Shown here piece after piece: positions 1-64,000 of a stretch of DNA of 64,000 nt. Under the pieces are notes generated by a model. That model was not told where the DNA came from. It did no database searches and saw only the letters and a list, made by a program, of their open reading frames with translations. Each line of letters opens with the position of its first letter. The stretch's first letter is position 1. The position numbers and the translations under genes were made by a program. Source of the stretch: a virus; IMG/VR virus record IMGVR_UViG_3300039191_000589, positions 46,098-110,097 of that record. The stretch is one strand, 5' to 3'.

Positions 1-663
1 ATAGAACATGATAAATTAGTTAACTTTTTTAAGAATTATTGTTTAGATATAGAAATTAAAGACGAATTAAATGATTATAAAAAGTCTGAATTTAATCCAC
101 CTAAATTAAATGGTGATCAATTAGTAGAAGAAAAAAATACTATGCAATCTCATTTATGTTGGGGGTTATTTGGGGCTCAACCTAATACTCAAGAATGTGT
201 TATAGGAGATGTTATTGTAACTTTATTAGGTGGTAATACATGTTCAAGGTTATATCAAATTATTCGTGAACAAAAAGGATTAGCTTATACTATTACAATG
301 GATAATGAAGAATTTAGTGATATTAGCATAATAAAAGGATATGTTGGTTTAAATAAAGAAAATATTAATGATGTAAAAAATATTATAAAAAAAGAAATGT
401 TTAAATTAAAAGATGAGTTAGTAACTGATGAAGAATTAGAACGGGCTAAATCATATATTGAAGGAAATTTAAAAATAGGATTAGAAACTCCATCAGCTCA
501 AAATGGTTTTCTTACTCAAGCTATAATAATTAATTCAGATATTGATATAGATAATTACTTTAATAAAATTAAATCAGTAACTAAAGAAGATATTATGGAT
601 TTTGCAAGAAAATATTTTAATAAAGATAATATTACATTTTCTCAAGTAATATCTAAAGATTAG
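1..663 (+). CDS. M16 (insulinase) family zinc peptidase, C-terminal part (5' end outside window)
   Basis: Frame open from base 1; motif SRLYQIIREQKGLAY, EELERAK and IKSVTKEDIMDFARKYF typical of Peptidase_M16_C. Confidence 0.88.
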   Translation: MEHDKLVNFFKNYCLDIEIKDELNDYKKSEFNPPKLNGDQLVEEKNTMQSHLCWGLFGAQPNTQECVIGDVIVTLLGGNTCSRLYQIIREQKGLAYTITMDNEEFSDISIIKGYVGLNKENINDVKNIIKKEMFKLKDELVTDEELERAKSYIEGNLKIGLETPSAQNGFLTQAIIINSDIDIDNYFNKIKSVTKEDIMDFARKYFNKDNITFSQVISKD

Positions 664-674
664 GAGGGTAAACA

Positions 675-1265
675 TTGGCAATAGAAGATTTAGATATAGA
701 AGAAATTTTTGATAGAGAGGTACCTTTTGAGCAAGATTATCAGGATGCAAAAGAAAATAATAATGTAATTTGGGATAAATATCAAGATAAAATTTTTAAT
801 ACAATAAATGGATTATCATATTGGAAGAATTTTGATAAAGATGAATTAATTCAACAATCATATTTGTATTTTTCAGAATTATGTAATAGATATAATCCTT
901 ATTATGCAGGTAACTTTATTCCTTTTAATAAATATTTATTTAAAAATATAATAATTAAATTAAGAGCTTTTATTCAAAGATATTATTTTAAAAGAAAGCG
1001 TGAACAGCCTACTGAAATATCAGACTATATGTTTAATTATATGAATAATAATGATGTATCTAAAAGTGATTTAAAAATACATGTTGAATATTTATATTCT
1101 TTAATTACAAATAGACAAAAACAAATTTTAGAACTTTCATTAAAAGGATATAAACAACAAGAAATTGGTGAGATATTAGATATTTCTCAAAGTAGAGTTT
1201 CAGTTATAAAAAAGAAAACTCTACAAAAATTACAAAAAGTTATGGAAAAAAGAAAAGAAAAATAA
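675..1265 (+). CDS. Phage sigma-70 family RNA polymerase sigma factor
   Basis: RBS GGAGGG; region-2-like DELIQQSYLYF; region 4 HTH RQKQILEL...YKQQEIGEILDISQSRVSVIKKKTLQKL. Confidence 0.85.
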   Translation: MAIEDLDIEEIFDREVPFEQDYQDAKENNNVIWDKYQDKIFNTINGLSYWKNFDKDELIQQSYLYFSELCNRYNPYYAGNFIPFNKYLFKNIIIKLRAFIQRYYFKRKREQPTEISDYMFNYMNNNDVSKSDLKIHVEYLYSLITNRQKQILELSLKGYKQQEIGEILDISQSRVSVIKKKTLQKLQKVMEKRKEK

Positions 1266-1272
1266 TGTTAAT

Positions 1273-1314
1273 TAAAGACCATTAAGAAATGTTTCTTGGT
1301 GGTCTTTATGTTTT
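1273..1314 (+). terminator. Intrinsic terminator
   Basis: TAAAGACCATTAAGAAA / TTTCTTGGTGGTCTTTA stem then T-rich tail. Confidence 0.7.
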
Positions 1315-1484
1315 ATATAGTAATTTTGTATATTTTTTTTAAAAAAGCCATTGAATTATAATAATATAATAATGATTATAATATATTATAAGGTTCAATA
1401 TATTTATTAAATGAAATAATAAGCTATTCTTGGGGGATATTATAAAAATAAGGTTATAATTTTATAAGAGGTGATTATATTATA

Positions 1485-1586
1485 ATGGAAAATAAGAATA
1501 AATGTCAATATTGTGATACTGAAAATAAAAGTCATAAAATTTATTGTTCATATTGTAAAGGTAATTTATATAATAAAAATAATTAA
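1485..1586 (+). CDS. 33-aa zinc-ribbon protein (not in ORF track)
   Basis: RBS AGAGGTG; MENKNKCQYCDTENKSHKIYCSYCKGNLYNKNN with two CxxC. Confidence 0.65.
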   Translation: MENKNKCQYCDTENKSHKIYCSYCKGNLYNKNN

Positions 1587-1652
1587 AAAATAATTTAGTT
1601 TTAATATAATTTATTATAATATCCCTCAAAAAATAAGAAAGGAGGATTAATA

Positions 1653-2441
1653 ATGGCTAAGATTACTAGATCAAATGATTATAGTGGATTAGATAATAAA
1701 ACATTTAATAAGTTAGCTAAACAAATTAACAATATTAATGAAGAAAATTTAGTTGATATTGTAGAAAATGAAAAAGAGGCTAAAATATTAAAAAAAGAAT
1801 TAAGTCTTGAAGGGTATAATACTAAAATTAAACCTCATAATAATAAGTTTAAAGTTATAGCTGTAAAAAATAATGATCAAATTAAAATTGATTATCGAAA
1901 AGCTAAACAAAGTAATTGTTTTGAAAAAGTTGCTTGGGGAAGGTATTGTTTTCAAAGAAAAAATAATAATAATGATTTTAGTGATTATAATTTTGATGAT
2001 GGTTCAATTTGGAAAGTTGAAGAGGACGAGGAGGATAATAAATATTTAGTTAAAGAGCTTAATAATGATGGTGATATTATAAGAGCAGCCGATAATAATA
2101 TAAAATCAGTAGTAAATAAAGATAATTTAAAAAATGTATTATCTTTATTATATGATATTGATAATATTAATAATACTTTAGTAAAAGATTTATTAAATAA
2201 TATAGGAGATCAATTTTATTCTATGTTAAATAATAAAATATCATCATTAATTGATAATCAATTAGAAAAAAATTATAATATTGAATCTAATGCAATAAAA
2301 AATAATGTTAAAGGATTAATTACACAAGCAATTAATAAAAAAGAAATTAAAAATAAAAAACATTTTCAACAATTTATTAATAAATCAGTTGAAAATCAAG
2401 AATCATTAACTAATAAGCCTAATAAAATATTTAATCAATAA
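1653..2441 (+). CDS. Hypothetical protein, probably virion head-associated
   Basis: RBS AGGAGG; long ORF; lies in head gene block. Confidence 0.7.
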   Translation: MAKITRSNDYSGLDNKTFNKLAKQINNINEENLVDIVENEKEAKILKKELSLEGYNTKIKPHNNKFKVIAVKNNDQIKIDYRKAKQSNCFEKVAWGRYCFQRKNNNNDFSDYNFDDGSIWKVEEDEEDNKYLVKELNNDGDIIRAADNNIKSVVNKDNLKNVLSLLYDIDNINNTLVKDLLNNIGDQFYSMLNNKISSLIDNQLEKNYNIESNAIKNNVKGLITQAINKKEIKNKKHFQQFINKSVENQESLTNKPNKIFNQ

Positions 2442-2455
2442 GAGGGGGTTTATAA

Positions 2456-3397
2456 ATGACTAGTAAGAATTCTGATGTTTTATATGATAATAGAAAGAAT
2501 GTTAGTGAAGATCCAGCATATGATTATAGGAAAAATTTAAATTGGAGAATTGATGGTGGCCCTCATAATGATGAAATTGAGGATCCAGGAATTAATGAGT
2601 TTTATAAAGGTTACCAAATTAACCCTTATGAATTTAGACGGTGGGCTAATAAAAATTTATCAAAAAAACAACTAGAAAAATTATCAGCCCAAGAAGTAAT
2701 GCCAATGAAATTTACTACTGATTATTTAGCTGATAAAATTTTAACTTTATGGAATGGAGTCGATGGACCTTTACAATATTTCTTTGATGGGTTTACATTA
2801 AAATATGATAATAAATTAAAACAAGATATAGCTAAAAAATTAGAACAAAAAGGGTATAAAATATATCCAACCTTAACTGATGATCAACCAAATGATATAA
2901 GATCAAGAAATGGAGAACATCGCCAAGTATATAAAGAAGTAATGTCTTCTAACAATGTTGATAATATATTAAAATATGCCAAATGTGTTTCTCAACATTG
3001 TCAAGCGGTTAATTTATTAGAAGGAGAAATTAATGATTTAAAAGAAGCTGGAAATGAAATTGAAAAATCAGATGCAAGTGGATTAGCTGAATATTATAAA
3101 AATATATTTCCAGAAGATTATGCAGTTTCTTTAGTTAATATTATGTTAGATGATTCTTTAGATGGTGCTTCAATTAATGATGAAAGCTTAGATATTAGTT
3201 ATCCCCATGATCAATATCAACACATGTCAGAAGAATCACAAAAACAAATTGAAGATTATATGTCTGGAAATGCTGACCCTTATTATAATAAAGATGGTGG
3301 CGGAGAGTTTGGGTATAATTTTGTTACAGATATGAGAAATGATACAACACGCCCTACTCAGTATGAAACTAAAGTTAGTAATAAAAAAAAAGGTTAA
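2456..3397 (+). CDS. Hypothetical acidic protein; probably continues into 3385-3801 via a -1 shift at an A9 run
   Basis: RBS GAGGGG; A9 at 3383-3391 just before the stop. Confidence 0.7.
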   Translation: MTSKNSDVLYDNRKNVSEDPAYDYRKNLNWRIDGGPHNDEIEDPGINEFYKGYQINPYEFRRWANKNLSKKQLEKLSAQEVMPMKFTTDYLADKILTLWNGVDGPLQYFFDGFTLKYDNKLKQDIAKKLEQKGYKIYPTLTDDQPNDIRSRNGEHRQVYKEVMSSNNVDNILKYAKCVSQHCQAVNLLEGEINDLKEAGNEIEKSDASGLAEYYKNIFPEDYAVSLVNIMLDDSLDGASINDESLDISYPHDQYQHMSEESQKQIEDYMSGNADPYYNKDGGGEFGYNFVTDMRNDTTRPTQYETKVSNKKKG

Positions 3398-3801
3398 TAA
3401 AAAAATCTAATGAAATTGAAAATATCCCTTTATATGAAGTAATGAATGCTATTTCACAAGCTAGTAAAAATGTTTCAGGTTTATTAGGAGAAAAATTAGT
3501 TCAACCTCCAGTATTGGTAGATACTATACGAGAACAAGAATTTAGTAATATACAAGAAGATAATTCTAGTTTTGAAAATGTAGTAGATACAATTAATGTA
3601 GTTCGGGTTCATGAAATTTGGGAGGTTTATTTAGGCGATATTGATGATAAAAAAGATATAGAAACTATTTTTATAGTCATTTCAGGAGACAATAAAATTA
3701 AGCAAAAATATGAAAAAGGAGATTGGAATAATATTGAATATCAAGGTTTTTATTCTACCCTTGAAGAAGCTAAAAATAATATTAAAGGTTATTTAGACTA
3801 A
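3385..3801 (+). CDS. Hypothetical ORF, likely C-terminal part of the 2456 gene
   Basis: Frame open from 3385 (KKRLIKKSNEIENIPLYEVMNA...); no RBS before ATG 3442. Confidence 0.55.
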   Translation, partial: KKRLIKKSNEIENIPLYEVMNAISQASKNVSGLLGEKLVQPPVLVDTIREQEFSNIQEDNSSFENVVDTINVVRVHEIWEVYLGDIDDKKDIETIFIVISGDNKIKQKYEKGDWNNIEYQGFYSTLEEAKNNIKGYLD

Positions 3802-3822
3802 TACAAATAGGAGTGAAATAAT

Positions 3823-6800
3823 ATGAGTGAAAAATTTTCTACAACTAGTTCATTGTTATTTAAAGAGAATAATAATAATAATGATAATTTACCTGATTGG
3901 ATGAAAGATCTTGATATAGATTTACAAAAACAAGCTAATAAAAATAAAAATATACCAGATTTACCAACTAAAGAAGAAGGAGTTTTTGCTTCTGAAAAAC
4001 AAAAAATTAATAGAGATAGCAAAAATGGAACTCCTCGACAAATGGAGGCATCATTAAGTAATGGTAGAATGGTAACAGGAGCTAAAATTAATTTAGCTAC
4101 ATTTTTATCAGGTAAATATTATAAAGTACAACCTGATATAAATGGTAATCAAATTCATTTAAAAACAAAAATTGAAGAAATTCCTGCTAAATTTAATTTT
4201 AAATTTACTGCAAGTAGTGGAAAAATAAAAAAAGCACAAACTTTCTCTGTGTTTTTTAATAATGAAACCGCTGAGTATCCTTTTAGTAAAGCTGGTTTTG
4301 ATGAATGTATTGATGATATTAATAATGAAGACATTAAAAGTGTTGAAGGTGAAGTTGGAGAAGGGGTTAATAAAACCTATCTTATTAGTAAAGAAGAAAT
4401 TGTAAGACGATTTAATGGGGAATTAAGAAAAGCTACTGATAAAATTAATGAATTATTAGAAAATGATATGATTGTTGGGGTAGGAAGTAATACTTTTGCT
4501 TCTTTATATAATGTAGATCAATTATTTCCTAATGAACCTAAAGAAAAACCTCAACAAAAAGAAGGTTCTTTTGATTTTGCACCAAATAGAGAACATGTTG
4601 CAGCTAAACCTCATAAAACTGCTAATGTATTATCAATTGAAGCTAGTAAAATGTTATCTAATTTCTTTTCTGATTTTGCTATTAAAAATCATTTTCGAGA
4701 AGGAAAAGAATTATTTATTGAAGCTAGTGTTTTAAGTAATAATGGAGTAAAAAGAACATGTAATTTTTGTTTTGGTATTGATAATGAAAAAGTAAAATCA
4801 TTAAAAGTAGCTGAATTAAATGGTGAAAGAATGACTGTGGAACAATTATTAAGTAAATTAAATATTAATAATAGTGTTTTAGATAAATACCTTACTAAAA
4901 ATAATAGTAATTCTAAAAGAATTTATCAAGGACGTGTATTAACAGCTCGAAGAATTAAAAATAAATTATTAGGAATTGTAAAAAAACAAAATATAAAAGA
5001 TATTATTCATAATTGGACAGATCGTGATTTAATTACTAAAATTAATAGCACAACATATACTACTCAACATAGTTTTGAAGAATTATTAGCTAATATTGAA
5101 GTTGATACATTATCAAATAAAGAACAACAAGAAATAAAGGCATATAAAAAGAAATTTGGTGAAGGTTTAGATATGAATAGAAATGATGTTGAAGATACTG
5201 GGGTAAGAGATTATGATCAAGTTAAACCTTCACGAGAATTAAGATTAGCTAATTTAAAGCAATTTTTATCAACTAAATTTAAAAACTTTAAAATTGAAAA
5301 CTTTATTAATGATAATGGTATAAAAGAAGCTAAAATAATTATTAAACAAGGATATAAATTAGATACTTGTGAAGCTGATTTATATTTTATTAATCCTGAA
5401 AATGGAGTAAAAAATAAAGTAAAAGCAAAAGCATATTTTTATAAAAATCATATTGATAATGTTTTAGTTCAATTAGGTAATAAACAAGTTTCTATTGATA
5501 AAGCTAGAACATTATTTAAACAAAGTGAATTATTATCTAACTATTTAGAAGATAATTCTATTAATAAAACAGCTGGATCAATTATTATTACTGAAAATAA
5601 AATTAAAGATAAACTATCTAATTATGTTAATAATGAAGAAATTGATAATATTATTAATGAATGGTATAATGAAGGTTATATTAAAGAAATTAATTCTGGA
5701 ATATATGCTTCAAATTATTCTTTTGAAAACTTATTAAATAAAACTGAAGCTCAATTATTATCAAATAAAGATAGAACAGAAATAAAATTAGCTAAACAAT
5801 ATTTTGGGGAACAAATTAAAATTGGTCGTAAAGAAATTGATGATACTGGCGTAAGAGAAGCTAATGAAAAATTATCAAATGTTAATGTATTAAATAAGGT
5901 TAATAAGTTTTTATCAAAACATTTTGATAATTTTAAACCTCAAGATTTTGAAGTTAATGGAGAAAATGTAACTTACACAATTAATTTATTTGATGAAGAA
6001 ACTGGATTATCAACTAATATTGATTTTGATTTTATTATTAATGATAATGAAATAACTAATTGTTTAGCCAATTTAAATGGTGAACAAATTAAAATTAATA
6101 ATATTAAAAGAGCATTTTCAACAAATGAAATTTTAAATAAATATTTAAATCAAAACAATAATAAAAAGACAAACGCACCAATGATTATTACAACTAAACA
6201 ATTACAGGGTAAATTAAATAAAATTGCTAATATACCATTGCAAGAAATTAAACAAATGGTTAATAAATGGCATAAAACAGGAAAAATTAAAAAAATGGGA
6301 TCCAATGTTTTTGCAAGTAATTATACCTTAGAGCAATTATTATCAATGTCTAATATTAGACCATTATCTGATAAAGAAATTGCTCAGAGGATTAATAAGA
6401 GTAAAAGAGATCGCGGTTTAGAAGTTAATGCTCAGCATATTAATGATCAAGATACAAGACAACCTATTGAACAATGGTCATCTCAAAGAATGGTAACTCA
6501 TGCTAAATCTGAATTAAATAAAATCTTTGAAGATTATAACATATTAGATGCAAAAGTTAATAATGATTCTTATGTTATTACTGCTCGTGTTGTTAATCCT
6601 AATAATGGAATAAATCAAAAATTATATTGTAAATTAAAAGTTTTAGGTGATAAATTAGGAAAATTAATAGCAATTAGTGATGGTAAAAATACTGTTAGTC
6701 CAGATCAATTAAGTAAATTAGATGTTTCTAATGAAGCTTTAAGAGAATTTAATAACATTAATAAAGCTACTAAGCGAAACTATAAAAATGTTATTTCTAA

Positions 6801-7266
6801 AAGAAAATTAAATAATAAATTAATGGCTGTTATAGATAACAATAAAATTAATGATATAGTTAAACATTTAGTTAAAAATTCTGTTTTAAAGCCTCTTAAT
6901 ACTAATAAATTTGCATCTGATTATTCTTTAAATGAGATTGTAGCTTATTTAGATAAATCTAGCAAAACTAATTTAAATGCCGGTAAAAAACAACAACAAT
7001 ACGCTCAAAGAGATGAAAGCAAATTAAAAATAGATTATCGTGTAAATAAAGATGATAATTCAAGACAAATTGAATCTAAAGAGGAAAAATTACATTCTAA
7101 TATGATTAAAGTTTGTAGTAAAATTAAAAATAAAGCTAAAGAAGCCTGTAAAAAGAAAATTATTACTAAAAATAAATTAGAACAATTAGAATTACAATTA
7201 GATAATGCTAAAAACAAAAAAGACATTGATAAAGTTTGGAAAGAATTAAAAAGATATTTTAAATAA
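3823..7266 (+). CDS. Large protein with five tandem ~210-aa repeats
   Basis: RBS AGGAG; recurring FLSxxFxNF, I/L-x-x-x-x-S-x-x-Y/F-AS-x-Y-S and DTGVR motifs. Confidence 0.8.
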   Translation: MSEKFSTTSSLLFKENNNNNDNLPDWMKDLDIDLQKQANKNKNIPDLPTKEEGVFASEKQKINRDSKNGTPRQMEASLSNGRMVTGAKINLATFLSGKYYKVQPDINGNQIHLKTKIEEIPAKFNFKFTASSGKIKKAQTFSVFFNNETAEYPFSKAGFDECIDDINNEDIKSVEGEVGEGVNKTYLISKEEIVRRFNGELRKATDKINELLENDMIVGVGSNTFASLYNVDQLFPNEPKEKPQQKEGSFDFAPNREHVAAKPHKTANVLSIEASKMLSNFFSDFAIKNHFREGKELFIEASVLSNNGVKRTCNFCFGIDNEKVKSLKVAELNGERMTVEQLLSKLNINNSVLDKYLTKNNSNSKRIYQGRVLTARRIKNKLLGIVKKQNIKDIIHNWTDRDLITKINSTTYTTQHSFEELLANIEVDTLSNKEQQEIKAYKKKFGEGLDMNRNDVEDTGVRDYDQVKPSRELRLANLKQFLSTKFKNFKIENFINDNGIKEAKIIIKQGYKLDTCEADLYFINPENGVKNKVKAKAYFYKNHIDNVLVQLGNKQVSIDKARTLFKQSELLSNYLEDNSINKTAGSIIITENKIKDKLSNYVNNEEIDNIINEWYNEGYIKEINSGIYASNYSFENLLNKTEAQLLSNKDRTEIKLAKQYFGEQIKIGRKEIDDTGVREANEKLSNVNVLNKVNKFLSKHFDNFKPQDFEVNGENVTYTINLFDEETGLSTNIDFDFIINDNEITNCLANLNGEQIKINNIKRAFSTNEILNKYLNQNNNKKTNAPMIITTKQLQGKLNKIANIPLQEIKQMVNKWHKTGKIKKMGSNVFASNYTLEQLLSMSNIRPLSDKEIAQRINKSKRDRGLEVNAQHINDQDTRQPIEQWSSQRMVTHAKSELNKIFEDYNILDAKVNNDSYVITARVVNPNNGINQKLYCKLKVLGDKLGKLIAISDGKNTVSPDQLSKLDVSNEALREFNNINKATKRNYKNVISKRKLNNKLMAVIDNNKINDIVKHLVKNSVLKPLNTNKFASDYSLNEIVAYLDKSSKTNLNAGKKQQQYAQRDESKLKIDYRVNKDDNSRQIESKEEKLHSNMIKVCSKIKNKAKEACKKKIITKNKLEQLELQLDNAKNKKDIDKVWKELKRYFK

Positions 7267-7283
7267 TAAAGGGGTTGATTTTA

Positions 7284-7673
7284 TTGAGTAAAGATGATTT
7301 TAAAATTAAACAACCTAAATTGATGGGTTCTTCTAATGAACAACATGCTAATCCTTCTGGAGTAGATTATGATGATTTAGCTAGTGCATTAGGGGTATGT
7401 GAAGAAGATGATAGTGGTAATAATGATGAAGAAGATGAAGAAAATATAAATAAAAAAGAAACAAAAGGTGAAGTAAAAGATTTAAGAAAAAATAGTAATA
7501 GATATTATATGAAAACAGATTTAAAAAATAATGATGAAAATGATGATGAAGAAGAAGATAATAAAACAACTTTATTACAACCAGGAGTAGAAATGAGTTT
7601 TAGCACGGATAATTTTTCAAGAAGACCTGAACATTCATCACCATATACTCAAGGTCCTACTTGGAGTGATTAA
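7284..7673 (+). CDS. Hypothetical acidic protein
   Basis: RBS AAAGGGG with TTG at 7284 better spaced than 7275. Confidence 0.65.
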   Translation: MSKDDFKIKQPKLMGSSNEQHANPSGVDYDDLASALGVCEEDDSGNNDEEDEENINKKETKGEVKDLRKNSNRYYMKTDLKNNDENDDEEEDNKTTLLQPGVEMSFSTDNFSRRPEHSSPYTQGPTWSD

Positions 7674-7687
7674 TAAGGGGTGATATA

Positions 7688-8092
7688 ATGAAAAGTAGAT
7701 TAAAAAGAAATCACATAAAAAATCGTATAATGAATAAAACTGCTGCTTCAAAAGCATATATAGATCTTCACTCTATTGTATTACAAAGTGGGGATTATAT
7801 TGCTTTTGAGGCAAGAATTACTAATAATGAACCTTGGTTTAATATACGTCATGAAACACAATATAGTTCAAGTTCATTTTATAATGGAAATGATTTTGAT
7901 AGAGCATGTGAAGTATATGGTGAAATATTAATAGCTTTTAAGGGAACTGTTGGCACTGAAGAAATGAAAGAAATTAGAAATAATATTGAACAAGAAATTG
8001 AAATTTTAATGGAAGATCATAAATTAATTAATAGAGACAATCATAATCAGCTTAATAAAAACCCTTATTTTTTAGGAATAAATAATTTTTAG
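7688..8092 (+). CDS. Hypothetical protein with basic N-terminal tag (MKSRLKR)
   Basis: RBS AAGGGGTG; ORF. Confidence 0.7.
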   Translation: MKSRLKRNHIKNRIMNKTAASKAYIDLHSIVLQSGDYIAFEARITNNEPWFNIRHETQYSSSSFYNGNDFDRACEVYGEILIAFKGTVGTEEMKEIRNNIEQEIEILMEDHKLINRDNHNQLNKNPYFLGINNF

Positions 8093-8104
8093 GAGGGTCA
8101 TATA

Positions 8105-8335
8105 GTGAAATCAAGATTACGTAAAAATAATAGTAAATTAAAGAAAAATAAAAAAGTAGCTTTAGAAATTACTGGTCCTGTTGGTCTTATTTTTCCTGAT
8201 TTTCAAGATAAAGTTGATAATAAAGATGAAATTAAAGATAGAACCTATGGTCCTTCTTTTGAACATGAATGGTCGTTTGAAGATCCTATTAAAGATCCAG
8301 AATGGAATATGATTGAACAATATTATGGAGAATAA
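8105..8335 (+). CDS. Hypothetical protein with basic N-terminal tag (MKSRLRK)
   Basis: RBS AGGAGGG, GTG start. Confidence 0.7.
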   Translation: MKSRLRKNNSKLKKNKKVALEITGPVGLIFPDFQDKVDNKDEIKDRTYGPSFEHEWSFEDPIKDPEWNMIEQYYGE

Positions 8336-8411
8336 AATATAAAAATATTATAAAACATTATTTTATTTTTATATTCTATATGAAAAGAAAAAACGAAATG
8401 GAGGGTTTAAT

Positions 8412-9728
8412 GTGCAAGTTTCTAATAATAAAGAATTACCTAAATGGTTAAATAACTTCGTTGATGCTTTTGAAGATGGCGATAATGAAACTAAGGTTGC
8501 TAAAGGTGATAATAGAGAAGATAATAATATTGAGGATAAAAATAATCAAGATAGTCAACAAGAAAAATATAGTGAGGTCAATATTGATGATTTAGATGAG
8601 GTTGTATGGAAAGATGAAACTTTTTATGTTATGTTTGATGGTGATGTTGCTACAATACTTAATAAATTTGGTAATACTGTAACAACTCTTCAAGGTACTT
8701 CAACAATAGAGGAGGTTAATGAAGAATTAAATGGTAAAGAAGTAGTAACTTCTAAAGAAAATAATCCTTTTGAAGAAGAAATTGAAAAAGTTTCTCCTTA
8801 TCGTGAAGAAATTGAAGGGTTTGATGAACAACAACCTAATAACAACAATAATAATCAAATGACTAACCAACAACCTAATAACAACAATAATAATCAACAA
8901 CAACAGCCTAATAATAACAATAATAACCAACAACCTAATAATAACAATAATAATCAACAACCTACAGGATTTGATGGTCAACCAGTTCAACAAGCTGAAA
9001 AAATAATTGCTAAGCAAAATGAAAAATTTGAAAAGCAAAGTGAAAAAATTAAACAAAAAGATAAAGAAATTAAAAAATTAAATGAAAAAGTTGCTAACTT
9101 ACAAAATGATTTATCAGATTTAAAGAAAACAATTGAAGCATTAATTCCTCAAGATTATGCTCGTAATAATCCTGGAAATATTTTTGATATAGATTCAGGA
9201 CAATTTGATAAACAACGAAAAGAAGAAGGGGAAGAAGTAGAAAAAACATTAAGAGATATAGAGCAAGAAGTTGATCTTACCACTCCTGAAGGTAGAGCTG
9301 ATTTCGTTGATAAAGTAGATAAAGATGTTAGAAAGAAAGATACTGAAAAAGAGGATTATAATGATTATAAAGATATTGAAGATGCTGAAATTAATTTTAA
9401 TGATATTGATTTAGAAGATGATAATTCAAGAACATTACAAGAAAATGATGATGTTGATAATGAAGTTGATATAGATATTGATTCATTGGATGAAGGAGAA
9501 GAAGTTGTTTTAGATAAAACAGCTAATAAAAAAATGCAAATTGAAAGATTATCAAATAAGAAAAAAATTAAGTTATTTAATAATAATATTTGTCCTAATT
9601 GTGATAGTGAAGAAGAAACCTTGACTAAGCATAATTCAACTGGTAATTTTGAAGGTAAATATTGTGAAGGTTGTGGTTCAGAATTTGCTATTAATACCAA
9701 AACTAATGAAGTTTATTGTAAACAATAA
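8412..9728 (+). CDS. Acidic protein with Q/N repeat, coiled coil and C-terminal zinc ribbon; paralogue of 44180
   Basis: RBS GGAGGG; CPNC...CEGC; QDYARNNPG shared with 44180. Confidence 0.75.
   Translation: MQVSNNKELPKWLNNFVDAFEDGDNETKVAKGDNREDNNIEDKNNQDSQQEKYSEVNIDDLDEVVWKDETFYVMFDGDVATILNKFGNTVTTLQGTSTIEEVNEELNGKEVVTSKENNPFEEEIEKVSPYREEIEGFDEQQPNNNNNNQMTNQQPNNNNNNQQQQPNNNNNNQQPNNNNNNQQPTGFDGQPVQQAEKIIAKQNEKFEKQSEKIKQKDKEIKKLNEKVANLQNDLSDLKKTIEALIPQDYARNNPGNIFDIDSGQFDKQRKEEGEEVEKTLRDIEQEVDLTTPEGRADFVDKVDKDVRKKDTEKEDYNDYKDIEDAEINFNDIDLEDDNSRTLQENDDVDNEVDIDIDSLDEGEEVVLDKTANKKMQIERLSNKKKIKLFNNNICPNCDSEEETLTKHNSTGNFEGKYCEGCGSEFAINTKTNEVYCKQ
8829..8963 (+). repeat. In-frame tandem repeat encoding QQPNNNNNN x4
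   Basis: caacaacctaat(aac/aat)n units. Confidence 0.9.
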
Positions 9729-9743
9729 AAGGAGGTTATTTAA

Positions 9744-10013
9744 ATGGAAGATTTAAGAAATAATGATACAAACCCTTTAAAGGGGAGTTTTGTTACAGCT
9801 GGTTATAGTGTTGAAGAAGAAAAGGTTAAGGAAATGTTAACTTTTATGGGTGTAGACCCTGATGAAGAAATAATTGCTGATGCTATAGGATATTTAAGTT
9901 CAAATAGTATGGAAATAGATATGAATAATTTACATCAATTTTTACAGACTAAACAAATAATGAGTTCTAAACATACTAATAAAGTTCATGATTTTAGAAA
10001 AAAAAACAAATAA
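9744..10013 (+). CDS. Hypothetical protein; probably continues to 10282 via a -1 shift at an A9 run
   Basis: RBS AGGAGG; A9 at 9998-10006. Confidence 0.7.
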   Translation: MEDLRNNDTNPLKGSFVTAGYSVEEEKVKEMLTFMGVDPDEEIIADAIGYLSSNSMEIDMNNLHQFLQTKQIMSSKHTNKVHDFRKKNK

Positions 10014-10282
10014 CCAAACAAAATAATGATAATGATAGTAATATAATTAAAATTAATAAACCAATTCCTGATGAACAATTATTTAATTCAACTATGAAAA
10101 ATTTATGTTATAAAGAAGTTTCTAATAGTTTTTTAGTTAAAAATATACAAGGGATTGAAATTAATATTACTCGAAGAAATAATCAAGTTAAATCTATTAC
10201 TGGCTATAAAAACAATGAGATTATAGAAATACCAAAAGAAATTATCGAACAAATAAAAAAAGATATAAATCAAGCTTTGTAG
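9998..10282 (+). CDS. Hypothetical ORF, likely C-terminal part of the 9744 gene
   Basis: Frame open from 9998; no RBS before ATG 10094. Confidence 0.55.
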   Translation, partial: KKKQITKQNNDNDSNIIKINKPIPDEQLFNSTMKNLCYKEVSNSFLVKNIQGIEINITRRNNQVKSITGYKNNEIIEIPKEIIEQIKKDINQAL

Positions 10283-10314
10283 TAAAAAGAGGGGATTATC
10301 CCCTCTTTTTATTT
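10283..10314 (+). terminator. Intrinsic terminator
   Basis: AAAAAGAGGGGAT-T-ATCCCCTCTTTTT. Confidence 0.85.
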
Positions 10315-10379
10315 ATCTATAAAAAAAGTAAAAAAATTTTATTATTTTTTATATGTTATATATATGGAGGTGAAAATGA

Positions 10380-13300
10380 TTGAGTAGAATAATTACTAAC
10401 AATAACAGTAATAACAATAGTAATAATTCTCAACAAGGAACAATTAATCGAAGATATGCAAATCATGGAAACAATGGTAGTATGATGAAATCAGCTATAA
10501 CTGATAAAAATTCACTACCAAATAATGTACAAAATCAAATAAATAAGAAAAAAGGCCCTAGAGCTAGAACAGCTAACGTTAACCGAAATAATACTAATCA
10601 AAATAATAATGGTGGTATGCAAAAACAAGGTGCAGTACCACGTGGTGGATACAACGGGTATGGTGGTGGTATGGCTAGTGGATCAAGTGCTAACATAAAA
10701 CAATCTAGTCCAGAGTTTTATCATCCATTATTTCAAAATTTAAATATGATGTTACCACGTGATAGAAGGGAAAGAAATGAGTGGTGTAGACACTTTTACC
10801 GGGTTGAACCAATTATTGCTACAGCTTTAGATTTACATACTGAATTTCCTATTTCTGATTTTGATAATGTTGCTTCTGATCCATATATTAAAAAATTCTT
10901 TGATCATATGGCTTTTGATAAATTAAATATGGTTAATTTACTTCTTGATATAGGATTAGAATATTGGAAAATAGGTGATGTATTTCCATTTGGGCAAATA
11001 AATGAATCAGAAGGTATGTGGGAAAAGTTTGTATTATTAAATCCTGATTATATAGATATTCAATCATCAGTATTAGCGGAGGATCCAGTAATGGAATTAA
11101 TTCCTGATGCTGAAATACAATCAATTGTTAATTCAGGTCCAAATGGAAAATATGGTGATATATATGATCAATTACCTGATGATGTAATTAGGCAAGTAAA
11201 AATGGGGAAAAACATTAAATTGGATAGTAGATTAGTTTCACAAATTTCACATAAAGCTGCTCAGTATGAAACTTGGGGAACTCCAGTTATGATGCGTTGT
11301 TTTAAAACATTAATTTATAAAGATAAATTACGACAAGCACAAGATGCAATTGCTAATAGACATATTACTCCTTTAAGGGTAGCGAAGATTGGTCAACCAG
11401 GAGAACCAATGCCTTCGCAGGATGATTTAGATGCTTTTAGAGATACTTTAATGCAAGCTGATCAAGATCCTAATTTCTTTTTAGTATATCATTATGGATT
11501 ACAATTTGAATATGTTGGTTCTAATGGTAAAATTCTTCCACTAAACCAAGAATTTGATTTTATTCAAAAAGAACTAATGAATGGATTAGGAATAAATCAA
11601 GCAATGTTAAATGGTGAAGGTCCTACGTATTCAAATGCACAAGTTGGATATGATACTTTAGCACGTCGTTATATGGCTTATAGGTTGCGTTTAGAATCAT
11701 GGATTAAAAATAAGGTATATAAACCAATAGCTGAAATTCAAGGTTTTTATGAATCAAAGAATGGCGAAATAAGTGCTAGTAATATGACTCCTAAGCAAAG
11801 AAAAATTTCAGCTCAACGAGGTGATATGGAATTAGTTATTCCAGATATTACATGGCGTGAACAAGATTTAACTACTAATCAAAGTGCAATGAATTTTATC
11901 CAACAATTACAACAAAAAGGTTTAATTTCTATGCAAACAGTATTACCAATGTTAAACCTTGATCCTGAAACTGAAAAGAAACAACTTGAAGAAGAAAGAG
12001 GAACAGTATTTGATCCAGATGCACCTAAGACAGGTCCTTTACCAAATCAAGGTAGTGGTTCTGGAAATCCAAAACCAGGCGATAAAAAACCATCAACTCC
12101 AGATAAATCTGATAGTGGTGGAGATTCCGGTGGAGATTCAGATACTACTAAAGAAACAAGTATACAAGATTTTTTCAGTAAAACAGGAAGAATAAAAACT
12201 TCGTCATATAATAAAAAAAATAATAAAGAAAAACAATCAGTAGAAGCAACAATAAATTGGCGAAATACTATGGAACAAATTGGATTAAATAGTCAATTTA
12301 AAAAATATTTAATTTCAATAAATCAAGAAGTAGAAGATTATTATAATGAATTATTAAATAATATTGAAGTTGATATGGAGGAAGATCTAGATGAATTTTC
12401 AGAAAATGTTACAGCAGTATTAGATTATTATACTGAACCAATTGTAAAAATAGGAAAAGAAAAAATAGCAAATACAATTAATGAGGATATTGTTGAAGAG
12501 GAAGAGTTTATTAATCACTATAAAAATAATGATTTAAATGATTTTGAAAAAACTTTAAAGGATGCTTTAAATAATTGTTTTGGTGAATTAAATAATAAAA
12601 AATTATTTGAAGAAATTAGTGAAATTATTTTTGGTTTTTGTTTGAAATTATTTAGATATTCTCAATTATTAGAATGTCTTAATCATAATATTAAAACCGT
12701 TTCACTATCCAGTAATTATAATAGTTGTCCTATTTGTAGAACTAAAAGTAAATTTAATCATAATGTAGGTGATTTGATTGATAATATTGATGAGTTTCAT
12801 GAATCATGTAAATTAGTAATTAAACCTAATATAAAAGAAAGTGTTGAAGAATTATCTATTAAAAATACTAATATTAAATTTATTAATATACCAAAATCAA
12901 TCAAAAATGAAATTGAACCACTAATTAATAAGATAAAAATGTCAACACCAGAATTATTAAGTGATAAAACAATTAAATTTGTTAATAATATAAGTGATTT
13001 AGATGAATTTAATACTTTATTAAATAATAATCATCCTAAAGATAGAGTTAATCAAATTATTAATGATGTTCAAGGGAGTGTTGTTTCATTTGAGTATAAT
13101 AATGAGATATTTATTTCAAATGAACATTTAGAAAATATTAAAAATATTATTCTTAAATCAATATTAAAGGATAAATTAATGTTAAATAATGATTTAGGTT
13201 TTTGGAGAAAAGAATATAATAATAAGAAAAAATCAAAATATATTGGTAATGGAGTATCAATCTATGCTAAACCTTTTATAAATTATTTAGCTGAAGAAGA

Positions 13301-13430
13301 TTTTAAAACATATTTTATTGAAAGTGCTATATATTATATTTTAAATCCACAATTATTAAAATCTATTGATAAAAATAATTATAAACAGCTTAAGGAAAAT
13401 GTATTTAATAATATAGAGTTTAGGGTGTGA
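10380..13430 (+). CDS. Portal protein fused to a MuF/head-morphogenesis-like and degenerate zincin-like C-terminal region
   Basis: Portal-like core (FYRVEPIIATALDLHTEFP, IGDVFPF, LNPDYIDI, WGTPVMMR, GEGPTYSNAQV); position upstream of protease and capsid; C-terminal CPIC...FHESC. Confidence 0.75.
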   Translation: MSRIITNNNSNNNSNNSQQGTINRRYANHGNNGSMMKSAITDKNSLPNNVQNQINKKKGPRARTANVNRNNTNQNNNGGMQKQGAVPRGGYNGYGGGMASGSSANIKQSSPEFYHPLFQNLNMMLPRDRRERNEWCRHFYRVEPIIATALDLHTEFPISDFDNVASDPYIKKFFDHMAFDKLNMVNLLLDIGLEYWKIGDVFPFGQINESEGMWEKFVLLNPDYIDIQSSVLAEDPVMELIPDAEIQSIVNSGPNGKYGDIYDQLPDDVIRQVKMGKNIKLDSRLVSQISHKAAQYETWGTPVMMRCFKTLIYKDKLRQAQDAIANRHITPLRVAKIGQPGEPMPSQDDLDAFRDTLMQADQDPNFFLVYHYGLQFEYVGSNGKILPLNQEFDFIQKELMNGLGINQAMLNGEGPTYSNAQVGYDTLARRYMAYRLRLESWIKNKVYKPIAEIQGFYESKNGEISASNMTPKQRKISAQRGDMELVIPDITWREQDLTTNQSAMNFIQQLQQKGLISMQTVLPMLNLDPETEKKQLEEERGTVFDPDAPKTGPLPNQGSGSGNPKPGDKKPSTPDKSDSGGDSGGDSDTTKETSIQDFFSKTGRIKTSSYNKKNNKEKQSVEATINWRNTMEQIGLNSQFKKYLISINQEVEDYYNELLNNIEVDMEEDLDEFSENVTAVLDYYTEPIVKIGKEKIANTINEDIVEEEEFINHYKNNDLNDFEKTLKDALNNCFGELNNKKLFEEISEIIFGFCLKLFRYSQLLECLNHNIKTVSLSSNYNSCPICRTKSKFNHNVGDLIDNIDEFHESCKLVIKPNIKESVEELSIKNTNIKFINIPKSIKNEIEPLINKIKMSTPELLSDKTIKFVNNISDLDEFNTLLNNNHPKDRVNQIINDVQGSVVSFEYNNEIFISNEHLENIKNIILKSILKDKLMLNNDLGFWRKEYNNKKKSKYIGNGVSIYAKPFINYLAEEDFKTYFIESAIYYILNPQLLKSIDKNNYKQLKENVFNNIEFRV

Positions 13431-13434
13431 TTAT

Positions 13435-13779
13435 ATGAATATAGGAATTATTTGTAATATAAATGATAATAAACCTATTGGAGTTATTGGAATTGAAGAT
13501 AGTGGTGGAGAAGTTGATTTTATTACTCAATCAGAAAAACTTAATAGTGCTATAAGTATAATTTTAGAGCAAGATAAAATTAAAATGCCAATTAAAGAAG
13601 GTTTAGAACAAAACGAAATTATTAGAAATAAATATGTTACTTCAAATACTCCTCATTATTTATCTGGAATTAATTATAATTTACCTCGTCCTTGGAGAAT
13701 ATTAGGGGTGAGGTATCTAAAGGGAACCTTACAAGATCAATTAAAGAAAATGTATGATGAAATAAATCAATTAGAATAA
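13435..13779 (+). CDS. Hypothetical protein
   Basis: ORF closely coupled to portal stop. Confidence 0.7.
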   Translation: MNIGIICNINDNKPIGVIGIEDSGGEVDFITQSEKLNSAISIILEQDKIKMPIKEGLEQNEIIRNKYVTSNTPHYLSGINYNLPRPWRILGVRYLKGTLQDQLKKMYDEINQLE

Positions 13780-13793
13780 GAGGGGGTGTTTTA

Positions 13794-14135
13794 ATGAAAA
13801 GACTAATAAAAAAAGAGGGTAATAATGTATCTCCAAAAATGCATGAAGAAGTTGAAAAACATATAGAAGATTCTAATAAAGGTAAAAATAGATCAAGAGA
13901 ATTATATTCTCAACAAGAATATATTACAGCCAAAAGAATTTTAGCGGAAATACCTGTTACTCCAACCAATGAAAGGATTTATGAATTAGTTGAAGATATA
14001 AAAAAAGGAGAGTTTAAAGATATTTCTACTGTTGCTCAAGCGAAAAAGAATTGGTCTGATTGGGTAAAAAGAACCACTACAATTTTAAAAGATCGTGGAG
14101 TAATTGGAACACAAGTTAATAATAATATAGAATAA
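13794..14135 (+). CDS. Hypothetical protein with MKRLIKK N-terminus
   Basis: RBS GAGGGGG; ORF. Confidence 0.7.
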   Translation: MKRLIKKEGNNVSPKMHEEVEKHIEDSNKGKNRSRELYSQQEYITAKRILAEIPVTPTNERIYELVEDIKKGEFKDISTVAQAKKNWSDWVKRTTTILKDRGVIGTQVNNNIE

Positions 14136-14156
14136 TATAAATGGAGGCTGGTTTTT

Positions 14157-14696
14157 ATGAGTAAAGTTAAAATTAAAAATAATATGAAAAATACTACATT
14201 AACATTAGGAAATAAAAAGGTTGGTTTTAATAAAACAATTAATTTAACTAATGAGGAATTTAATAAATATATTACATTAGATATGATTAATAATAATGAT
14301 GTTATTTTAATGGAAAAAATTCCTAATAAACTTGATGAGCTAAATAATTCTACTGGTGATGTTGATACAATTGATGAGGTAAAAGAAATAATTGATAATA
14401 TTAATAATAGTATTGATTCATTAGAAACAACAACTAGTTCACTTCAAAGTACAACTGGTGATTTATCCACTGAAAATTCTAATTTATCTAATGAAATTAA
14501 TACAATTAATGAGGATTTATCCTCTATTAAAACTGATATTACTAATTTACAAACTGATGTATCTTCATTACAAGATAATTTATCACAATTAACTACCGAC
14601 GTAAGTACAAATAGTGATGATATTTCCACAATTGAGACAGATTTAATAAATTTAGAAGATAGAATAACACAATTAGAAAATAATACAACTGCATAA
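14157..14696 (+). CDS. Coiled-coil protein, possible head fibre/whisker
   Basis: Long heptad pattern in C-terminal half; RBS GGAGG. Confidence 0.6.
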   Translation: MSKVKIKNNMKNTTLTLGNKKVGFNKTINLTNEEFNKYITLDMINNNDVILMEKIPNKLDELNNSTGDVDTIDEVKEIIDNINNSIDSLETTTSSLQSTTGDLSTENSNLSNEINTINEDLSSIKTDITNLQTDVSSLQDNLSQLTTDVSTNSDDISTIETDLINLEDRITQLENNTTA

Positions 14697-14702
14697 TTTA
14701 TT

Positions 14703-14733
14703 AATAGAAGGGTTTTTTCCCTTCTATTTTTTT
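14703..14733 (+). terminator. Intrinsic terminator
   Basis: AATAGAAGGG / CCCTTCTATT + T run. Confidence 0.8.
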
Positions 14734-14804
14734 ATTTTATTATATTTTTTTATCTTATGTTTATTTAAAATATGAACAATAATATTATTTAAGGTGGTGA
14801 AGGT

Positions 14805-15728
14805 ATGTTAATTAAAACTGATACACAATTTAAAATTAATGATTATTATACCAACAAAGATGAAATAACTTTTGTTACTAATAAAGAGCCTGATTTTAAT
14901 TTATTAAAACAATCAGATACATTGAAGGTTAATAAAAAAGTAAAAAAAATTATGAAAACAGCAAAAAAGGTTAAAATTGCTCCTAAAGAAAGTGATTTTA
15001 TTTATGTAAGAAATAGAGCTGTTTCAGCAGGGAATGTAATTGATAAAAAAAATGGTGAAACACAATTAATTCCAATTGATGAATTTTATAAGTTTTTTGA
15101 GAAATATGCTAATAAAGTAAGAGGGGCAAATGATAATGGAGATTTCTTTTCCCATGAAGAGTTAAAAAGAACTTATAAAACGTTTATAGGTAAATCTGCT
15201 TTTGTTGATCATCAAAATGATAATGTAGAAGATGCTCGTGGTATTATTTTAGATGCAGTATATAATGAAAAAGGTAGGTTTGTTGAACTATTAAAAGCAG
15301 TAGATAAAAAAGCATATCCTGAATTAGCAAGAGGAATCGAATTGGGATATATTACAGATACTTCAATGGGATGTCGTTGTGGTTATTCTATATGTTCAAT
15401 TTGTCAAAATGAAGCTACAACTGAGGATGAATTTTGTGAACATGTTTTATATTATAAAGGTACTTCATATAATGGATTGCCGGTTTTTGAGGATAATAGA
15501 GAAATTGAATTTTTTGAAGATTCATTTGTTACTCAAGGTGCTGATGAAGATGCTAAAATTATGGAGAAGGTTGCTAAAATACAAAAAAATACTACTATTA
15601 AAAAACATAATAAAAGTTCACATAATAATAAACTAATGCAAAAAATTGCTAATGAACAAAATAAAAGAACTCGAAAAGGTAGAGTTAATACAATGTCAAA
15701 TAAATTAAATAATTTACCTTGGACTTAA
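14805..15728 (+). CDS. Prohead (capsid maturation) protease-like protein
   Basis: NDNGDFF..EL...YKTFIGK..FVDH, ARGIILDA, DTSMGC, CSIC...CEH; sits between portal and capsid genes. Confidence 0.7.
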   Translation: MLIKTDTQFKINDYYTNKDEITFVTNKEPDFNLLKQSDTLKVNKKVKKIMKTAKKVKIAPKESDFIYVRNRAVSAGNVIDKKNGETQLIPIDEFYKFFEKYANKVRGANDNGDFFSHEELKRTYKTFIGKSAFVDHQNDNVEDARGIILDAVYNEKGRFVELLKAVDKKAYPELARGIELGYITDTSMGCRCGYSICSICQNEATTEDEFCEHVLYYKGTSYNGLPVFEDNREIEFFEDSFVTQGADEDAKIMEKVAKIQKNTTIKKHNKSSHNNKLMQKIANEQNKRTRKGRVNTMSNKLNNLPWT

Positions 15729-15789
15729 CTTATATTTTATATATTTTATTTTATTTAAATATTAAAGAATTGAAATTAGGAGGAAAAAT

Positions 15790-16341
15790 ATGAAACGGTT
15801 AATAAGAAAAGCATTAATGGATCCTGAAACATTTGAAAATGCGATTGAACAATTAGGTACCCAAGGGAGAGATATTTTAAAAGAAATTGAAGAATTTAAA
15901 TATAAATTAGATCAAGTTACTAGGATTACTCAAAATGATGAACAATTAACTAATAAATTAGAAAATAAAAAAAATGCTGTAGATAAAGCTGCTAATCAAT
16001 TATATACAATTATATTTGATTTGGAAAATTTAGATATAACTCAATTATATCATCAATATGATGAAAATGTAAATGATCAAATGCCTCATAATCCATCTGA
16101 TACACCAGAACAGCCTGGGGATATGAATACTAATGATGAAGAAAATGAACGCGAATATGACTCACCTGATGACACTGAGGATATTGAGACGCCTGATAAT
16201 CCTAATAGTGATAATAATGAAGATGAAAATAATGAAGATAACGAAGATAATGAAAGTGGAGATAATGAAAATAATGATGATGGTGAAGAAGAAAATAATG
16301 AAGAAAATGAAAATAATGAAGAAAATGAAGAAAATAACTAA
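15790..16341 (+). CDS. Helical protein with MKRLIRK N-terminus and acidic tail
   Basis: RBS AGGAGG; E/N/D-rich C-terminus. Confidence 0.7.
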   Translation: MKRLIRKALMDPETFENAIEQLGTQGRDILKEIEEFKYKLDQVTRITQNDEQLTNKLENKKNAVDKAANQLYTIIFDLENLDITQLYHQYDENVNDQMPHNPSDTPEQPGDMNTNDEENEREYDSPDDTEDIETPDNPNSDNNEDENNEDNEDNESGDNENNDDGEEENNEENENNEENEENN

Positions 16342-16370
16342 TATTTTTAAAAGAAAGGAGTATTAAGATT

Positions 16371-17372
16371 ATGAAGAATAAAAAATTGGGTATTAAAGTT
16401 ATTGATAAAATTAATAATGATCAAAAAACATCAACGAAAAAAAATGGATATAAAATAAAACTTTCCAACAATTCTCGGCTAAAGAAAAAGGAAAGTAAAC
16501 AAGAATATGTTGATGATATTCAAACTCAAGTTTCTCCTTTAAGCCCACAAATATCTAAAAATGAACAAAATAAAGATCAAAAAGATAAAGAGGTTAGTAA
16601 GGATGAAATTGAAGAAATTAAAACAAAAAGAAAAGTTAATCAATTAAAACAAGAACAAAATAAAAAGCAATCAGATAAATTAAAAGGTGATTTAGCCGAT
16701 GAATTAATTGATATTGCCGTTATGAAAGATATGATTGCCGAAGAAGATGTTGAAATAGAAAAACAAAAAATAATTGCAATGAATGATGAAGAATATAAGA
16801 AATATAAAGAAAAAGTTGTAAATTATGAAGTTAATGGAGAAGTAACTAGTAAGGAAGATGAGTTTGAAGATAAAGAAGAATTAAGTGAGGCTGAAAAAAT
16901 GCTACAAAGAGTTAAAGGAACTGGAGGAAATATTGGAGATTTTTCTAAAGGTCCATCAAAATCATCAATGCCATCTCCTTCATCAATGCCTCAGCAATCA
17001 CAATCTAATGATAATAATAAAAGATCATTAAGTGAAGCAAAAAATAAAAATTTAAGTAATAGTATTACATTTGATAATCAACAAGCTCCTCCTTCTTTTA
17101 AGGATGGGGTTGCTGCAAATTTATCAAAACAATTTAACCAACAAAACAATCAAACATCTAACCAACAAAGTAATCAAATGTCTAACCAGCAAAAAACTGC
17201 TAATAAACAAACAAAAGAAGCTAAAAAAGAGTTACCTGGATTTGAAGATTTACAGGGATTAACTAAACCATTACAAATCTCTGATAAATCATCATCTAAA
17301 TATCCATCAAATAGTAATATTAAACAATTAATTGAAAATTTAGATTGGACAACAATGTCTAAAGTTCATTAA
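16371..17372 (+). CDS. Putative capsid scaffolding protein
   Basis: Charged, helical/low-complexity; upstream of capsid genes; C-terminal LIENLDWT resembles protease C-terminus. Confidence 0.55.
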   Translation: MKNKKLGIKVIDKINNDQKTSTKKNGYKIKLSNNSRLKKKESKQEYVDDIQTQVSPLSPQISKNEQNKDQKDKEVSKDEIEEIKTKRKVNQLKQEQNKKQSDKLKGDLADELIDIAVMKDMIAEEDVEIEKQKIIAMNDEEYKKYKEKVVNYEVNGEVTSKEDEFEDKEELSEAEKMLQRVKGTGGNIGDFSKGPSKSSMPSPSSMPQQSQSNDNNKRSLSEAKNKNLSNSITFDNQQAPPSFKDGVAANLSKQFNQQNNQTSNQQSNQMSNQQKTANKQTKEAKKELPGFEDLQGLTKPLQISDKSSSKYPSNSNIKQLIENLDWTTMSKVH

Positions 17373-17503
17373 AATTTTAAAAAAACTGTTATATTTAGTT
17401 TTAAAAATAGTATATAATAATTGAAATGATATTTTGTTGCAATAGTTGTAAATCAGCAACATAAAAAAATATAAATATATTTTCATTTGGAGGTGCAAAT
17501 TAA

Positions 17504-18016
17504 ATGGCTGGAGGACACAAAGAGTTTGGACCAACTTATAATACTACTACGTGGGTCCGATTAGGAATTGAAGGAGATTTAAATGGTAATCATCCTGTAG
17601 ATGTTACTGAAGCTCAAAATGTAGATGGAGAATTAGCTGGAAAATTTGCTGCAATAGGTGCTAATGGAGTTAAGCTTGGAACAGATGGTGGAACTGATGT
17701 AGTTGGATTATATAGAGAAGATTTAGGAGATATGATGAGTGCTTCTGAGAAAGCTACTTTTTATTTCCGCGGTGGAGAATATTATGTTTCTGAGCATAGA
17801 TTAGGAACTGCTTTAGCAGATTTCTCTGAAGGTGATGAAATTACTAGTAATGCTAATGGAGAAATTATTCCAGTTGGACAATCTGCTGCTGCAACACCTA
17901 AAGTACTTGGTACTGTTGTTCACGCTGGCGAATATGATTCTGGTAATATGTATGAACATGTTGCACCAGGCAATTTAGAAGGCGGAAGTTATTTAGGCTT
18001 TATTATGCATGTTTAA
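17504..18016 (+). CDS. Putative capsid decoration/cement protein
   Basis: Gly-rich beta protein directly upstream of major capsid gene with the same TTTGGAGGTGCAA leader. Confidence 0.55.
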   Translation: MAGGHKEFGPTYNTTTWVRLGIEGDLNGNHPVDVTEAQNVDGELAGKFAAIGANGVKLGTDGGTDVVGLYREDLGDMMSASEKATFYFRGGEYYVSEHRLGTALADFSEGDEITSNANGEIIPVGQSAAATPKVLGTVVHAGEYDSGNMYEHVAPGNLEGGSYLGFIMHV

Positions 18017-18065
18017 TCAAACAAAATTATATTAAAATAATGAAAATCTTTTGGAGGTGCAATAA

Positions 18066-19004
18066 ATGAATCTTGACAAAACTGCATTAACGAATAGTAA
18101 TGCATTTAGTAATATAGCTAATGGAGATGGTGGTGCTGCTCAAGGTGGCGGCGAAGGAATGTCGGATGAACAAAAAGAATATTTAATTGCAAAGGCGTTA
18201 GAAACTGAAGAAGGACGAAGTGCTTTAGCACAAGCAATGGCTAATCCAATTAGAACTTCTTTGGATTATCAAGGTGTAGGAAGAAAATTATTAGTGGTAG
18301 ATCCATTACCACAAGGTGCACTACCTGTTTATGATAAAGATGTAGATGCAAAAGCATTTACAATTAGTAAACGTGGTAAAGCTCCTGATCAAATTATTGA
18401 AGGAGACAGAATTCAAGTACCAACTTTTGAAGTTGTTTCTTATCCACAAGTTAGATTTAGTCAAGTTAAAGAAAGACGATTTAATGTTATTGATCGTGCT
18501 CAACAACGTGCTAAATCTGATATTATGGCTGTTGAAGATGAAAACATCTTTAATTTAATTGATTCTGCAGCTACTTCTGTTAATCCTAAAACAGTTTCAA
18601 CAGGTGGATTAACAAGAGACGCTTTAACTCAAGCATTTAAAGAAATTGAAAAGCATGATTTAGTAGTTACTAAGATTGTAATGAATGCTACTACATTTGC
18701 TGATATTAGAGCTTGGGGACGAGACGAATTTGATCCAGTTACTCAACATGAAGTATTACAAACTGGTTTATTCGGACATATCTGGACTGCTGATATTTTA
18801 ATTAGTAAGAAAGTTCCTCAAGATACAGTTTACGTATTAGCTGATCCTGAATTTGTTGGGGTAATGCCTATTCGTCAAGATATTCAAGTTATTCCTGCTG
18901 ATAAACCTGAAGAATTACGACTTGGTTGGGTTATTTATGAGGAAATTGGATTATCTGTTGTTAATGGTATGGCTGTTGCAAAGATTGAAATAACTAATAC
19001 TTAA
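18066..19004 (+). CDS. Major capsid protein (HK97 fold)
   Basis: LAQAMANPIRTSLDYQGVGRKLLVVDPLPQGALPVYDKD, FEVVSYPQV...KERRFNVIDRAQ, GWVIYEEIG pattern of large-phage capsid proteins; strong RBS; followed by terminator. Confidence 0.88.
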   Translation: MNLDKTALTNSNAFSNIANGDGGAAQGGGEGMSDEQKEYLIAKALETEEGRSALAQAMANPIRTSLDYQGVGRKLLVVDPLPQGALPVYDKDVDAKAFTISKRGKAPDQIIEGDRIQVPTFEVVSYPQVRFSQVKERRFNVIDRAQQRAKSDIMAVEDENIFNLIDSAATSVNPKTVSTGGLTRDALTQAFKEIEKHDLVVTKIVMNATTFADIRAWGRDEFDPVTQHEVLQTGLFGHIWTADILISKKVPQDTVYVLADPEFVGVMPIRQDIQVIPADKPEELRLGWVIYEEIGLSVVNGMAVAKIEITNT

Positions 19005-19073
19005 TAAATAATTATTATATTTTAAAATTATATTATATCGGATTAATATTTATATTATATATTATATTATATC

Positions 19074-19103
19074 TAAAGGATGGGGGTTATACCTCATCCT
19101 TTA
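19074..19103 (+). terminator. Intrinsic terminator after capsid gene
   Basis: TAAAGGATGGGGGT-TAT-ACCTCATCCTTTA hairpin. Confidence 0.65.
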
Positions 19104-19123
19104 ATTAGTATAGGGGGAGTATA

Positions 19124-19549
19124 ATGAAAAGGTTAATAAAAAAATCATTATTAGATGATGATATTGAACCAGATTTTAATTTTGATCCTGAAAATTTGGA
19201 TTTTAAAGAATACTTAATTAATTTAGATGGGATAATAGAGGATGAAAGAGATAGTGCTATTACTTATATTGATGGTGAGTTTTTTGAAGGGAATAGTCAT
19301 GGATATGGTATTAATCAATATTTTGATAATAATAAAAGTTTTTTAGAAAATTATCAGGAATTAGAAAATAACCATGAAATAGCATATTTAAATAAATTTA
19401 CTCATAATAATAAAATATACATTGTTATTGATTCAAATACATTTGATATGAATTTAAATAAATTACTTAAAGAAATAAAAAAAGAATATACTAATATAGA
19501 AGAAATATATCAAGCAAATTCTAGTAGAACAAACTTTAAAAAATTATAA
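19124..19549 (+). CDS. Hypothetical protein with MKRLIKKS N-terminus
   Basis: RBS GGGGGAG; ORF. Confidence 0.7.
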   Translation: MKRLIKKSLLDDDIEPDFNFDPENLDFKEYLINLDGIIEDERDSAITYIDGEFFEGNSHGYGINQYFDNNKSFLENYQELENNHEIAYLNKFTHNNKIYIVIDSNTFDMNLNKLLKEIKKEYTNIEEIYQANSSRTNFKKL

Positions 19550-19570
19550 TTAAATAAAAATAAAATAATA

Positions 19571-19610
19571 AAAAATGACCACTTACATAGGTGGTTATTT
19601 TTTATTTTTA
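19571..19610 (+). terminator. Intrinsic terminator
   Basis: AATGACCACTTA / TAGGTGGTTATT + T run. Confidence 0.75.
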
Positions 19611-19751
19611 ATGGTATTATTAATTTTAATATGTTAATATTTAAGTTATATTTAATATTTGAAAAAGAAAATTAAATAAATAGAATATTTTTTTTTATTA
19701 TTCTATATGTAAAAGAGTTAAAAATTCTTAAAAAGGAGGGAATAAAATTAA

Positions 19752-20807
19752 ATGAGATTAGTATCCATTAATTCTTTAAAACCAGATATGGAACTGGCTG
19801 AGCCTATCAAGAGTAATGGTAGGAGGTTATTAAGTGCTGGATGTAGTAATTTAAATAGATATAAAGATAGACTGGAAAATTTAGGAATACATTATGTTTA
19901 TATTGATGATGAAATATCAAAAGATATTGAAGTTAATAGTGTTATAAATAATAAAACTAAAGATGAAAGTAAAAAAATGATAAAAGAAACTTTTAAAAAT
20001 GTTTCTATTGGTAAAAAAATGGATAGCCAAGCTGTAAAAGATGGAGTTACAAATATGGTAAAAGATATATTCAATAATGATGAGGTTTTAGCTAATCTAA
20101 TTGATCTTAAAAATGATAATGATTATACTTTTGGACATTCAATTAATGTAGGAGCTATTTCATTAGTAATTGGAAAGGCATTAGGATATAATCGTAAAAA
20201 ACTAATTAAATTAGGTACAGGTGCTTGTTTACATGATATAGGGAAAACCAAAATTCCTGATGAGATATTAAATAAACCAGGTAAATTAACTGATAAAGAA
20301 TATGAAATAATGAAACAACATCCTAAATTAGGATATGATATTTTAAAAAAATATCCTAATACTACAGCAACTTCTTTAGCTGCTGTAGTAGGACATCATG
20401 AAAAAGTAAATGGAAAGGGCTATCCACAAAATAAAGAGGGGAATGACATATATGTATATGGAAGAATAGTGGCGATTGCCGACGTTTTTGACGCATTAAC
20501 TAGTGACAGATGTTATCGTGATCGATGGCCAGTTCATAAAGCATTAGATTTAATTATTTCCGAAGCAGGTGAACACTTTGATTCTAAATTGGTAGAAACT
20601 TTTATTAGGAATGTTGCAGCTTATCCTAATGGAACAATAGTACAATTAAGTAATGGCTATAAAGCAATAGTAAAGAAACAAAATAAAAATTTCCCACAAC
20701 GGCCTATAGTTAAAATATTAGAAGATAACAATGGCAATAAAAAATCTAAAGAGATTAATTTAATGAATGCTTTAGATATAACAATCGTAGATACAAAAAA
20801 TGTATAA
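19752..20807 (+). CDS. HD-GYP cyclic-dinucleotide phosphodiesterase
   Basis: YTFGHS, LHDIGK, ILNKPGKLT, HHE...GKGYP, IADVFDALTSDRCYR all intact. Confidence 0.95.
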   Translation: MRLVSINSLKPDMELAEPIKSNGRRLLSAGCSNLNRYKDRLENLGIHYVYIDDEISKDIEVNSVINNKTKDESKKMIKETFKNVSIGKKMDSQAVKDGVTNMVKDIFNNDEVLANLIDLKNDNDYTFGHSINVGAISLVIGKALGYNRKKLIKLGTGACLHDIGKTKIPDEILNKPGKLTDKEYEIMKQHPKLGYDILKKYPNTTATSLAAVVGHHEKVNGKGYPQNKEGNDIYVYGRIVAIADVFDALTSDRCYRDRWPVHKALDLIISEAGEHFDSKLVETFIRNVAAYPNGTIVQLSNGYKAIVKKQNKNFPQRPIVKILEDNNGNKKSKEINLMNALDITIVDTKNV

Positions 20808-20883
20808 AAAAAATTAAAAAAATGACATTTTTTTAATATTATCTATATATAAAGTAGTAACAATAAGAAGGGAGGAGAATGAT

Positions 20884-21285
20884 GTGGTTGATAATGAAAA
20901 AATAATATCAGAACTTAATAAGATTATAAGGCCTTTAAGTAGAAATGTTTCTAGTAAAGAAAAAAGTAATATTAAAACTATTATTCAATTATGTTTAAGA
21001 TATAATTTTAAATACCAATTTGTTTCAAATTATGCTTTTATTTATTCAATTATTGATCAATGGTATTTTGATTATACTAACAATCAAGTAGTTAAATTAT
21101 TTCATAAAAATAAATTTCACTCTATTAATCAATATCATTTTCAAAAAAAATTTTCTAATATAAAACAAACTATTAAATATATTAAACAACATGATGATTT
21201 TTATTATACCCCTAATCAACACAATAAACACGATAAAATTTATAAAAAAATTACTCAAGCAAATAAAAAAATTAAAAAGAAGTAA
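20884..21285 (+). CDS. Hypothetical basic protein
   Basis: RBS GGAGGAG; ORF. Confidence 0.65.
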   Translation: MVDNEKIISELNKIIRPLSRNVSSKEKSNIKTIIQLCLRYNFKYQFVSNYAFIYSIIDQWYFDYTNNQVVKLFHKNKFHSINQYHFQKKFSNIKQTIKYIKQHDDFYYTPNQHNKHDKIYKKITQANKKIKKK

Positions 21286-21366
21286 TTTTTTTGTTAAAAA
21301 CAATTTTTTATTTTTTTTATATAATTATAAGTAAACAATCAACAATAAAATGAAAGGATTGATAAT

Positions 21367-22200
21367 ATGAGTCAACTAAAACAACAAGCTGAACAACGTT
21401 ATAAGATGGATGCTAATTGCCCTTATCATGAAGCAAAATGTAATATGGAGGATTGTGAATGTGCAAAATATAAAGCATATAAAAAAATAAATGAACCTGG
21501 AGTAATTGAAGAAACTTTAAAAGAGATTGGATTTAATGTAAAAGATGAAAATTGGAATTCATGGGATTTATTAATGGGAATGCAAAAGAATTTTGCAAGT
21601 AAATTTCATAAAGTTGATAATTTTTCTGTTGATGAAATAGACCATTGGGTTGATAAATACTTAGTCTGCATTGAGGACGAAATTAGAGAAGTTAGAGAAC
21701 ATATTGATATTGTTCATAATAAGAAAAAAGAAAATTTAAAAGAACTACAAAAAGAAATTATTGATATTCTTCATTTTTTAATGGATTTATATATAGTAGG
21801 TGAAGCAACTTCAAGTGATATTAAAAGAGCATACTTAGATTTATATGCGTCTGAAGTTAAAGATATTGATGATCTAATTAAATTTGCTTGGAATAATCAA
21901 GAATTTGAATTAAAACATAAATTACATTATGATTATAAGGATAATTTTGATTTAGCTATGTTAGATTTAAGTAGTACATTATTAGATTATAATGGATTAG
22001 TACGACAACATATTTCTTGGAAACATTGGAAACAACCATCTGATGAAATTGATAAAAAATCATTATATAAAGCTTTTGCTAAAACTTTCAAATCATTAAT
22101 TGATTTATTTTTATTGGTTTTAGATAGCCCTGATGAAATTAAAGATATTTATGTTACTAAAAATATTGAAAATATTTGGCGGCAAAAATTCGATTATTAA
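21367..22200 (+). CDS. Dimeric (all-alpha) dUTPase / MazG-like NTP pyrophosphatase with internal duplication
   Basis: EDEIRE...KEIIDILHF; SWKHWK; YVTKNIENIWRQKFDY. Confidence 0.8.
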   Translation: MSQLKQQAEQRYKMDANCPYHEAKCNMEDCECAKYKAYKKINEPGVIEETLKEIGFNVKDENWNSWDLLMGMQKNFASKFHKVDNFSVDEIDHWVDKYLVCIEDEIREVREHIDIVHNKKKENLKELQKEIIDILHFLMDLYIVGEATSSDIKRAYLDLYASEVKDIDDLIKFAWNNQEFELKHKLHYDYKDNFDLAMLDLSSTLLDYNGLVRQHISWKHWKQPSDEIDKKSLYKAFAKTFKSLIDLFLLVLDSPDEIKDIYVTKNIENIWRQKFDY

Positions 22201-22205
22201 ATATG

Positions 22206-22237
22206 TAAGGGGGCCATTAAGGCTCCTTATTTTTTTT
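22206..22237 (+). terminator. Intrinsic terminator
   Basis: TAAGGGGGCC / GGCTCCTTA + T run. Confidence 0.8.
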
Positions 22238-22301
22238 GTTAAAAAATAATAATATTTTTATTTATATTTAAATATAAACCTATTTAATAAAGGAGGATAA
22301 A

Positions 22302-23945
22302 ATGTTAAAATTAAATAAATTTCCTTATCCTGAAATGAGGGATATACAAAAAACTACATTGAAAAAATTAAAAGATAATTGGGATGATTATCGTTATTTT
22401 GTTTTAGAATTACCAACAGGAGCAGGTAAATCAGCTATTGGTAAAACAATCTGTGGATCATATAATAATGGTTTTCTTATTACTGCAACTAAACAATTAC
22501 AAGATCAATATATTAATGATTTTGGCCATTTAGGAGATATTAAATCAATTAAAGGAAAAGCAAATTATGTTTGTAATTATAATCCCGATTTAAATTGTGA
22601 AATTGGACCATGTGAGGTGGATGATTCTCTTAAAAAAGAGTGTAAGAAATATAATCGTTGTGAATATTATAAAGCTAGAGATGCTGCTTTACAGGCTAAT
22701 GCCGCTTTAACTTCTTATCAATATTTTCTACGGGCTACTGAGTGTGCTGGATTTTGGAAGCCAAGAAATGTAGTTGTATTTGATGAATGTCATTTATTAG
22801 AGCAACAAATAGTGCAATGGGCTGAAATTGAAATTAAACCAAGAGAATTAGATGAAAAATTTAGCATTTTTGATGGAATGAATTTCTCTAAAATGACCTC
22901 ATTAAGTATACCACCTGAAGAAGCTGGTTATCAAGAAAATAAACGTTGGATTAAAGACATATATACATTAATTAAAAAAAGAAGAAAAGAAATTGAACGA
23001 GAAATTAAAGCTACAATGAGTAATTCTGAATTAAATCAAATGAATCAAGATGAAATTGATGAAGTATTATTATATCATGAAGATTATTATGAAATTGATA
23101 AACTTTATAAACGATTAGATGTATTTTTTAATACTCGTGATTGTGATTGGATAATTGAACCTGAAGATGATGGATTAGTTATTACTCCAATTAAAGTTAA
23201 TGAATTATTTCAAAAATTTGTAGATAAACAAGCAATTGATAAAATTATTTTTATGTCAGCAACAGTTATTGATCTTCCGGGGTTTTGCAAGGAATTAGGA
23301 TTATCTAAAGAACAAACTGGATTAATACAAATGGATCCTATTTTCCCACCTAAAAAATCACCTATTGTATATTACCCAACAGGAAAAATGAATTATAAAC
23401 AATTAAACAAAACTATTCCAAAAATAAATAATAATGTAGAAAAGATATTAAAATATCATAAAGATCAAAAAGGCATTATCCATACAGGCAATTATAGGAT
23501 TGCTAGAGCCATTTGTAATGATGTTAATAGTAATAGGTTAATAATGAAACAAGATGATGAGAGCAATGAACAGTTGCTTTCTAGACACATTAATTCTAAT
23601 GATCCAACAGTGTTAGTATCACCATCATTATATACTGGTGCCGATCTAAAAGAAGAACTTAGTAGATTTCAAATAGCTGTTAAATTACCTTGGAGTTCTT
23701 TAAAAGATAAAAGAGTTAAGGCAAAATTAGATAATAATAATAATAGTTGGTATGCTGCTCAAATGTTTAGATCTTTTATACAATCTTGTGGACGTAGTAC
23801 TAGATCTCATAATGATTGGTCAACAACTTATGTTTTAGATAGTAGTTTTAAATATTGGATTAACAGATATAAAAAATGGTTTTCTCAAAAATTTTTAGAG
23901 AGAATAGTATGGAATAAGGATAATTTTTTAAATAAAAAGGAGTGA
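22302..23945 (+). CDS. DinG/Rad3-like SF2 helicase
   Basis: FPY Q-motif, LPTGAGKS, Cys cluster, DECH, MSAT, QSCGRSTRS. Confidence 0.9.
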   Translation: MLKLNKFPYPEMRDIQKTTLKKLKDNWDDYRYFVLELPTGAGKSAIGKTICGSYNNGFLITATKQLQDQYINDFGHLGDIKSIKGKANYVCNYNPDLNCEIGPCEVDDSLKKECKKYNRCEYYKARDAALQANAALTSYQYFLRATECAGFWKPRNVVVFDECHLLEQQIVQWAEIEIKPRELDEKFSIFDGMNFSKMTSLSIPPEEAGYQENKRWIKDIYTLIKKRRKEIEREIKATMSNSELNQMNQDEIDEVLLYHEDYYEIDKLYKRLDVFFNTRDCDWIIEPEDDGLVITPIKVNELFQKFVDKQAIDKIIFMSATVIDLPGFCKELGLSKEQTGLIQMDPIFPPKKSPIVYYPTGKMNYKQLNKTIPKINNNVEKILKYHKDQKGIIHTGNYRIARAICNDVNSNRLIMKQDDESNEQLLSRHINSNDPTVLVSPSLYTGADLKEELSRFQIAVKLPWSSLKDKRVKAKLDNNNNSWYAAQMFRSFIQSCGRSTRSHNDWSTTYVLDSSFKYWINRYKKWFSQKFLERIVWNKDNFLNKKE

Positions 23946-23947
23946 TT

Positions 23948-24193
23948 ATAATTCATTGTAAAACCTTAAGAGAATTAAAAGAATGGAAAAGGGATATTAA
24001 GGATAAAATTGAAGAGTTTGATTTTGATAATTATAATACTAGAGTAAAATTACAAAGTCAATTATTATCTATTAAAAATGCTATAAGTAAAATTGAAATA
24101 AAAAAAGAAAGTAAAAAAGCTAAAATACAAACTTTACAAAGATTAATCTTGGGTTTAATAATACTTGGTTATTTATGGTATGCTTTAGAATAA
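23948..24193 (+). CDS. Small coiled-coil protein with C-terminal membrane anchor
   Basis: LILGLIILGYLWYAL tail; track GTG (23942) overlaps the RBS so an ATA start at 23948 is more likely. Confidence 0.55.
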   Translation: MIHCKTLRELKEWKRDIKDKIEEFDFDNYNTRVKLQSQLLSIKNAISKIEIKKESKKAKIQTLQRLILGLIILGYLWYALE

Positions 24194-24206
24194 AATAGAG
24201 CTTGCT

Positions 24207-24249
24207 CTAGAGGTTAAATCGACAGCTTGTCTGGAGATTTAACCTCTAG
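24207..24249. repeat. Perfect 14-bp inverted repeat with structured loop
   Basis: CTAGAGGTTAAATC ... GATTTAACCTCTAG. Confidence 0.85.
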
Positions 24250-24371
24250 TTTAATCCTTAAATTAATTAAATTTTTTGTTAAAAAAATCATTTCTTTTAT
24301 ATATTTATTATAGTATATTTATGGCTGCACTTTTTGAATCATAAGAAAATAAAATTATTTTAAAAATATTA

Positions 24372-24400
24372 TTTACAACATACTAAATTTATGATATAAT
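24372..24400 (+). promoter_or_regulatory. SigA-type (early) promoter
   Basis: TTTACA-17 bp-TATAAT with extended TG. Confidence 0.8.
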
Positions 24401-24440
24401 ATAAATACAAGGTAAGATAATAAAAGAGGGGGTAGGTAAT

Positions 24441-26363
24441 ATGTCAAAATTAAATTTACAAAAGAATTTAAATAAAGAACAATATAAAGCTGTTACAAAT
24501 ATTAATGGGGTTGTTCAGGTAAATTCTGTTGCTGGGTCAGGGAAAACAAGAGTTTTAACTTATAGAATTGCTCATATGATTAAACAAGGAATTAATCCCT
24601 CTAATATTTTAGTTACTACTTTTACAAAAAAATCTGCAAAAGAAATGAAAGAAAGATTATCAAAATTACTTCCTAAAAAATATGTTAGTTCATTAATTAT
24701 GGGGACTTTTCATTCTATTGGTTATAAAATATTAAAACATGAATATAAAAAATTAGATCACCCTTTAAAAGGATTTGATTTATTATATGGTAGTCCTCAA
24801 ACTTGGTTAATTAAAGATATTTTAAAAGATTTTGATATTGAAACAACTAAAACTTATAATGCTTCATATTTTAAAGGTAAAATAAAAAAATTAAAACAAA
24901 AATTAAAATCACCTGAAAGTCAACTGGCTCATTTATTAGGTGGTGATTTAAGTGATCAAGAAAAAGAATTATTAGAAGTTTATGATGAATATGAAAAAAG
25001 AAAAACTAAAAAAGGTAAAATTGATTTTTCAGATATGCTATATAAATTATATAATTTAATGTTAGAATATCCTGAAATTAAAAAATCTTATCAAGAAAGA
25101 TTTAAATATATATTAGTTGATGAAGCTCAAGATAATAATTATTCTCAATATGAATTAATTAAATTATTAGGAAAGCCAGAAAATAACATTTTTATTGTTG
25201 GAGATGATGATCAAAGTATATATGGTTTTCGTGGAGCAAGACCTGATAAATTTATTGATTTTGAAAATAATTTTGATGATAATATAACAATGATTAATTT
25301 AGAAACTAATTATCGTTCAGTTCTTTATGTTATTAATAGTGCAAATAAATTAATTAAAAATAATAATCATCGTATTAGAAAAGAAGCAAAATCTTCTAAA
25401 AAAGGATCTAAAAAACAAAGACCATATTATATTAAAGCTGATGATGAAGATCATGAAGCTGAAATTGTTGCCGATTCTATTCAAGAATTACAAAATCATG
25501 GTGAATCATTAGAAGATACAGCTATTTTATTTAGAACTAATGCCCAAGCTAGAGCTTTAGAAGATGCTTTAATATCTAAAGGAATTCCTTATGTAGTATT
25601 TAATTCTATTTCATTTTATGAAAGATCAGAAATTAAAGATTTAATTGCTTATTTAAGATTAGCTTATAATACTGATAATGATAATGCATTAGAAAGAGTT
25701 ATTAATAAACCTTCTCGATATTTAGGGAAAAAATTTATGCAGAAATTAACTAAAGAATCTATGAAAAGAAATATAAGTTTATATGAGGCATTAGAATATA
25801 TTGAAGTTAAAAATTATCAAAGAAGAGGGGCAAATAAGTTTAGAGATTGCATTGAAGAAATTCAAGTATGTATGAAAAAAAGTAATAATGTTGGTCAACT
25901 TTTTAAAGATATTAGAGAAATTATTGAGTATGATGAATATATTAATAAGAAAAATGGTGGTGAAGAAGATAATGATAAATTAGAAAACCTTAAATCTTTA
26001 ACATGTGCTGGTGAACGTTTTAATAAAGTTAGAGATTTTTTAAAACATGTAAGTGTAATTTTACAAGCAAAGCATAATGATGTCGATGCAGTAAAGTTAA
26101 TGACAGTTCATAAATCAAAAGGATTAGAATTTAATAATGTTTTTTTAGTGGGAATGTCTGATGGAGTATTACCTCATAACCATGCCATAGAGGGTACAGA
26201 GGAAGATATTGAAGAGGAACGTAGATTAACCTATGTAGCAATAACAAGGGCCAAGAAGTTCATTCTAGCAACCTCTCCACGTGAATATCAAGGTAATAGA
26301 TCTACTACATCACAATTTATATATGATGCTGATTTTAAAAGATTTGATTTAGATAAAGAATGA
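24441..26363 (+). CDS. pcrA: PcrA/UvrD SF1 DNA helicase
   Basis: AGSGKTRVLT, TFTKK, GTFHS, VDEAQD, VGDDDQSIYGFRGA, NYRS, HKSKGLEF, EERRLTYVAITRA. Confidence 0.95.
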   Translation: MSKLNLQKNLNKEQYKAVTNINGVVQVNSVAGSGKTRVLTYRIAHMIKQGINPSNILVTTFTKKSAKEMKERLSKLLPKKYVSSLIMGTFHSIGYKILKHEYKKLDHPLKGFDLLYGSPQTWLIKDILKDFDIETTKTYNASYFKGKIKKLKQKLKSPESQLAHLLGGDLSDQEKELLEVYDEYEKRKTKKGKIDFSDMLYKLYNLMLEYPEIKKSYQERFKYILVDEAQDNNYSQYELIKLLGKPENNIFIVGDDDQSIYGFRGARPDKFIDFENNFDDNITMINLETNYRSVLYVINSANKLIKNNNHRIRKEAKSSKKGSKKQRPYYIKADDEDHEAEIVADSIQELQNHGESLEDTAILFRTNAQARALEDALISKGIPYVVFNSISFYERSEIKDLIAYLRLAYNTDNDNALERVINKPSRYLGKKFMQKLTKESMKRNISLYEALEYIEVKNYQRRGANKFRDCIEEIQVCMKKSNNVGQLFKDIREIIEYDEYINKKNGGEEDNDKLENLKSLTCAGERFNKVRDFLKHVSVILQAKHNDVDAVKLMTVHKSKGLEFNNVFLVGMSDGVLPHNHAIEGTEEDIEEERRLTYVAITRAKKFILATSPREYQGNRSTTSQFIYDADFKRFDLDKE

Positions 26364-26694
26364 ATATTATACAATTAATAATATTGAAACAAAACAATCT
26401 TTAGAAAAATCAACCTTAGAGAGGTTATTAGATGATTCTAATTATTATCTAGTAATTAGTATTAATAATAATTTAAAAATAGAAATATTAAAAAAAGAAT
26501 ACAATAAAATTTTATATTATTTAAAAAAATATAAAAATATTAAAATTAAACAAAAATTTGAATCAATTTTTTATTTAAAAAGAAATAATAAAATTATATA
26601 TTGTAATGATCATTATTATACTAATTGTAAACAAAATTGTGATGAATATAAAGATTGTATTTATTGTGTAATAGGTAAATTAAATAATGATTAA
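26353..26694 (+). CDS. Hypothetical 113-aa ORF with Cys-rich C-terminus, no canonical start (not in track)
   Basis: Stop-free frame IKNEYY...CKQNCDEYKDCIYCVIGKLNND filling the gap after pcrA. Confidence 0.5.
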   Translation: MKNEYYTINNIETKQSLEKSTLERLLDDSNYYLVISINNNLKIEILKKEYNKILYYLKKYKNIKIKQKFESIFYLKRNNKIIYCNDHYYTNCKQNCDEYKDCIYCVIGKLNND

Positions 26695-26716
26695 TTTTAT
26701 AATTAGGAGGTGATTA

Positions 26717-27058
26717 ATAATAAAACACAAAAAATATAATATTACACAATGGGGATTAGAAGAAATATCAACAGGATTATTAATAGAAAGCCATCAAATA
26801 ATAATTAATAATAATAATGATAAAATTAGAGTTGAAAAAGAAATATATGATTTTTTTAATAATTTTGATTCTTTTAAAAAATTAAAAGTGTTCTATCAAT
26901 GTAAAACAGGAAGTAAAAAGTTTCAATATAAAGGGGAAATTATTAAATGTACTAATCCTAAAACAATTATTTTAGAAACTGATCATTGTTTATCATGTAA
27001 TTTTTATAATAATTGTAGTATTAAAATGCAATATAATTTAATAGAAGGAGGAAGATAA
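26717..27058 (+). CDS. Hypothetical 113-aa ORF with ATA start (not in track)
   Basis: Perfect RBS AGGAGGTGA at 26705-26713; open frame ending 3 nt before next ATG; HCLSCNFYNNC. Confidence 0.65.
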   Translation: MIKHKKYNITQWGLEEISTGLLIESHQIIINNNNDKIRVEKEIYDFFNNFDSFKKLKVFYQCKTGSKKFQYKGEIIKCTNPKTIILETDHCLSCNFYNNCSIKMQYNLIEGGR

Positions 27059-27061
27059 ATA

Positions 27062-27610
27062 ATGAAAAAATATTTTAGTGTTGATTGCGAGTTTTCAGGA
27101 TTAAATCATAGAAAAAACTGTTTATTATCAATAGGAATTGTTGAAATAATAAAAGAAGATGGTTTATTTAAACCATTACATAATAAAAAATTATATTTAG
27201 AACTTAAACCAACAGGAGATATTGACCCTGAATCAATGAAAATTAATAAATTAAATATACAACACTTATCCAAATATGGTATTAATAAAGATAATGCAAT
27301 TAGGGAGATAAAAAAATTTTTAAATTTAAATAAAGATGATACAGCTATTTTTATTGGATATTGTAATGTATTAGATAAAATTTTTATTGATCAATTATTT
27401 CAAGATTGTAATAAAAAATCACCATTTCACTATGAAACTATAGAAATTTCCTCTTTAGCTATTGGAAAATTAGGATTAGAATGGGGATTTACTGAAGAAG
27501 AATTATTAAATAAATTAAATTTAAGTGATTTACCTTCAAATAAAAAACATAAAGCCGATGAAGATGCCTTTTTACAGGCAAAAGAATTTTGTAAAATTAT
27601 GAATTATTAA
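27062..27610 (+). CDS. DEDDh 3'-5' exonuclease (DnaQ/RNase T-like)
   Basis: SVDCEFSGL, LDKIF, HKADEDA. Confidence 0.85.
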   Translation: MKKYFSVDCEFSGLNHRKNCLLSIGIVEIIKEDGLFKPLHNKKLYLELKPTGDIDPESMKINKLNIQHLSKYGINKDNAIREIKKFLNLNKDDTAIFIGYCNVLDKIFIDQLFQDCNKKSPFHYETIEISSLAIGKLGLEWGFTEEELLNKLNLSDLPSNKKHKADEDAFLQAKEFCKIMNY

Positions 27611-27634
27611 AAAAAATAATACATTTTTTTCACT

Positions 27635-27663
27635 TAACCAGCTTATTGCTGGTTATTTTTTTT
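27635..27663 (+). terminator. Intrinsic terminator
   Basis: TAACCAGC / GCTGGTTA + T run. Confidence 0.8.
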
Positions 27664-27752
27664 ATCTTATTTAATAATAATATAGAAAAAAATATAATAT
27701 AAAAAAAATTATATTTCTAAAATAGAACATACGAAAGAAGGGGGATAAAAAA

Positions 27753-27995
27753 TTGATTTATAATTCTCAATATTTTAAAACAATCAAACAAGCTGGTTAT
27801 GAATATTCTAAAGATAGTTTAGGGTATTATTTTACAAAAGGTGATAAGAAATTTAGTATTATGAAATCTGGTCCTTTATTTAAATGCTATTATAATATTA
27901 ATAATAATGGACAATGGATACTTCAAGATAACAAAAGTGATTTTTTCGATTTTGAGCAATGTTTAATTTGGATTTTACAAAAAATTAATAATTAA
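27753..27995 (+). CDS. Hypothetical protein
   Basis: RBS AAGGGGG, TTG start. Confidence 0.65.
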   Translation: MIYNSQYFKTIKQAGYEYSKDSLGYYFTKGDKKFSIMKSGPLFKCYYNINNNGQWILQDNKSDFFDFEQCLIWILQKINN

Positions 27996-28008
27996 GGAGG
28001 GAGGTAAA

Positions 28009-29085
28009 ATGACATTACAAAAAATTAAATTAAGACAAATTGATTCTCCATTAGATAGTTATGTTGATTTTGAACAACAAATGATTGCTATGTTAGGTGA
28101 AGAAAGAATAGAAAGATTTACTGCAACTGAGGGACAACAAACATTTACATTAGATCAAGAATATGCTATTGGTCAAAATTCATTAAAAGTATTTGTAAAT
28201 GGTATTTTACAAAAGCCAGATAATGAAAATGGGTATATGGAAATTAATAGCCAAATGATTCAATTTACAGAGCCGCTATTTAAAGATGATTTAGTTATTG
28301 TGGTTCATAATGTTGCTAAATCAAAAGCATATGAAATGGCTTTAGAACGAGTAAAGGCATATAATGTTGAACGAACAACATATTTTATTGATGATACTAA
28401 CAATACTCAATTGGAATTTGAAACTCCAGTAAGATATAACACTGGTGAAAGACATTTAAAGATTTATGTAAATGGTATATTATTATCTGTAGGTACTAAT
28501 TTTGATTATGTTGAAACTTCTGAAAATACATTTACGTTAAATGAGTCTTTAACTACTGGAGATACTCTAACTGTTGAAGTTATTAGTGGAGGTAAGTTGG
28601 CATATTCATGCTACCGTTATCCATATTATATAGATTCTAATAAAGAAGGAAAAACAACATTTACATTACCAAGAACTTATTATGTTGGAGATAATAATTT
28701 AAAAGTATATTTAGATGGAGTATTATTAAGAGAAGGTGAAGGTGAAGATTATGTAGAGGTTAACTCTAATACTGTTGAAATGAATTATGCTCCTTCATTA
28801 GGTAGTACTTTAGAATTTGAAAATACTAGTTTTGCTGTTGACATTTTTGATATTATTAGAAAAGATGAACTTATTAGTTCTACTAATAGTAATTTAGATA
28901 AAGTAACTTTTAATACTTCACAAGAATATCCTATGGGAGAATTTCTTTTAAGGGTTTATTTAAATGGAGTATTATTAAGAGAAGGAGCCGGTGAAGATTA
29001 TACAGAGGTTGATAATACTACTTTCCAAATGAATTATGCTTTATCTGAAGGAGATATAATTGAATATGAAATTGTAACTTATTAA
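28009..29085 (+). CDS. Virion structural protein with four beta-sandwich repeats
   Basis: Four copies of LKVY(V/L)(N/D)G(I/V)L...(D/G)YxE; same module ends the 47095 fibre. Confidence 0.7.
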   Translation: MTLQKIKLRQIDSPLDSYVDFEQQMIAMLGEERIERFTATEGQQTFTLDQEYAIGQNSLKVFVNGILQKPDNENGYMEINSQMIQFTEPLFKDDLVIVVHNVAKSKAYEMALERVKAYNVERTTYFIDDTNNTQLEFETPVRYNTGERHLKIYVNGILLSVGTNFDYVETSENTFTLNESLTTGDTLTVEVISGGKLAYSCYRYPYYIDSNKEGKTTFTLPRTYYVGDNNLKVYLDGVLLREGEGEDYVEVNSNTVEMNYAPSLGSTLEFENTSFAVDIFDIIRKDELISSTNSNLDKVTFNTSQEYPMGEFLLRVYLNGVLLREGAGEDYTEVDNTTFQMNYALSEGDIIEYEIVTY

Positions 29086-29150
29086 AAAATATTTAATTTT
29101 TTTGGTTAACTTTTATATTATAATTATAAAGATAGTAAAGGAGGATTATT

Positions 29151-29423
29151 TTGCAAGTAATTCCACCAAATCAATTACCTGAAGAAGTTAAACAAATAGA
29201 ATTACAAAATGGTGATGTTGCTACACTTCATCAAGCAATTGAAACTAGGGTTCCTGAGGTTAATCCTGATGAAGATATTATTGTTTATAGATATAAAGTT
29301 CCCTGTCCTGTATGTAATGATGAAGTGTTAGCGCACAGTTATGATGGTAAATATTTTAGTAATATTCAAGTTAATTGTAGATATTGTGGTGTATTTTTTA
29401 AACCAGTTGTAAAAAGATTTTAA
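29151..29423 (+). CDS. Zinc-ribbon protein
   Basis: CPVC...CRYC; RBS AGGAGG. Confidence 0.7.
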   Translation: MQVIPPNQLPEEVKQIELQNGDVATLHQAIETRVPEVNPDEDIIVYRYKVPCPVCNDEVLAHSYDGKYFSNIQVNCRYCGVFFKPVVKRF

Positions 29424-29499
29424 AGTTTTATTATATCTCAAAGAATTATTTTTATATATTAAATGACTAAGAAAATAATAAATTAAGGAGTGTGTTTAT

Positions 29500-29682
29500 A
29501 TGAAAATAGTTAATGTTACAGTTGTAGATGATAATGGTGATGAACAAGTTTTGGATGTTAATGATGGGTTTGCATTATTAGCATGTCAAGAAAGTGGAGA
29601 AGATAGAGTTTTAACACAAACTACTAGTAATCCAGCAATTATGTTACAAGCTGCTAGAATGGTATTAAATGAACAAGAATAA
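29500..29682 (+). CDS. Hypothetical protein
   Basis: RBS AAGGAG; followed by terminator. Confidence 0.65.
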   Translation: MKIVNVTVVDDNGDEQVLDVNDGFALLACQESGEDRVLTQTTSNPAIMLQAARMVLNEQE

Positions 29683-29692
29683 ATATAAAAAT

Positions 29693-29720
29693 AATCCCTC
29701 ACAATTATTGTGGGGGTTTT
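29693..29720 (+). terminator. Intrinsic terminator
   Basis: AATCCCTCACAAT / ATTGTGGGGGTT. Confidence 0.7.
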
Positions 29721-29786
29721 AATTTGTTAAAAAAATATATAGATTTTTATAATATATACATATAATAATATAAAAGGAGTGAAATA

Positions 29787-30146
29787 ATGTTTATAGTTAC
29801 AACTTTTGAAAAAATGGATAAAGTTAATTCTCCTTTAAAAAGTGAAAAAAAACAATGGGATCTTGGTAGTATTAGAACTATTGGGATGTTTGAAAAATTT
29901 GAAGATGCTGAGAAAATTGTTAAAAATAATCATTGTGATATTTGTGAAACTATTTATAATTTTGCAATAGTTGAAAAAATTCAAACTAATCAATTATAAC
30001 CTTATTTTATTTTTAGAAAATTATATAAAGTAAAAAATATAATGAAAGAAAAAAATGGTGAAAAATATTATAATCCTGATTTAACATATGAGGAAATTGA
30101 TATTCCTAATGATTTTATTAAATCTTTAATAGCACCAATAGGATAA
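29787..30146 (+). pseudogene. Hypothetical gene with one in-frame TAA (29997-29999)
   Basis: Frame stays open 48 codons beyond the TAA (QL*PYFIFRKLY...APIG). Confidence 0.55.
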
Positions 30147-30222
30147 TAAAAATAGATCTTTATTTATTTTTTTATATTAAATTAATAAAAATTATTGAAA
30201 TAAAATATAGGGGGAAATTAAA

Positions 30223-30456
30223 ATGGGTAAATGTACTTGGTGTAATTGTCCTGATGAAGAACATGATTATTATGTAGAATGTCCTTTAATTGATGGTAAA
30301 TTATTATGTGATGTATGTTGTAAATATAATATTATGGCTGATGATGCTGTTGATTTTGTTAAGGGAGTTACTAATAAAGATATTACTAGAGGAGAAATAA
30401 TTGATACTTGTAGAAATTGTGTAAAGAAAATAAAAGAAGTGACTAAGAATGGTTAA
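30223..30456 (+). CDS. Small Cys-rich protein
   Basis: CTWC, ECP, CDVCC, CRNC. Confidence 0.65.
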   Translation: MGKCTWCNCPDEEHDYYVECPLIDGKLLCDVCCKYNIMADDAVDFVKGVTNKDITRGEIIDTCRNCVKKIKEVTKNG

Positions 30457-30754
30457 TAAATATAATTTTGATGATTTAAATAATATAAATAGTATTAATC
30501 AAAATAATGATTATAATAAAATAAAAGATATTGATATGGAAATATCAGTTGAATTGGGTAAAACTACAATGTCCATTGATAATATACTTAATTTACAAAA
30601 AAAATCAGTAATTGAATTAGATAAACTAATTGGTGATGATGTTGAAATTAAAGCTAATGATAAAATTATAGCTAAAGGTGAAGTAGTAACATTTGATGAT
30701 AAATTTGGAGTAAGAATTACTAAAATTTTAAAGGGTGACTCTTATGTCTACTAG
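30449..30754 (+). CDS. fliN: FliN-like flagellar switch protein (SPOA/FliMN_C domain)
   Basis: DIDMEISVELGKTTMSIDNILNL...VIELDKLIGDDVEIKANDKIIAKGEVV...FGVRITKI. Confidence 0.9.
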   Translation: MVNKYNFDDLNNINSINQNNDYNKIKDIDMEISVELGKTTMSIDNILNLQKKSVIELDKLIGDDVEIKANDKIIAKGEVVTFDDKFGVRITKILKGDSYVY

Positions 30755-31052
30755 TTATATTGATTGTGCTGGAATTCAAGATGCTATTTTAAATATTATT
30801 AAACAATATAAAAGTATTTATGATTTTAATTTTGATATTAATCAAGATTTTATATCAGATACAACTAATATTGAAATTAAATTAAAAATAAGAGAATCAG
30901 AATATACAATGGATGTAATGAATTTAGGTAAGATAAATGAAAGAATATTTTCTAAATTAAAAAATATTTATAAATTTAATATTAAAATAATTATAGATTT
31001 TAAAAAGAAAAATGATTTTAAATATAAAACAGTTATATGGGAGTATCATTAA
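30744..31052 (+). CDS. Hypothetical protein
   Basis: RBS AAGGGTG then ATG 30744. Confidence 0.6.
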   Translation: MSTSYIDCAGIQDAILNIIKQYKSIYDFNFDINQDFISDTTNIEIKLKIRESEYTMDVMNLGKINERIFSKLKNIYKFNIKIIIDFKKKNDFKYKTVIWEYH

Positions 31053-31066
31053 GATACTCTTTTTTT
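31041..31066 (+). terminator. Intrinsic terminator
   Basis: GAGTATC / GATACTC + T7. Confidence 0.65.
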
Positions 31067-31150
31067 ATTTAAATGTTAAAAAAAATATTTGCTATATTTA
31101 TAATATTATATAGATAAAACTAATAAACCAATAGGAGGATCAAATAATAT

Positions 31151-31435
31151 ATGTTTGCAAATGTAAATAAATATTATCCTAAATTTGATGATTATGAAAT
31201 TAATTTTAATAAAGTAAAAGAAGAAATAGATAAGCATTTTGAAAGGCACGATGATTGTGATGATATAGTTATTATTAATCAATTAGATTATATGATTAGT
31301 ATTAAAGATAATGGTAAAGTAATATTCTTTTATGAGGATAATGTTGAATATGATATAATTAAAGAAAATGTTTTAAAAATTAAAAAATGTTTTACAAAAT
31401 ATAATTCTGAATTTAATTACAAGAAAAACCCATAA
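31151..31435 (+). CDS. Hypothetical protein
   Basis: RBS AGGAGG. Confidence 0.65.
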   Translation: MFANVNKYYPKFDDYEINFNKVKEEIDKHFERHDDCDDIVIINQLDYMISIKDNGKVIFFYEDNVEYDIIKENVLKIKKCFTKYNSEFNYKKNP

Positions 31436-31450
31436 GGAGGAATTTAATTA

Positions 31451-31684
31451 ATGACAAAAAAATTTAAAGATATGAAGAATAATAAAACAACGATTGAAAT
31501 TGAAATTAAAATTGAAGGTGATCCAATAACAGTAGCTTTTGAAAAAGATCCAAATAAAAAATTTATTAAAATTAATTTTTTAGAAGCATTAGAAGATATA
31601 GTTGATACTAAAATGCTAGAAAAATCACAAATAATAAAAAATAACCAACAATTAAAAATTACTTATGATAGAAAATATTGTTAA
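31451..31684 (+). CDS. Hypothetical protein
   Basis: RBS AAGGAGG. Confidence 0.65.
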   Translation: MTKKFKDMKNNKTTIEIEIKIEGDPITVAFEKDPNKKFIKINFLEALEDIVDTKMLEKSQIIKNNQQLKITYDRKYC

Positions 31685-31702
31685 CTAAAGAGGAGGATTA
31701 TA

Positions 31703-32578
31703 ATGAAGATTCAAAGTTTATCAATTGATGTTCCAGCATCTTGTCCAAATGATTGTCGTTTTTGTGTTGCACATATGCATCGTGAAGATTATATAAATCA
31801 CATTGAAGATAATCATAGATTTAGACATCTTTATAAAGATGACTATAAAAAAAGATTATTATTTGCTAAAGATAATGGATGTAATACTATTGTTCTCACA
31901 GGTAATGGAGAGCCTTTAGCAAATCGTAATTTTCTTCAAAATTTTGCTGAATGGAATTCTAATTTACCTGACCCTTTTTATTGGATAGAATTACAAACAT
32001 CAGGTGTTTTATTAGATGATGAATATTTAAGATTTTTAAGAAATGAAATAGGGGTTAGTACTATTAGTTTATCTTTATCAAGCATTTTTAATAGTGATAA
32101 AAACGCAGAATATAATCAAACACCACAAAAATTAAAAGTTGATATTGATGAAATATGTAGTGAAATTAAAAGGTATGATTTTAATTTAAGGCTTTCACTA
32201 AATATGACTGATGTATATAATAACGTTCCTGTTAAAGAAATTTTTAATAGAGCTAAAGAATTAAAAGCTGATCAAATTACTTTTCGAGAATTATATATAT
32301 CTAATAAAAATAGTAATTGCAAACAAAATAAATGGATAAAAAAACATCGTTGTAATCCTGAAAAAATTGTTGAAATTGAAAAGTATATTGAAGATAATGG
32401 TATTGAATTACAAATTCTTCCTTTTGGTGCTATTAAATATTCTGTTCATAATATATCTACTGTATTAGATATTGATTGTATGTCAACTCAAGTAAAAGAT
32501 GTGGTAAAATATTTAATATTAAGACCTAATGGTAAATTATATAGTTCTTGGGCAGATAAAGGTAGTTTAATTTTTTAA
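31703..32578 (+). CDS. Radical SAM protein
   Basis: CPNDCRFC (CxxxCxxC), LTGNGEPL, ELQTSG. Confidence 0.9.
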   Translation: MKIQSLSIDVPASCPNDCRFCVAHMHREDYINHIEDNHRFRHLYKDDYKKRLLFAKDNGCNTIVLTGNGEPLANRNFLQNFAEWNSNLPDPFYWIELQTSGVLLDDEYLRFLRNEIGVSTISLSLSSIFNSDKNAEYNQTPQKLKVDIDEICSEIKRYDFNLRLSLNMTDVYNNVPVKEIFNRAKELKADQITFRELYISNKNSNCKQNKWIKKHRCNPEKIVEIEKYIEDNGIELQILPFGAIKYSVHNISTVLDIDCMSTQVKDVVKYLILRPNGKLYSSWADKGSLIF

Positions 32579-32596
32579 TAAAAAGGAGAGAAAAAA

Positions 32597-33370
32597 ATGA
32601 TAGAAAGAATAGATAGTGGAGATATTGATGATGGAGGGGTTAAAGAAAATGACTTAGATAAAGAAATTATAAAAAATGATCATATTAATATTAATGCTAA
32701 TATTGATATAGATAAAATTAATATACCTAAAGGATTATATTTGGAAAATGTTTCAATAATAAAATATGGTTTTGCTTCAGCAATAGATGGTTATTCTTAT
32801 ATTTCAAATAGATATTTACCATACCCTTTAGAAGTAAGTAAAATACATTTTGCTGTGGAACCGAAAAATAATTGTCGAAATGTAAGGGTTTATGATAATC
32901 TTAATTTATTTAATAATTTAAGGGAAACTTTTAATGGATTTGATTATAGTAATATGATAACTTCTCAACCTAATAATCCTAATGCTACAGTTGGAATAGA
33001 TAATAAATTAAATAATTTCTCATTACCAAATGAAAGTGATACATATAATATAGTAATTTCAATTTATAATTCAAATGGTGAAATTGTAACTTCGGTAGGA
33101 ACTATAGTTGATCATAGTTATAATAATTTAAAAAATAGAAAGTATACAATAGATATTTCACCTCTAATATTAATGCCTGATATTTATTATTTTTTAATAA
33201 ATATAACTGATAAAAGTTTTAAACTTGTATGTTCAAAGGATAAAAAATTAGATTTATTACCTAATACAGGTGTTTATCCTACTGTTGATTTAAATGTTCC
33301 TAATCAATTAGATTTCACTTTAATAGAAGATTTTTATGTAAAACAACCTTGGATATTATTAACTAATTAG
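32597..33370 (+). CDS. Putative virion fibre-type protein
   Basis: N-terminal repeat IKNDHININANIDIDKINI resembles N-termini of 47095, 53694, 61074. Confidence 0.55.
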   Translation: MIERIDSGDIDDGGVKENDLDKEIIKNDHININANIDIDKINIPKGLYLENVSIIKYGFASAIDGYSYISNRYLPYPLEVSKIHFAVEPKNNCRNVRVYDNLNLFNNLRETFNGFDYSNMITSQPNNPNATVGIDNKLNNFSLPNESDTYNIVISIYNSNGEIVTSVGTIVDHSYNNLKNRKYTIDISPLILMPDIYYFLINITDKSFKLVCSKDKKLDLLPNTGVYPTVDLNVPNQLDFTLIEDFYVKQPWILLTN

Positions 33371-33381
33371 AAGGTGATAAA

Positions 33382-33735
33382 ATGGATGATAATCAAATTA
33401 AAAAACAATTAAAAGAAAATAATCAGTTATTAGAAAAATTATTACAAAAACAAGATACTTTATTAAAAACTTTAAATAATCAACAAAGTATTATTACTAA
33501 TATGGGAAATATTATTGATAGACAGTCTCAGTTATTAAATCAAATGCATAGACAATCACAACAAAATTCTAAAAAAATATCTGATATGGAAATTATGAAT
33601 AGTAATATAAGTAATACTATCAATGATTTAAATCAATTTAATAATACTTTTCAAAGACAATTACAAGTTATTGAGCAAAAAATTGATAATATAAAAATTT
33701 ATAAAGTACCAGAAGGACAACAACAATATTTTTAA
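33382..33735 (+). CDS. Q/N-rich coiled-coil protein
   Basis: Heptad pattern; RBS AAGGTG. Confidence 0.65.
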   Translation: MDDNQIKKQLKENNQLLEKLLQKQDTLLKTLNNQQSIITNMGNIIDRQSQLLNQMHRQSQQNSKKISDMEIMNSNISNTINDLNQFNNTFQRQLQVIEQKIDNIKIYKVPEGQQQYF

Positions 33736-33752
33736 GATAAGGAGGAAAAATA

Positions 33753-34421
33753 ATGGCAGGGTGGGGAGAATTAATTTTTGGATCAATGTATAGTGGTAAA
33801 TCTGAGGAATTAATTAGAAGATTAAAAAGAGCTCAATATGGTGGTCAACAATATAAATTATTTAAACCAGAATTAGATAATAGATATAGTAATAATAAAG
33901 TTGTTACTCATGAAAATAATGATATTACACAAAATGTAAATGATGTTTTAGAATCACATTTAGATAGTAAAGTAAAGAAACATTTAGTACAAAGAATAAC
34001 TGAAAATTTATCAGGATCATTAGTAGCACATTCAGTAAAAAATGCTGAGGAAATTTTAGATTTAACTAGGGATAATATTGATGTTGTTGGCATAGATGAA
34101 GTTCAATTTTTTGATGAAGATTTAATTAAAGTAATTGATAAACTAATAAAAAAAGATATTAGAGTAATTATGGCTGGATTAGATTTATACTCTTCTGAAG
34201 AACCTTTTGGTATTGTTCCTAAATTAGCTTGTAAAACAAAATATGTTGATAAATTACATGCTGTATGTGTTGATTGTGGAGAAAATGCTTACATTTCTCA
34301 TAAAATTGATAATAATAATGATAATAAAAAATCTAATATAGATGTGGGAAGTACTGGAAAATATATTCCATTATGTAAAACATGTAGAGAAAAGAGATTA
34401 AAAAATGAAAAGACTACTTAA
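33753..34421 (+). CDS. tdk: Thymidine kinase
   Basis: GSMYSGKSEELIRR, FKP, GIDEVQFF, AGLD, CVDC...CKTC. Confidence 0.95.
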   Translation: MAGWGELIFGSMYSGKSEELIRRLKRAQYGGQQYKLFKPELDNRYSNNKVVTHENNDITQNVNDVLESHLDSKVKKHLVQRITENLSGSLVAHSVKNAEEILDLTRDNIDVVGIDEVQFFDEDLIKVIDKLIKKDIRVIMAGLDLYSSEEPFGIVPKLACKTKYVDKLHAVCVDCGENAYISHKIDNNNDNKKSNIDVGSTGKYIPLCKTCREKRLKNEKTT

Positions 34422-34893
34422 AAATTGTTCAACAAAATGGTATCATTTAACTAATAATTCTAATTTTAACCCTTCACAATCATATAATAATAACCAACAA
34501 GAATTTGGTTCAGGATTATATATTACTCCTGAACATGATGTAAAAACATGGGATAATTTATTAAATAGAGAATGGGCATTTCCAATAGATATTTCTCAAT
34601 TAAATATTATTAATGAAAGTGATTTTCCTTCAAAACATAAAATGGTTAATGACATATTAGATTCAGGATATACTAAAAAAGATGTAAAAAATATGCAACC
34701 TAGTAATACTTTTAATAGAGATCCAATGGATATTGCTACTAAAAGATTATGGGCCCAAATAAATGGATATGATGCTGTAAAACCTTTTTTAGATAAACAA
34801 GAAGGAGAACAAATAGTAATCTTTAATTTATCTAAAATATCTATTGATGACCCTTTAAAAACTGATGAAGTTAGAAAAAATATTAAGGAGTGA
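34405..34893 (+). CDS. ADP-ribosyltransferase-fold protein with MKRLLK N-terminus
   Basis: WYHLT...F, FGSGLYIT, GYDAV, EQIVIFN strand pattern of H-Y-E ARTs. Confidence 0.6.
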   Translation: MKRLLKNCSTKWYHLTNNSNFNPSQSYNNNQQEFGSGLYITPEHDVKTWDNLLNREWAFPIDISQLNIINESDFPSKHKMVNDILDSGYTKKDVKNMQPSNTFNRDPMDIATKRLWAQINGYDAVKPFLDKQEGEQIVIFNLSKISIDDPLKTDEVRKNIKE

Positions 34894-34897
34894 TTAA

Positions 34898-35293
34898 ATG
34901 AATATTGGTTTTATAGGTTATAGTGCAAGTAAATTTGATAGTGATAAAGCTTATAAAATTATTAGAAATATTTTTAAAAATAAAATTGACCCTTTAGATA
35001 AGGATATAAAAATAGTTTCAGGAGCTACGAATTTAGGAATTCCTAAAATAGTATATGAAATTGCAGATAAAAAAAATTATTATACTATTGGAATAATGTG
35101 TTCTAAGGGGTTTAATTATGAAATGTTTGATGTTAATAAATTATATGTCGAAGGTAATGAATGGGGAGAAGAAAGTGAATTATTTTTAGATACCATCGAT
35201 ATTCTTTTTAAAGTTGGTGGCGGAGAACAATCTAAAAAAGAATTAAATAAAGCTAAAAAAAGAGGAATTAAAACATTTGAATATGATTTATAA
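34898..35293 (+). CDS. SLOG-superfamily (LOG/DprA-like) protein
   Basis: IGFIGYS, IVSGATNLGIP, TIGI, VGGGEQSKKE. Confidence 0.65.
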   Translation: MNIGFIGYSASKFDSDKAYKIIRNIFKNKIDPLDKDIKIVSGATNLGIPKIVYEIADKKNYYTIGIMCSKGFNYEMFDVNKLYVEGNEWGEESELFLDTIDILFKVGGGEQSKKELNKAKKRGIKTFEYDL

Positions 35294-35318
35294 TAACCAC
35301 ATTTGTGGTTATTTTTTT
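35292..35318 (+). terminator. Intrinsic terminator
   Basis: AATAACCAC / GTGGTTATT + T run. Confidence 0.8.
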
Positions 35319-35337
35319 ATTTTTTATTAAAAAAATA

Positions 35338-35366
35338 TTTACAAAATAAAATTTACATGATATAAT
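35338..35366 (+). promoter_or_regulatory. SigA-type (early) promoter
   Basis: TTTACA-17 bp-TATAAT with extended TG; same architecture as 24372. Confidence 0.8.
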
Positions 35367-35396
35367 ATTATTGTAACATAAAAAGGAGGAGATAAT

Positions 35397-35852
35397 ATGA
35401 AATTTGATGATTTAATTAATAATGTTATTGAATATCCTAACGAAGAATTATTAAATGGAATTGAAAATAATACTATGTATCGTTATGTATCAAATTTCTT
35501 TGTTAATGGAATAATTAATTATGTAGATATTTATTATGCAATTACTATTAAAAGGTATGTAGGTGGGTGTAAATTAAATTTTGATACTACCATAACTAAT
35601 GAATTGGACCAACAAGGAAGATACCATACTGAATATAATAAATTATCAGATGATGTTTTAGTTTTAGCAGGAACTGAAAATGAATTGTGGATGTTTTGGT
35701 CAGATCGTGATGTAAGTGATTGTAAAATTTTTAGGACTAATAAAGATATTACAAAAGAACAATTTAAGAAATTATTTATTAATTGGATTAAAGAAAAAGG
35801 CTATGATCATTATTATGAATTACCCATTCCAAATGGATGGTGTAAAATATAA
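35397..35852 (+). CDS. Hypothetical protein (monocistronic, probably early)
   Basis: Own promoter, RBS AGGAGG and terminator. Confidence 0.75.
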   Translation: MKFDDLINNVIEYPNEELLNGIENNTMYRYVSNFFVNGIINYVDIYYAITIKRYVGGCKLNFDTTITNELDQQGRYHTEYNKLSDDVLVLAGTENELWMFWSDRDVSDCKIFRTNKDITKEQFKKLFINWIKEKGYDHYYELPIPNGWCKI

Positions 35853-35890
35853 TATATAATAATAAGGTATAAACTATAAAATAACCATTT

Positions 35891-35921
35891 AAGATCACCC
35901 AATAAAGGGTGGTCTTTTTTT
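35891..35921 (+). terminator. Intrinsic terminator
   Basis: AAGATCACCC / GGGTGGTCTT + T run. Confidence 0.8.
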
Positions 35922-36040
35922 ATTATAGGGAGGTTATTTAAAAAAAATTTAAATTTTAGTAATAAATTAGTAATAATTAAGAAACAATCGAATAGATATA
36001 TACTAAATAAGGTAAAAAAATGAAAAGAGGTGTTAAAAAA

Positions 36041-36355
36041 GTGTTTTGTGAAGATTGTTTGGTTAATGTTATTATTCCTAAGTTAAAAGATAATGATTTG
36101 CTTATCATGGAATACTTATACAATCATGGAATTACACTTCCCCAAACAAGTAAAATGCAAGATGAAATCATTGAAGAAACTGGATTATCAAATTTTAAAG
36201 GATGGAAAGCTGTATATAGTTTAAGATGTTATAATTTAGTTAAAAAAATTCAAAAAGGCCGTGCAAATTATTATTACCTAACAAAAGATGGTAAAAGAGC
36301 ATTGAGCATTTTTTCTGAGCAAATTGCTAATGAGCATGCTGAACAAGAGGTTTAA
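36041..36355 (+). CDS. Winged-helix DNA-binding protein (TubR-like position)
   Basis: EIIEETGLS...AVYSL...LV...GRANYYYLTKDGK wHTH pattern; GTG 36041 follows RBS AGAGGTG. Confidence 0.75.
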   Translation: MFCEDCLVNVIIPKLKDNDLLIMEYLYNHGITLPQTSKMQDEIIEETGLSNFKGWKAVYSLRCYNLVKKIQKGRANYYYLTKDGKRALSIFSEQIANEHAEQEV

Positions 36356-36393
36356 TAATTTATTTTAATAAATCATTTAAGGAGGAAGATAAT

Positions 36394-37590
36394 ATGCTTA
36401 AATTTGGAATGTTGTGCTTAGGTCAAGGTGGAGGAAATATTGGTGAATATGCTTATACGAAGAACTTTGAGGTGGTAGTAGCTAATACTGCTAAAGTGGA
36501 TTTAAAACAGTTAAAGTATATTCCTGAAAATGATCGTATTCATTTAGGTGGACATGGTGCTGGTAGAGATAGACAAGTTGGTGTTGATGCTTTTATTGAA
36601 AATGCTGAAGAAATTTATGAAAAATGCCTTAATAAGTTTGAAGATTGTGATGCTGTATTTGCCGTTGGAACTGGTGGAGGTGGTACTGGATCAGGAGCAT
36701 TACCTGCAGCACTTGAAATGTTATCTAGTACATTTAAATATGTAGGCTGTATAATTGGATTACCAGCTAAAAATGAAGCACCTAGGGCCCAAATGAACAC
36801 TGTAGAATGCTTTTCAGAATTATCTCAATTAAATGAATTAGGATCAGTATTTATTGTAGATAATGAGGAAACAAAAAAGATGAACCCTAATACTTCACGG
36901 AGAGATATTTATCGACTTACTAATCGCCGACTTATAGATTGTCTTAACGAACTTAATCAATTAACGGATAAAATGTCTTATGTTGACAATTTTGATGCTA
37001 ATGATTTATTAAGTATTATTCAAGAACGTGGCTATACTCATATCACTAAAACTAGTTATTATCCTACCAATAGTGAAAATAAATATAATATTTCTGAGAA
37101 AATTAGAAAAAGTTGGGAAAAAAGCTATCAACCTAAATTTGATCTTAGCACTGTTGTAAAAGGAGCTTTAATTGGGATAATCCCTGAAGAAATATCTATT
37201 GAAGTTGAAAGTGATTTAATCTTTAAGGATAATGGTCTCCCTTATGATTTCAAAGATATATATTTTCGTCCTAATCCTAATGAATTAGAAAAAAAGGCTG
37301 GCAAATCTAAAAATACCTTTTATACTTTATTGTCTGGATTAAAGTTTCCTCAGTCTAGATTGGATCAAATTAAAAATGATATTAATAAGGTTGAAGATAA
37401 GTTAGTTAATAATTATAAAAATTCAGTAAACCAAAAAATTAAAAGTCAAAGTTATAATAGTAAATTTTCCCAAAGTGGATCCCCAATGTCTCATAAATTA
37501 AACAATTTAAGATCAAATAATAATAATGATGATGGAAAAAAGAAAAAAATGAACGTAATGGATCAACTATCAAAATATCGTGAAAAATAA
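36394..37590 (+). CDS. Tubulin/FtsZ-family GTPase (TubZ/RepX-like)
   Basis: LGQGGGNI, GAGRD, GGGTGSG signature, IVDN, T7-like NFDANDL. Confidence 0.92.
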   Translation: MLKFGMLCLGQGGGNIGEYAYTKNFEVVVANTAKVDLKQLKYIPENDRIHLGGHGAGRDRQVGVDAFIENAEEIYEKCLNKFEDCDAVFAVGTGGGGTGSGALPAALEMLSSTFKYVGCIIGLPAKNEAPRAQMNTVECFSELSQLNELGSVFIVDNEETKKMNPNTSRRDIYRLTNRRLIDCLNELNQLTDKMSYVDNFDANDLLSIIQERGYTHITKTSYYPTNSENKYNISEKIRKSWEKSYQPKFDLSTVVKGALIGIIPEEISIEVESDLIFKDNGLPYDFKDIYFRPNPNELEKKAGKSKNTFYTLLSGLKFPQSRLDQIKNDINKVEDKLVNNYKNSVNQKIKSQSYNSKFSQSGSPMSHKLNNLRSNNNNDDGKKKKMNVMDQLSKYREK

Positions 37591-37623
37591 AGTAGAAAAG
37601 GGGGTATAATCCCCCTTTTTACT
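37591..37623 (+). terminator. Intrinsic terminator after tubulin gene
   Basis: AGTAGAAAAGGGGG / CCCCCTTTTTACT. Confidence 0.75.
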
Positions 37624-37674
37624 TAATAAGTATTAAATAAATATTGGCTAAAAATTAACAACGGAGGTTGTATT

Positions 37675-38091
37675 ATGAATCAGAAAAAAATAATTATAAT
37701 TTTATTATTATTGTGTTTATTTGTAAATTGTTCAATTGCATTAGGTAATAATGGAAATAATAAAAAAACTAATAATAAACAACAATCTAAAATCAGTATT
37801 CCTGATTCTGTTCCAGATGAATATATTGATGAATATATTAGACAGTCTAAAGCCCTTAGAAAAGCAATTGATTATCTTGATTTTATTGTTGAGTTAATTC
37901 GTTTAGCTGCCGCTGCTTATTTAGGACTACATGTAACAATTATAGGTTATCAAATTTACCGTTTAGATAATGGAATAGAACATTCTAAACAAAATTTTAA
38001 AAAAGCTGCTTATGGCTTATTCTTTGTATTTTGGGGCCAAGCATTGGCAAATTGGTTTATGGCAAAATTATTTGATATACTTTTTGGATAG
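37675..38091 (+). CDS. VirB2/TrbC-like pilin candidate
   Basis: Signal peptide then two hydrophobic helices flanking KQNFKKAAYG; context. Confidence 0.55.
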   Translation: MNQKKIIIILLLLCLFVNCSIALGNNGNNKKTNNKQQSKISIPDSVPDEYIDEYIRQSKALRKAIDYLDFIVELIRLAAAAYLGLHVTIIGYQIYRLDNGIEHSKQNFKKAAYGLFFVFWGQALANWFMAKLFDILFG

Positions 38092-38103
38092 GAGGCGGCA
38101 GTA

Positions 38104-38256
38104 ATGCTTAACAATTGGGATGAGTTATTATATGAAATCTCAACTATTCTTTTTGGATTATGTTGTGGGCTAATGGGGTTTGTTGTAACTTATTATTTAT
38201 TAGGTTGGATAGGTGATTTTATCATAAAAGTAATTTTAAGGGGGTTACTAACATGA
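38104..38256 (+). CDS. 50-aa membrane peptide (not in track)
   Basis: RBS GGAGG; MLNNWDELLYEISTILFGLCCGLMGFVVTYYLLGWIGDFIIKVILRGLLT. Confidence 0.65.
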   Translation: MLNNWDELLYEISTILFGLCCGLMGFVVTYYLLGWIGDFIIKVILRGLLT

Positions 38257-38378
38257 TTTTTAATATTTTAAGAATTACTTTCTCTTTTACAGTGGGAGTT
38301 TATTGTTTTCAATTTGCAATTAAAAAATTTCATAATTTTTTTAGAAGTAATAGGGATGAACACTATAAAATTTATTAA
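38253..38378 (+). CDS. 41-aa hydrophobic peptide (not in track)
   Basis: ATGA overlap with previous ORF, RBS AAGGGGG; MIFNILRITFSFTVGVYCFQFAIKKFHNFFRSNRDEHYKIY. Confidence 0.55.
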   Translation: MIFNILRITFSFTVGVYCFQFAIKKFHNFFRSNRDEHYKIY

Positions 38379-38393
38379 AGAGAGGGGTTAAAT

Positions 38394-39302
38394 ATGCCTG
38401 ATAAAGCATTAAAATTATTAGAAAAAATATCAGGAGTGTTAGATAAATTTTGGACATTTATTACTAACATTCCTGAAAAAGCTTATGATTCTTTAGCTTA
38501 TATTATGAAAGAAATGGTTGATTTATTAATTAAATTTCCTAGAATTACATCATTTCCTGAAATTATTGAAGTGTGGCAAGTAGTATTAGTATTATCACTA
38601 TCTATGTTAGGATTAGTATTTATTTATATAGCAGTGCGTAATAGAATATCTTTGAATAGTAATATTATTAGATCAATTGAAATCAAACAAGTTATTGCTA
38701 GAACTTTTTATATGGGCTTTTTCATTATTTTGAGTAGAACCTTTGTAGATTGGCTTATTATGTTAAACAATGTATTAATTAATGTATTAATGCATCATTT
38801 TGATATTCGAAAAGTAATAGATCACATTGGTAATTCTCATTTTGGGAAAGATATAATAGCAACCGCAATAATAGGGTATCAAATATACCTAGTTGTGTGG
38901 ATTATGATTCAATATTGGTTAAGAGTTACGGAAGTATTAGTGATGTATGTTTCTAGCCCTGTTATGTATTTATTATGGGTTAATCCAGAGTGGGGAGGGT
39001 ACTTATCTAGCTGGTTAAAACGAATTAGCTCATTAATTTTTACACAATTAGCTCAAATACTAATATTAATTATTCATGGGCATTTAGTTTTTAAATTTTT
39101 TGTTTCAGGATCAATTTCAAGTTTAGCTTTAGGGGTAGCTGGATTAATTTTAATGAAAAAAACTCCAGCCTTTTTTAAAATGTTTATTGCCCAAACAAAT
39201 TCATTGCAAATTATGACGGGGACTTATGATAAAATTTCTAATTCTAATACTGTTAAAAAAATTAAAAATAAAATGTCAGGGGGTAATGATGACGATGAGT
39301 AA
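38394..39302 (+). CDS. VirB6/TrbL-like polytopic membrane protein
   Basis: 5-6 hydrophobic segments; RxxE...SP...W...W pattern of Gram-positive VirB6-like proteins. Confidence 0.7.
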   Translation: MPDKALKLLEKISGVLDKFWTFITNIPEKAYDSLAYIMKEMVDLLIKFPRITSFPEIIEVWQVVLVLSLSMLGLVFIYIAVRNRISLNSNIIRSIEIKQVIARTFYMGFFIILSRTFVDWLIMLNNVLINVLMHHFDIRKVIDHIGNSHFGKDIIATAIIGYQIYLVVWIMIQYWLRVTEVLVMYVSSPVMYLLWVNPEWGGYLSSWLKRISSLIFTQLAQILILIIHGHLVFKFFVSGSISSLALGVAGLILMKKTPAFFKMFIAQTNSLQIMTGTYDKISNSNTVKKIKNKMSGGNDDDE

Positions 39303-39588
39303 AGATAAATTATCAACTTGGATTCCGCGAAATTTAAATGAGGAAGATAAAATTGATTTAGGTTTTGGTATTAAATTAACTTGGTCCAATTTACCTTTAA
39401 TTCTAGGAGGAGGAACAATGGGGTATCTTTTATCTACAAAATACAATGATTTCTTAATGAAAACAGCAATTATTTTAATGTGTGTAGTTCCTCCTTATGT
39501 ATTTTGGAAAATAGCTCTTAATGAACAGAATCCAATTGATGTAATGTGGAATATGATAATTTTTATAAGAAAATTATTAAGGGGGTAA
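39295..39588 (+). CDS. PrgI/VirB3-like membrane protein
   Basis: IPRNLNEEDKI..G..LT motif then two TM segments; directly before VirB4; start 39289 or 39295 after AGGGGG. Confidence 0.65.
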   Translation: MSKDKLSTWIPRNLNEEDKIDLGFGIKLTWSNLPLILGGGTMGYLLSTKYNDFLMKTAIILMCVVPPYVFWKIALNEQNPIDVMWNMIIFIRKLLRG

Positions 39589-39592
39589 TAAT

Positions 39593-41284
39593 ATGGTGAC
39601 GGTTAATACTAATATTCATAATGGTAATCAAATTGGTATAATAGAAATTGAACCAACTAATATTTTAATGAAAGATGAAGATTATAAAATTCAAATAATG
39701 GAAAATTTCAAAAAACTAGTAAATTCAATTAATACTTCAATTCAAATATTGTGTAGCAGTGATAATTTTAGTAGTAATAAATTTAGTATTGAAGGGTATG
39801 ACGAATATAATACTTTAATTAATAATAAAATTAATAACGTTGTAAAAAAGAAATTTAAAATAATAGTAAATAATGATGATGAGAGTATATTGAGAAATAA
39901 TTTAAAGACTATTAAAAGACATTTAAAATCTTGTAGCATACAATGTAGCGATTATAAAATTACTACTTATGATAATATTTGTAGTGATGAATTAAATGTG
40001 GACTATATGCAAATTAATGATCAATATGTTAAAACGTTTTATGTAACTGATTATCCTCATAGTTGTTCTTTTGGGTGGTTAAAAGATATATATAATAGTG
40101 AATTAAATGTAGATATTAGTTTCTTTATTCATCCTGTATCAAAATCTGATGCTGAAGAATATTTAACAAAAAAATTAAATCAAAACACCTCTAATTCTTC
40201 ATTAGAAGATGAAAAAGATGTAGTAAATGATAAATATGATGAACGAATTAATAGTGCCATTAAAATGAGAAAACAATTAAGAAAAAACAAATGTAAATTC
40301 TTTTTTACATCCTTTTATATAACATTAAAGGCTGATAATATCAACCAATTAAACCGCGAGAGTGAATATCTGAGGACATTAATGTCAGGTTTAAATGTTA
40401 ATATTAAAAATAGTTATTTACGCCAAGAGGATGCATATAAGTGCACTAGAGCCTTTGGGAGAGATGTATTAGAAAAATATTATAATTTAACTACTAAACA
40501 ATTAGGGTGCTTTTTTCCATTTACCAATTCAAATATTATTGATAAGAAAGGAATATTGGTTGGGGATAATATTGTGAACTCCAGTTTGGTTTTTTTAGAT
40601 CCTTTTAAATACGATTCTTATTTAATGTTTATCATTGGAAAAGTAGGTGGGGGAAAGAGTTATTTATCAAAATTATTATGTTTAAGATTACTACAAAAAG
40701 GAGTAAAAATTGATATTTTTGATAAAGAGGGGGAATATTTACAATTAAAAGAACTAACCAATTCACCAAATTTACGGGTTCATAATTATAATAATTATTC
40801 TGATTACCTTCCTATGTTAGAAAGATATGTGTATGATATGGATAATAATAATGAATTACAAAAAAGGATGTTATTTATAGATGAATTTTGGCAATTTGTT
40901 GATAACACTAATAAAGAATTTTTAGAGTATGTTAAATATATTACTCTTACTTCACGAAAAAAACATCAAGCATTATGTGCTATTAGCCAAGAAATAGAAC
41001 ATTTATTAGAAACCCCAGAAACTTATACTATTATAAAACAAGCAAGTATTAAAGCTCTTATGAAGTCAGAACCAAGTGAGGCTAGAATGATAAAAGAGGA
41101 ATTAAATTTAACTGAGTCTGAGGTTAATTTTTTAATTTCCGCTGATAATGAAGGTTTATTATTAGCTGATAATAAACAGGTTCAATTTAAAGCTTTATCT
41201 ACAGATAAAGAAGATAAAATTATTACTACTGATCCTTCACAAATTTTACAATTAAGAGAGGAGGGTAAACGTGGGATTATTTAA
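39593..41284 (+). CDS. virB4: VirB4-like ATPase
   Basis: FFPF, Walker A GKVGGGKS, DKEGEY, Walker B FIDEFW, RK...ISQ. Confidence 0.8.
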   Translation: MVTVNTNIHNGNQIGIIEIEPTNILMKDEDYKIQIMENFKKLVNSINTSIQILCSSDNFSSNKFSIEGYDEYNTLINNKINNVVKKKFKIIVNNDDESILRNNLKTIKRHLKSCSIQCSDYKITTYDNICSDELNVDYMQINDQYVKTFYVTDYPHSCSFGWLKDIYNSELNVDISFFIHPVSKSDAEEYLTKKLNQNTSNSSLEDEKDVVNDKYDERINSAIKMRKQLRKNKCKFFFTSFYITLKADNINQLNRESEYLRTLMSGLNVNIKNSYLRQEDAYKCTRAFGRDVLEKYYNLTTKQLGCFFPFTNSNIIDKKGILVGDNIVNSSLVFLDPFKYDSYLMFIIGKVGGGKSYLSKLLCLRLLQKGVKIDIFDKEGEYLQLKELTNSPNLRVHNYNNYSDYLPMLERYVYDMDNNNELQKRMLFIDEFWQFVDNTNKEFLEYVKYITLTSRKKHQALCAISQEIEHLLETPETYTIIKQASIKALMKSEPSEARMIKEELNLTESEVNFLISADNEGLLLADNKQVQFKALSTDKEDKIITTDPSQILQLREEGKRGII

Positions 41285-43586
41285 TAATTTTAAACAACAA
41301 AAAGGAGAAAAATTTAATTCAGAGTGTTTTAAAATTAATTTTGATATTAACCGAAAATCAATTGAAGAATACCAAATGATGTTAAGTAATATCTATGGTT
41401 TACAGTTTATTAATAAACATGAATATACCCCTAAATTTACTTTTGGAATTATTGTTGAAGAAGATCAATATGATTTTTATGCTGTTTGTCCTGAGGAATA
41501 TAGTAATATCATTAAAGAACAACATAAGATAATACACCCACATATTAGATATTCTTCTTTTAATGACCCTCTGAAACAATTTGAAAATTATTTAAGTAAT
41601 GGTAAAATGCATTATATTAGTGGATACAGGTTAATGTTAAATGATAATACTGATAAATCGATACAAACACCTAACAAATCAAGATTTTTATTAAATATTA
41701 TATCAAATATGATGGATGATAAATATAATGATAAAAGTATTTTTGAGATTACTTTTAAACCTATAAATAATAACAATAATATTAATAATAATAAAATATT
41801 AAATACATTAGATACAACTGTAAAAGGATTAAGTTATGCTATGGATTTTTTCTTTAATAGTAATTTAAGTGATCCTTATAAGAATAAAGAGAAAACAAAG
41901 ATTAAAGATAATAAAAAAGATAACAGCAATAAATTTACTGCAAAATTTAATGTTGATATAAAAATTATATGTAAATCTAAAAGTAAACAAAGATCTTTAG
42001 ATAAAGTTAAAAGTGTTAGTGCATCATTTTCTAATCTTAATAAAAATTCTAAATTTAATGCTATTAAGTTAAAACATGATGATATTATTAATCGTCAATA
42101 TAATCATAAAAATATATTAACTGTTGAAGAAATTTCTCAATTTATGCATTTGCCTCATGATATAGGTGAAGAAAATTATACTAGACTATATGATGATAGA
42201 GTACCAAGCAAAGGAATAGTATATGGTGATAGCAATGGTAAAGATGTAGCTTTTCCAATGGAAAAAATTAGCCCTGAAAATTATAGTAAAAAGTATAAAG
42301 AAATAGAAAAATATATTGATGATTTTTCTAAACCATTAGTAATTACAGGGCGTCAAGGTAATGGTAAATCAGAATGGATAGTAAATTTAGCAATAGCTGT
42401 AGCAAAATGTGGGATTTCAGTAATCATAGTAGACCCTAAAGTAGATACTCAAAAAAGATTTATAGAGAGTTTACCTAAAAGTGAAATGGATAGGTTAGAT
42501 TATTTAAATTATGGTGATTTAAGGCATCCTCCAGCTATGAATTTATTTCGACAAAGAAAAGATAATGATCCTATAGAAAATTCATTAATTACATCATCTT
42601 TTATTGCTTTAATGAAAAAACACTCACGCCACTGGGGATTTAAAATGCAAAGAATGCTCCAAAGAGCTTGTGAGGCTGTATTATTAAATCAAACAAGTAC
42701 ATTAAATGAATTAGATTTACTTTTAAATGATCCATTATTTAGAGAGCATATTATAGAAGTAATGGAAGGTAAACTAAATGATAATGATCAAAAAAATAAA
42801 GCCCATATAAGAAAATTATTAAGATATTGGAAAAAATTTCATAATGATGATCAAAAGGATATTGATAAAAAAATCGAACCAGCTATGAATGTTATTGGAC
42901 CATTTATAGATAATCAAATTATTAAGACAATAGTTGGCCAAGAAGAATGTTATGATTTTAGAGAAGCTGCTGATAATGGGAGAATAACTATTGTAAATAT
43001 TCCAGAAGGTTCGTTAGAAGAAAATACTAAAATATTATCATCAATTATCAATAAAAGAATTTGGTTAGATATGCAATCACGAGCTGATAGTGAATTAAAG
43101 GATCGTTATCCAACATTTTGGGTTATGGATGAAGCTCATGAAATTTTAGATGAGGAATTTACTGGTATATTAACAAAGGCACGTGCATATCGATTAGGAG
43201 TGGCATTAATTACACAAGGATTAACTAATTTTAGAAGTAGGGGAATGGATAATATGAAAGACTTAATAGAAACTAATTGTCAAAAGAAAATAACTTTTAA
43301 TATATCATCGTCTGAAAGTAGGCAATTAGCTGAAGAATTTGCTCCTTTGACTCTTAAGGATTTATCTAATTGTCCTAAATATCATTTTTATGCTAAAACA
43401 TTTTTAAAATCAGGGGAAATATCTGACCCATTTTTTGTTCACGCACCTTTACCAGCTAACAAAGAAAGGGATTATAATAAGTTTATTGAAAATCATAAAA
43501 AGGGGAGAAAAACAATGGAGGAAATTGAAATAGAGATTGAAGAGAGGATGGATCATATTAGAACAATGAATAAATTAAAGCAATAA
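41271..43586 (+). CDS. virD4: VirD4/TraG-like coupling-protein ATPase (FtsK-HerA superfamily)
   Basis: GRQGNGKS, IVDPK, all-alpha domain, VMDEAHE, KARAYRLGVALITQ. Confidence 0.75.
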   Translation: MGLFNNFKQQKGEKFNSECFKINFDINRKSIEEYQMMLSNIYGLQFINKHEYTPKFTFGIIVEEDQYDFYAVCPEEYSNIIKEQHKIIHPHIRYSSFNDPLKQFENYLSNGKMHYISGYRLMLNDNTDKSIQTPNKSRFLLNIISNMMDDKYNDKSIFEITFKPINNNNNINNNKILNTLDTTVKGLSYAMDFFFNSNLSDPYKNKEKTKIKDNKKDNSNKFTAKFNVDIKIICKSKSKQRSLDKVKSVSASFSNLNKNSKFNAIKLKHDDIINRQYNHKNILTVEEISQFMHLPHDIGEENYTRLYDDRVPSKGIVYGDSNGKDVAFPMEKISPENYSKKYKEIEKYIDDFSKPLVITGRQGNGKSEWIVNLAIAVAKCGISVIIVDPKVDTQKRFIESLPKSEMDRLDYLNYGDLRHPPAMNLFRQRKDNDPIENSLITSSFIALMKKHSRHWGFKMQRMLQRACEAVLLNQTSTLNELDLLLNDPLFREHIIEVMEGKLNDNDQKNKAHIRKLLRYWKKFHNDDQKDIDKKIEPAMNVIGPFIDNQIIKTIVGQEECYDFREAADNGRITIVNIPEGSLEENTKILSSIINKRIWLDMQSRADSELKDRYPTFWVMDEAHEILDEEFTGILTKARAYRLGVALITQGLTNFRSRGMDNMKDLIETNCQKKITFNISSSESRQLAEEFAPLTLKDLSNCPKYHFYAKTFLKSGEISDPFFVHAPLPANKERDYNKFIENHKKGRKTMEEIEIEIEERMDHIRTMNKLKQ

Positions 43587-43590
43587 TTAG

Positions 43591-43622
43591 TAACCAGCTT
43601 AGTGGCTGGTTATTTTTTTTTT
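43591..43622 (+). terminator. Intrinsic terminator closing the T4SS-like cluster
   Basis: TAACCAGC / GCTGGTTA + T10. Confidence 0.85.
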
Positions 43623-43744
43623 AAAAAAAAATAGAAATAGTGTTATATTATTTAATATAAAAATTATATATTTTATAGAAGATAACATGATGTTGTGCTC
43701 TCTCAATAAAAATAGACAAAATATCAAAAGAAGGAGAGATTGAT

Positions 43745-44164
43745 GTGTATAGAATTAAGACTAAAGAGAATTTAAATTTATTAATTCAAGATATTGGGGT
43801 TACCTTAAAAGCTGACACAGATACTTGGAGATATATTAATGAGGATGTGTTAGATAATTCCACAGATTTTAAGAATATTAAACATTTAGTTAATATAGAA
43901 CAGATAGATAGCCGGAAAGAAGAAGATATTCCTACTAATGATGAAGAAAATGAGGATGTTACTGAAGTAAATGAAGGGGCTTATGTAATTGATGGTGATT
44001 CACCGAAAAACCCTGATGATGCTTTTGTAGCAAACCCTAATGAAGAAGGAAATCCCGTTACTGATGATACAATTGAAGAAAATGATGAAACTGATAATAT
44101 TGATAATAAAGAGACTGATAAAGATACAACTAAAGAAGAAAATAATGATAGTGAAGAAAATTAA
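43745..44164 (+). CDS. Hypothetical protein with acidic tail
   Basis: RBS AAGGAG, GTG start. Confidence 0.7.
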   Translation: MYRIKTKENLNLLIQDIGVTLKADTDTWRYINEDVLDNSTDFKNIKHLVNIEQIDSRKEEDIPTNDEENEDVTEVNEGAYVIDGDSPKNPDDAFVANPNEEGNPVTDDTIEENDETDNIDNKETDKDTTKEENNDSEEN

Positions 44165-44179
44165 TAGGAGGTTAATCAT

Positions 44180-45142
44180 ATGTCTAAAAGATTAGGGTGG
44201 TTAGAAGAGTTTGCTCAACAGCAAGCTAAAAAAATGCAAAAACAAGCTAGTGTTGAAAATAAAGAAGCTACGACTGTAAAAGAAGGAGATAAAATTATTG
44301 TTGATACTGATGTAGCACCTAAAGCTGATCAGGATGATGAAATAACTTATCAAAATAATCCATATAAAGTAGTGGATGCTGATTTTGAAGATGATCATGG
44401 TCCTGGTTTAGTATTAAGAGCATTATCTATCGAGGCTGATGAGGATGAAGATGATGATGTAGAAATTGAAGTTGAAGATGATGACGTTGATATAGATGAT
44501 GTTGATTTCGGTGATTTAGAAGATGATCTTGATGAATTAGATAATTATGAAACTGAAGAAGTTGAAGTTGATGATACTGAAGATATTGAAATTGATGAAT
44601 TAGGTCCTGAGGAAGATAATGAATTTTTAGACGAAGATTTAGAAGTAGTTGATGAAGAACCTGGTGATGATTTAGGTTTGGATGAAGACAATGAATTTAT
44701 CGATGAAGATTTAGAAGTTATTGATGAAGGGCCTACTGGTGACCAATTAGAAGATAATTGGACTGGTGATGTTGGTGAAGGTAAAGAAGATGCTCAAGAA
44801 TATGCCCGAAATAATCCTGGCCACCAATATCATATTGAAACTCAAGATAGAGATGTTAAGGATTTCAATGATGCTGCTGATAAAACTCAACAGCAAATTG
44901 AAGAAGAAAGAAATACTGATCGAACTACAGTAGATGGATATTATTCTCATAATAATATTTTAAATGATATTGTAGAAGAAGCTATAGATACTGAACAAGA
45001 AACTAGTAAAATGGTAAATAAAACAATGGAAGAACCAAGTGAAGTTAATCAAGAACCAATAGGGCAAGATCCAGAAGATGAAGTTAAAACTGACAAAGGT
45101 TTAAATATTAGAAATACTGTTTTAGATAATATATTAAATTAA
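44180..45142 (+). CDS. Highly acidic protein, paralogue of 8412
   Basis: QEYARNNPG; RBS AGGAGG. Confidence 0.75.
   Translation: MSKRLGWLEEFAQQQAKKMQKQASVENKEATTVKEGDKIIVDTDVAPKADQDDEITYQNNPYKVVDADFEDDHGPGLVLRALSIEADEDEDDDVEIEVEDDDVDIDDVDFGDLEDDLDELDNYETEEVEVDDTEDIEIDELGPEEDNEFLDEDLEVVDEEPGDDLGLDEDNEFIDEDLEVIDEGPTGDQLEDNWTGDVGEGKEDAQEYARNNPGHQYHIETQDRDVKDFNDAADKTQQQIEEERNTDRTTVDGYYSHNNILNDIVEEAIDTEQETSKMVNKTMEEPSEVNQEPIGQDPEDEVKTDKGLNIRNTVLDNILN
44594..44734 (+). repeat. In-frame 72-bp tandem duplication
   Basis: DELGPEEDNEFLDEDLEVVDEEP / DDLGLDEDNEFIDEDLEVIDEGP. Confidence 0.8.
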
Positions 45143-45203
45143 AAGGTATTTAAAAATAAATCGGTAAAATTATAAAATAAAATTTGTAGGGAGGATTTTA
45201 ATA

Positions 45204-45746
45204 ATGAAAAAAAGAGCTAAATTAAATAAAAAAGTATTAAGTTTAGGTAAGAAAGTTGCAAAGGCTGTTGAATTAGAAACTGAGGAGATTTTACAGGATG
45301 CTGAGGAACTTATTAAAAAACACGTTCCAGCACGATATGTAAAAAAAGCATTAGCAAAATTAGAAAATAAAATTGATTCTGAAGGTATAGAGGCTTTATT
45401 TGATAAAGCAGTAACACGTGAAGCTCTTAGAAAAACAGCAGATAAAACTGCTTCTGCTGAAGAAATTAATGAGGCACTTGATACATTTGCTGACGCTATT
45501 GTAGCGGAAATGGAAGAAGTATTAGAACATGCTGATAATTATATGACTAATAAAGTTAAAACAGCTAAAAGTGAGAAACTCCAATATGAAATTGAATCAA
45601 AATTAAAGAAAACAGTTGAGGCTAAATTAAAAGAAAAAGGTATTTATTCTAAATTTTCTAGAGTTGTTGAAAAGCCTAAAACTAAAAATACAGAAGCACA
45701 AAAGAAAGAAGCTAATTCTTTCTTAGAAAAAATGAAACAATTATAA
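45204..45746 (+). CDS. Helical protein with internal duplication, probable head-internal protein
   Basis: AKAVELETEEILQDAE / ADAIVAEMEEVLEHAD; several KTA motifs. Confidence 0.7.
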   Translation: MKKRAKLNKKVLSLGKKVAKAVELETEEILQDAEELIKKHVPARYVKKALAKLENKIDSEGIEALFDKAVTREALRKTADKTASAEEINEALDTFADAIVAEMEEVLEHADNYMTNKVKTAKSEKLQYEIESKLKKTVEAKLKEKGIYSKFSRVVEKPKTKNTEAQKKEANSFLEKMKQL

Positions 45747-45766
45747 TATAAAATTAATTTTTAATC

Positions 45767-45802
45767 AGAACAGGGGACCAAATTATTGGTCCTCTGTTTT
45801 TT
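45767..45802 (+). terminator. Intrinsic terminator
   Basis: AACAGGGGACCAA / TTGGTCCTCTGTT + T run. Confidence 0.85.
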
Positions 45803-45838
45803 ATTTTATAATTGATATTTAATTAGGAGGTGTATTTA

Positions 45839-46990
45839 ATGGATAAATTAAATAATTTATATCATAGAGGAGACAGCGTATTTTTATATATTAAATTTAA
45901 ACCACAAAATGATAATGAGAATATAGAAACTATAGAAAATGCTGAAGTAAGAATATTACAAGATCAAGGTGAAACTATTAAAGAAATATTAAAATGGACA
46001 AAAATGGATAATCTTAGTGAAGATGAATATTATTATAATTATCAAATACCTTATGATGGCGATATTGGTGAATACCAAGTAATATATAATGGTAATGTAA
46101 ATGGTAAAACTGCTCATATAGTAAAAACATTTCATGTAATTCCTAATTCTGAAAAATATGAAAATGCTATTAAATTATATGGTTATGCTTATGATTTTAG
46201 AACTGATAATCCTTTGGTTGATGTATCATTAAAATTAAAAAATAGAAATAATAATGAAATTGTTTATCAAAGTTTAACTAATCAAGATGGATATTGGGAG
46301 GCTTATGTTTATCCTAATGAATATGAATTTATTTTTAGCAAAGAAGGGTTTGATGATAGAAAAGTAGCTGCTCAAATTGGAAATGAATCTAATGAAATTC
46401 AATTTAATAATATTAGTTTAAAACCAATTAATGCTGAAAAAAAAGGGAATGGAATGTATGAAATATCTGATCAATATGTTACTAAAAAAGGAACTCCTTT
46501 AAGTGGATTAAAAGTAGAAATTGCTAATATTTTTGATCCTAAAACTATCATAGCTAAAGATGCTACTGATGATAATGGTGAATGGATTTGCTATTTAGAT
46601 CCAGGTGATTATTTAATTAATGTTCAAGGAGAATCAATGGGGATTACATTTGATAAAACAATTAAAGTTAAAATAGATGATGAAGGTGAATATGATTTTG
46701 TTGATTTATCTAATAATGTTGCAGTTGCAAGTAATTCTGAGTATATAGGTCGAGGAGATGGAGAAATAACAGTAACTGATAAAGTTCAAAATAAACAGGG
46801 TGATGGAATTATTGATGTTCAAATAAATGCTTTTAATAAAGGGGATAAATTAATAGAGGAAAATATTATTGCTCGTGATTATACAAACACTAATGGTGAA
46901 TGGACATTAAAATTAGACCCAGGTAAATATATAATAGAATTTTATCATCCTAATTTCAAAACAATTACCAATGAACGCATAGTAGAATAG
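45839..46990 (+). CDS. Virion protein with Ig-like and three transthyretin/Cna-B-like repeats
   Basis: TNQDGYW, TDDNGEW..YLDPGDY, TNTNGEW..KLDPGKY; ATG 45839 after AGGAGG. Confidence 0.7.
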   Translation: MDKLNNLYHRGDSVFLYIKFKPQNDNENIETIENAEVRILQDQGETIKEILKWTKMDNLSEDEYYYNYQIPYDGDIGEYQVIYNGNVNGKTAHIVKTFHVIPNSEKYENAIKLYGYAYDFRTDNPLVDVSLKLKNRNNNEIVYQSLTNQDGYWEAYVYPNEYEFIFSKEGFDDRKVAAQIGNESNEIQFNNISLKPINAEKKGNGMYEISDQYVTKKGTPLSGLKVEIANIFDPKTIIAKDATDDNGEWICYLDPGDYLINVQGESMGITFDKTIKVKIDDEGEYDFVDLSNNVAVASNSEYIGRGDGEITVTDKVQNKQGDGIIDVQINAFNKGDKLIEENIIARDYTNTNGEWTLKLDPGKYIIEFYHPNFKTITNERIVE

Positions 46991-47094
46991 TTTTTTTGAT
47001 ATATTTAAAAGTTAATTGATTGCTTATTAAAAAGTATATAAAAAATAGAAGTACAATTGATTAATATCCTAAAAAATAAAGAGGTGAATTGTAT

Positions 47095-49296
47095 ATGGCA
47101 ATTTTTAGAGGTAATAAAATTAGAGGTGGACAGATACAAGATAAAACAGTTGATGGTGCTAAAATAATTAATGATGCATTAACTGATACTCATATTGCAA
47201 GTGATGCAGCAATTAGTGAGAGTAAGTTAGATATTGATTGGCATGCTCATACTGAGGTTTTACAGGATAAAAAAGTTGTTGATTATGTACAGGCTGATAA
47301 TTTAACAGTAGAAGGTCAAGTAATTAATTTAGAAACATTAATACCAGAAATTAGTGATGTTCCTAATGTTACATCAGATGGAACTGATGAAGGTATTATT
47401 GTTGATAATCCTAAAAATGTAATAAGATATGGAAGAAGTTCTGATGGAGAACCTATTATGACTCAAATCGATGGTGTTGACTATGAGGTTAAAGGTAAAG
47501 TAACTTATAATTCAACTAATGGAAATTATAATTTAGAATTCTACACTAATTCTGGAACTGATGGAGCAGAAGTTGCATATGATCTTAGCTCAGTTCATAA
47601 TAAAACTGGTGCTAGTTTAACAGATAGTGGTGATGGTTTAACATTTAATTTCCCTGATGATGAATTACAAAGTGGAACAGTAACATTATATGATAATGGT
47701 GTTGAGGTAACTTCTGGATTTACTATTGATCATGCTAATGGTACTGTAACATTTGATACTTCTCCTGGTACACCTGTTACTGCTGATTATGATTATGCTG
47801 GACCAGTAGATATTGATATTCAATATGCTCGTAGATTTAACTTAAATACAATTGGAGAAATGTTTGCTGCTAATGAAAAATTTGTTCACAATGCAGCTGA
47901 TATTACTTCTACTCTTAATATTGAACAGGTTGCTAAAGACTTATATGGGTCTACTTATTCTTTAGATAGGGATGGAGATGCTAATTTAAGTACTTCATTA
48001 GCTGATCAAATTGCTAATGAAACATCTCGAGCTCAATCAGCAGAACAAGCAAATGCTCAAGCAATTTCTGATGAAGAAAGTGCACGTCAGAATGCTGATG
48101 CCAATTTACAAAACCAATTAGATACATTAAATGGTGATGCTACTGTTACGGGTTCTGTTGATAGTAAGATTAAGAGTCAAGTATTAGATCCTTTATCTTC
48201 AGATGCAGCTGGTAATGGAGCAGCAATGGTTGCAATTGAACCTGTTTCTGGAATGGACACTGCCACTACTGTTCAAGATGCAATTGAATACTTAAAGAAT
48301 AATGGATCAGATGCAGTAACTACTTTAGAAGGCGATTTAAGTTCTACTGAAGCAGATAATAGTGGTGCTACTTTAGTTGGTGTAGATGGATCATTTGGGT
48401 ATGATGGTGGAACTACTGTAGAGGCTGTTTTACAAGATCATGAAACTAGATTAGATGTAATTGAAGGAGATGCTTCTACTGAAGGATCTATTGATAATAA
48501 GATTAAAACTCAAGTTACTGATCCTTTAGCTGACGATAATGCAGACGGATCTGGTCAAGCTGGTGCTACTTTAGTTGCAGTTGATGCTAATGAAGCATTT
48601 AATGGGGCTAATGTAGAGGCAGTATTAGTTGATCATGAAAGTAGAATTACTGATCTAGAAAATGGATTAGGAAATGGTACTGATAGATCAGAAACAACTA
48701 ATGGATATTTCACTGCTGTTTCATTTGATACTATTGATGCTAGATTAGAAGATAGTGAATCTATTGTAGATGCTGAATTAGATAGAATTGATGATCGATA
48801 TAATACAGATAAAAATAGAGCAGCTACAACAAATGGAGTATTTGCCGCAGCTGATAAAGCTACATTAGATGCAAGATTTGAAGATATTGAAAATGAAGTT
48901 GATGCTAAGAGTAATGAAATAGAAACAGCTCGTGGAAGTGCTGATGATTTAAATGGTAGATTATCTGTTTCTTTAAATGATGATGGTACATTAGTAAATG
49001 GAGAACAAATTCACTCTCACAAAAAGTATACTTATACTATGACAAGTAATCAAACACAAGTTATTTTACCAAATGGAGAGTACTTTAATATTAGTGGTGC
49101 TACTGGATCTGGATCAGTTGCAACAGATACAGTTCAGGTATATGTAAATGGTATTTTACAAGCTAATGGAATTAACTTTACAGAGCTTGAAGATACTGAA
49201 GATACTACTAAAGGTGTTGGAGTAGACTTTGGTACTGAAGAATTAGTAAGTGGAGATGTTGTAGTAATTGAATGGGTTGAAAATAACGAACAATAA
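47095..49296 (+). CDS. Tail/head fibre-like structural protein
   Basis: Coiled-coil stalks, GATLV repeats, C-terminal VYVNGILQ module; ATG 47095 after GAGGTG. Confidence 0.75.
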   Translation: MAIFRGNKIRGGQIQDKTVDGAKIINDALTDTHIASDAAISESKLDIDWHAHTEVLQDKKVVDYVQADNLTVEGQVINLETLIPEISDVPNVTSDGTDEGIIVDNPKNVIRYGRSSDGEPIMTQIDGVDYEVKGKVTYNSTNGNYNLEFYTNSGTDGAEVAYDLSSVHNKTGASLTDSGDGLTFNFPDDELQSGTVTLYDNGVEVTSGFTIDHANGTVTFDTSPGTPVTADYDYAGPVDIDIQYARRFNLNTIGEMFAANEKFVHNAADITSTLNIEQVAKDLYGSTYSLDRDGDANLSTSLADQIANETSRAQSAEQANAQAISDEESARQNADANLQNQLDTLNGDATVTGSVDSKIKSQVLDPLSSDAAGNGAAMVAIEPVSGMDTATTVQDAIEYLKNNGSDAVTTLEGDLSSTEADNSGATLVGVDGSFGYDGGTTVEAVLQDHETRLDVIEGDASTEGSIDNKIKTQVTDPLADDNADGSGQAGATLVAVDANEAFNGANVEAVLVDHESRITDLENGLGNGTDRSETTNGYFTAVSFDTIDARLEDSESIVDAELDRIDDRYNTDKNRAATTNGVFAAADKATLDARFEDIENEVDAKSNEIETARGSADDLNGRLSVSLNDDGTLVNGEQIHSHKKYTYTMTSNQTQVILPNGEYFNISGATGSGSVATDTVQVYVNGILQANGINFTELEDTEDTTKGVGVDFGTEELVSGDVVVIEWVENNEQ

Positions 49297-49321
49297 TAAT
49301 AAATAATAAAAATATTTAATC

Positions 49322-49351
49322 AATCCCCTGTGGCATCACAGGGGATTATTT
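49322..49351 (+). terminator. Intrinsic terminator
   Basis: AATCCCCTGTG / CACAGGGGATT. Confidence 0.8.
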
Positions 49352-49383
49352 AATTCTAATTAAATAATTAAAATATTTTCTAT

Positions 49384-49413
49384 ATATACTAGGATTAATC
49401 CTAGTATATTTTT
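49384..49413 (+). terminator. TACTAGG hairpin, copy 1
   Basis: ATATACTAGGATTAATCCTAGTATAT + T run. Confidence 0.75.
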
Positions 49414-49514
49414 ATGTACTATTCTATTTTTAACTTCATAAGGAAATGAATATTAAAAAATTAAAAATATATTTAAAATATTGAATCAATAAAACATAGG
49501 AGGTGTTTTTATAA

Positions 49515-51194
49515 ATGATTAATTATGGTTTAAGTTTTAATGGAACAAGTAGTTTTATAGATTTAGGTGATATTAATACTCCATCTAATACTAATAATGT
49601 AGTAGTAATTAAAGCAAGAGTTAAATTTAATTCTTTAATTGGGCACCAAGCAATTTTTAATGATGGTGGATATAAACAGGGTATTGAATTTGGTTTATAT
49701 AATGGAGAATTACATTTAGCAGTTGAAAATAGTGATAGTCATAGAAGTATTGGTTATGATGTTTCAAATTTAAAATCTAACAAATGGTATGAATTAGAAG
49801 GGATAGCAGATGGATCAAGTGGACAAATGTATCTTAAGGTTGATGGTAATGTAGTTAAGTCTGATATATCATTAAATTCTTTTACTAGTTTTGATGGGAC
49901 TGATGGAACTAAAATAGGATATACAAATCAATCACCTTCAGCAAATGATTATGCATATGATTCATATTTTAATGGAATAATAGACGAAATTCAAATTTGG
50001 AAGGAATATAGTTTAGATGATCCAATGAATAAAATAGATGGTACTGAAGAAGGGTTATTTACAGCATGGAAATTAAATGAAAATAGCGGTACTCAAATAA
50101 ATAGTATTAATAATAATTATTCTGGAACCTTAACAGATTGTACTTGGGTTAAAATAAGTGAAAGTAAATTTTTAATTCAAGATGGAAATGATATAAAAAC
50201 TTATGATTTTAATAATTCCCAATGGAATACTTTAGGAACTAATACAACAAAAGGAATGTTTATTAATAATGGAATGGATAGTTTAATTAATATAACTTTT
50301 AATGAATTATCACAATTAACTTCAAATACTCCTAAAATTTTAAGTTGGTCTAATGATTTAACATCAACAAAACAAAATATTATGAAAGGTACCCCTAGTG
50401 AACAAACTATAATACCTACTGGTGATATTAATATTGAACATGTTGATAGTTTTAATGAGGTTTCAATAGAAGGATTTACAGTTTATTCAGGAGATTTAGG
50501 TGATCTTACTGGAGACACAAGAAAAGAAACAGAAACTTTTAATTGTTCTAATTATAATGGAGTAGAAATATCCTTTTATATGAGTAATTCATCTATGGAT
50601 GATGGTGATGAATATGGTCATTTACTTTGGTATACTGGTACCGAATGGAAAATAATCAAGGAAATACAAAACACAAGTGGAAATTATAATGTAGATATTC
50701 CAAGTGAATGGTTAAGTAATAATAATAAAATACAAATGGATTTAATTGCAGGAGGGAGTGGAGTTATACATTCTGATGGAAATGGTAATGCTGATTATCT
50801 TACGGTTAATGATATTGAAGTTAAAGCCCATGATGATTCTTCTAAAATAGCAATTTCAAATGATCAAGGTGTTAATTGGTATACTTATAATTTTAATACT
50901 AATAAATGGGAAGTAATTGATATTAGTAATATTAATACTGATGGAATATTAGCTTATAAAATAATAAATATACCAAATAATAAATTAAATGAGTTATTAC
51001 AAGATTATGATATTATAAGATTAGCTTATTATATAAATGAAGATAGTATAATTGATAATTTACTTATTGATGCTAATATTAAAGGTACTTGGAATAGTAC
51101 AATACCAGGGGAGGATTATGATTATCAATATACTTATAGTGACCAATTGAAAATTAAATTATTTAATGATGGAGCGTATAAAATTAATTATTAG
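49515..51194 (+). CDS. LamG/concanavalin-like adhesin with YKINY-type C-terminal module
   Basis: LSFNGTSSFI, YFNGIIDEIQIW, WKLNENSG; ends DGAYKINY. Confidence 0.8.
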   Translation: MINYGLSFNGTSSFIDLGDINTPSNTNNVVVIKARVKFNSLIGHQAIFNDGGYKQGIEFGLYNGELHLAVENSDSHRSIGYDVSNLKSNKWYELEGIADGSSGQMYLKVDGNVVKSDISLNSFTSFDGTDGTKIGYTNQSPSANDYAYDSYFNGIIDEIQIWKEYSLDDPMNKIDGTEEGLFTAWKLNENSGTQINSINNNYSGTLTDCTWVKISESKFLIQDGNDIKTYDFNNSQWNTLGTNTTKGMFINNGMDSLINITFNELSQLTSNTPKILSWSNDLTSTKQNIMKGTPSEQTIIPTGDINIEHVDSFNEVSIEGFTVYSGDLGDLTGDTRKETETFNCSNYNGVEISFYMSNSSMDDGDEYGHLLWYTGTEWKIIKEIQNTSGNYNVDIPSEWLSNNNKIQMDLIAGGSGVIHSDGNGNADYLTVNDIEVKAHDDSSKIAISNDQGVNWYTYNFNTNKWEVIDISNINTDGILAYKIINIPNNKLNELLQDYDIIRLAYYINEDSIIDNLLIDANIKGTWNSTIPGEDYDYQYTYSDQLKIKLFNDGAYKINY

Positions 51195-51209
51195 GAGGTG
51201 TAATTTTAA

Positions 51210-53627
51210 ATGGGAAATATTAGAATTAACAAGGAAATTTTAGAATATAATAATATAATTTATATAAATAGCAAAAATGGAAGTGATTTAAATGGAAATG
51301 GGTCCAGTGGTAAACCTTATAAAACAATTTCTAAAGCTATCTTTAACATTTCTGAAGGTGATGCAATTTTTATTAATGAAGGTGAATATTCATGTAATTT
51401 TTTTAAACTTGCCTTTATTGATGCTTATGGGGTTGATTTTATAGGGGAAGGAATAGAAAGTAAAATTTATATTACCAGTAATTTTAATTTTCAAAATTAT
51501 TATTCTAGAAATGAAATGGGAATTAAAAATGATTTTTATAACTTAAATTTTATTATTGAAATAAATTATGATATGTTAGTTGATACTAGTGATATTGGGA
51601 GTGATGAAATTTTAGAGGTTGGATTTTATAATTGTGGATTTCAAGATTATACAGGAACTGGTGATATTTTTGCTTGGAATAGAGGAATAGAACATACTTT
51701 AAATAAATGTGAATATATTAATTGTTCTTTTGATATTACTCAAGATTTACTCCTTGGTAATTTAGATTATCAAGCAAATGAATTTTTAATTAAAAATTGT
51801 GTTAATACTTATCATCAATATACTAGTAAAGATAAACCTAATATTATTACCTCTTTAACGGATATAACACTTGATTCTGAATATAATATGTTATCATTAG
51901 GATGGGAAAATAAAGGGACTGGAATCAACCCTGATGGTTCTCAGGCACATTTAGGTATATATGGAGGGTTATTTTCTTGGTATGATTGGTTTGAATATCA
52001 TTATTTAGTTCAAGATGGAAGTAATATAAAAACTTATGACTTTAATAATTCACAATGGAATGTTTTAGGAACTAATATAAGAAAAGATATGTTTATTAAT
52101 AATGGATTAAAAAAAGAGGATTTAAATAATTTAATAAAATTAAAATCTAATAATTATACTATAAGTGATACTAGTCCAATTAATGAAGGAAAAGTTTTTT
52201 CATATCAATTAGATAGATCACAATTTAATTATATTAATAATATTGATATAAATAATATATTAAATGAAAGAATAATAGATTTTGAGGATGGTAATTTAAA
52301 TGATTGGGTTATATTAAGTGATTATTTAAAAATATATGATTCTCAATCATATGAAGGTAATTATTCAATTGGAGCTGAGAAAGATAGTTTACCAGTTGAA
52401 GATTTAGGATATATTATTCCTAATGGATTAAAAGATGGATGCCAATTAGATGAGTTTGAGTATTATTATAAAGAAGTATCAAGTAGTCATGGAGGAGGTA
52501 TTTCTTTAATTAATAGTAATGGTAATAGAGAATTATATGCTGGGACTGATAATCCTCAATGGGAAGTTATTCATCAAAATGGAACTACACAAGTTGGAAC
52601 TGGGGGTACTTATGGAACATGGATGAAAGTAAATATTAATTTTGATTGGGATAATAAAACTTTTACAATCACATATACAAGAACGAGTGATAATATGTCT
52701 AGTTCCCAAACATTTGATTTAATTAATGGAAAAGATATAGAAAAAATAGTAATTAGTAATTATAATGGATCTTCAACAGGATCAGGTACTGATTTTAATA
52801 TGTGGATTGACAACATTAAAGTAGTTGGATCATTTAAAAATATATTAATTAATGATAATGGAGATATAAAAACTTATAACTTTGATAATCACCAATGGGA
52901 GTTTATTACAACTAAAGGAAATGAAAGTAAATCTGATTTTATTAATAAAGGGATTAAACATAATATTCCATTTAATAAAATTAAACAATTAAATTCTAAT
53001 CCAGAAATATTATGTTGGATATTGGATGATAACATTAATGAAATAGAATTAAATATTGATGATAATATTAATAAATTTAATTTATTAAACAATAATCCAA
53101 AAATATTATCTTGGAGTACTAAATTAAATAATACTCAATTAGAAATAAATGCTTTATCTAATGACCAATTAATATTATCTAATGATAATATTAATCTTAA
53201 TGATGTAAATGATATAAATTATTTTAATTTGAGTATTGAAAAAGACTATATTAATGATATAAGAATTATTATTTCCATAGATAATGGAAGCACATGGAAA
53301 TATTTAAATTCAGATAGTTGGTTAAACATTAATCCAATTAAACAAGAGGTAAAAGAAAAAGGTATAAAAATTGAAGAGTTTAATAATATTTCAAAACAAC
53401 AATGGGGAAATTTACTTCAAGATTCTAATGGTATTAGATTTGGTTATTATATTAATCAAAATAGTAATAATACTAATGCTAAAATTGGTTCATTAACTTT
53501 ACAAGGTAATTTAGAAGGTTATTGGAAACATGCTTTAAAAGGTACAGAATATGATTATAAATATAGTTTTAATAATAAAATTACTATAAATATAATGAGT
53601 GATGGATCATATAAGATAAATTATTAA
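51210..53627 (+). CDS. Beta-helix (DUF1565/pectate-lyase-like) adhesin with lectin-like insert and YKINY module
   Basis: IYINSKNGSDLNGNGSSGKPYKTISKAI; ends DGSYKINY. Confidence 0.75.
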   Translation: MGNIRINKEILEYNNIIYINSKNGSDLNGNGSSGKPYKTISKAIFNISEGDAIFINEGEYSCNFFKLAFIDAYGVDFIGEGIESKIYITSNFNFQNYYSRNEMGIKNDFYNLNFIIEINYDMLVDTSDIGSDEILEVGFYNCGFQDYTGTGDIFAWNRGIEHTLNKCEYINCSFDITQDLLLGNLDYQANEFLIKNCVNTYHQYTSKDKPNIITSLTDITLDSEYNMLSLGWENKGTGINPDGSQAHLGIYGGLFSWYDWFEYHYLVQDGSNIKTYDFNNSQWNVLGTNIRKDMFINNGLKKEDLNNLIKLKSNNYTISDTSPINEGKVFSYQLDRSQFNYINNIDINNILNERIIDFEDGNLNDWVILSDYLKIYDSQSYEGNYSIGAEKDSLPVEDLGYIIPNGLKDGCQLDEFEYYYKEVSSSHGGGISLINSNGNRELYAGTDNPQWEVIHQNGTTQVGTGGTYGTWMKVNINFDWDNKTFTITYTRTSDNMSSSQTFDLINGKDIEKIVISNYNGSSTGSGTDFNMWIDNIKVVGSFKNILINDNGDIKTYNFDNHQWEFITTKGNESKSDFINKGIKHNIPFNKIKQLNSNPEILCWILDDNINEIELNIDDNINKFNLLNNNPKILSWSTKLNNTQLEINALSNDQLILSNDNINLNDVNDINYFNLSIEKDYINDIRIIISIDNGSTWKYLNSDSWLNINPIKQEVKEKGIKIEEFNNISKQQWGNLLQDSNGIRFGYYINQNSNNTNAKIGSLTLQGNLEGYWKHALKGTEYDYKYSFNNKITINIMSDGSYKINY

Positions 53628-53693
53628 TAATATTCACATACTAATATAATAAAAAAAGTAATATATTTTTTAATAAAAAGGGAGGTGTTTTAA

Positions 53694-54623
53694 GTGCCAA
53701 GAACAAAAATTAATGGAGATCAAATTCAAGATTCCAATATTAAAAATAATCATATTTCAAATGAAGGAATTGATGCTGAAAAAGTAGTAATTAAAGAGGT
53801 AATTGATGATACTACTTCTATTAGTTCAATGGAGGCAATGATTAATGAATTAGAAAATAAAATTAATAATACTTCAACTACAACAGGTTCATTACAAATG
53901 AATCAAATAACAAAATTAGGAGTTACTGCTTCTTCTAGTGAGCCTAAGGAAATTATATTAGATATTCCTCAAACTTTTAATTTTGATCGACCACCTATTG
54001 AAGTTTTAAAATTTGTTTCAGGAAATGATAATATCCTTAAAACCTTAATTGATTTTGATAATTCTGATGAAGATGATTTTGAAAATAATAATTTTGTTGA
54101 ATTTGATGGAACTATGCATTTAAAAACAAAATTCAAAAAAAATATGATAGATCAAGGGGAATTAGTTAATTATACTTCAGATTTAAATAATGGTATAATA
54201 ACTTTTAATTCAGCTAATGAAAACTCAATAAATGGGGAAACATTATTAAATACTGGCGATGATTTAACATTTGAAACAGCTAATAATAATATTAAAGATG
54301 GTAGTATAATAGTTTATGAAGATGGTGTTGATATTACTTCTGATATTTCTTCGGTTGATTTACAAAATGGTAATATTACATTTAACAATACTCATACCGG
54401 GGTAATTACAGCTGATTATACTTGGGTAGAATATAATGAGTATCAAGTTATTAATGAACAACCTACAACATCAGATAATATTAATTATCAACTTCAAAAT
54501 TCTTCAATTAAAGATGGTAGTGTAATAATATATAAAAATGGCAACAAAGTGACAGGTAAGTTATGGAGTCAAACAATAGATTTAACAAATTATAAAACTA
54601 TTAATGAAATTAATATATTATAA
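53694..54623 (+). CDS. Fibre base/adaptor protein, paralogue of 61074
   Basis: KINGDQIQD, QITKLGV, PPIEVLKF. Confidence 0.7.
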   Translation: MPRTKINGDQIQDSNIKNNHISNEGIDAEKVVIKEVIDDTTSISSMEAMINELENKINNTSTTTGSLQMNQITKLGVTASSSEPKEIILDIPQTFNFDRPPIEVLKFVSGNDNILKTLIDFDNSDEDDFENNNFVEFDGTMHLKTKFKKNMIDQGELVNYTSDLNNGIITFNSANENSINGETLLNTGDDLTFETANNNIKDGSIIVYEDGVDITSDISSVDLQNGNITFNNTHTGVITADYTWVEYNEYQVINEQPTTSDNINYQLQNSSIKDGSVIIYKNGNKVTGKLWSQTIDLTNYKTINEINIL

Positions 54624-54648
54624 GAGAGGGATTTCCTCTCTTTTTTTT
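54622..54648 (+). terminator. Intrinsic terminator
   Basis: AAGAGAGG / CCTCTCTT + T run. Confidence 0.8.
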
Positions 54649-54709
54649 ATGATATATATGTTAAATAATTATATTAAAAAAATAGAAGATATAAGAAAGG
54701 TGGGATAAA

Positions 54710-55186
54710 ATGTATTATTTGATTAAAAATATATCTGATAGTAATATTGTAATTGGGAAAGAAGTATTAAAACCAGATGAAGAAACAAAAGTATTTAATA
54801 TTGATAATTTAGGAAAAATTATAAAGAAGAAATATGTTAAAATAAAAGAAATAAAAGAAAATAATGAGAAAAATATACCAAAAAAAATAGAAAATAATAA
54901 AAAAGAAAATATTAGTAATAAAAAAAATATTGATAAAGGTGATTTTATTACTGAACCTTTAGAAAAAGAATTAATAGAAAGTTTTTTTAATTTTTATTTA
55001 AATGATAAAGAAGTAGAAGGTGATTTAGAATTATTAAAATGGTTTTATAAAAAAATAGGTTTTACAAAAGATATAGATAAAGAAACGTTATCATTATTAG
55101 ATGAAGCAAATACATATGAAGAATTAACGGTTATTTTATTAAATCATATTTATCCTAAGTTATTAAAAATATATAAAACAAAATAA
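54710..55186 (+). CDS. Hypothetical protein
   Basis: RBS AAGGTGGG; ORF. Confidence 0.65.
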   Translation: MYYLIKNISDSNIVIGKEVLKPDEETKVFNIDNLGKIIKKKYVKIKEIKENNEKNIPKKIENNKKENISNKKNIDKGDFITEPLEKELIESFFNFYLNDKEVEGDLELLKWFYKKIGFTKDIDKETLSLLDEANTYEELTVILLNHIYPKLLKIYKTK

Positions 55187-55203
55187 TAATATAATTTGAT
55201 ATG

Positions 55204-55235
55204 AATACTAGGATTAAACCCTAGTATTTTTTTTT
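55204..55235 (+). terminator. TACTAGG hairpin, copy 2
   Basis: AATACTAGG / CCTAGTATT + T run. Confidence 0.8.
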
Positions 55236-55273
55236 ATAGATAATATTTTTATAAAAAATGGAGGTGTATTAAC

Positions 55274-58200
55274 TTGGATTTTGAAGTTAAAAGTAAAATT
55301 AATCAAAATTTAGATCAATATAATTCAGTATTATATGTAGACTCAGAAAATGGATTGGATGTAAATAATGGGACTGAAAGTAATCCATATAAAACAATTC
55401 AAACTGCACTTAATAATGCTAACAATGGGGATGTATTAATATTAAAAGGAAGTTTTGAAGGTGCTGTAGATAATGATGGGTTTGTTAATATTGGAAAATC
55501 TATAGATATTATAGGTAAAGATTTACCTCTTATCAAATCTACTGACCATAATACTATTCAATTATCTGCTAGTGATTTAAATGTTAATATTTATAACTGT
55601 AGGATTGAAAATTATGGTGATACAGGTACTAATTATGATGATAGCTATGCTTTAATGATTAATTGTGAAAGTGTTGATAATATTAAATTAAATTTCTACA
55701 ATTGTGTTATTAAGCCTAGAGGTAGACAATTCATATCTATTAGAACAGGTGCTAATAATGTTATTTTCAATAATTGTATATTAGATTATAACGAATATAC
55801 TTTTACTGGCACATATAGTATTGTAGAATCAAGCATTGCAAAAGTGTTGTTTAATAATTGTGTTGAAATTGGTAATTTTACAAGTAGTGTTTATAAAGAT
55901 AAATTTGATAATGAAAATATTATATTTAAAGAAGATATCTATACAGGAGAAAGTAGAGAATATATAACTTATCAAAATTGTATTATTGAGCCAAATATAT
56001 CGGTAGATTCTAATTATAATATCAACCAACCTGAATGGTTAGTTGATAAAGATCATATGAATGATAAATTTTTAGTTTGGGAAGAAATGACTAATAATAT
56101 TCCTACAGGGGTAATTGATGCTTATTATAATGAAGACAGAGGTAATGTAATAGCTTATTGTGGTAGTGAAACTTATGAATATATTGATGGTAATTGGGAA
56201 TTAGTTATTAAAGATGTTGATGCAACACCTAATTTATCATCTTATAATACTGTAATTTATGTAGATACAAATAATGGTGATGATACTAATGGTGATGGAA
56301 GTGAAAGTAATCCATATGCTACCCTTGATAAAGGTATAAATAATATTAGTAGTGATAATGTTGTTAAATTAAATGAAGGAAATTATACTTATGGAATTGG
56401 TTCCTTATCAAAAAATGTAACAATAATTGGTGAAGGTTTAAGTACATCTGTTGATGTAATTAACAAAATATCTGGAAGTGGAACAATTAATACTTATAAT
56501 ATGTATATAAAACAAGATGGTGAAGGTGGAATAAGTGATATAGATAACTTTTATGGTTATAATTGTTTCTTTGAATCATTAGACCATGCACCTTTTAGAA
56601 CTTTAGGAAATAGTATATATGTTTATATTGAAAACTGTTCAATATATACAAATTATACAGGTTCAACATCTGGAGTAAATGATAGTGCATTTTATGGAGA
56701 AGAAATTATAGCAGATGTGAAAAACTGTGCTATTTTCAATCCTAGCTTTAAAGGAGAAAGTGCACAAACTATATCAGTAACAACTTCGTTAACAGGTGTT
56801 ACTTTTGATTCTGATTATAATATTACATCAGATGGTTAGCAAAATACAGGTACAGGTACTAACCCTGATGACTCTACAGCTCACATAGGAGTTTATGGTG
56901 GTACTTATGCCTGGGATTGGAAAGAACCTATTGATTATCCTAGTAAAGAAGTGTTTGATGGTAGTTCAAATACAACTTTAACTGACTATAACCAATCTAT
57001 AGATGATAACTATATTTATACTGATACAGGTGTTTATGACAAATCAAACTTTAGTCAAATTGCTACTTTTTCTGAACCTTCGTATACAATTAGTGCTGTA
57101 TATAATGATGACAACTATATTTATCTAGGTGAAAGTGACTATAGTTCAAACACATATCAGGTTCATGTTTATAGTAAGTCAGACTATTCTCAAGTAACTA
57201 CTTTATCCTTAACTGATAATATTATTGGGATTGTAACAGGTATAGATTATGTTTATGTTCTAGATGGTTTAAATTCTGGACATACTACTATATTTAATAA
57301 GTCTGATTGGAGTCAAAATACGACTATAGAAGTTACTCCTACAAAGGGTAAATCTATAGATAGTGATAGTTCTTATGTATATGTAGGAGATGCAGTAGGA
57401 AATATAGGTATATTAGAAAAATCAAGCTTATCATTAACTGCTAGTTCTCCAATCCAACCAGGAAGTAATGATATATATGCTTTAGATGTTACAAATAATT
57501 ATATATATGCAGGTGGAGATGATTATGAGTTATATATAATAGATAAATCAGATTATTCAACAATTCAAACACTTACTGATTTTTCTAATGCAATACACGA
57601 TATAGATATTAGTGCTAATTATATTTATGCAGGTGGAAGTAGTGCTCAATTGTTTATTTATGATTTGTCTGATTATTCATTGTTTAATACAGATATAATA
57701 ACACCTGATACAATAGATGTAATAGATACTGATAGCAACTATGTTTATGTTGCCTCAAATGAAATTGGTATCTATAACAACTTTATTAATGCTCCTTTAA
57801 AATCTAAAACATCTAGTAATGTATTATCATTAGGAACTTATGATAATACTAATCTAGTACAAGAAACTTGGGAATTAGACTTAACTGCTCCAGCTTGGAA
57901 TAAGCTATCACCATCAATACAACCTTCTGCAAGGGAAGATCATGAGTTTGAAGATGGATTATTATTTGGAGGGTTTGATGATACTAACTACCTAAATGAT
58001 ACTTGGCAATGGGATGATACTAACACTACTTGGACACAATTAAGTCCATTTACTACTCCACCTGCTAGAGCTAATTTTGCTATGACTAAAGCAGATGATG
58101 GTAACTGGTATATTTATGGTGGAGAGAATAGTAATGGAGTGTTAAATGACTTATGGAAGTTTGATGGTAGTGATTGGAATGAAGTTAATGCTGAAACTAG

Positions 58201-59572
58201 TTTAGTTGGTAGAGAAGGTTTTGCTCAAGCCGATACTACAACATATACAGGACATGCTGTTTTTATAGATGATGAAAAATTATATCTTGGTTCAGATAAT
58301 AATTATTTGTACATCTTTGATAAAAATAATTTAAGTTCAGAAACTCATTTTTCTGATACAAGTTACTCTATAAAATCAGTTTATGTTGACAATAATTATA
58401 TTTATGTTGGTAGTTAATATGAATTTATGATTTATAACAAAAGTGACTACTCATTAAATACTAAAATAACTGATTTGGGTAATTATATATATGGATTAAC
58501 TGCTGATGATTCTTACATTTATGTTGGAACATCAAATGGTGACTTTTATATATATAACAAATCAGATTTTACCATTAATACATCATTAACTCCTGCTAGT
58601 GTAGTATATTCTATCTCTTATGATGAGAATTATATTTACTTAGGTTGTGCAGATAATGATAATGTTTATATTTACAACAAGTCGGACTTTACTCTTAATA
58701 CCCAACTAAGTGAACCAGATGATGCAGTTTGGTCTGTTGATAATGATGAAAACTATGTATATGCATCATCTCAAGATAACAATGTTTATGTATATAATAA
58801 GTCTGACTTTACACTTAATACAATTCTAACTGACTCAACTGTTCTTGTTAGAAGTTTGTGTGTTGATAATGAGTACTTGTACTCTGGTAATGATAATGGT
58901 AAAGTGTTTATATATGACAAATCAGATTTTTCATTATTTACAACTATAACAGATTATAGTTCTTACATAGAGGATATTTATTCTAGTGGAACTGAATTAT
59001 CATTCGTAGGTTTTTCTATGAGTTCAATACCTATTTACACTGCACCAATGTCTGGTAGAAAAGATTCTGTTTTATACCCTAACTTAACAGTGTTTGGTGG
59101 TAAGACTGGTGACGTTTATCATAACGACCTCTACAAAATAGATAATGGAACAGCTACTAAACTAGGTGATTTCTCACATCTACCAGAAACAAGAAGTAAT
59201 TCAGTAGTAGCTGGTGATTTAATTTTTGGAGGACAAGATAACTCTACAGTTTATAATGATCTCTGGAATTTAAAAGAAATAGAAGTAGGAGTTTATGGTG
59301 GAGAATATAGATGGTTATATGAAATAATTAAATACCTTTTAGATAATAATGGAAATATAAAAACATTGGATAATAATAGTTTAATAAATTTAAATTCAAA
59401 AAGTGAGGATAGTTTTAAAAATAATGGAATATCAGATTTATCTAATTTAAAAACTACTGTTTCTAACAATAAAACAGAATTAAATCAAAATATTTTAGGA
59501 AATGGTATGGAATTTAATCATGATATTAATTTTAATAATTTAGAAAATATAAATAATATTACTTTAAATTAA
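55274..59572 (+). pseudogene. One ~1430-codon adhesin gene (two beta-helices, beta-propellers, Kelch repeats, C-terminal anchor) interrupted by in-frame TAG (56837) and TAA (58415)
   Basis: Track ORFs 55274, 56951 and 58427 share one frame; sequence after the TAG matches the paralogous motif in 51210; no RBS before 56951 or 58427. Confidence 0.8.
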
Positions 59573-59605
59573 AGATTTTATAAAAATAAATATATGATTA
59601 TATTT

Positions 59606-59637
59606 AAATACTAGGGTTAAGTCCTAGTATTTTTTTT
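59606..59637 (+). terminator. TACTAGG hairpin, copy 3
   Basis: AAATACTAGG / CCTAGTATTT + T run. Confidence 0.8.
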
Positions 59638-59671
59638 ATAAATAATATTTTATAAAAAGAGGTGAAATAAA

Positions 59672-60975
59672 TTGTCTTTATATACAAGTAAAGAAACATT
59701 AATGGAATATATTAGAATGGATATTCCTGATGGGAATCATACATTTCAAACTAATGCTAATAATGAATTAGTAGATATTGATGTAGAATTTGTTAATTAT
59801 TATGATAATGTTACATGGACAGGTGTAGATAATGTAGGAAACACCACTACTGACTCTAGAATGTTAATATTAAAATTTCATGGAGATTTAATAATTGAAT
59901 CAGATGCTAGGTTAAAACCTCAAGTAAGAAAAAAAGGAATGTTTGTATATGTTAATGGAACACTAGAAAATAATGGAACTATTTCAATGACTGCTAGGGG
60001 TGCTAATGCAGAAGGACAAAATGTTTACATTTGTAAAGATGAAAATGATAATCTGCAATACATTCCAGCTACTGGTGGTGGTGGTGGAAATAGAGCATAT
60101 GGTTATGCTGGGGAATCTTCTGTAAATGTAAAAGGTAATAACGGAAATGATGGTAATAATAGAACTACTGGTGGTGGTGGTAGTGGTGGTGTTTATGCTA
60201 GCGGTGGATCAGTGCATCCAGGAGAAGGTGCTTATTCTGGTGCTGGAGCTCATGGTACTTCATATTCTGGTGGTTCTGGTGGTGGTGCTGTATCTTTAAA
60301 TGGAGGACATAGTAATTGGTATGGTGATAATGGTTCACCTAATGGTGGCGCTGGTGGTAGAGGTGATACTTATCAAAAAAGAGACCATTGGCCAACAAGG
60401 CGTGCTGGTGGTGGTGCTGGTAATCCAGGAGGTATGGGTGAAGAAAATTATGATGATGACCCTAGTTACCAAGGTGACAATGGGCAGGTGGATTGTTAAT
60501 TTTAACGGGTAATTTCATTTGTAATAATGGAAATATAAATTCTGAGGGTTGTGATGGTGGATATTATGGTGGTGGTGCTTCTGGAGGAGGTAATATTAAT
60601 ATTTTCTATAATAATTATCAAAATAATGGAAACATTAGTTCTAAAGGGGGAACAGGGGGTTTTCCATCAGAAAGACAAGGTGGTGATGGGGGTAATGGTT
60701 CCATAATTACAACTCCTATTCAATTATTTACTTATAAATACCTTCTAAACGACAATGGAGATATTAAAACATATAATAATGGTTGGAGCACATTAGGAAC
60801 ATCAATCTCAGAAATTATGTTTAAAAACAATGGAATGAATAATATTGCTGTTAGAGAAAACGTTAGTATTTCAGAAAGTATGACTAGCAATAATGTATTA
60901 GATAATGGTATGGAATTTAATCATAATATCAATTTTGATACCTTAGAAAATATAACTACTTTAACTTTAAATTAA
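59672..60975 (+). pseudogene. Glycine-rich fibre/adhesin gene with a one-base frame break near 60484
   Basis: Adding one base at GGG(60482-60484) gives GDNG(A/T)GGLLILTG and joins the Gly-rich domain to the shared C-terminal anchor; no RBS before 60493. Confidence 0.75.
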
Positions 60976-61008
60976 AAAATTTATAAAATTAAATATATGG
61001 TTAAATTT

Positions 61009-61040
61009 AAATACTAGGATTAAGTCCTAGTATTTTTTTT
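61009..61040 (+). terminator. TACTAGG hairpin, copy 4
   Basis: AAATACTAGGA / TCCTAGTATTT + T run. Confidence 0.8.
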
Positions 61041-61073
61041 ATAGGTGATAAAATAATTAAGGAGGTGCTTGTT

Positions 61074-61805
61074 ATGCCTAAAACAACAATTAATGGTGAT
61101 CAGATTCGAGATGCAAATATTAATGATAATCATATTGCTCAAGATGGTATTAATGCTCAAAGAATTATATTTTCTAATGGAGAAAGTATTCCAATGTCAG
61201 AACTTATGACACAAGTCAAAGATAAAGTATATGAACAAGAGGTTCAACAAATAACAAAATTAAATGTTACAGCTAGTAGTACAACTCCTAAAGTGATTGA
61301 ATTGGATTTAAATCAAACTTTAGATTTCAAAAGAAAACCTATTGATGTATTAAAATTAACTTCTGGAGTAGCAGATACAACTAAAACTTTAATGGATTTT
61401 TCTAATGGTGAGGCTGATGATTTTCAAACTAATAATAATATTACTTTTGATGGAAAAATGTATCCTAAAACTGAATATACTGAAACTCCAGTTGACGAAG
61501 GATTATTAAAAAATTATACAACTGATCTTCAAAATGGTAATATTACTTTTGATAATGCTAAAACTGATACTGATACTGTAGAAGCTGATTATATTTATTT
61601 TGATAGTAATAATAATGAGGTTCAAATTAATCAGGAAAGTTTAACTACTAGTGATTATCAAACTTATAATTTTGTTAATGCTCCTATTAAAGAAGGAAGT
61701 ATTGTTTTATATGTAAATGGTACTAAAAAAGATTATGGAAAAGTGTATTCTAAACAAGTTGATTTAACTAATGTTAAATCTTTAGAAAATATTGAATTAA
61801 TATAA
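61074..61805 (+). CDS. Fibre base/adaptor protein, paralogue of 53694
   Basis: TINGDQIRD, QITKLNV, KPIDVLKL; ATG 61074 after GGAGGTG. Confidence 0.7.
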   Translation: MPKTTINGDQIRDANINDNHIAQDGINAQRIIFSNGESIPMSELMTQVKDKVYEQEVQQITKLNVTASSTTPKVIELDLNQTLDFKRKPIDVLKLTSGVADTTKTLMDFSNGEADDFQTNNNITFDGKMYPKTEYTETPVDEGLLKNYTTDLQNGNITFDNAKTDTDTVEADYIYFDSNNNEVQINQESLTTSDYQTYNFVNAPIKEGSIVLYVNGTKKDYGKVYSKQVDLTNVKSLENIELI

Positions 61806-61826
61806 ATAAAATAGAGGTGATTATAA

Positions 61827-62633
61827 ATGGCATTTACTGTATCAAAACATTTATTTAAAACAGCAGAAGGTATTAAAACATATAATTTTAATACTCACAA
61901 TTGGGAAGTGGTATGTAGTGTAGGAAATGAAACTCAAACAATTTTTGAAAATCAAGGGGTAGATGATATAACACAAATCCCTATTGAAAAATTACATGAG
62001 TTATCAGAATCAGATGAATTATTAACCTGGGTAGATGATACTAATAAAACTAGTTTAGAAATTACTGTAGAAGGAACCAAAAATTATTTAAGAGAGTTAG
62101 ATAATCCTAAAATATTAGCTTGGGCAGATGATACAGATAATACTAAACAAGTTAAAACTACTGCTGCCCCTTATGGTCAATTGGTATTACCTAATGATGA
62201 TTTATTAATTAGTGATGTAGATTCTTTTGATTCCTTCTCTGTAACATCAAATATTAGTGGGAATGGTATAATTCGTATAATTGTTTCTGTTGATTCTGGG
62301 GCAACCTGGAAGGTATATAATGGTGGATGGCAAGATATTACAACAGATAAATATGTAGTTAAAGATGGTGGAATGAATATATCTACTTTTAATGGATTAA
62401 CAAGTACTGATTGGAACAACTTAAGAGGTACATCAGATACAATTAGATTTGGATATTATTTAGAAGTTGATAATTCTAGTGATATAGCAGAAACTGATGT
62501 ATTAGAAATGCAAGCAGATATGAAAGGTACTTGGAAAAAATGTAATCCAAATGATTATGATTATGAATATGCTTATAATAATAAAATTGTTGTAAAATTA
62601 TTAGTAGATGGTTCATATAAAATAAATTATTAA
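61827..62633 (+). CDS. Stand-alone YKINY-module protein
   Basis: IKTYNFN..W, PKILAW, VSVDSGATW, IRFGYY, DGSYKINY. Confidence 0.75.
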   Translation: MAFTVSKHLFKTAEGIKTYNFNTHNWEVVCSVGNETQTIFENQGVDDITQIPIEKLHELSESDELLTWVDDTNKTSLEITVEGTKNYLRELDNPKILAWADDTDNTKQVKTTAAPYGQLVLPNDDLLISDVDSFDSFSVTSNISGNGIIRIIVSVDSGATWKVYNGGWQDITTDKYVVKDGGMNISTFNGLTSTDWNNLRGTSDTIRFGYYLEVDNSSDIAETDVLEMQADMKGTWKKCNPNDYDYEYAYNNKIVVKLLVDGSYKINY

Positions 62634-62643
62634 ATTTAATATA

Positions 62644-62679
62644 AAAATAATGGGTACCTATCATAGTACTCATTATTTT
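62644..62679 (+). terminator. Probable terminator hairpin
   Basis: AAAATAATGGGTAC / GTACTCATTATTTT. Confidence 0.55.
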
Positions 62680-62697
62680 ATAAATAGAGGTGATATG

Positions 62698-63669
62698 ATG
62701 TTAAGCCAACATACTGTAGGGATAAATGAGGATGGAACTGTAGTAGGTTGTGGAAATGATTATTATAATCAAGTATCAGGAACATCTAATTGGGCTAATA
62801 TTAAACAAGTTGCTTGTGGTAAAAATCACACAATAGGATTAAAAGAAGATGGAACTGTAATAGGTTGTGGTCAAAATAATTATAATTCAGTTTCTGATGT
62901 ATCTAATTGGAGTAATATTAAACAAATAAGTTGTGGAATTTGGCAGAGTTTTGGATTAAAAGAAGATGGTACGGTTATAGGATGTGGGTATGATAATTAT
63001 AATTCAGTTTCTGGTGTATCTAATTGGAGTGGTATTAAACAAATAGTTGGAGGTAAATTTCATACAATAGGATTAAAAAAAGATGGTACAGTTGTAGGTT
63101 GTGGGCAAGATAGTGATAATCAAGTGTCAGGAACATTTAATTGGACTAATATTAAACAGATTACTTGTGGTGATTATCATACTGTAGGGCTTAAAGAAGA
63201 TGGTATTATAATTGGATGTGGAAGGGATGGTAATAATCAAATATCGGGAACATCAAATTGGAGTAATATTAAACAAATAACTTGTGGTAAATATTTCACA
63301 ATAGGATTAAAAGAAGATAGAACTGCAGTTGGATGTGGAAATGATACTGATAATAGATCATCAGGGGTTAATAATTGGAATATAAATAAATTAATGTCTA
63401 ATTATAAAACTATTTTAATTATATTAAAATATCTTTTAAGTGATAATGATAATATTAAAACATTAGATAACGGTAGTTTAATAGATTTAAATTCAATAAC
63501 AGAAAGTAATTTTAAAGATAATGGAATATCAGATTTATCCAATTTAAAAGCAACTATTTCTAACAATAAATTAGAATTAAATAATAATATTTTAGGAAAT
63601 GGTATGAAATTTAATCATAATATAAGTTTTAGTACTTTAGAAAATGTTAGTAATATTATTTTAAACTAA
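62698..63669 (+). CDS. RCC1-repeat (six 39-aa repeats) adhesin with shared C-terminal anchor
   Basis: HTxGLKEDGTVxGCG...NWxNIKQIxCG repeats; ATG 62695/62698 after AGAGGTG. Confidence 0.88.
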   Translation: MLSQHTVGINEDGTVVGCGNDYYNQVSGTSNWANIKQVACGKNHTIGLKEDGTVIGCGQNNYNSVSDVSNWSNIKQISCGIWQSFGLKEDGTVIGCGYDNYNSVSGVSNWSGIKQIVGGKFHTIGLKKDGTVVGCGQDSDNQVSGTFNWTNIKQITCGDYHTVGLKEDGIIIGCGRDGNNQISGTSNWSNIKQITCGKYFTIGLKEDRTAVGCGNDTDNRSSGVNNWNINKLMSNYKTILIILKYLLSDNDNIKTLDNGSLIDLNSITESNFKDNGISDLSNLKATISNNKLELNNNILGNGMKFNHNISFSTLENVSNIILN

Positions 63670-63682
63670 AGAGGTGGTTTAA

Positions 63683-64000
63683 ATGGAACAAATAAAAATT
63701 AATAATGAGGTTTTAGAATATAATAATATAATCTATGTAGATAGTGTTAATGGTAATGATACTAATGGTGATGGTAATAAAAGTAATCCTTATGCTAGTA
63801 TTAATTATGCTATACAACAAGCCTCTTCAGGTGATGCAATTTATTTAGTTAATGGTACATTCTACCCTCCTATGACAGAATTAGATTCAAGTCGAAGAAG
63901 CGCTGGAATTCATGATTTAAACGGTACAAAAAATTTAACATTTATTGGAAACCCATCTAACTCAAAAATTATTATAGATGGTGGAGCTGCTTCCAGTAGA
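63683..64000 (+). CDS. Beta-helix adhesin, paralogue of 51210 (runs off window)
   Basis: RBS AGAGGTGG; MEQIKINNEVLEYNNIIYVDSVNGNDTNGDGNKSNPY. Confidence 0.8.
   Translation, partial: MEQIKINNEVLEYNNIIYVDSVNGNDTNGDGNKSNPYASINYAIQQASSGDAIYLVNGTFYPPMTELDSSRRSAGIHDLNGTKNLTFIGNPSNSKIIIDGGAASSR

What the first reader, a model, noticed from the sequence alone, without database searches (positions are those of the whole stretch)
36041..43622. Tubulin-linked minimal type IV secretion/conjugation module inside a large phage
Seen: contiguous wHTH, tubulin/FtsZ GTPase, pilin-like protein, two membrane peptides, VirB6-like, PrgI-like, VirB4-like and VirD4-like genes, bounded by terminators and wedged between accessory and virion genes. 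No relaxase, cell-wall hydrolase (VirB1) or VirB8-like gene is recognisable in the cluster, and the VirD4-like protein has no obvious N-terminal TM anchor. Established: TubR/TubZ partition plasmids and the clostridial phage c-st; VirB4/VirB6/PrgI/VirD4 are the core of Gram-positive conjugation machines. Inference: a phage-plasmid with a stripped membrane translocase, positioned by a tubulin filament, that moves DNA or proteins across a membrane with little wall (septum, forespore, cell contact) rather than doing classical conjugation.
Basis: partly seen in the sequence, partly recalled or inferred. Interest (0 to 1): 0.9.

Follow-up and report, generated by a model that had tools for sequence, protein, structure and literature searches.

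The report
Stripped type IV secretion module, megaphage
A relative of the giant Bacillus phage G carries, next to a tubulin-type DNA-positioning gene pair, a conserved cut-down set of type IV secretion genes; parts of this set sit beside actin-like or tubulin-like genes in several other phage lineages of spore-forming bacteria, which suggests a way of moving phage DNA without virions that has not been tested.

Summary
The window is a fragment of a phage-G-like megaphage, with portal, protease and capsid genes, and it runs collinear with phage G.

The block is not an ICE insertion or a misassembly. It is the counterpart of phage G gp137-138 and gp149-156. Of these, only the two ATPases had been noted in print ("function entirely unknown").

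New findings:
- The set is pilin-like, two micro-membrane proteins, VirB6/TrbL, PrgI/VirB3, VirB4 and a T4CP-like ATPase without a membrane anchor.
- Its closest cellular relatives are the mostly relaxase-less Patescibacteria T4SS, in the same gene order but with a CHAP hydrolase.
- The T4CP-like ATPase belongs to a family (SPP1 gp32) found in 143 phage records, all but one from endospore-forming hosts.
- In SPO1-like, CP-51, 0305phi8-36 and Tsamsa phages this ATPase sits in a cassette with an actin-like protein, a pilin-like protein (not detected in Tsamsa) and a Replic_Relax nuclease-family protein. D6E has the first two.

Tubulin adjacency itself is not conserved. It is 7 kb away in phage G and absent upstream in L006, and a hairpin separates the two units here. 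The recurring filament/T4CP theme still supports a functional link.

Best guess: virion-independent DNA translocation, to a forespore or a neighbouring cell. Function is untested.

The parts
35891..35916 (+). terminator-like hairpin closing the upstream unit
   Evidence: 10-bp stem with 5 GC pairs followed by a T run (sequence)
35956..35976 (+). two 10-bp direct repeats (TTAGTAATAA) 11 bp apart, upstream of the wHTH gene; possible operator, not a tubC-like array
   Evidence: The motif is common in this AT-rich window, so the evidence is weak.
36020..36355 (+). TubR-like winged-helix protein (111 aa; an alternative GTG start lies at 36041)
   Evidence: Pfam wHTH hits. 29% identical to phage G gp137, E 4e-17. 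Sits directly upstream of tubZ. No match to solved TubR.
36394..37590 (+). TubZ-type tubulin/FtsZ GTPase (398 aa) with a basic C-terminal tail
   Evidence: 43% identical to phage G gp138.
37600..37614 (+). hairpin plus T-run between tubZ and the secretion genes (likely terminator or attenuator)
37675..38091 (+). VirB2/T4SS-pilin-like membrane protein (138 aa; signal peptide plus hydrophobic C-terminal half)
   Evidence: Orthologs phage G gp150 (T4SS_pilin above cut-off; TrbC 6e-4) and L006.
38104..38256 (+). 50-aa membrane micro-protein
   Evidence: 37% identical to the L006 48-aa ORF, E 2e-4. Counterpart of phage G gp151. One to two membrane segments.
38253..38378 (+). 41-aa micro-protein (hydrophobic N-terminus, basic C-terminus), overlapping the previous stop codon
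   Evidence: Counterparts by position and size in L006 (40 aa) and phage G gp152
38394..39302 (+). VirB6/TrbL-like polytopic membrane protein (302 aa)
   Evidence: Atlas 0.94 and TM-score 0.73 to TrbL families of Bacillota. 28% identical to phage G gp153. BLAST E 3e-5 to a Saccharibacteria VirB6.
39295..39588 (+). PrgI/VirB3-like protein (97 aa from the ATG at 39295; the longest ORF starts at 39226)
   Evidence: Predicted to bind the VirB4-like N-terminal domain: ipSAE 0.71 vs best control 0.00.
39593..41284 (+). VirB4-family ATPase (563 aa) with intact Walker A and B motifs
   Evidence: Its first ~100 residues match the separate TrsD-like protein of Patescibacteria loci.
41271..43586 (+). T4CP-like ATPase (771 aa; SPP1 gp32 / phrog_5156 family): VirB4-like N-terminal domain plus HerA/FtsK-type motor, no N-terminal membrane anchor
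43589..43614 (+). terminator-like hairpin closing the module
   Evidence: 11-bp stem followed by a T run

Best explanation
What it is (well supported): a conserved, phage-encoded, cut-down monoderm-type type IV secretion apparatus in a phage-G-like megaphage. It is probably made in the infected cell rather than carried in the virion: in phage G the two ATPases were not found in the virion proteome.

Anatomy:
- A VirB6/TrbL channel protein, a VirB2-like pilin-type protein and two micro-membrane proteins sit in the cytoplasmic membrane.
- The PrgI/VirB3-like protein tethers the VirB4 ATPase to them.
- A second, soluble ATPase of the coupling-protein kind (VirB4-like N-terminal domain, TrwB/FtsK-like motor) delivers the substrate.

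How it most likely works (inferred): the substrate is phage DNA. The machine moves it across a membrane without a virion, either into the forespore of a sporulating host (genome entrapment) or into a touching cell.

The neighbouring TubR/TubZ pair is a separate transcription unit. It probably binds and positions phage DNA and may hand it to the translocase. Actin-like pairs sit in the same place in related cassettes of other Bacillus phages.
For: Identity:
- Family and fold assignments.
- PrgI-like/VirB4 interface: ipSAE 0.71 vs best control 0.00; the runs agree in at least 87% of contacts; partner pLDDT at least 71. The mark was reached by 58 of 80 solved complexes and 2 of 110 mismatched pairs. 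A VirB3-VirB4 complex is solved, so this pass may reflect likeness to it.
- Motifs are intact.
- Same seven genes in the same order in phage G gp150-156 and in L006. Identities to phage G are 28-40% for the four genes detectable by BLAST.
- VirB4-like and T4CP-like homologs appear to share metagenomic contigs, judged by matching contig lengths of 29,308, 13,102 and 20,766 bp.
- Same gene order in the Saccharimonadia locus L014 (pilin, VirB6, PrgI, TrsD-like plus VirB4, CHAP, T4CP). Every labelled hit among the closest cellular VirB4 relatives is Patescibacteria.
- Phage G gp155/156 were not found in the virion proteome.

DNA as the substrate:
- The T4CP-like protein is homologous over nearly its whole length to a bona fide T4CP (BLAST E 3e-20). 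That T4CP carries TrwB_AAD_bind, T4SS-DNA_transf and TraG-D_C above Pfam cut-offs.
- The motor domain fits TrwB at Z 25.1, rmsd 4.1 A over 364 residues.
- In CP-51, SP8 and 0305phi8-36 a Replic_Relax gene overlaps the end of the ATPase gene. In Tsamsa it follows the ATPase gene by 45 nt. In phage G it lies next to the module. The 0305phi8-36 match is just below Pfam's cut-off (23.6 vs 25.3 bits). Replic_Relax is a PD-(D/E)XK-fold family.

Filament link:
- Actin-like ALP genes lie in or beside the cassette in CP-51, SP8, D6E, 0305phi8-36 and Tsamsa, and TubZ lies there in this phage and phage G.
- Precedent: R1 ParM/ParR bind TraI, TraD and TraC and boost transfer (PMC4949242).

Spore link:
- The ATPase family occurs in 143 phage records. 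All but one come from endospore-forming genera.
- A terminase control shows 345 Staphylococcus, 69 Enterococcus, 55 Listeria and 26 Lactobacillus phages of the related type in the same collection. No phage of those genera appears among the ATPase hits.
- SPP1 gp32 is an early gene and non-essential for lytic growth (PMC6316719).
- SPO1 forms virospores (PMC12991052).
- Phage G carries many sporulation genes.
- No wall hydrolase is present in the module.
Against: - No experiment bears on function in any of these phages.
- This window and the 110 kb available contain no Replic_Relax gene and no relaxase family.
- No VirB8-like or wall-hydrolase gene is present. That is hard to reconcile with crossing a thick wall to a neighbouring cell.
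- The host of this phage is unknown, so a sporulation link is extrapolated.
- Restriction to phages of spore formers could simply reflect a shared Bacillus-phage gene pool.
- Fold comparison cannot tell the second ATPase from a VirB4 C-terminal domain (Z 27.0 vs 25.1), and its Pfam T4CP hits are below cut-off.
- The closest cellular systems (Patescibacteria) are thought not to be conjugative.
- Tubulin adjacency is not conserved, and a hairpin separates the units.
Confidence: 0.45

Rival explanations
1. Protein or surface-structure secretion. The apparatus exports phage effector proteins, or assembles a pilin-based surface structure, to manipulate the host envelope or neighbouring cells. This is what is suspected for the relaxase-less Patescibacteria T4SS.
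For: The closest cellular relatives are Patescibacteria T4SS, which mostly lack relaxases and are thought to be non-conjugative (preprint 10.1101/2025.01.22.634366). No relaxase-type gene occurs in this contig. A pilin-like gene leads the operon. Conserved downstream neighbours include a protein with prealbumin/SpaA-like Ig folds.
Against: No candidate effector is linked. The recurrent coupling of the T4CP-like gene to a Replic_Relax nuclease-family gene and to DNA-segregation filaments in other phages points to DNA.
Confidence: 0.2
2. DNA import. The machine pulls in the rest of the very long, non-permuted phage genome after a first segment has entered. Alternatively it takes up foreign DNA as nucleotide supply, in the manner of the ComB system.
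For: The phage G genome is linear and non-permuted, with the module at 16-19% from one end. SPP1 gp32 is an early gene. The ATPase is soluble and could load onto incoming DNA. The module lies among nucleotide-metabolism genes. T4SS-based uptake is known from the Helicobacter ComB system (my own knowledge).
Against: SPP1, at 44 kb, has the ATPase yet should not need help to enter, and its gp32 is non-essential. Import does not explain Replic_Relax or the partition filaments. ComB-type uptake does not use a coupling protein.
Confidence: 0.1
3. Conflict system. The ATPase, the nuclease-family partner and the membrane proteins exclude superinfecting phages or resident plasmids/ICEs, or interfere with host conjugation or competence.
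For: HerA/FtsK-type ATPases paired with PD-(D/E)XK nucleases are common in defence systems, and HerA complexes appear among the fold matches at Z 18-21. The SPP1 homolog is non-essential.
Against: VirB4 and TrwB match better than HerA (Z 27 and 25). A full set of VirB2, B3, B4 and B6 homologs is not expected for a defence nuclease. Conservation as a syntenic block across deeply diverged megaphages argues against fast-turnover defence cargo. No PADLOC search was run.
Confidence: 0.1
4. An ordinary integrated conjugative element or plasmid fragment, or an assembly chimera, rather than a phage feature.
For: T4SS genes normally belong to plasmids and ICEs. VirB4-like hits occur on 900 plasmid records, at 28% identity or less.
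Against: Both flanks are collinear with phage G: thymidine kinase upstream, and gp159, gp160 and gp163 homologs downstream. GC is at the background 24-28%. All genes are co-oriented. No integrase or att-like repeats were seen. No G-like T4CP was found in 185,579 species genomes. No DNA match exists in the plasmid collection.
Confidence: 0.02

Closest known systems
Bacillus phage G gp137-138 and gp149-156 (JN638751; Donellivirus)
   Same: Orthologous genes in the same order: wHTH, tubulin, pilin-like gp150, micro-proteins gp151/152, VirB6-like gp153, PrgI-like gp154, VirB4 gp155 and T4CP-like gp156. BLAST identities are 28-43% for wHTH, tubulin, VirB6-like, VirB4 and T4CP-like. The PrgI-like proteins share a 36-residue match. 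The pilin-like and micro-proteins are matched by position, size and alignment. The flanks are collinear. gp155/156 are published as TraC/TraD-like, 'function entirely unknown', and were not found in virions (PMC12484599).
   Different: Phage G has 7 kb (gp139-148) between tubulin and the module. That stretch includes a Replic_Relax gene (gp146) and a PhageMetallopep gene (gp149), both missing here. The window phage has about 25% GC and an unknown host. The membrane components were not mentioned in the passages of the phage G paper that I searched.
Patescibacteria (CPR) T4SS, related to the monoderm MPF-FATA conjugation machinery (preprint 10.1101/2025.01.22.634366)
   Same: Every labelled hit among the closest cellular VirB4 relatives is Patescibacteria (243-316 bits against the phage profile). 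Same order of pilin, VirB6, PrgI, VirB4 and T4CP. Mostly relaxase-less. The T4CP shares the long N-terminal domain.
   Different: The CPR locus has a CHAP hydrolase, a membrane anchor on the T4CP, a VirB4 split into a TrsD-like part and a VirB4 part, and a larger VirB6. It lacks the two micro-proteins. It is chromosomal and cellular, not viral.
SPP1 gp31/31.1/31.2/32 and the SPO1-like, CP-51, 0305phi8-36 and Tsamsa cassette (phrog_5156 ATPase)
   Same: The T4CP-like ATPase is homologous over its full length, also lacks a membrane anchor, and is preceded by small membrane proteins (and, except in Tsamsa, a pilin-like protein). A cytomotive-filament gene lies in or next to the cassette in CP-51, SP8, D6E, 0305phi8-36 and Tsamsa, but not in SPP1, LysYB1 or Nachito. 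The SPP1 authors proposed a 'trans-membrane translocon' of unknown role.
   Different: Those phages have no VirB4, VirB6 or PrgI homolog. They use actin-like (ALP/Alp7A-type) rather than tubulin-like filaments. Most couple a Replic_Relax gene to the ATPase. Tsamsa adds an M23 peptidase.
TubZRC partition systems (pBtoxis, pXO1 RepX, Clostridium phage c-st)
   Same: TubZ-type GTPase whose best solved matches are RepX and c-st TubZ. It is preceded by a small winged-helix gene and has a basic C-terminal tail.
   Different: No tubC-like iteron array was found. The wHTH shows no detectable similarity to solved TubR. No evidence for a plasmid prophage state.
Partition-conjugation coupling on plasmids (R1 ParM/ParR with TraI, TraD and TraC; R388 stbABC)
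   Same: A DNA-segregation system is genetically and physically tied to the coupling protein and the VirB4-like ATPase (PMC4949242; PMC3098194 listed).
   Different: Those are Gram-negative conjugative plasmids with canonical relaxases. Here the setting is a virulent-looking giant phage, and the link is inferred from gene neighbourhood only.

Membership tests
Type IV secretion system, monoderm (MPF-FATA/FA-like) | VirB4-family ATPase | tested here: met
   P-loop_TraG 2.4e-10 and DUF87. PDB VirB4 4ag5 at 3.7e-13 with the profile. The profile finds 5578 relatives, and the ones scanned carry AAA_10/P-loop_TraG. Walker A and B are intact.
Type IV secretion system, monoderm (MPF-FATA/FA-like) | VirB6/TrbL polytopic channel protein | tested here: met
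   No Pfam hit. The Atlas gives TrbL_4/TrbL_5 clusters at 0.94, all ten best in one clan, with structural TM-score 0.73. About six hydrophobic segments. BLAST E 3e-5 to a Saccharibacteria VirB6.
Type IV secretion system, monoderm (MPF-FATA/FA-like) | VirB3/PrgI-type small membrane protein that binds VirB4 | tested here: met
   Atlas matches to PrgI/TcpE/DUF5592 at 0.87-0.89, which is a lead only. The L006 ortholog hits PrgI at E 1.2e-3, below cut-off. A shared N-terminal IPRNLN motif aligns with the PrgI part of a PrgI-VirB4 fusion. Complex model: ipSAE 0.71 vs best control 0.00; the mark was reached by 58 of 80 solved complexes and 2 of 110 mismatched pairs. A like complex is solved, so this shows likeness.
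Type IV secretion system, monoderm (MPF-FATA/FA-like) | VirB2/T4SS-pilin-like protein | tested here: inconclusive
   The window protein is sub-threshold (E 0.098). The positional ortholog phage G gp150 is above cut-off for T4SS_pilin (27.4 vs 26.6 bits) and hits TrbC at 6e-4. The three orthologs align at only 19-22% identity.
Type IV secretion system, monoderm (MPF-FATA/FA-like) | Type IV coupling protein (VirD4/TcpA family) with an N-terminal membrane anchor | tested here: inconclusive
   TrwB_AAD_bind (18.0 vs 20.5 bits) and TraG-D_C (18.7 vs 22 bits) are below cut-off. BLAST E 3e-20 over residues 29-709 to a Saccharimonadia T4CP that passes three T4CP Pfam cut-offs. The fold fits a VirB4 C-terminal domain at Z 27.0 (rmsd 3.2, 337 aligned) and TrwB at Z 25.1 (rmsd 4.1, 364 aligned), a near tie. 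The N-terminal domain is VirB4-like at Z 9.8 (rmsd 4.0, 199 aligned), but the model is poor, pLDDT 51. The membrane anchor is absent.
Type IV secretion system, monoderm (MPF-FATA/FA-like) | VirB8-like (PrgL/TcpC) scaffold | tested here: not met
   PF04335 and PF12642 find nothing in the 110-kb contig or in the whole phage G genome. Divergent VirB8-like folds cannot be excluded. No unassigned gene of suitable size lies in the operon.
Type IV secretion system, monoderm (MPF-FATA/FA-like) | Cell-wall hydrolase (VirB1 analogue) in the cluster | tested here: not met
   No CHAP in the contig or in phage G, and none among the nine genes. It is present in the Patescibacteria locus (CHAP) and in the Tsamsa cassette (Peptidase_M23). 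SLT and NlpC/P60 were not searched genome-wide.
Conjugative element | Relaxase plus oriT | tested here: not met
   Relaxase, TrwC, Mob_Pre, Rep_trans and Replic_Relax HMMs find nothing in the 110 kb held, which is 26% of the genome. Phage G has Replic_Relax gp146 at 4e-25, next to its module. MOB_L, MOB_H, MOB_C and MOB_B were not searched. oriT was not testable.
TubZRC partition system | TubZ GTPase | tested here: met
TubZRC partition system | TubR DNA-binding adaptor encoded upstream | tested here: inconclusive
   A winged-helix protein sits in the right place and is conserved in phage G. There is no sequence match to solved TubR. No homologs were found for a fold model.
TubZRC partition system | tubC centromere repeats | tested here: not met
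   Only two 10-bp direct repeats lie upstream, and no iteron array was found in 35250-36450.
Phage-plasmid | Stable extrachromosomal prophage state (plasmid replication and partition, lysogeny control) | not testable with these tools
   Only the TubRZ-like pair points that way. Lysogeny was never observed for phage G. No G-like T4CP was found in isolate or MAG genomes of 185,579 species.
Bacillota-phage T4CP-like cassette (SPP1 gp32 / phrog_5156) | gp32-type ATPase preceded by small membrane proteins | tested here: met
   phrog_5156 at 2.5e-87. Full-length homology to CP-51 gp91, D6E, MRSA107, LysYB1 and Nachito. SPP1 gp32.
Bacillota-phage T4CP-like cassette (SPP1 gp32 / phrog_5156) | Replic_Relax gene coupled to the ATPase gene | tested here: not met
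   A terminator follows the ATPase gene directly, and the contig has no Replic_Relax. It is present in CP-51, SP8, Tsamsa and phage G, and just below cut-off in 0305phi8-36.

The most novel reading that the evidence does not exclude
Giant phages of spore-forming bacteria encode their own complete mating-pore-like apparatus, while smaller relatives such as SPO1, CP-51, SPP1 and Tsamsa keep only the coupling ATPase, a pilin-like protein and a nicking-type protein. Fed by a tubulin- or actin-like filament, this apparatus transfers the phage genome without a virion, either into the forespore to make 'virospores' or directly into neighbouring cells. That would be a second, particle-free transmission route for lytic phages.
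Probability: 0.25. Interest if true: 0.9.

Novelty: new variant of a known kind. Interest (0 to 1): 0.72.

Why it matters
T4SS are hallmarks of plasmids and ICEs. A conserved T4SS set in virulent-looking megaphages has been annotated only in passing, and no role has been assigned.

This work shows three things:
- The set is complete for a membrane translocon.
- Its nearest cellular kin are the enigmatic Patescibacteria T4SS.
- Its coupling-type ATPase belongs to a family found in 143 records of phages of spore formers, including the model phages SPP1 and SPO1. In several lineages it sits with actin-like partition genes and a Replic_Relax protein.

That turns a curiosity of one uncultivated contig into a hypothesis that standard genetics in Bacillus subtilis can test. 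The questions are how lytic phage genomes get into spores, or between cells, and why phages carry cytoskeletal genes. It also offers a culturable handle on a Patescibacteria-type T4SS.

Tried and rejected
- **Near-DNA searches:** no match for the 7.6-kb block in the phage or plasmid collections.
- **IMG/VR scans:** with the VirB4 protein and with its profile, no relatives other than the window's own record.
- **JGI metagenome scan:** one 5.5-kb locus only, L006.
- **The look-up of encoding contigs:** Synteny on the contigs that carry P0002-P0028, including a 390-kb contig, could not be read.
- **T4CP profile against PDB sequences:** nothing. The fold was needed.
- **hhalign of the two ATPase families:** they align only around Walker A (probability 64%). 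They are not close paralogs.
- **TubR-like protein:** no homologs from the word-indexed search and no solved TubR match. No fold model was attempted.
- **tubC search:** no repeat array.
- **N-terminal domain of the T4CP-like protein folded alone:** a poor model (pLDDT 51). Its VirB4 N-terminal-domain match (Z 9.8) is tentative.
- **Sequencing runs:** no RNA holder is listed.
- **Not run:** PADLOC and NCBIfam.
- **ICE or misassembly reading:** rejected on collinearity with phage G and on composition.
- **The 'F-like TraC/TraD' label in the phage G paper:** not adopted. The accessory proteins and best matches are of the monoderm/Patescibacteria kind.
- **The PHROG 2666 label 'terminase large subunit' for the VirB4-like protein:** rejected as a mislabel.

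Full report
**Setting**

The window is bases 46098-110097 of a 110-kb IMG/VR viral record that CheckV rates 26% complete, which implies a genome of roughly 420 kb. GC is 21-31% throughout, with no step at the block, and nearly all ORFs of 80 aa or more lie on the + strand. PHROGs finds a portal (10380-13430, E 9e-143), a head maturation protease and a major head protein (18066-19004, E 3e-99). Upstream of the finding lie a UvrD helicase, a FliN-like protein, a radical SAM enzyme and thymidine kinase. Downstream lie Ig-fold, lectin-like and beta-helix proteins typical of fibres. So 'between accessory and virion genes inside a large phage' is right.

**The genes**

The nine ORFs are as described.
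- The tubulin gene has the GGGTGSG signature. Its best solved relatives are plasmid and phage TubZ proteins, not PhuZ.
- The upstream 111-aa protein is a winged helix.
- The VirB4 assignment is firm. A profile of nine orthologs finds 5578 relatives. The ones scanned carry AAA_10/P-loop_TraG, and one is a PrgI-VirB4 fusion.
- The 302-aa polytopic protein has no Pfam hit. It falls among TrbL/VirB6 clusters of Bacillota both by language-model features (0.94) and by predicted structure (TM-score 0.73).
- The PrgI-like protein most likely starts at 39295 and overlaps the VirB6-like stop codon. It shares an N-terminal IPRNLN motif with PrgI and has PrgI/TcpE/DUF5592 neighbours at 0.87-0.89.
- In a controlled complex prediction the PrgI-like protein docks on the N-terminal 340 residues of the VirB4-like protein through that motif. 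The score is ipSAE 0.71 against a best control of 0.00. The runs agree in at least 87% of contacts, and partner pLDDT is at least 71. The mark was reached by 58 of 80 solved complexes and 2 of 110 mismatched pairs. A VirB3-VirB4 complex has been solved, so this shows likeness rather than proof of binding.
- The pilin-like protein is sub-threshold here. Its positional ortholog in phage G passes the T4SS_pilin cut-off.
- The two micro-ORFs are conserved in order, size and motif in phage G and in L006.

**The second ATPase**

Its Pfam T4CP hits are just below cut-off. An AlphaFold model from 17 orthologs (pLDDT 79) has a C-terminal motor. That motor fits a VirB4 C-terminal domain (Z 27.0, rmsd 3.2 A, 337 residues) and TrwB (Z 25.1, rmsd 4.1 A, 364 residues) about equally, with HerA and FtsK lower.

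It is not a close paralog of the VirB4-like gene. It aligns over residues 29-709 with a Saccharimonadia protein that passes three T4CP Pfam cut-offs (E 3e-20). That protein has an N-terminal membrane helix and the phage protein has none.

Folded alone, the N-terminal 310 residues give a poor model (pLDDT 51). Its best match among 48,161 chains is the N-terminal domain of TrwK/VirB4 (Z 9.8, rmsd 4.0 A, 199 residues; the next best is 7.6). I therefore call it 'T4CP-like with a VirB4-type N-terminal domain'.

**Not an insertion**

The region is collinear with Bacillus phage G.
- Thymidine kinase corresponds to gp135.
- The wHTH and tubulin correspond to gp137/138, at 29% and 43% identity.
- The VirB6-like, PrgI-like, VirB4 and T4CP-like genes correspond to gp153-156. 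Identities are 28%, 32% and 40% for VirB6-like, VirB4 and T4CP-like, and the PrgI-like proteins share a 36-residue match.
- Homologs of gp159, gp160 and gp163 follow.

A 5.5-kb metagenome contig (L006) has the same seven genes. The VirB4-like and T4CP-like orthologs appear to share further contigs, judged by matching contig lengths of 29,308, 13,102 and 20,766 bp. This refutes the ICE or misassembly alternative.

The phage G genes gp155/156 have been annotated as VirB-like since the GenBank record. A 2025 paper calls them TraC/TraD-like, absent from the virion proteome, 'function entirely unknown' (PMC12484599). The membrane components were not mentioned in the passages of that paper that I searched.

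**Tubulin linkage**

The link is weaker than the title suggests.
- In phage G, ten genes (7 kb) lie between tubulin and the module.
- In L006 the gene upstream of the pilin-like gene is a PhageMetallopep protein.
- In the window a GC-rich hairpin with a T run sits 10 nt after the tubZ stop codon.
- No tubC-like repeat array was found.

**Missing parts**

Five relaxase-type HMMs, VirB8, TcpC and CHAP find nothing in the contig. The same searches over the whole phage G genome find one thing. It is gp146, a Replic_Relax protein (E 4e-25), on the opposite strand about 600 bp upstream of gp149. Replic_Relax is a PD-(D/E)XK-fold family, often fused to an HTH domain (PMC3424549). Annotators of other phages label it 'replication initiation by nicking'.

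**Relatives**

No G-like T4CP occurs in 185,579 species genomes. The VirB4 profile picks up Patescibacteria loci. They score 243-261 bits, among the best non-phage scores out of 1.84 billion representatives. The labelled top hits are Patescibacteria and Colwellbacteria.

Locus L014 reads TrbC/T4SS_pilin, VirB6, PrgI, a 204-aa protein, VirB4, CHAP and T4CP. The 204-aa protein matches the first ~100 positions of the phage VirB4 profile (E 3e-14).

The phage module is therefore that system with three differences. It lacks the hydrolase and the T4CP membrane anchor, its VirB4 is fused, and it has two extra micro-proteins. A preprint describes the Patescibacteria T4SS as related to the monoderm MPF-FATA machinery and as mostly relaxase-less.

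**A wider phage cassette**

The T4CP-like protein matches phrog_5156. With CP-51 gp91 as query, the family appears in 143 phage records. The organism names begin with:
- Bacillus: 129
- Geobacillus: 5
- 'Deep-sea' (thermophilic phage D6E): 2
- Lysinibacillus: 2
- Brevibacillus, Alicyclobacillus, Terrisporobacter, Clostridium and Microcystis: 1 each

That the named genera except Microcystis are endospore formers, and that D6E is a Geobacillus phage, rests on my own knowledge.

As a control, the SP8 terminase matches 345 Staphylococcus, 277 Bacillus, 69 Enterococcus, 55 Listeria and 26 Lactobacillus phage records. No phage of Staphylococcus, Enterococcus, Listeria or Lactobacillus appears among the ATPase hits.

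The family includes SPP1 gp32, an early, non-essential, anchor-less protein. The SPP1 authors suggested it might form a translocon with gp31.1/31.2 (PMC6316719).

Gene order in other lineages:
- CP-51 and SP8 (SPO1-like): pilin-like, actin-like ALP/Alp7A-type, a small protein, two or three micro-membrane proteins, ATPase, then an overlapping Replic_Relax gene.
- 0305phi8-36: ALP, pilin-like, ATPase and Replic_Relax, the last two just below Pfam cut-offs.
- Tsamsa: ALP, an M23 peptidase, ATPase and Replic_Relax.
- D6E: ALP and a pilin-like ORF next to the ATPase.
- LysYB1 and Nachito: small or membrane proteins and the ATPase, but no recognisable filament gene nearby.

So a cytomotive-filament gene accompanies this ATPase in five phage groups: actin-like in four (SPO1-like/CP-51, D6E, 0305phi8-36, Tsamsa) and tubulin-like in the G-like phages. 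Only the G-like phages add VirB4, VirB6 and PrgI.

**Reading**

Shown:
- the gene content and the homologies;
- conservation across deeply diverged megaphages;
- absence of the usual relaxases, VirB8 and hydrolase;
- the Patescibacteria kinship;
- the cross-lineage cassette and its host distribution.

Inferred: the substrate is DNA, the route is particle-free, and the filament positions the DNA.

Precedents exist. R1 ParM/ParR bind TraI, TraD and TraC and stimulate transfer (PMC4949242). Lytic Bacillus phages such as SPO1 are trapped in spores as 'virospores', and Par-like genes, including SPO1 ParM gene 27.9, have been suggested to help (PMC12991052).

The forespore route fits the missing wall hydrolase and the host range. 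The cell-to-cell route fits the analogy with self-transmissible versus mobilisable elements: a full pore in G-like phages, and only the T4CP-like ATPase plus a nicking-type protein elsewhere. It also fits the M23 peptidase in Tsamsa.

I cannot separate the two routes. Together they get 0.45. The rivals are protein secretion (0.2), DNA import (0.1), conflict or exclusion (0.1) and an ICE or assembly artefact (0.02).

**Limits**

- Three quarters of this genome is unseen, and its host is unknown.
- Several assignments rest on orthologs or sub-threshold scores.
- The host-range contrast is confounded by shared ancestry of Bacillus phages.
- The scan of genome contigs depends on short peptide patterns.
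- No expression data were found.
- The scan's earlier notes on this genome are first-reader notes on the same stretch. No look-alike was noted on other DNA.

Noticed in passing
window 39593-41284: The VirB4-like protein matches PHROG 2666 at E 1e-63, a family labelled 'terminase large subunit'. The label looks wrong for this family. Pipelines that rely on PHROGs would annotate the gene as a second terminase.
   Followed up: partly
L020 (MT835683.1) and 16 other 'Bacteriophage sp.' human-faecal contigs: Unverified small 'phage' contigs match the VirB4-like protein at about 20-29% identity. L020 has 56% GC, a 670-aa VirB4 and a possible VirB6-like gene. They look like fragments of conjugative elements rather than phages.
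   Followed up: partly
window 44180-46990: Genes conserved with phage G gp159 and gp160 follow the module. They encode a very acidic 320-aa protein, a lysine-rich coiled 180-aa protein, and a 386-aa protein with CarboxypepD_reg and SpaA-like prealbumin folds. Whether they belong to the secretion module, for example as an adhesin, is open.
   Followed up: partly
L001 16494-16952 (phage G gp149); L006 280-708; L025 4976-5698 (Tsamsa gp259): A PhageMetallopep-family protein sits directly upstream of the pilin-like gene in phage G and in L006 but is absent from the window contig. Tsamsa has an M23 peptidase at the comparable place. These may be accessory peptidases of the cassette.
   Followed up: partly
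L014 9260-11617 vs window 39593-41284: In the Patescibacteria loci VirB4 is split into a ~204-aa TrsD-like protein plus a 578-aa ATPase. In the phages the two parts are one 563-aa protein.
   Followed up: yes
window 30449-30754: A stand-alone FliN/FliMN_C homolog (E 1.3e-24) lies among phage accessory genes. Phage G is reported to carry a flagellar-operon protein near its tubulin gene.
   Followed up: partly
window 41271-43586 vs plasmids (H89-H100): The T4CP-like protein has 24%-identity matches on 235-275-kb plasmids of Clostridium botulinum and C. sporogenes, on many Bacillus plasmids, and on haloarchaeal plasmids. MOB-suite types most of these plasmids as non-mobilizable.
   Followed up: no
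window 47089-64000: A run of large proteins carries DUF2460, Laminin_G_3 and DUF1565 (beta-helix) domains. This is consistent with a tail-fibre or adhesin arsenal downstream of the module.
   Followed up: partly
L001 (phage G 79880-86378): The 7 kb that separates tubulin from the secretion genes in phage G includes a pyruvate phosphate dikinase-like gene and the Replic_Relax gene gp146 on the opposite strand. This looks like an insertion relative to the window phage, or a deletion in the window phage.
   Followed up: partly
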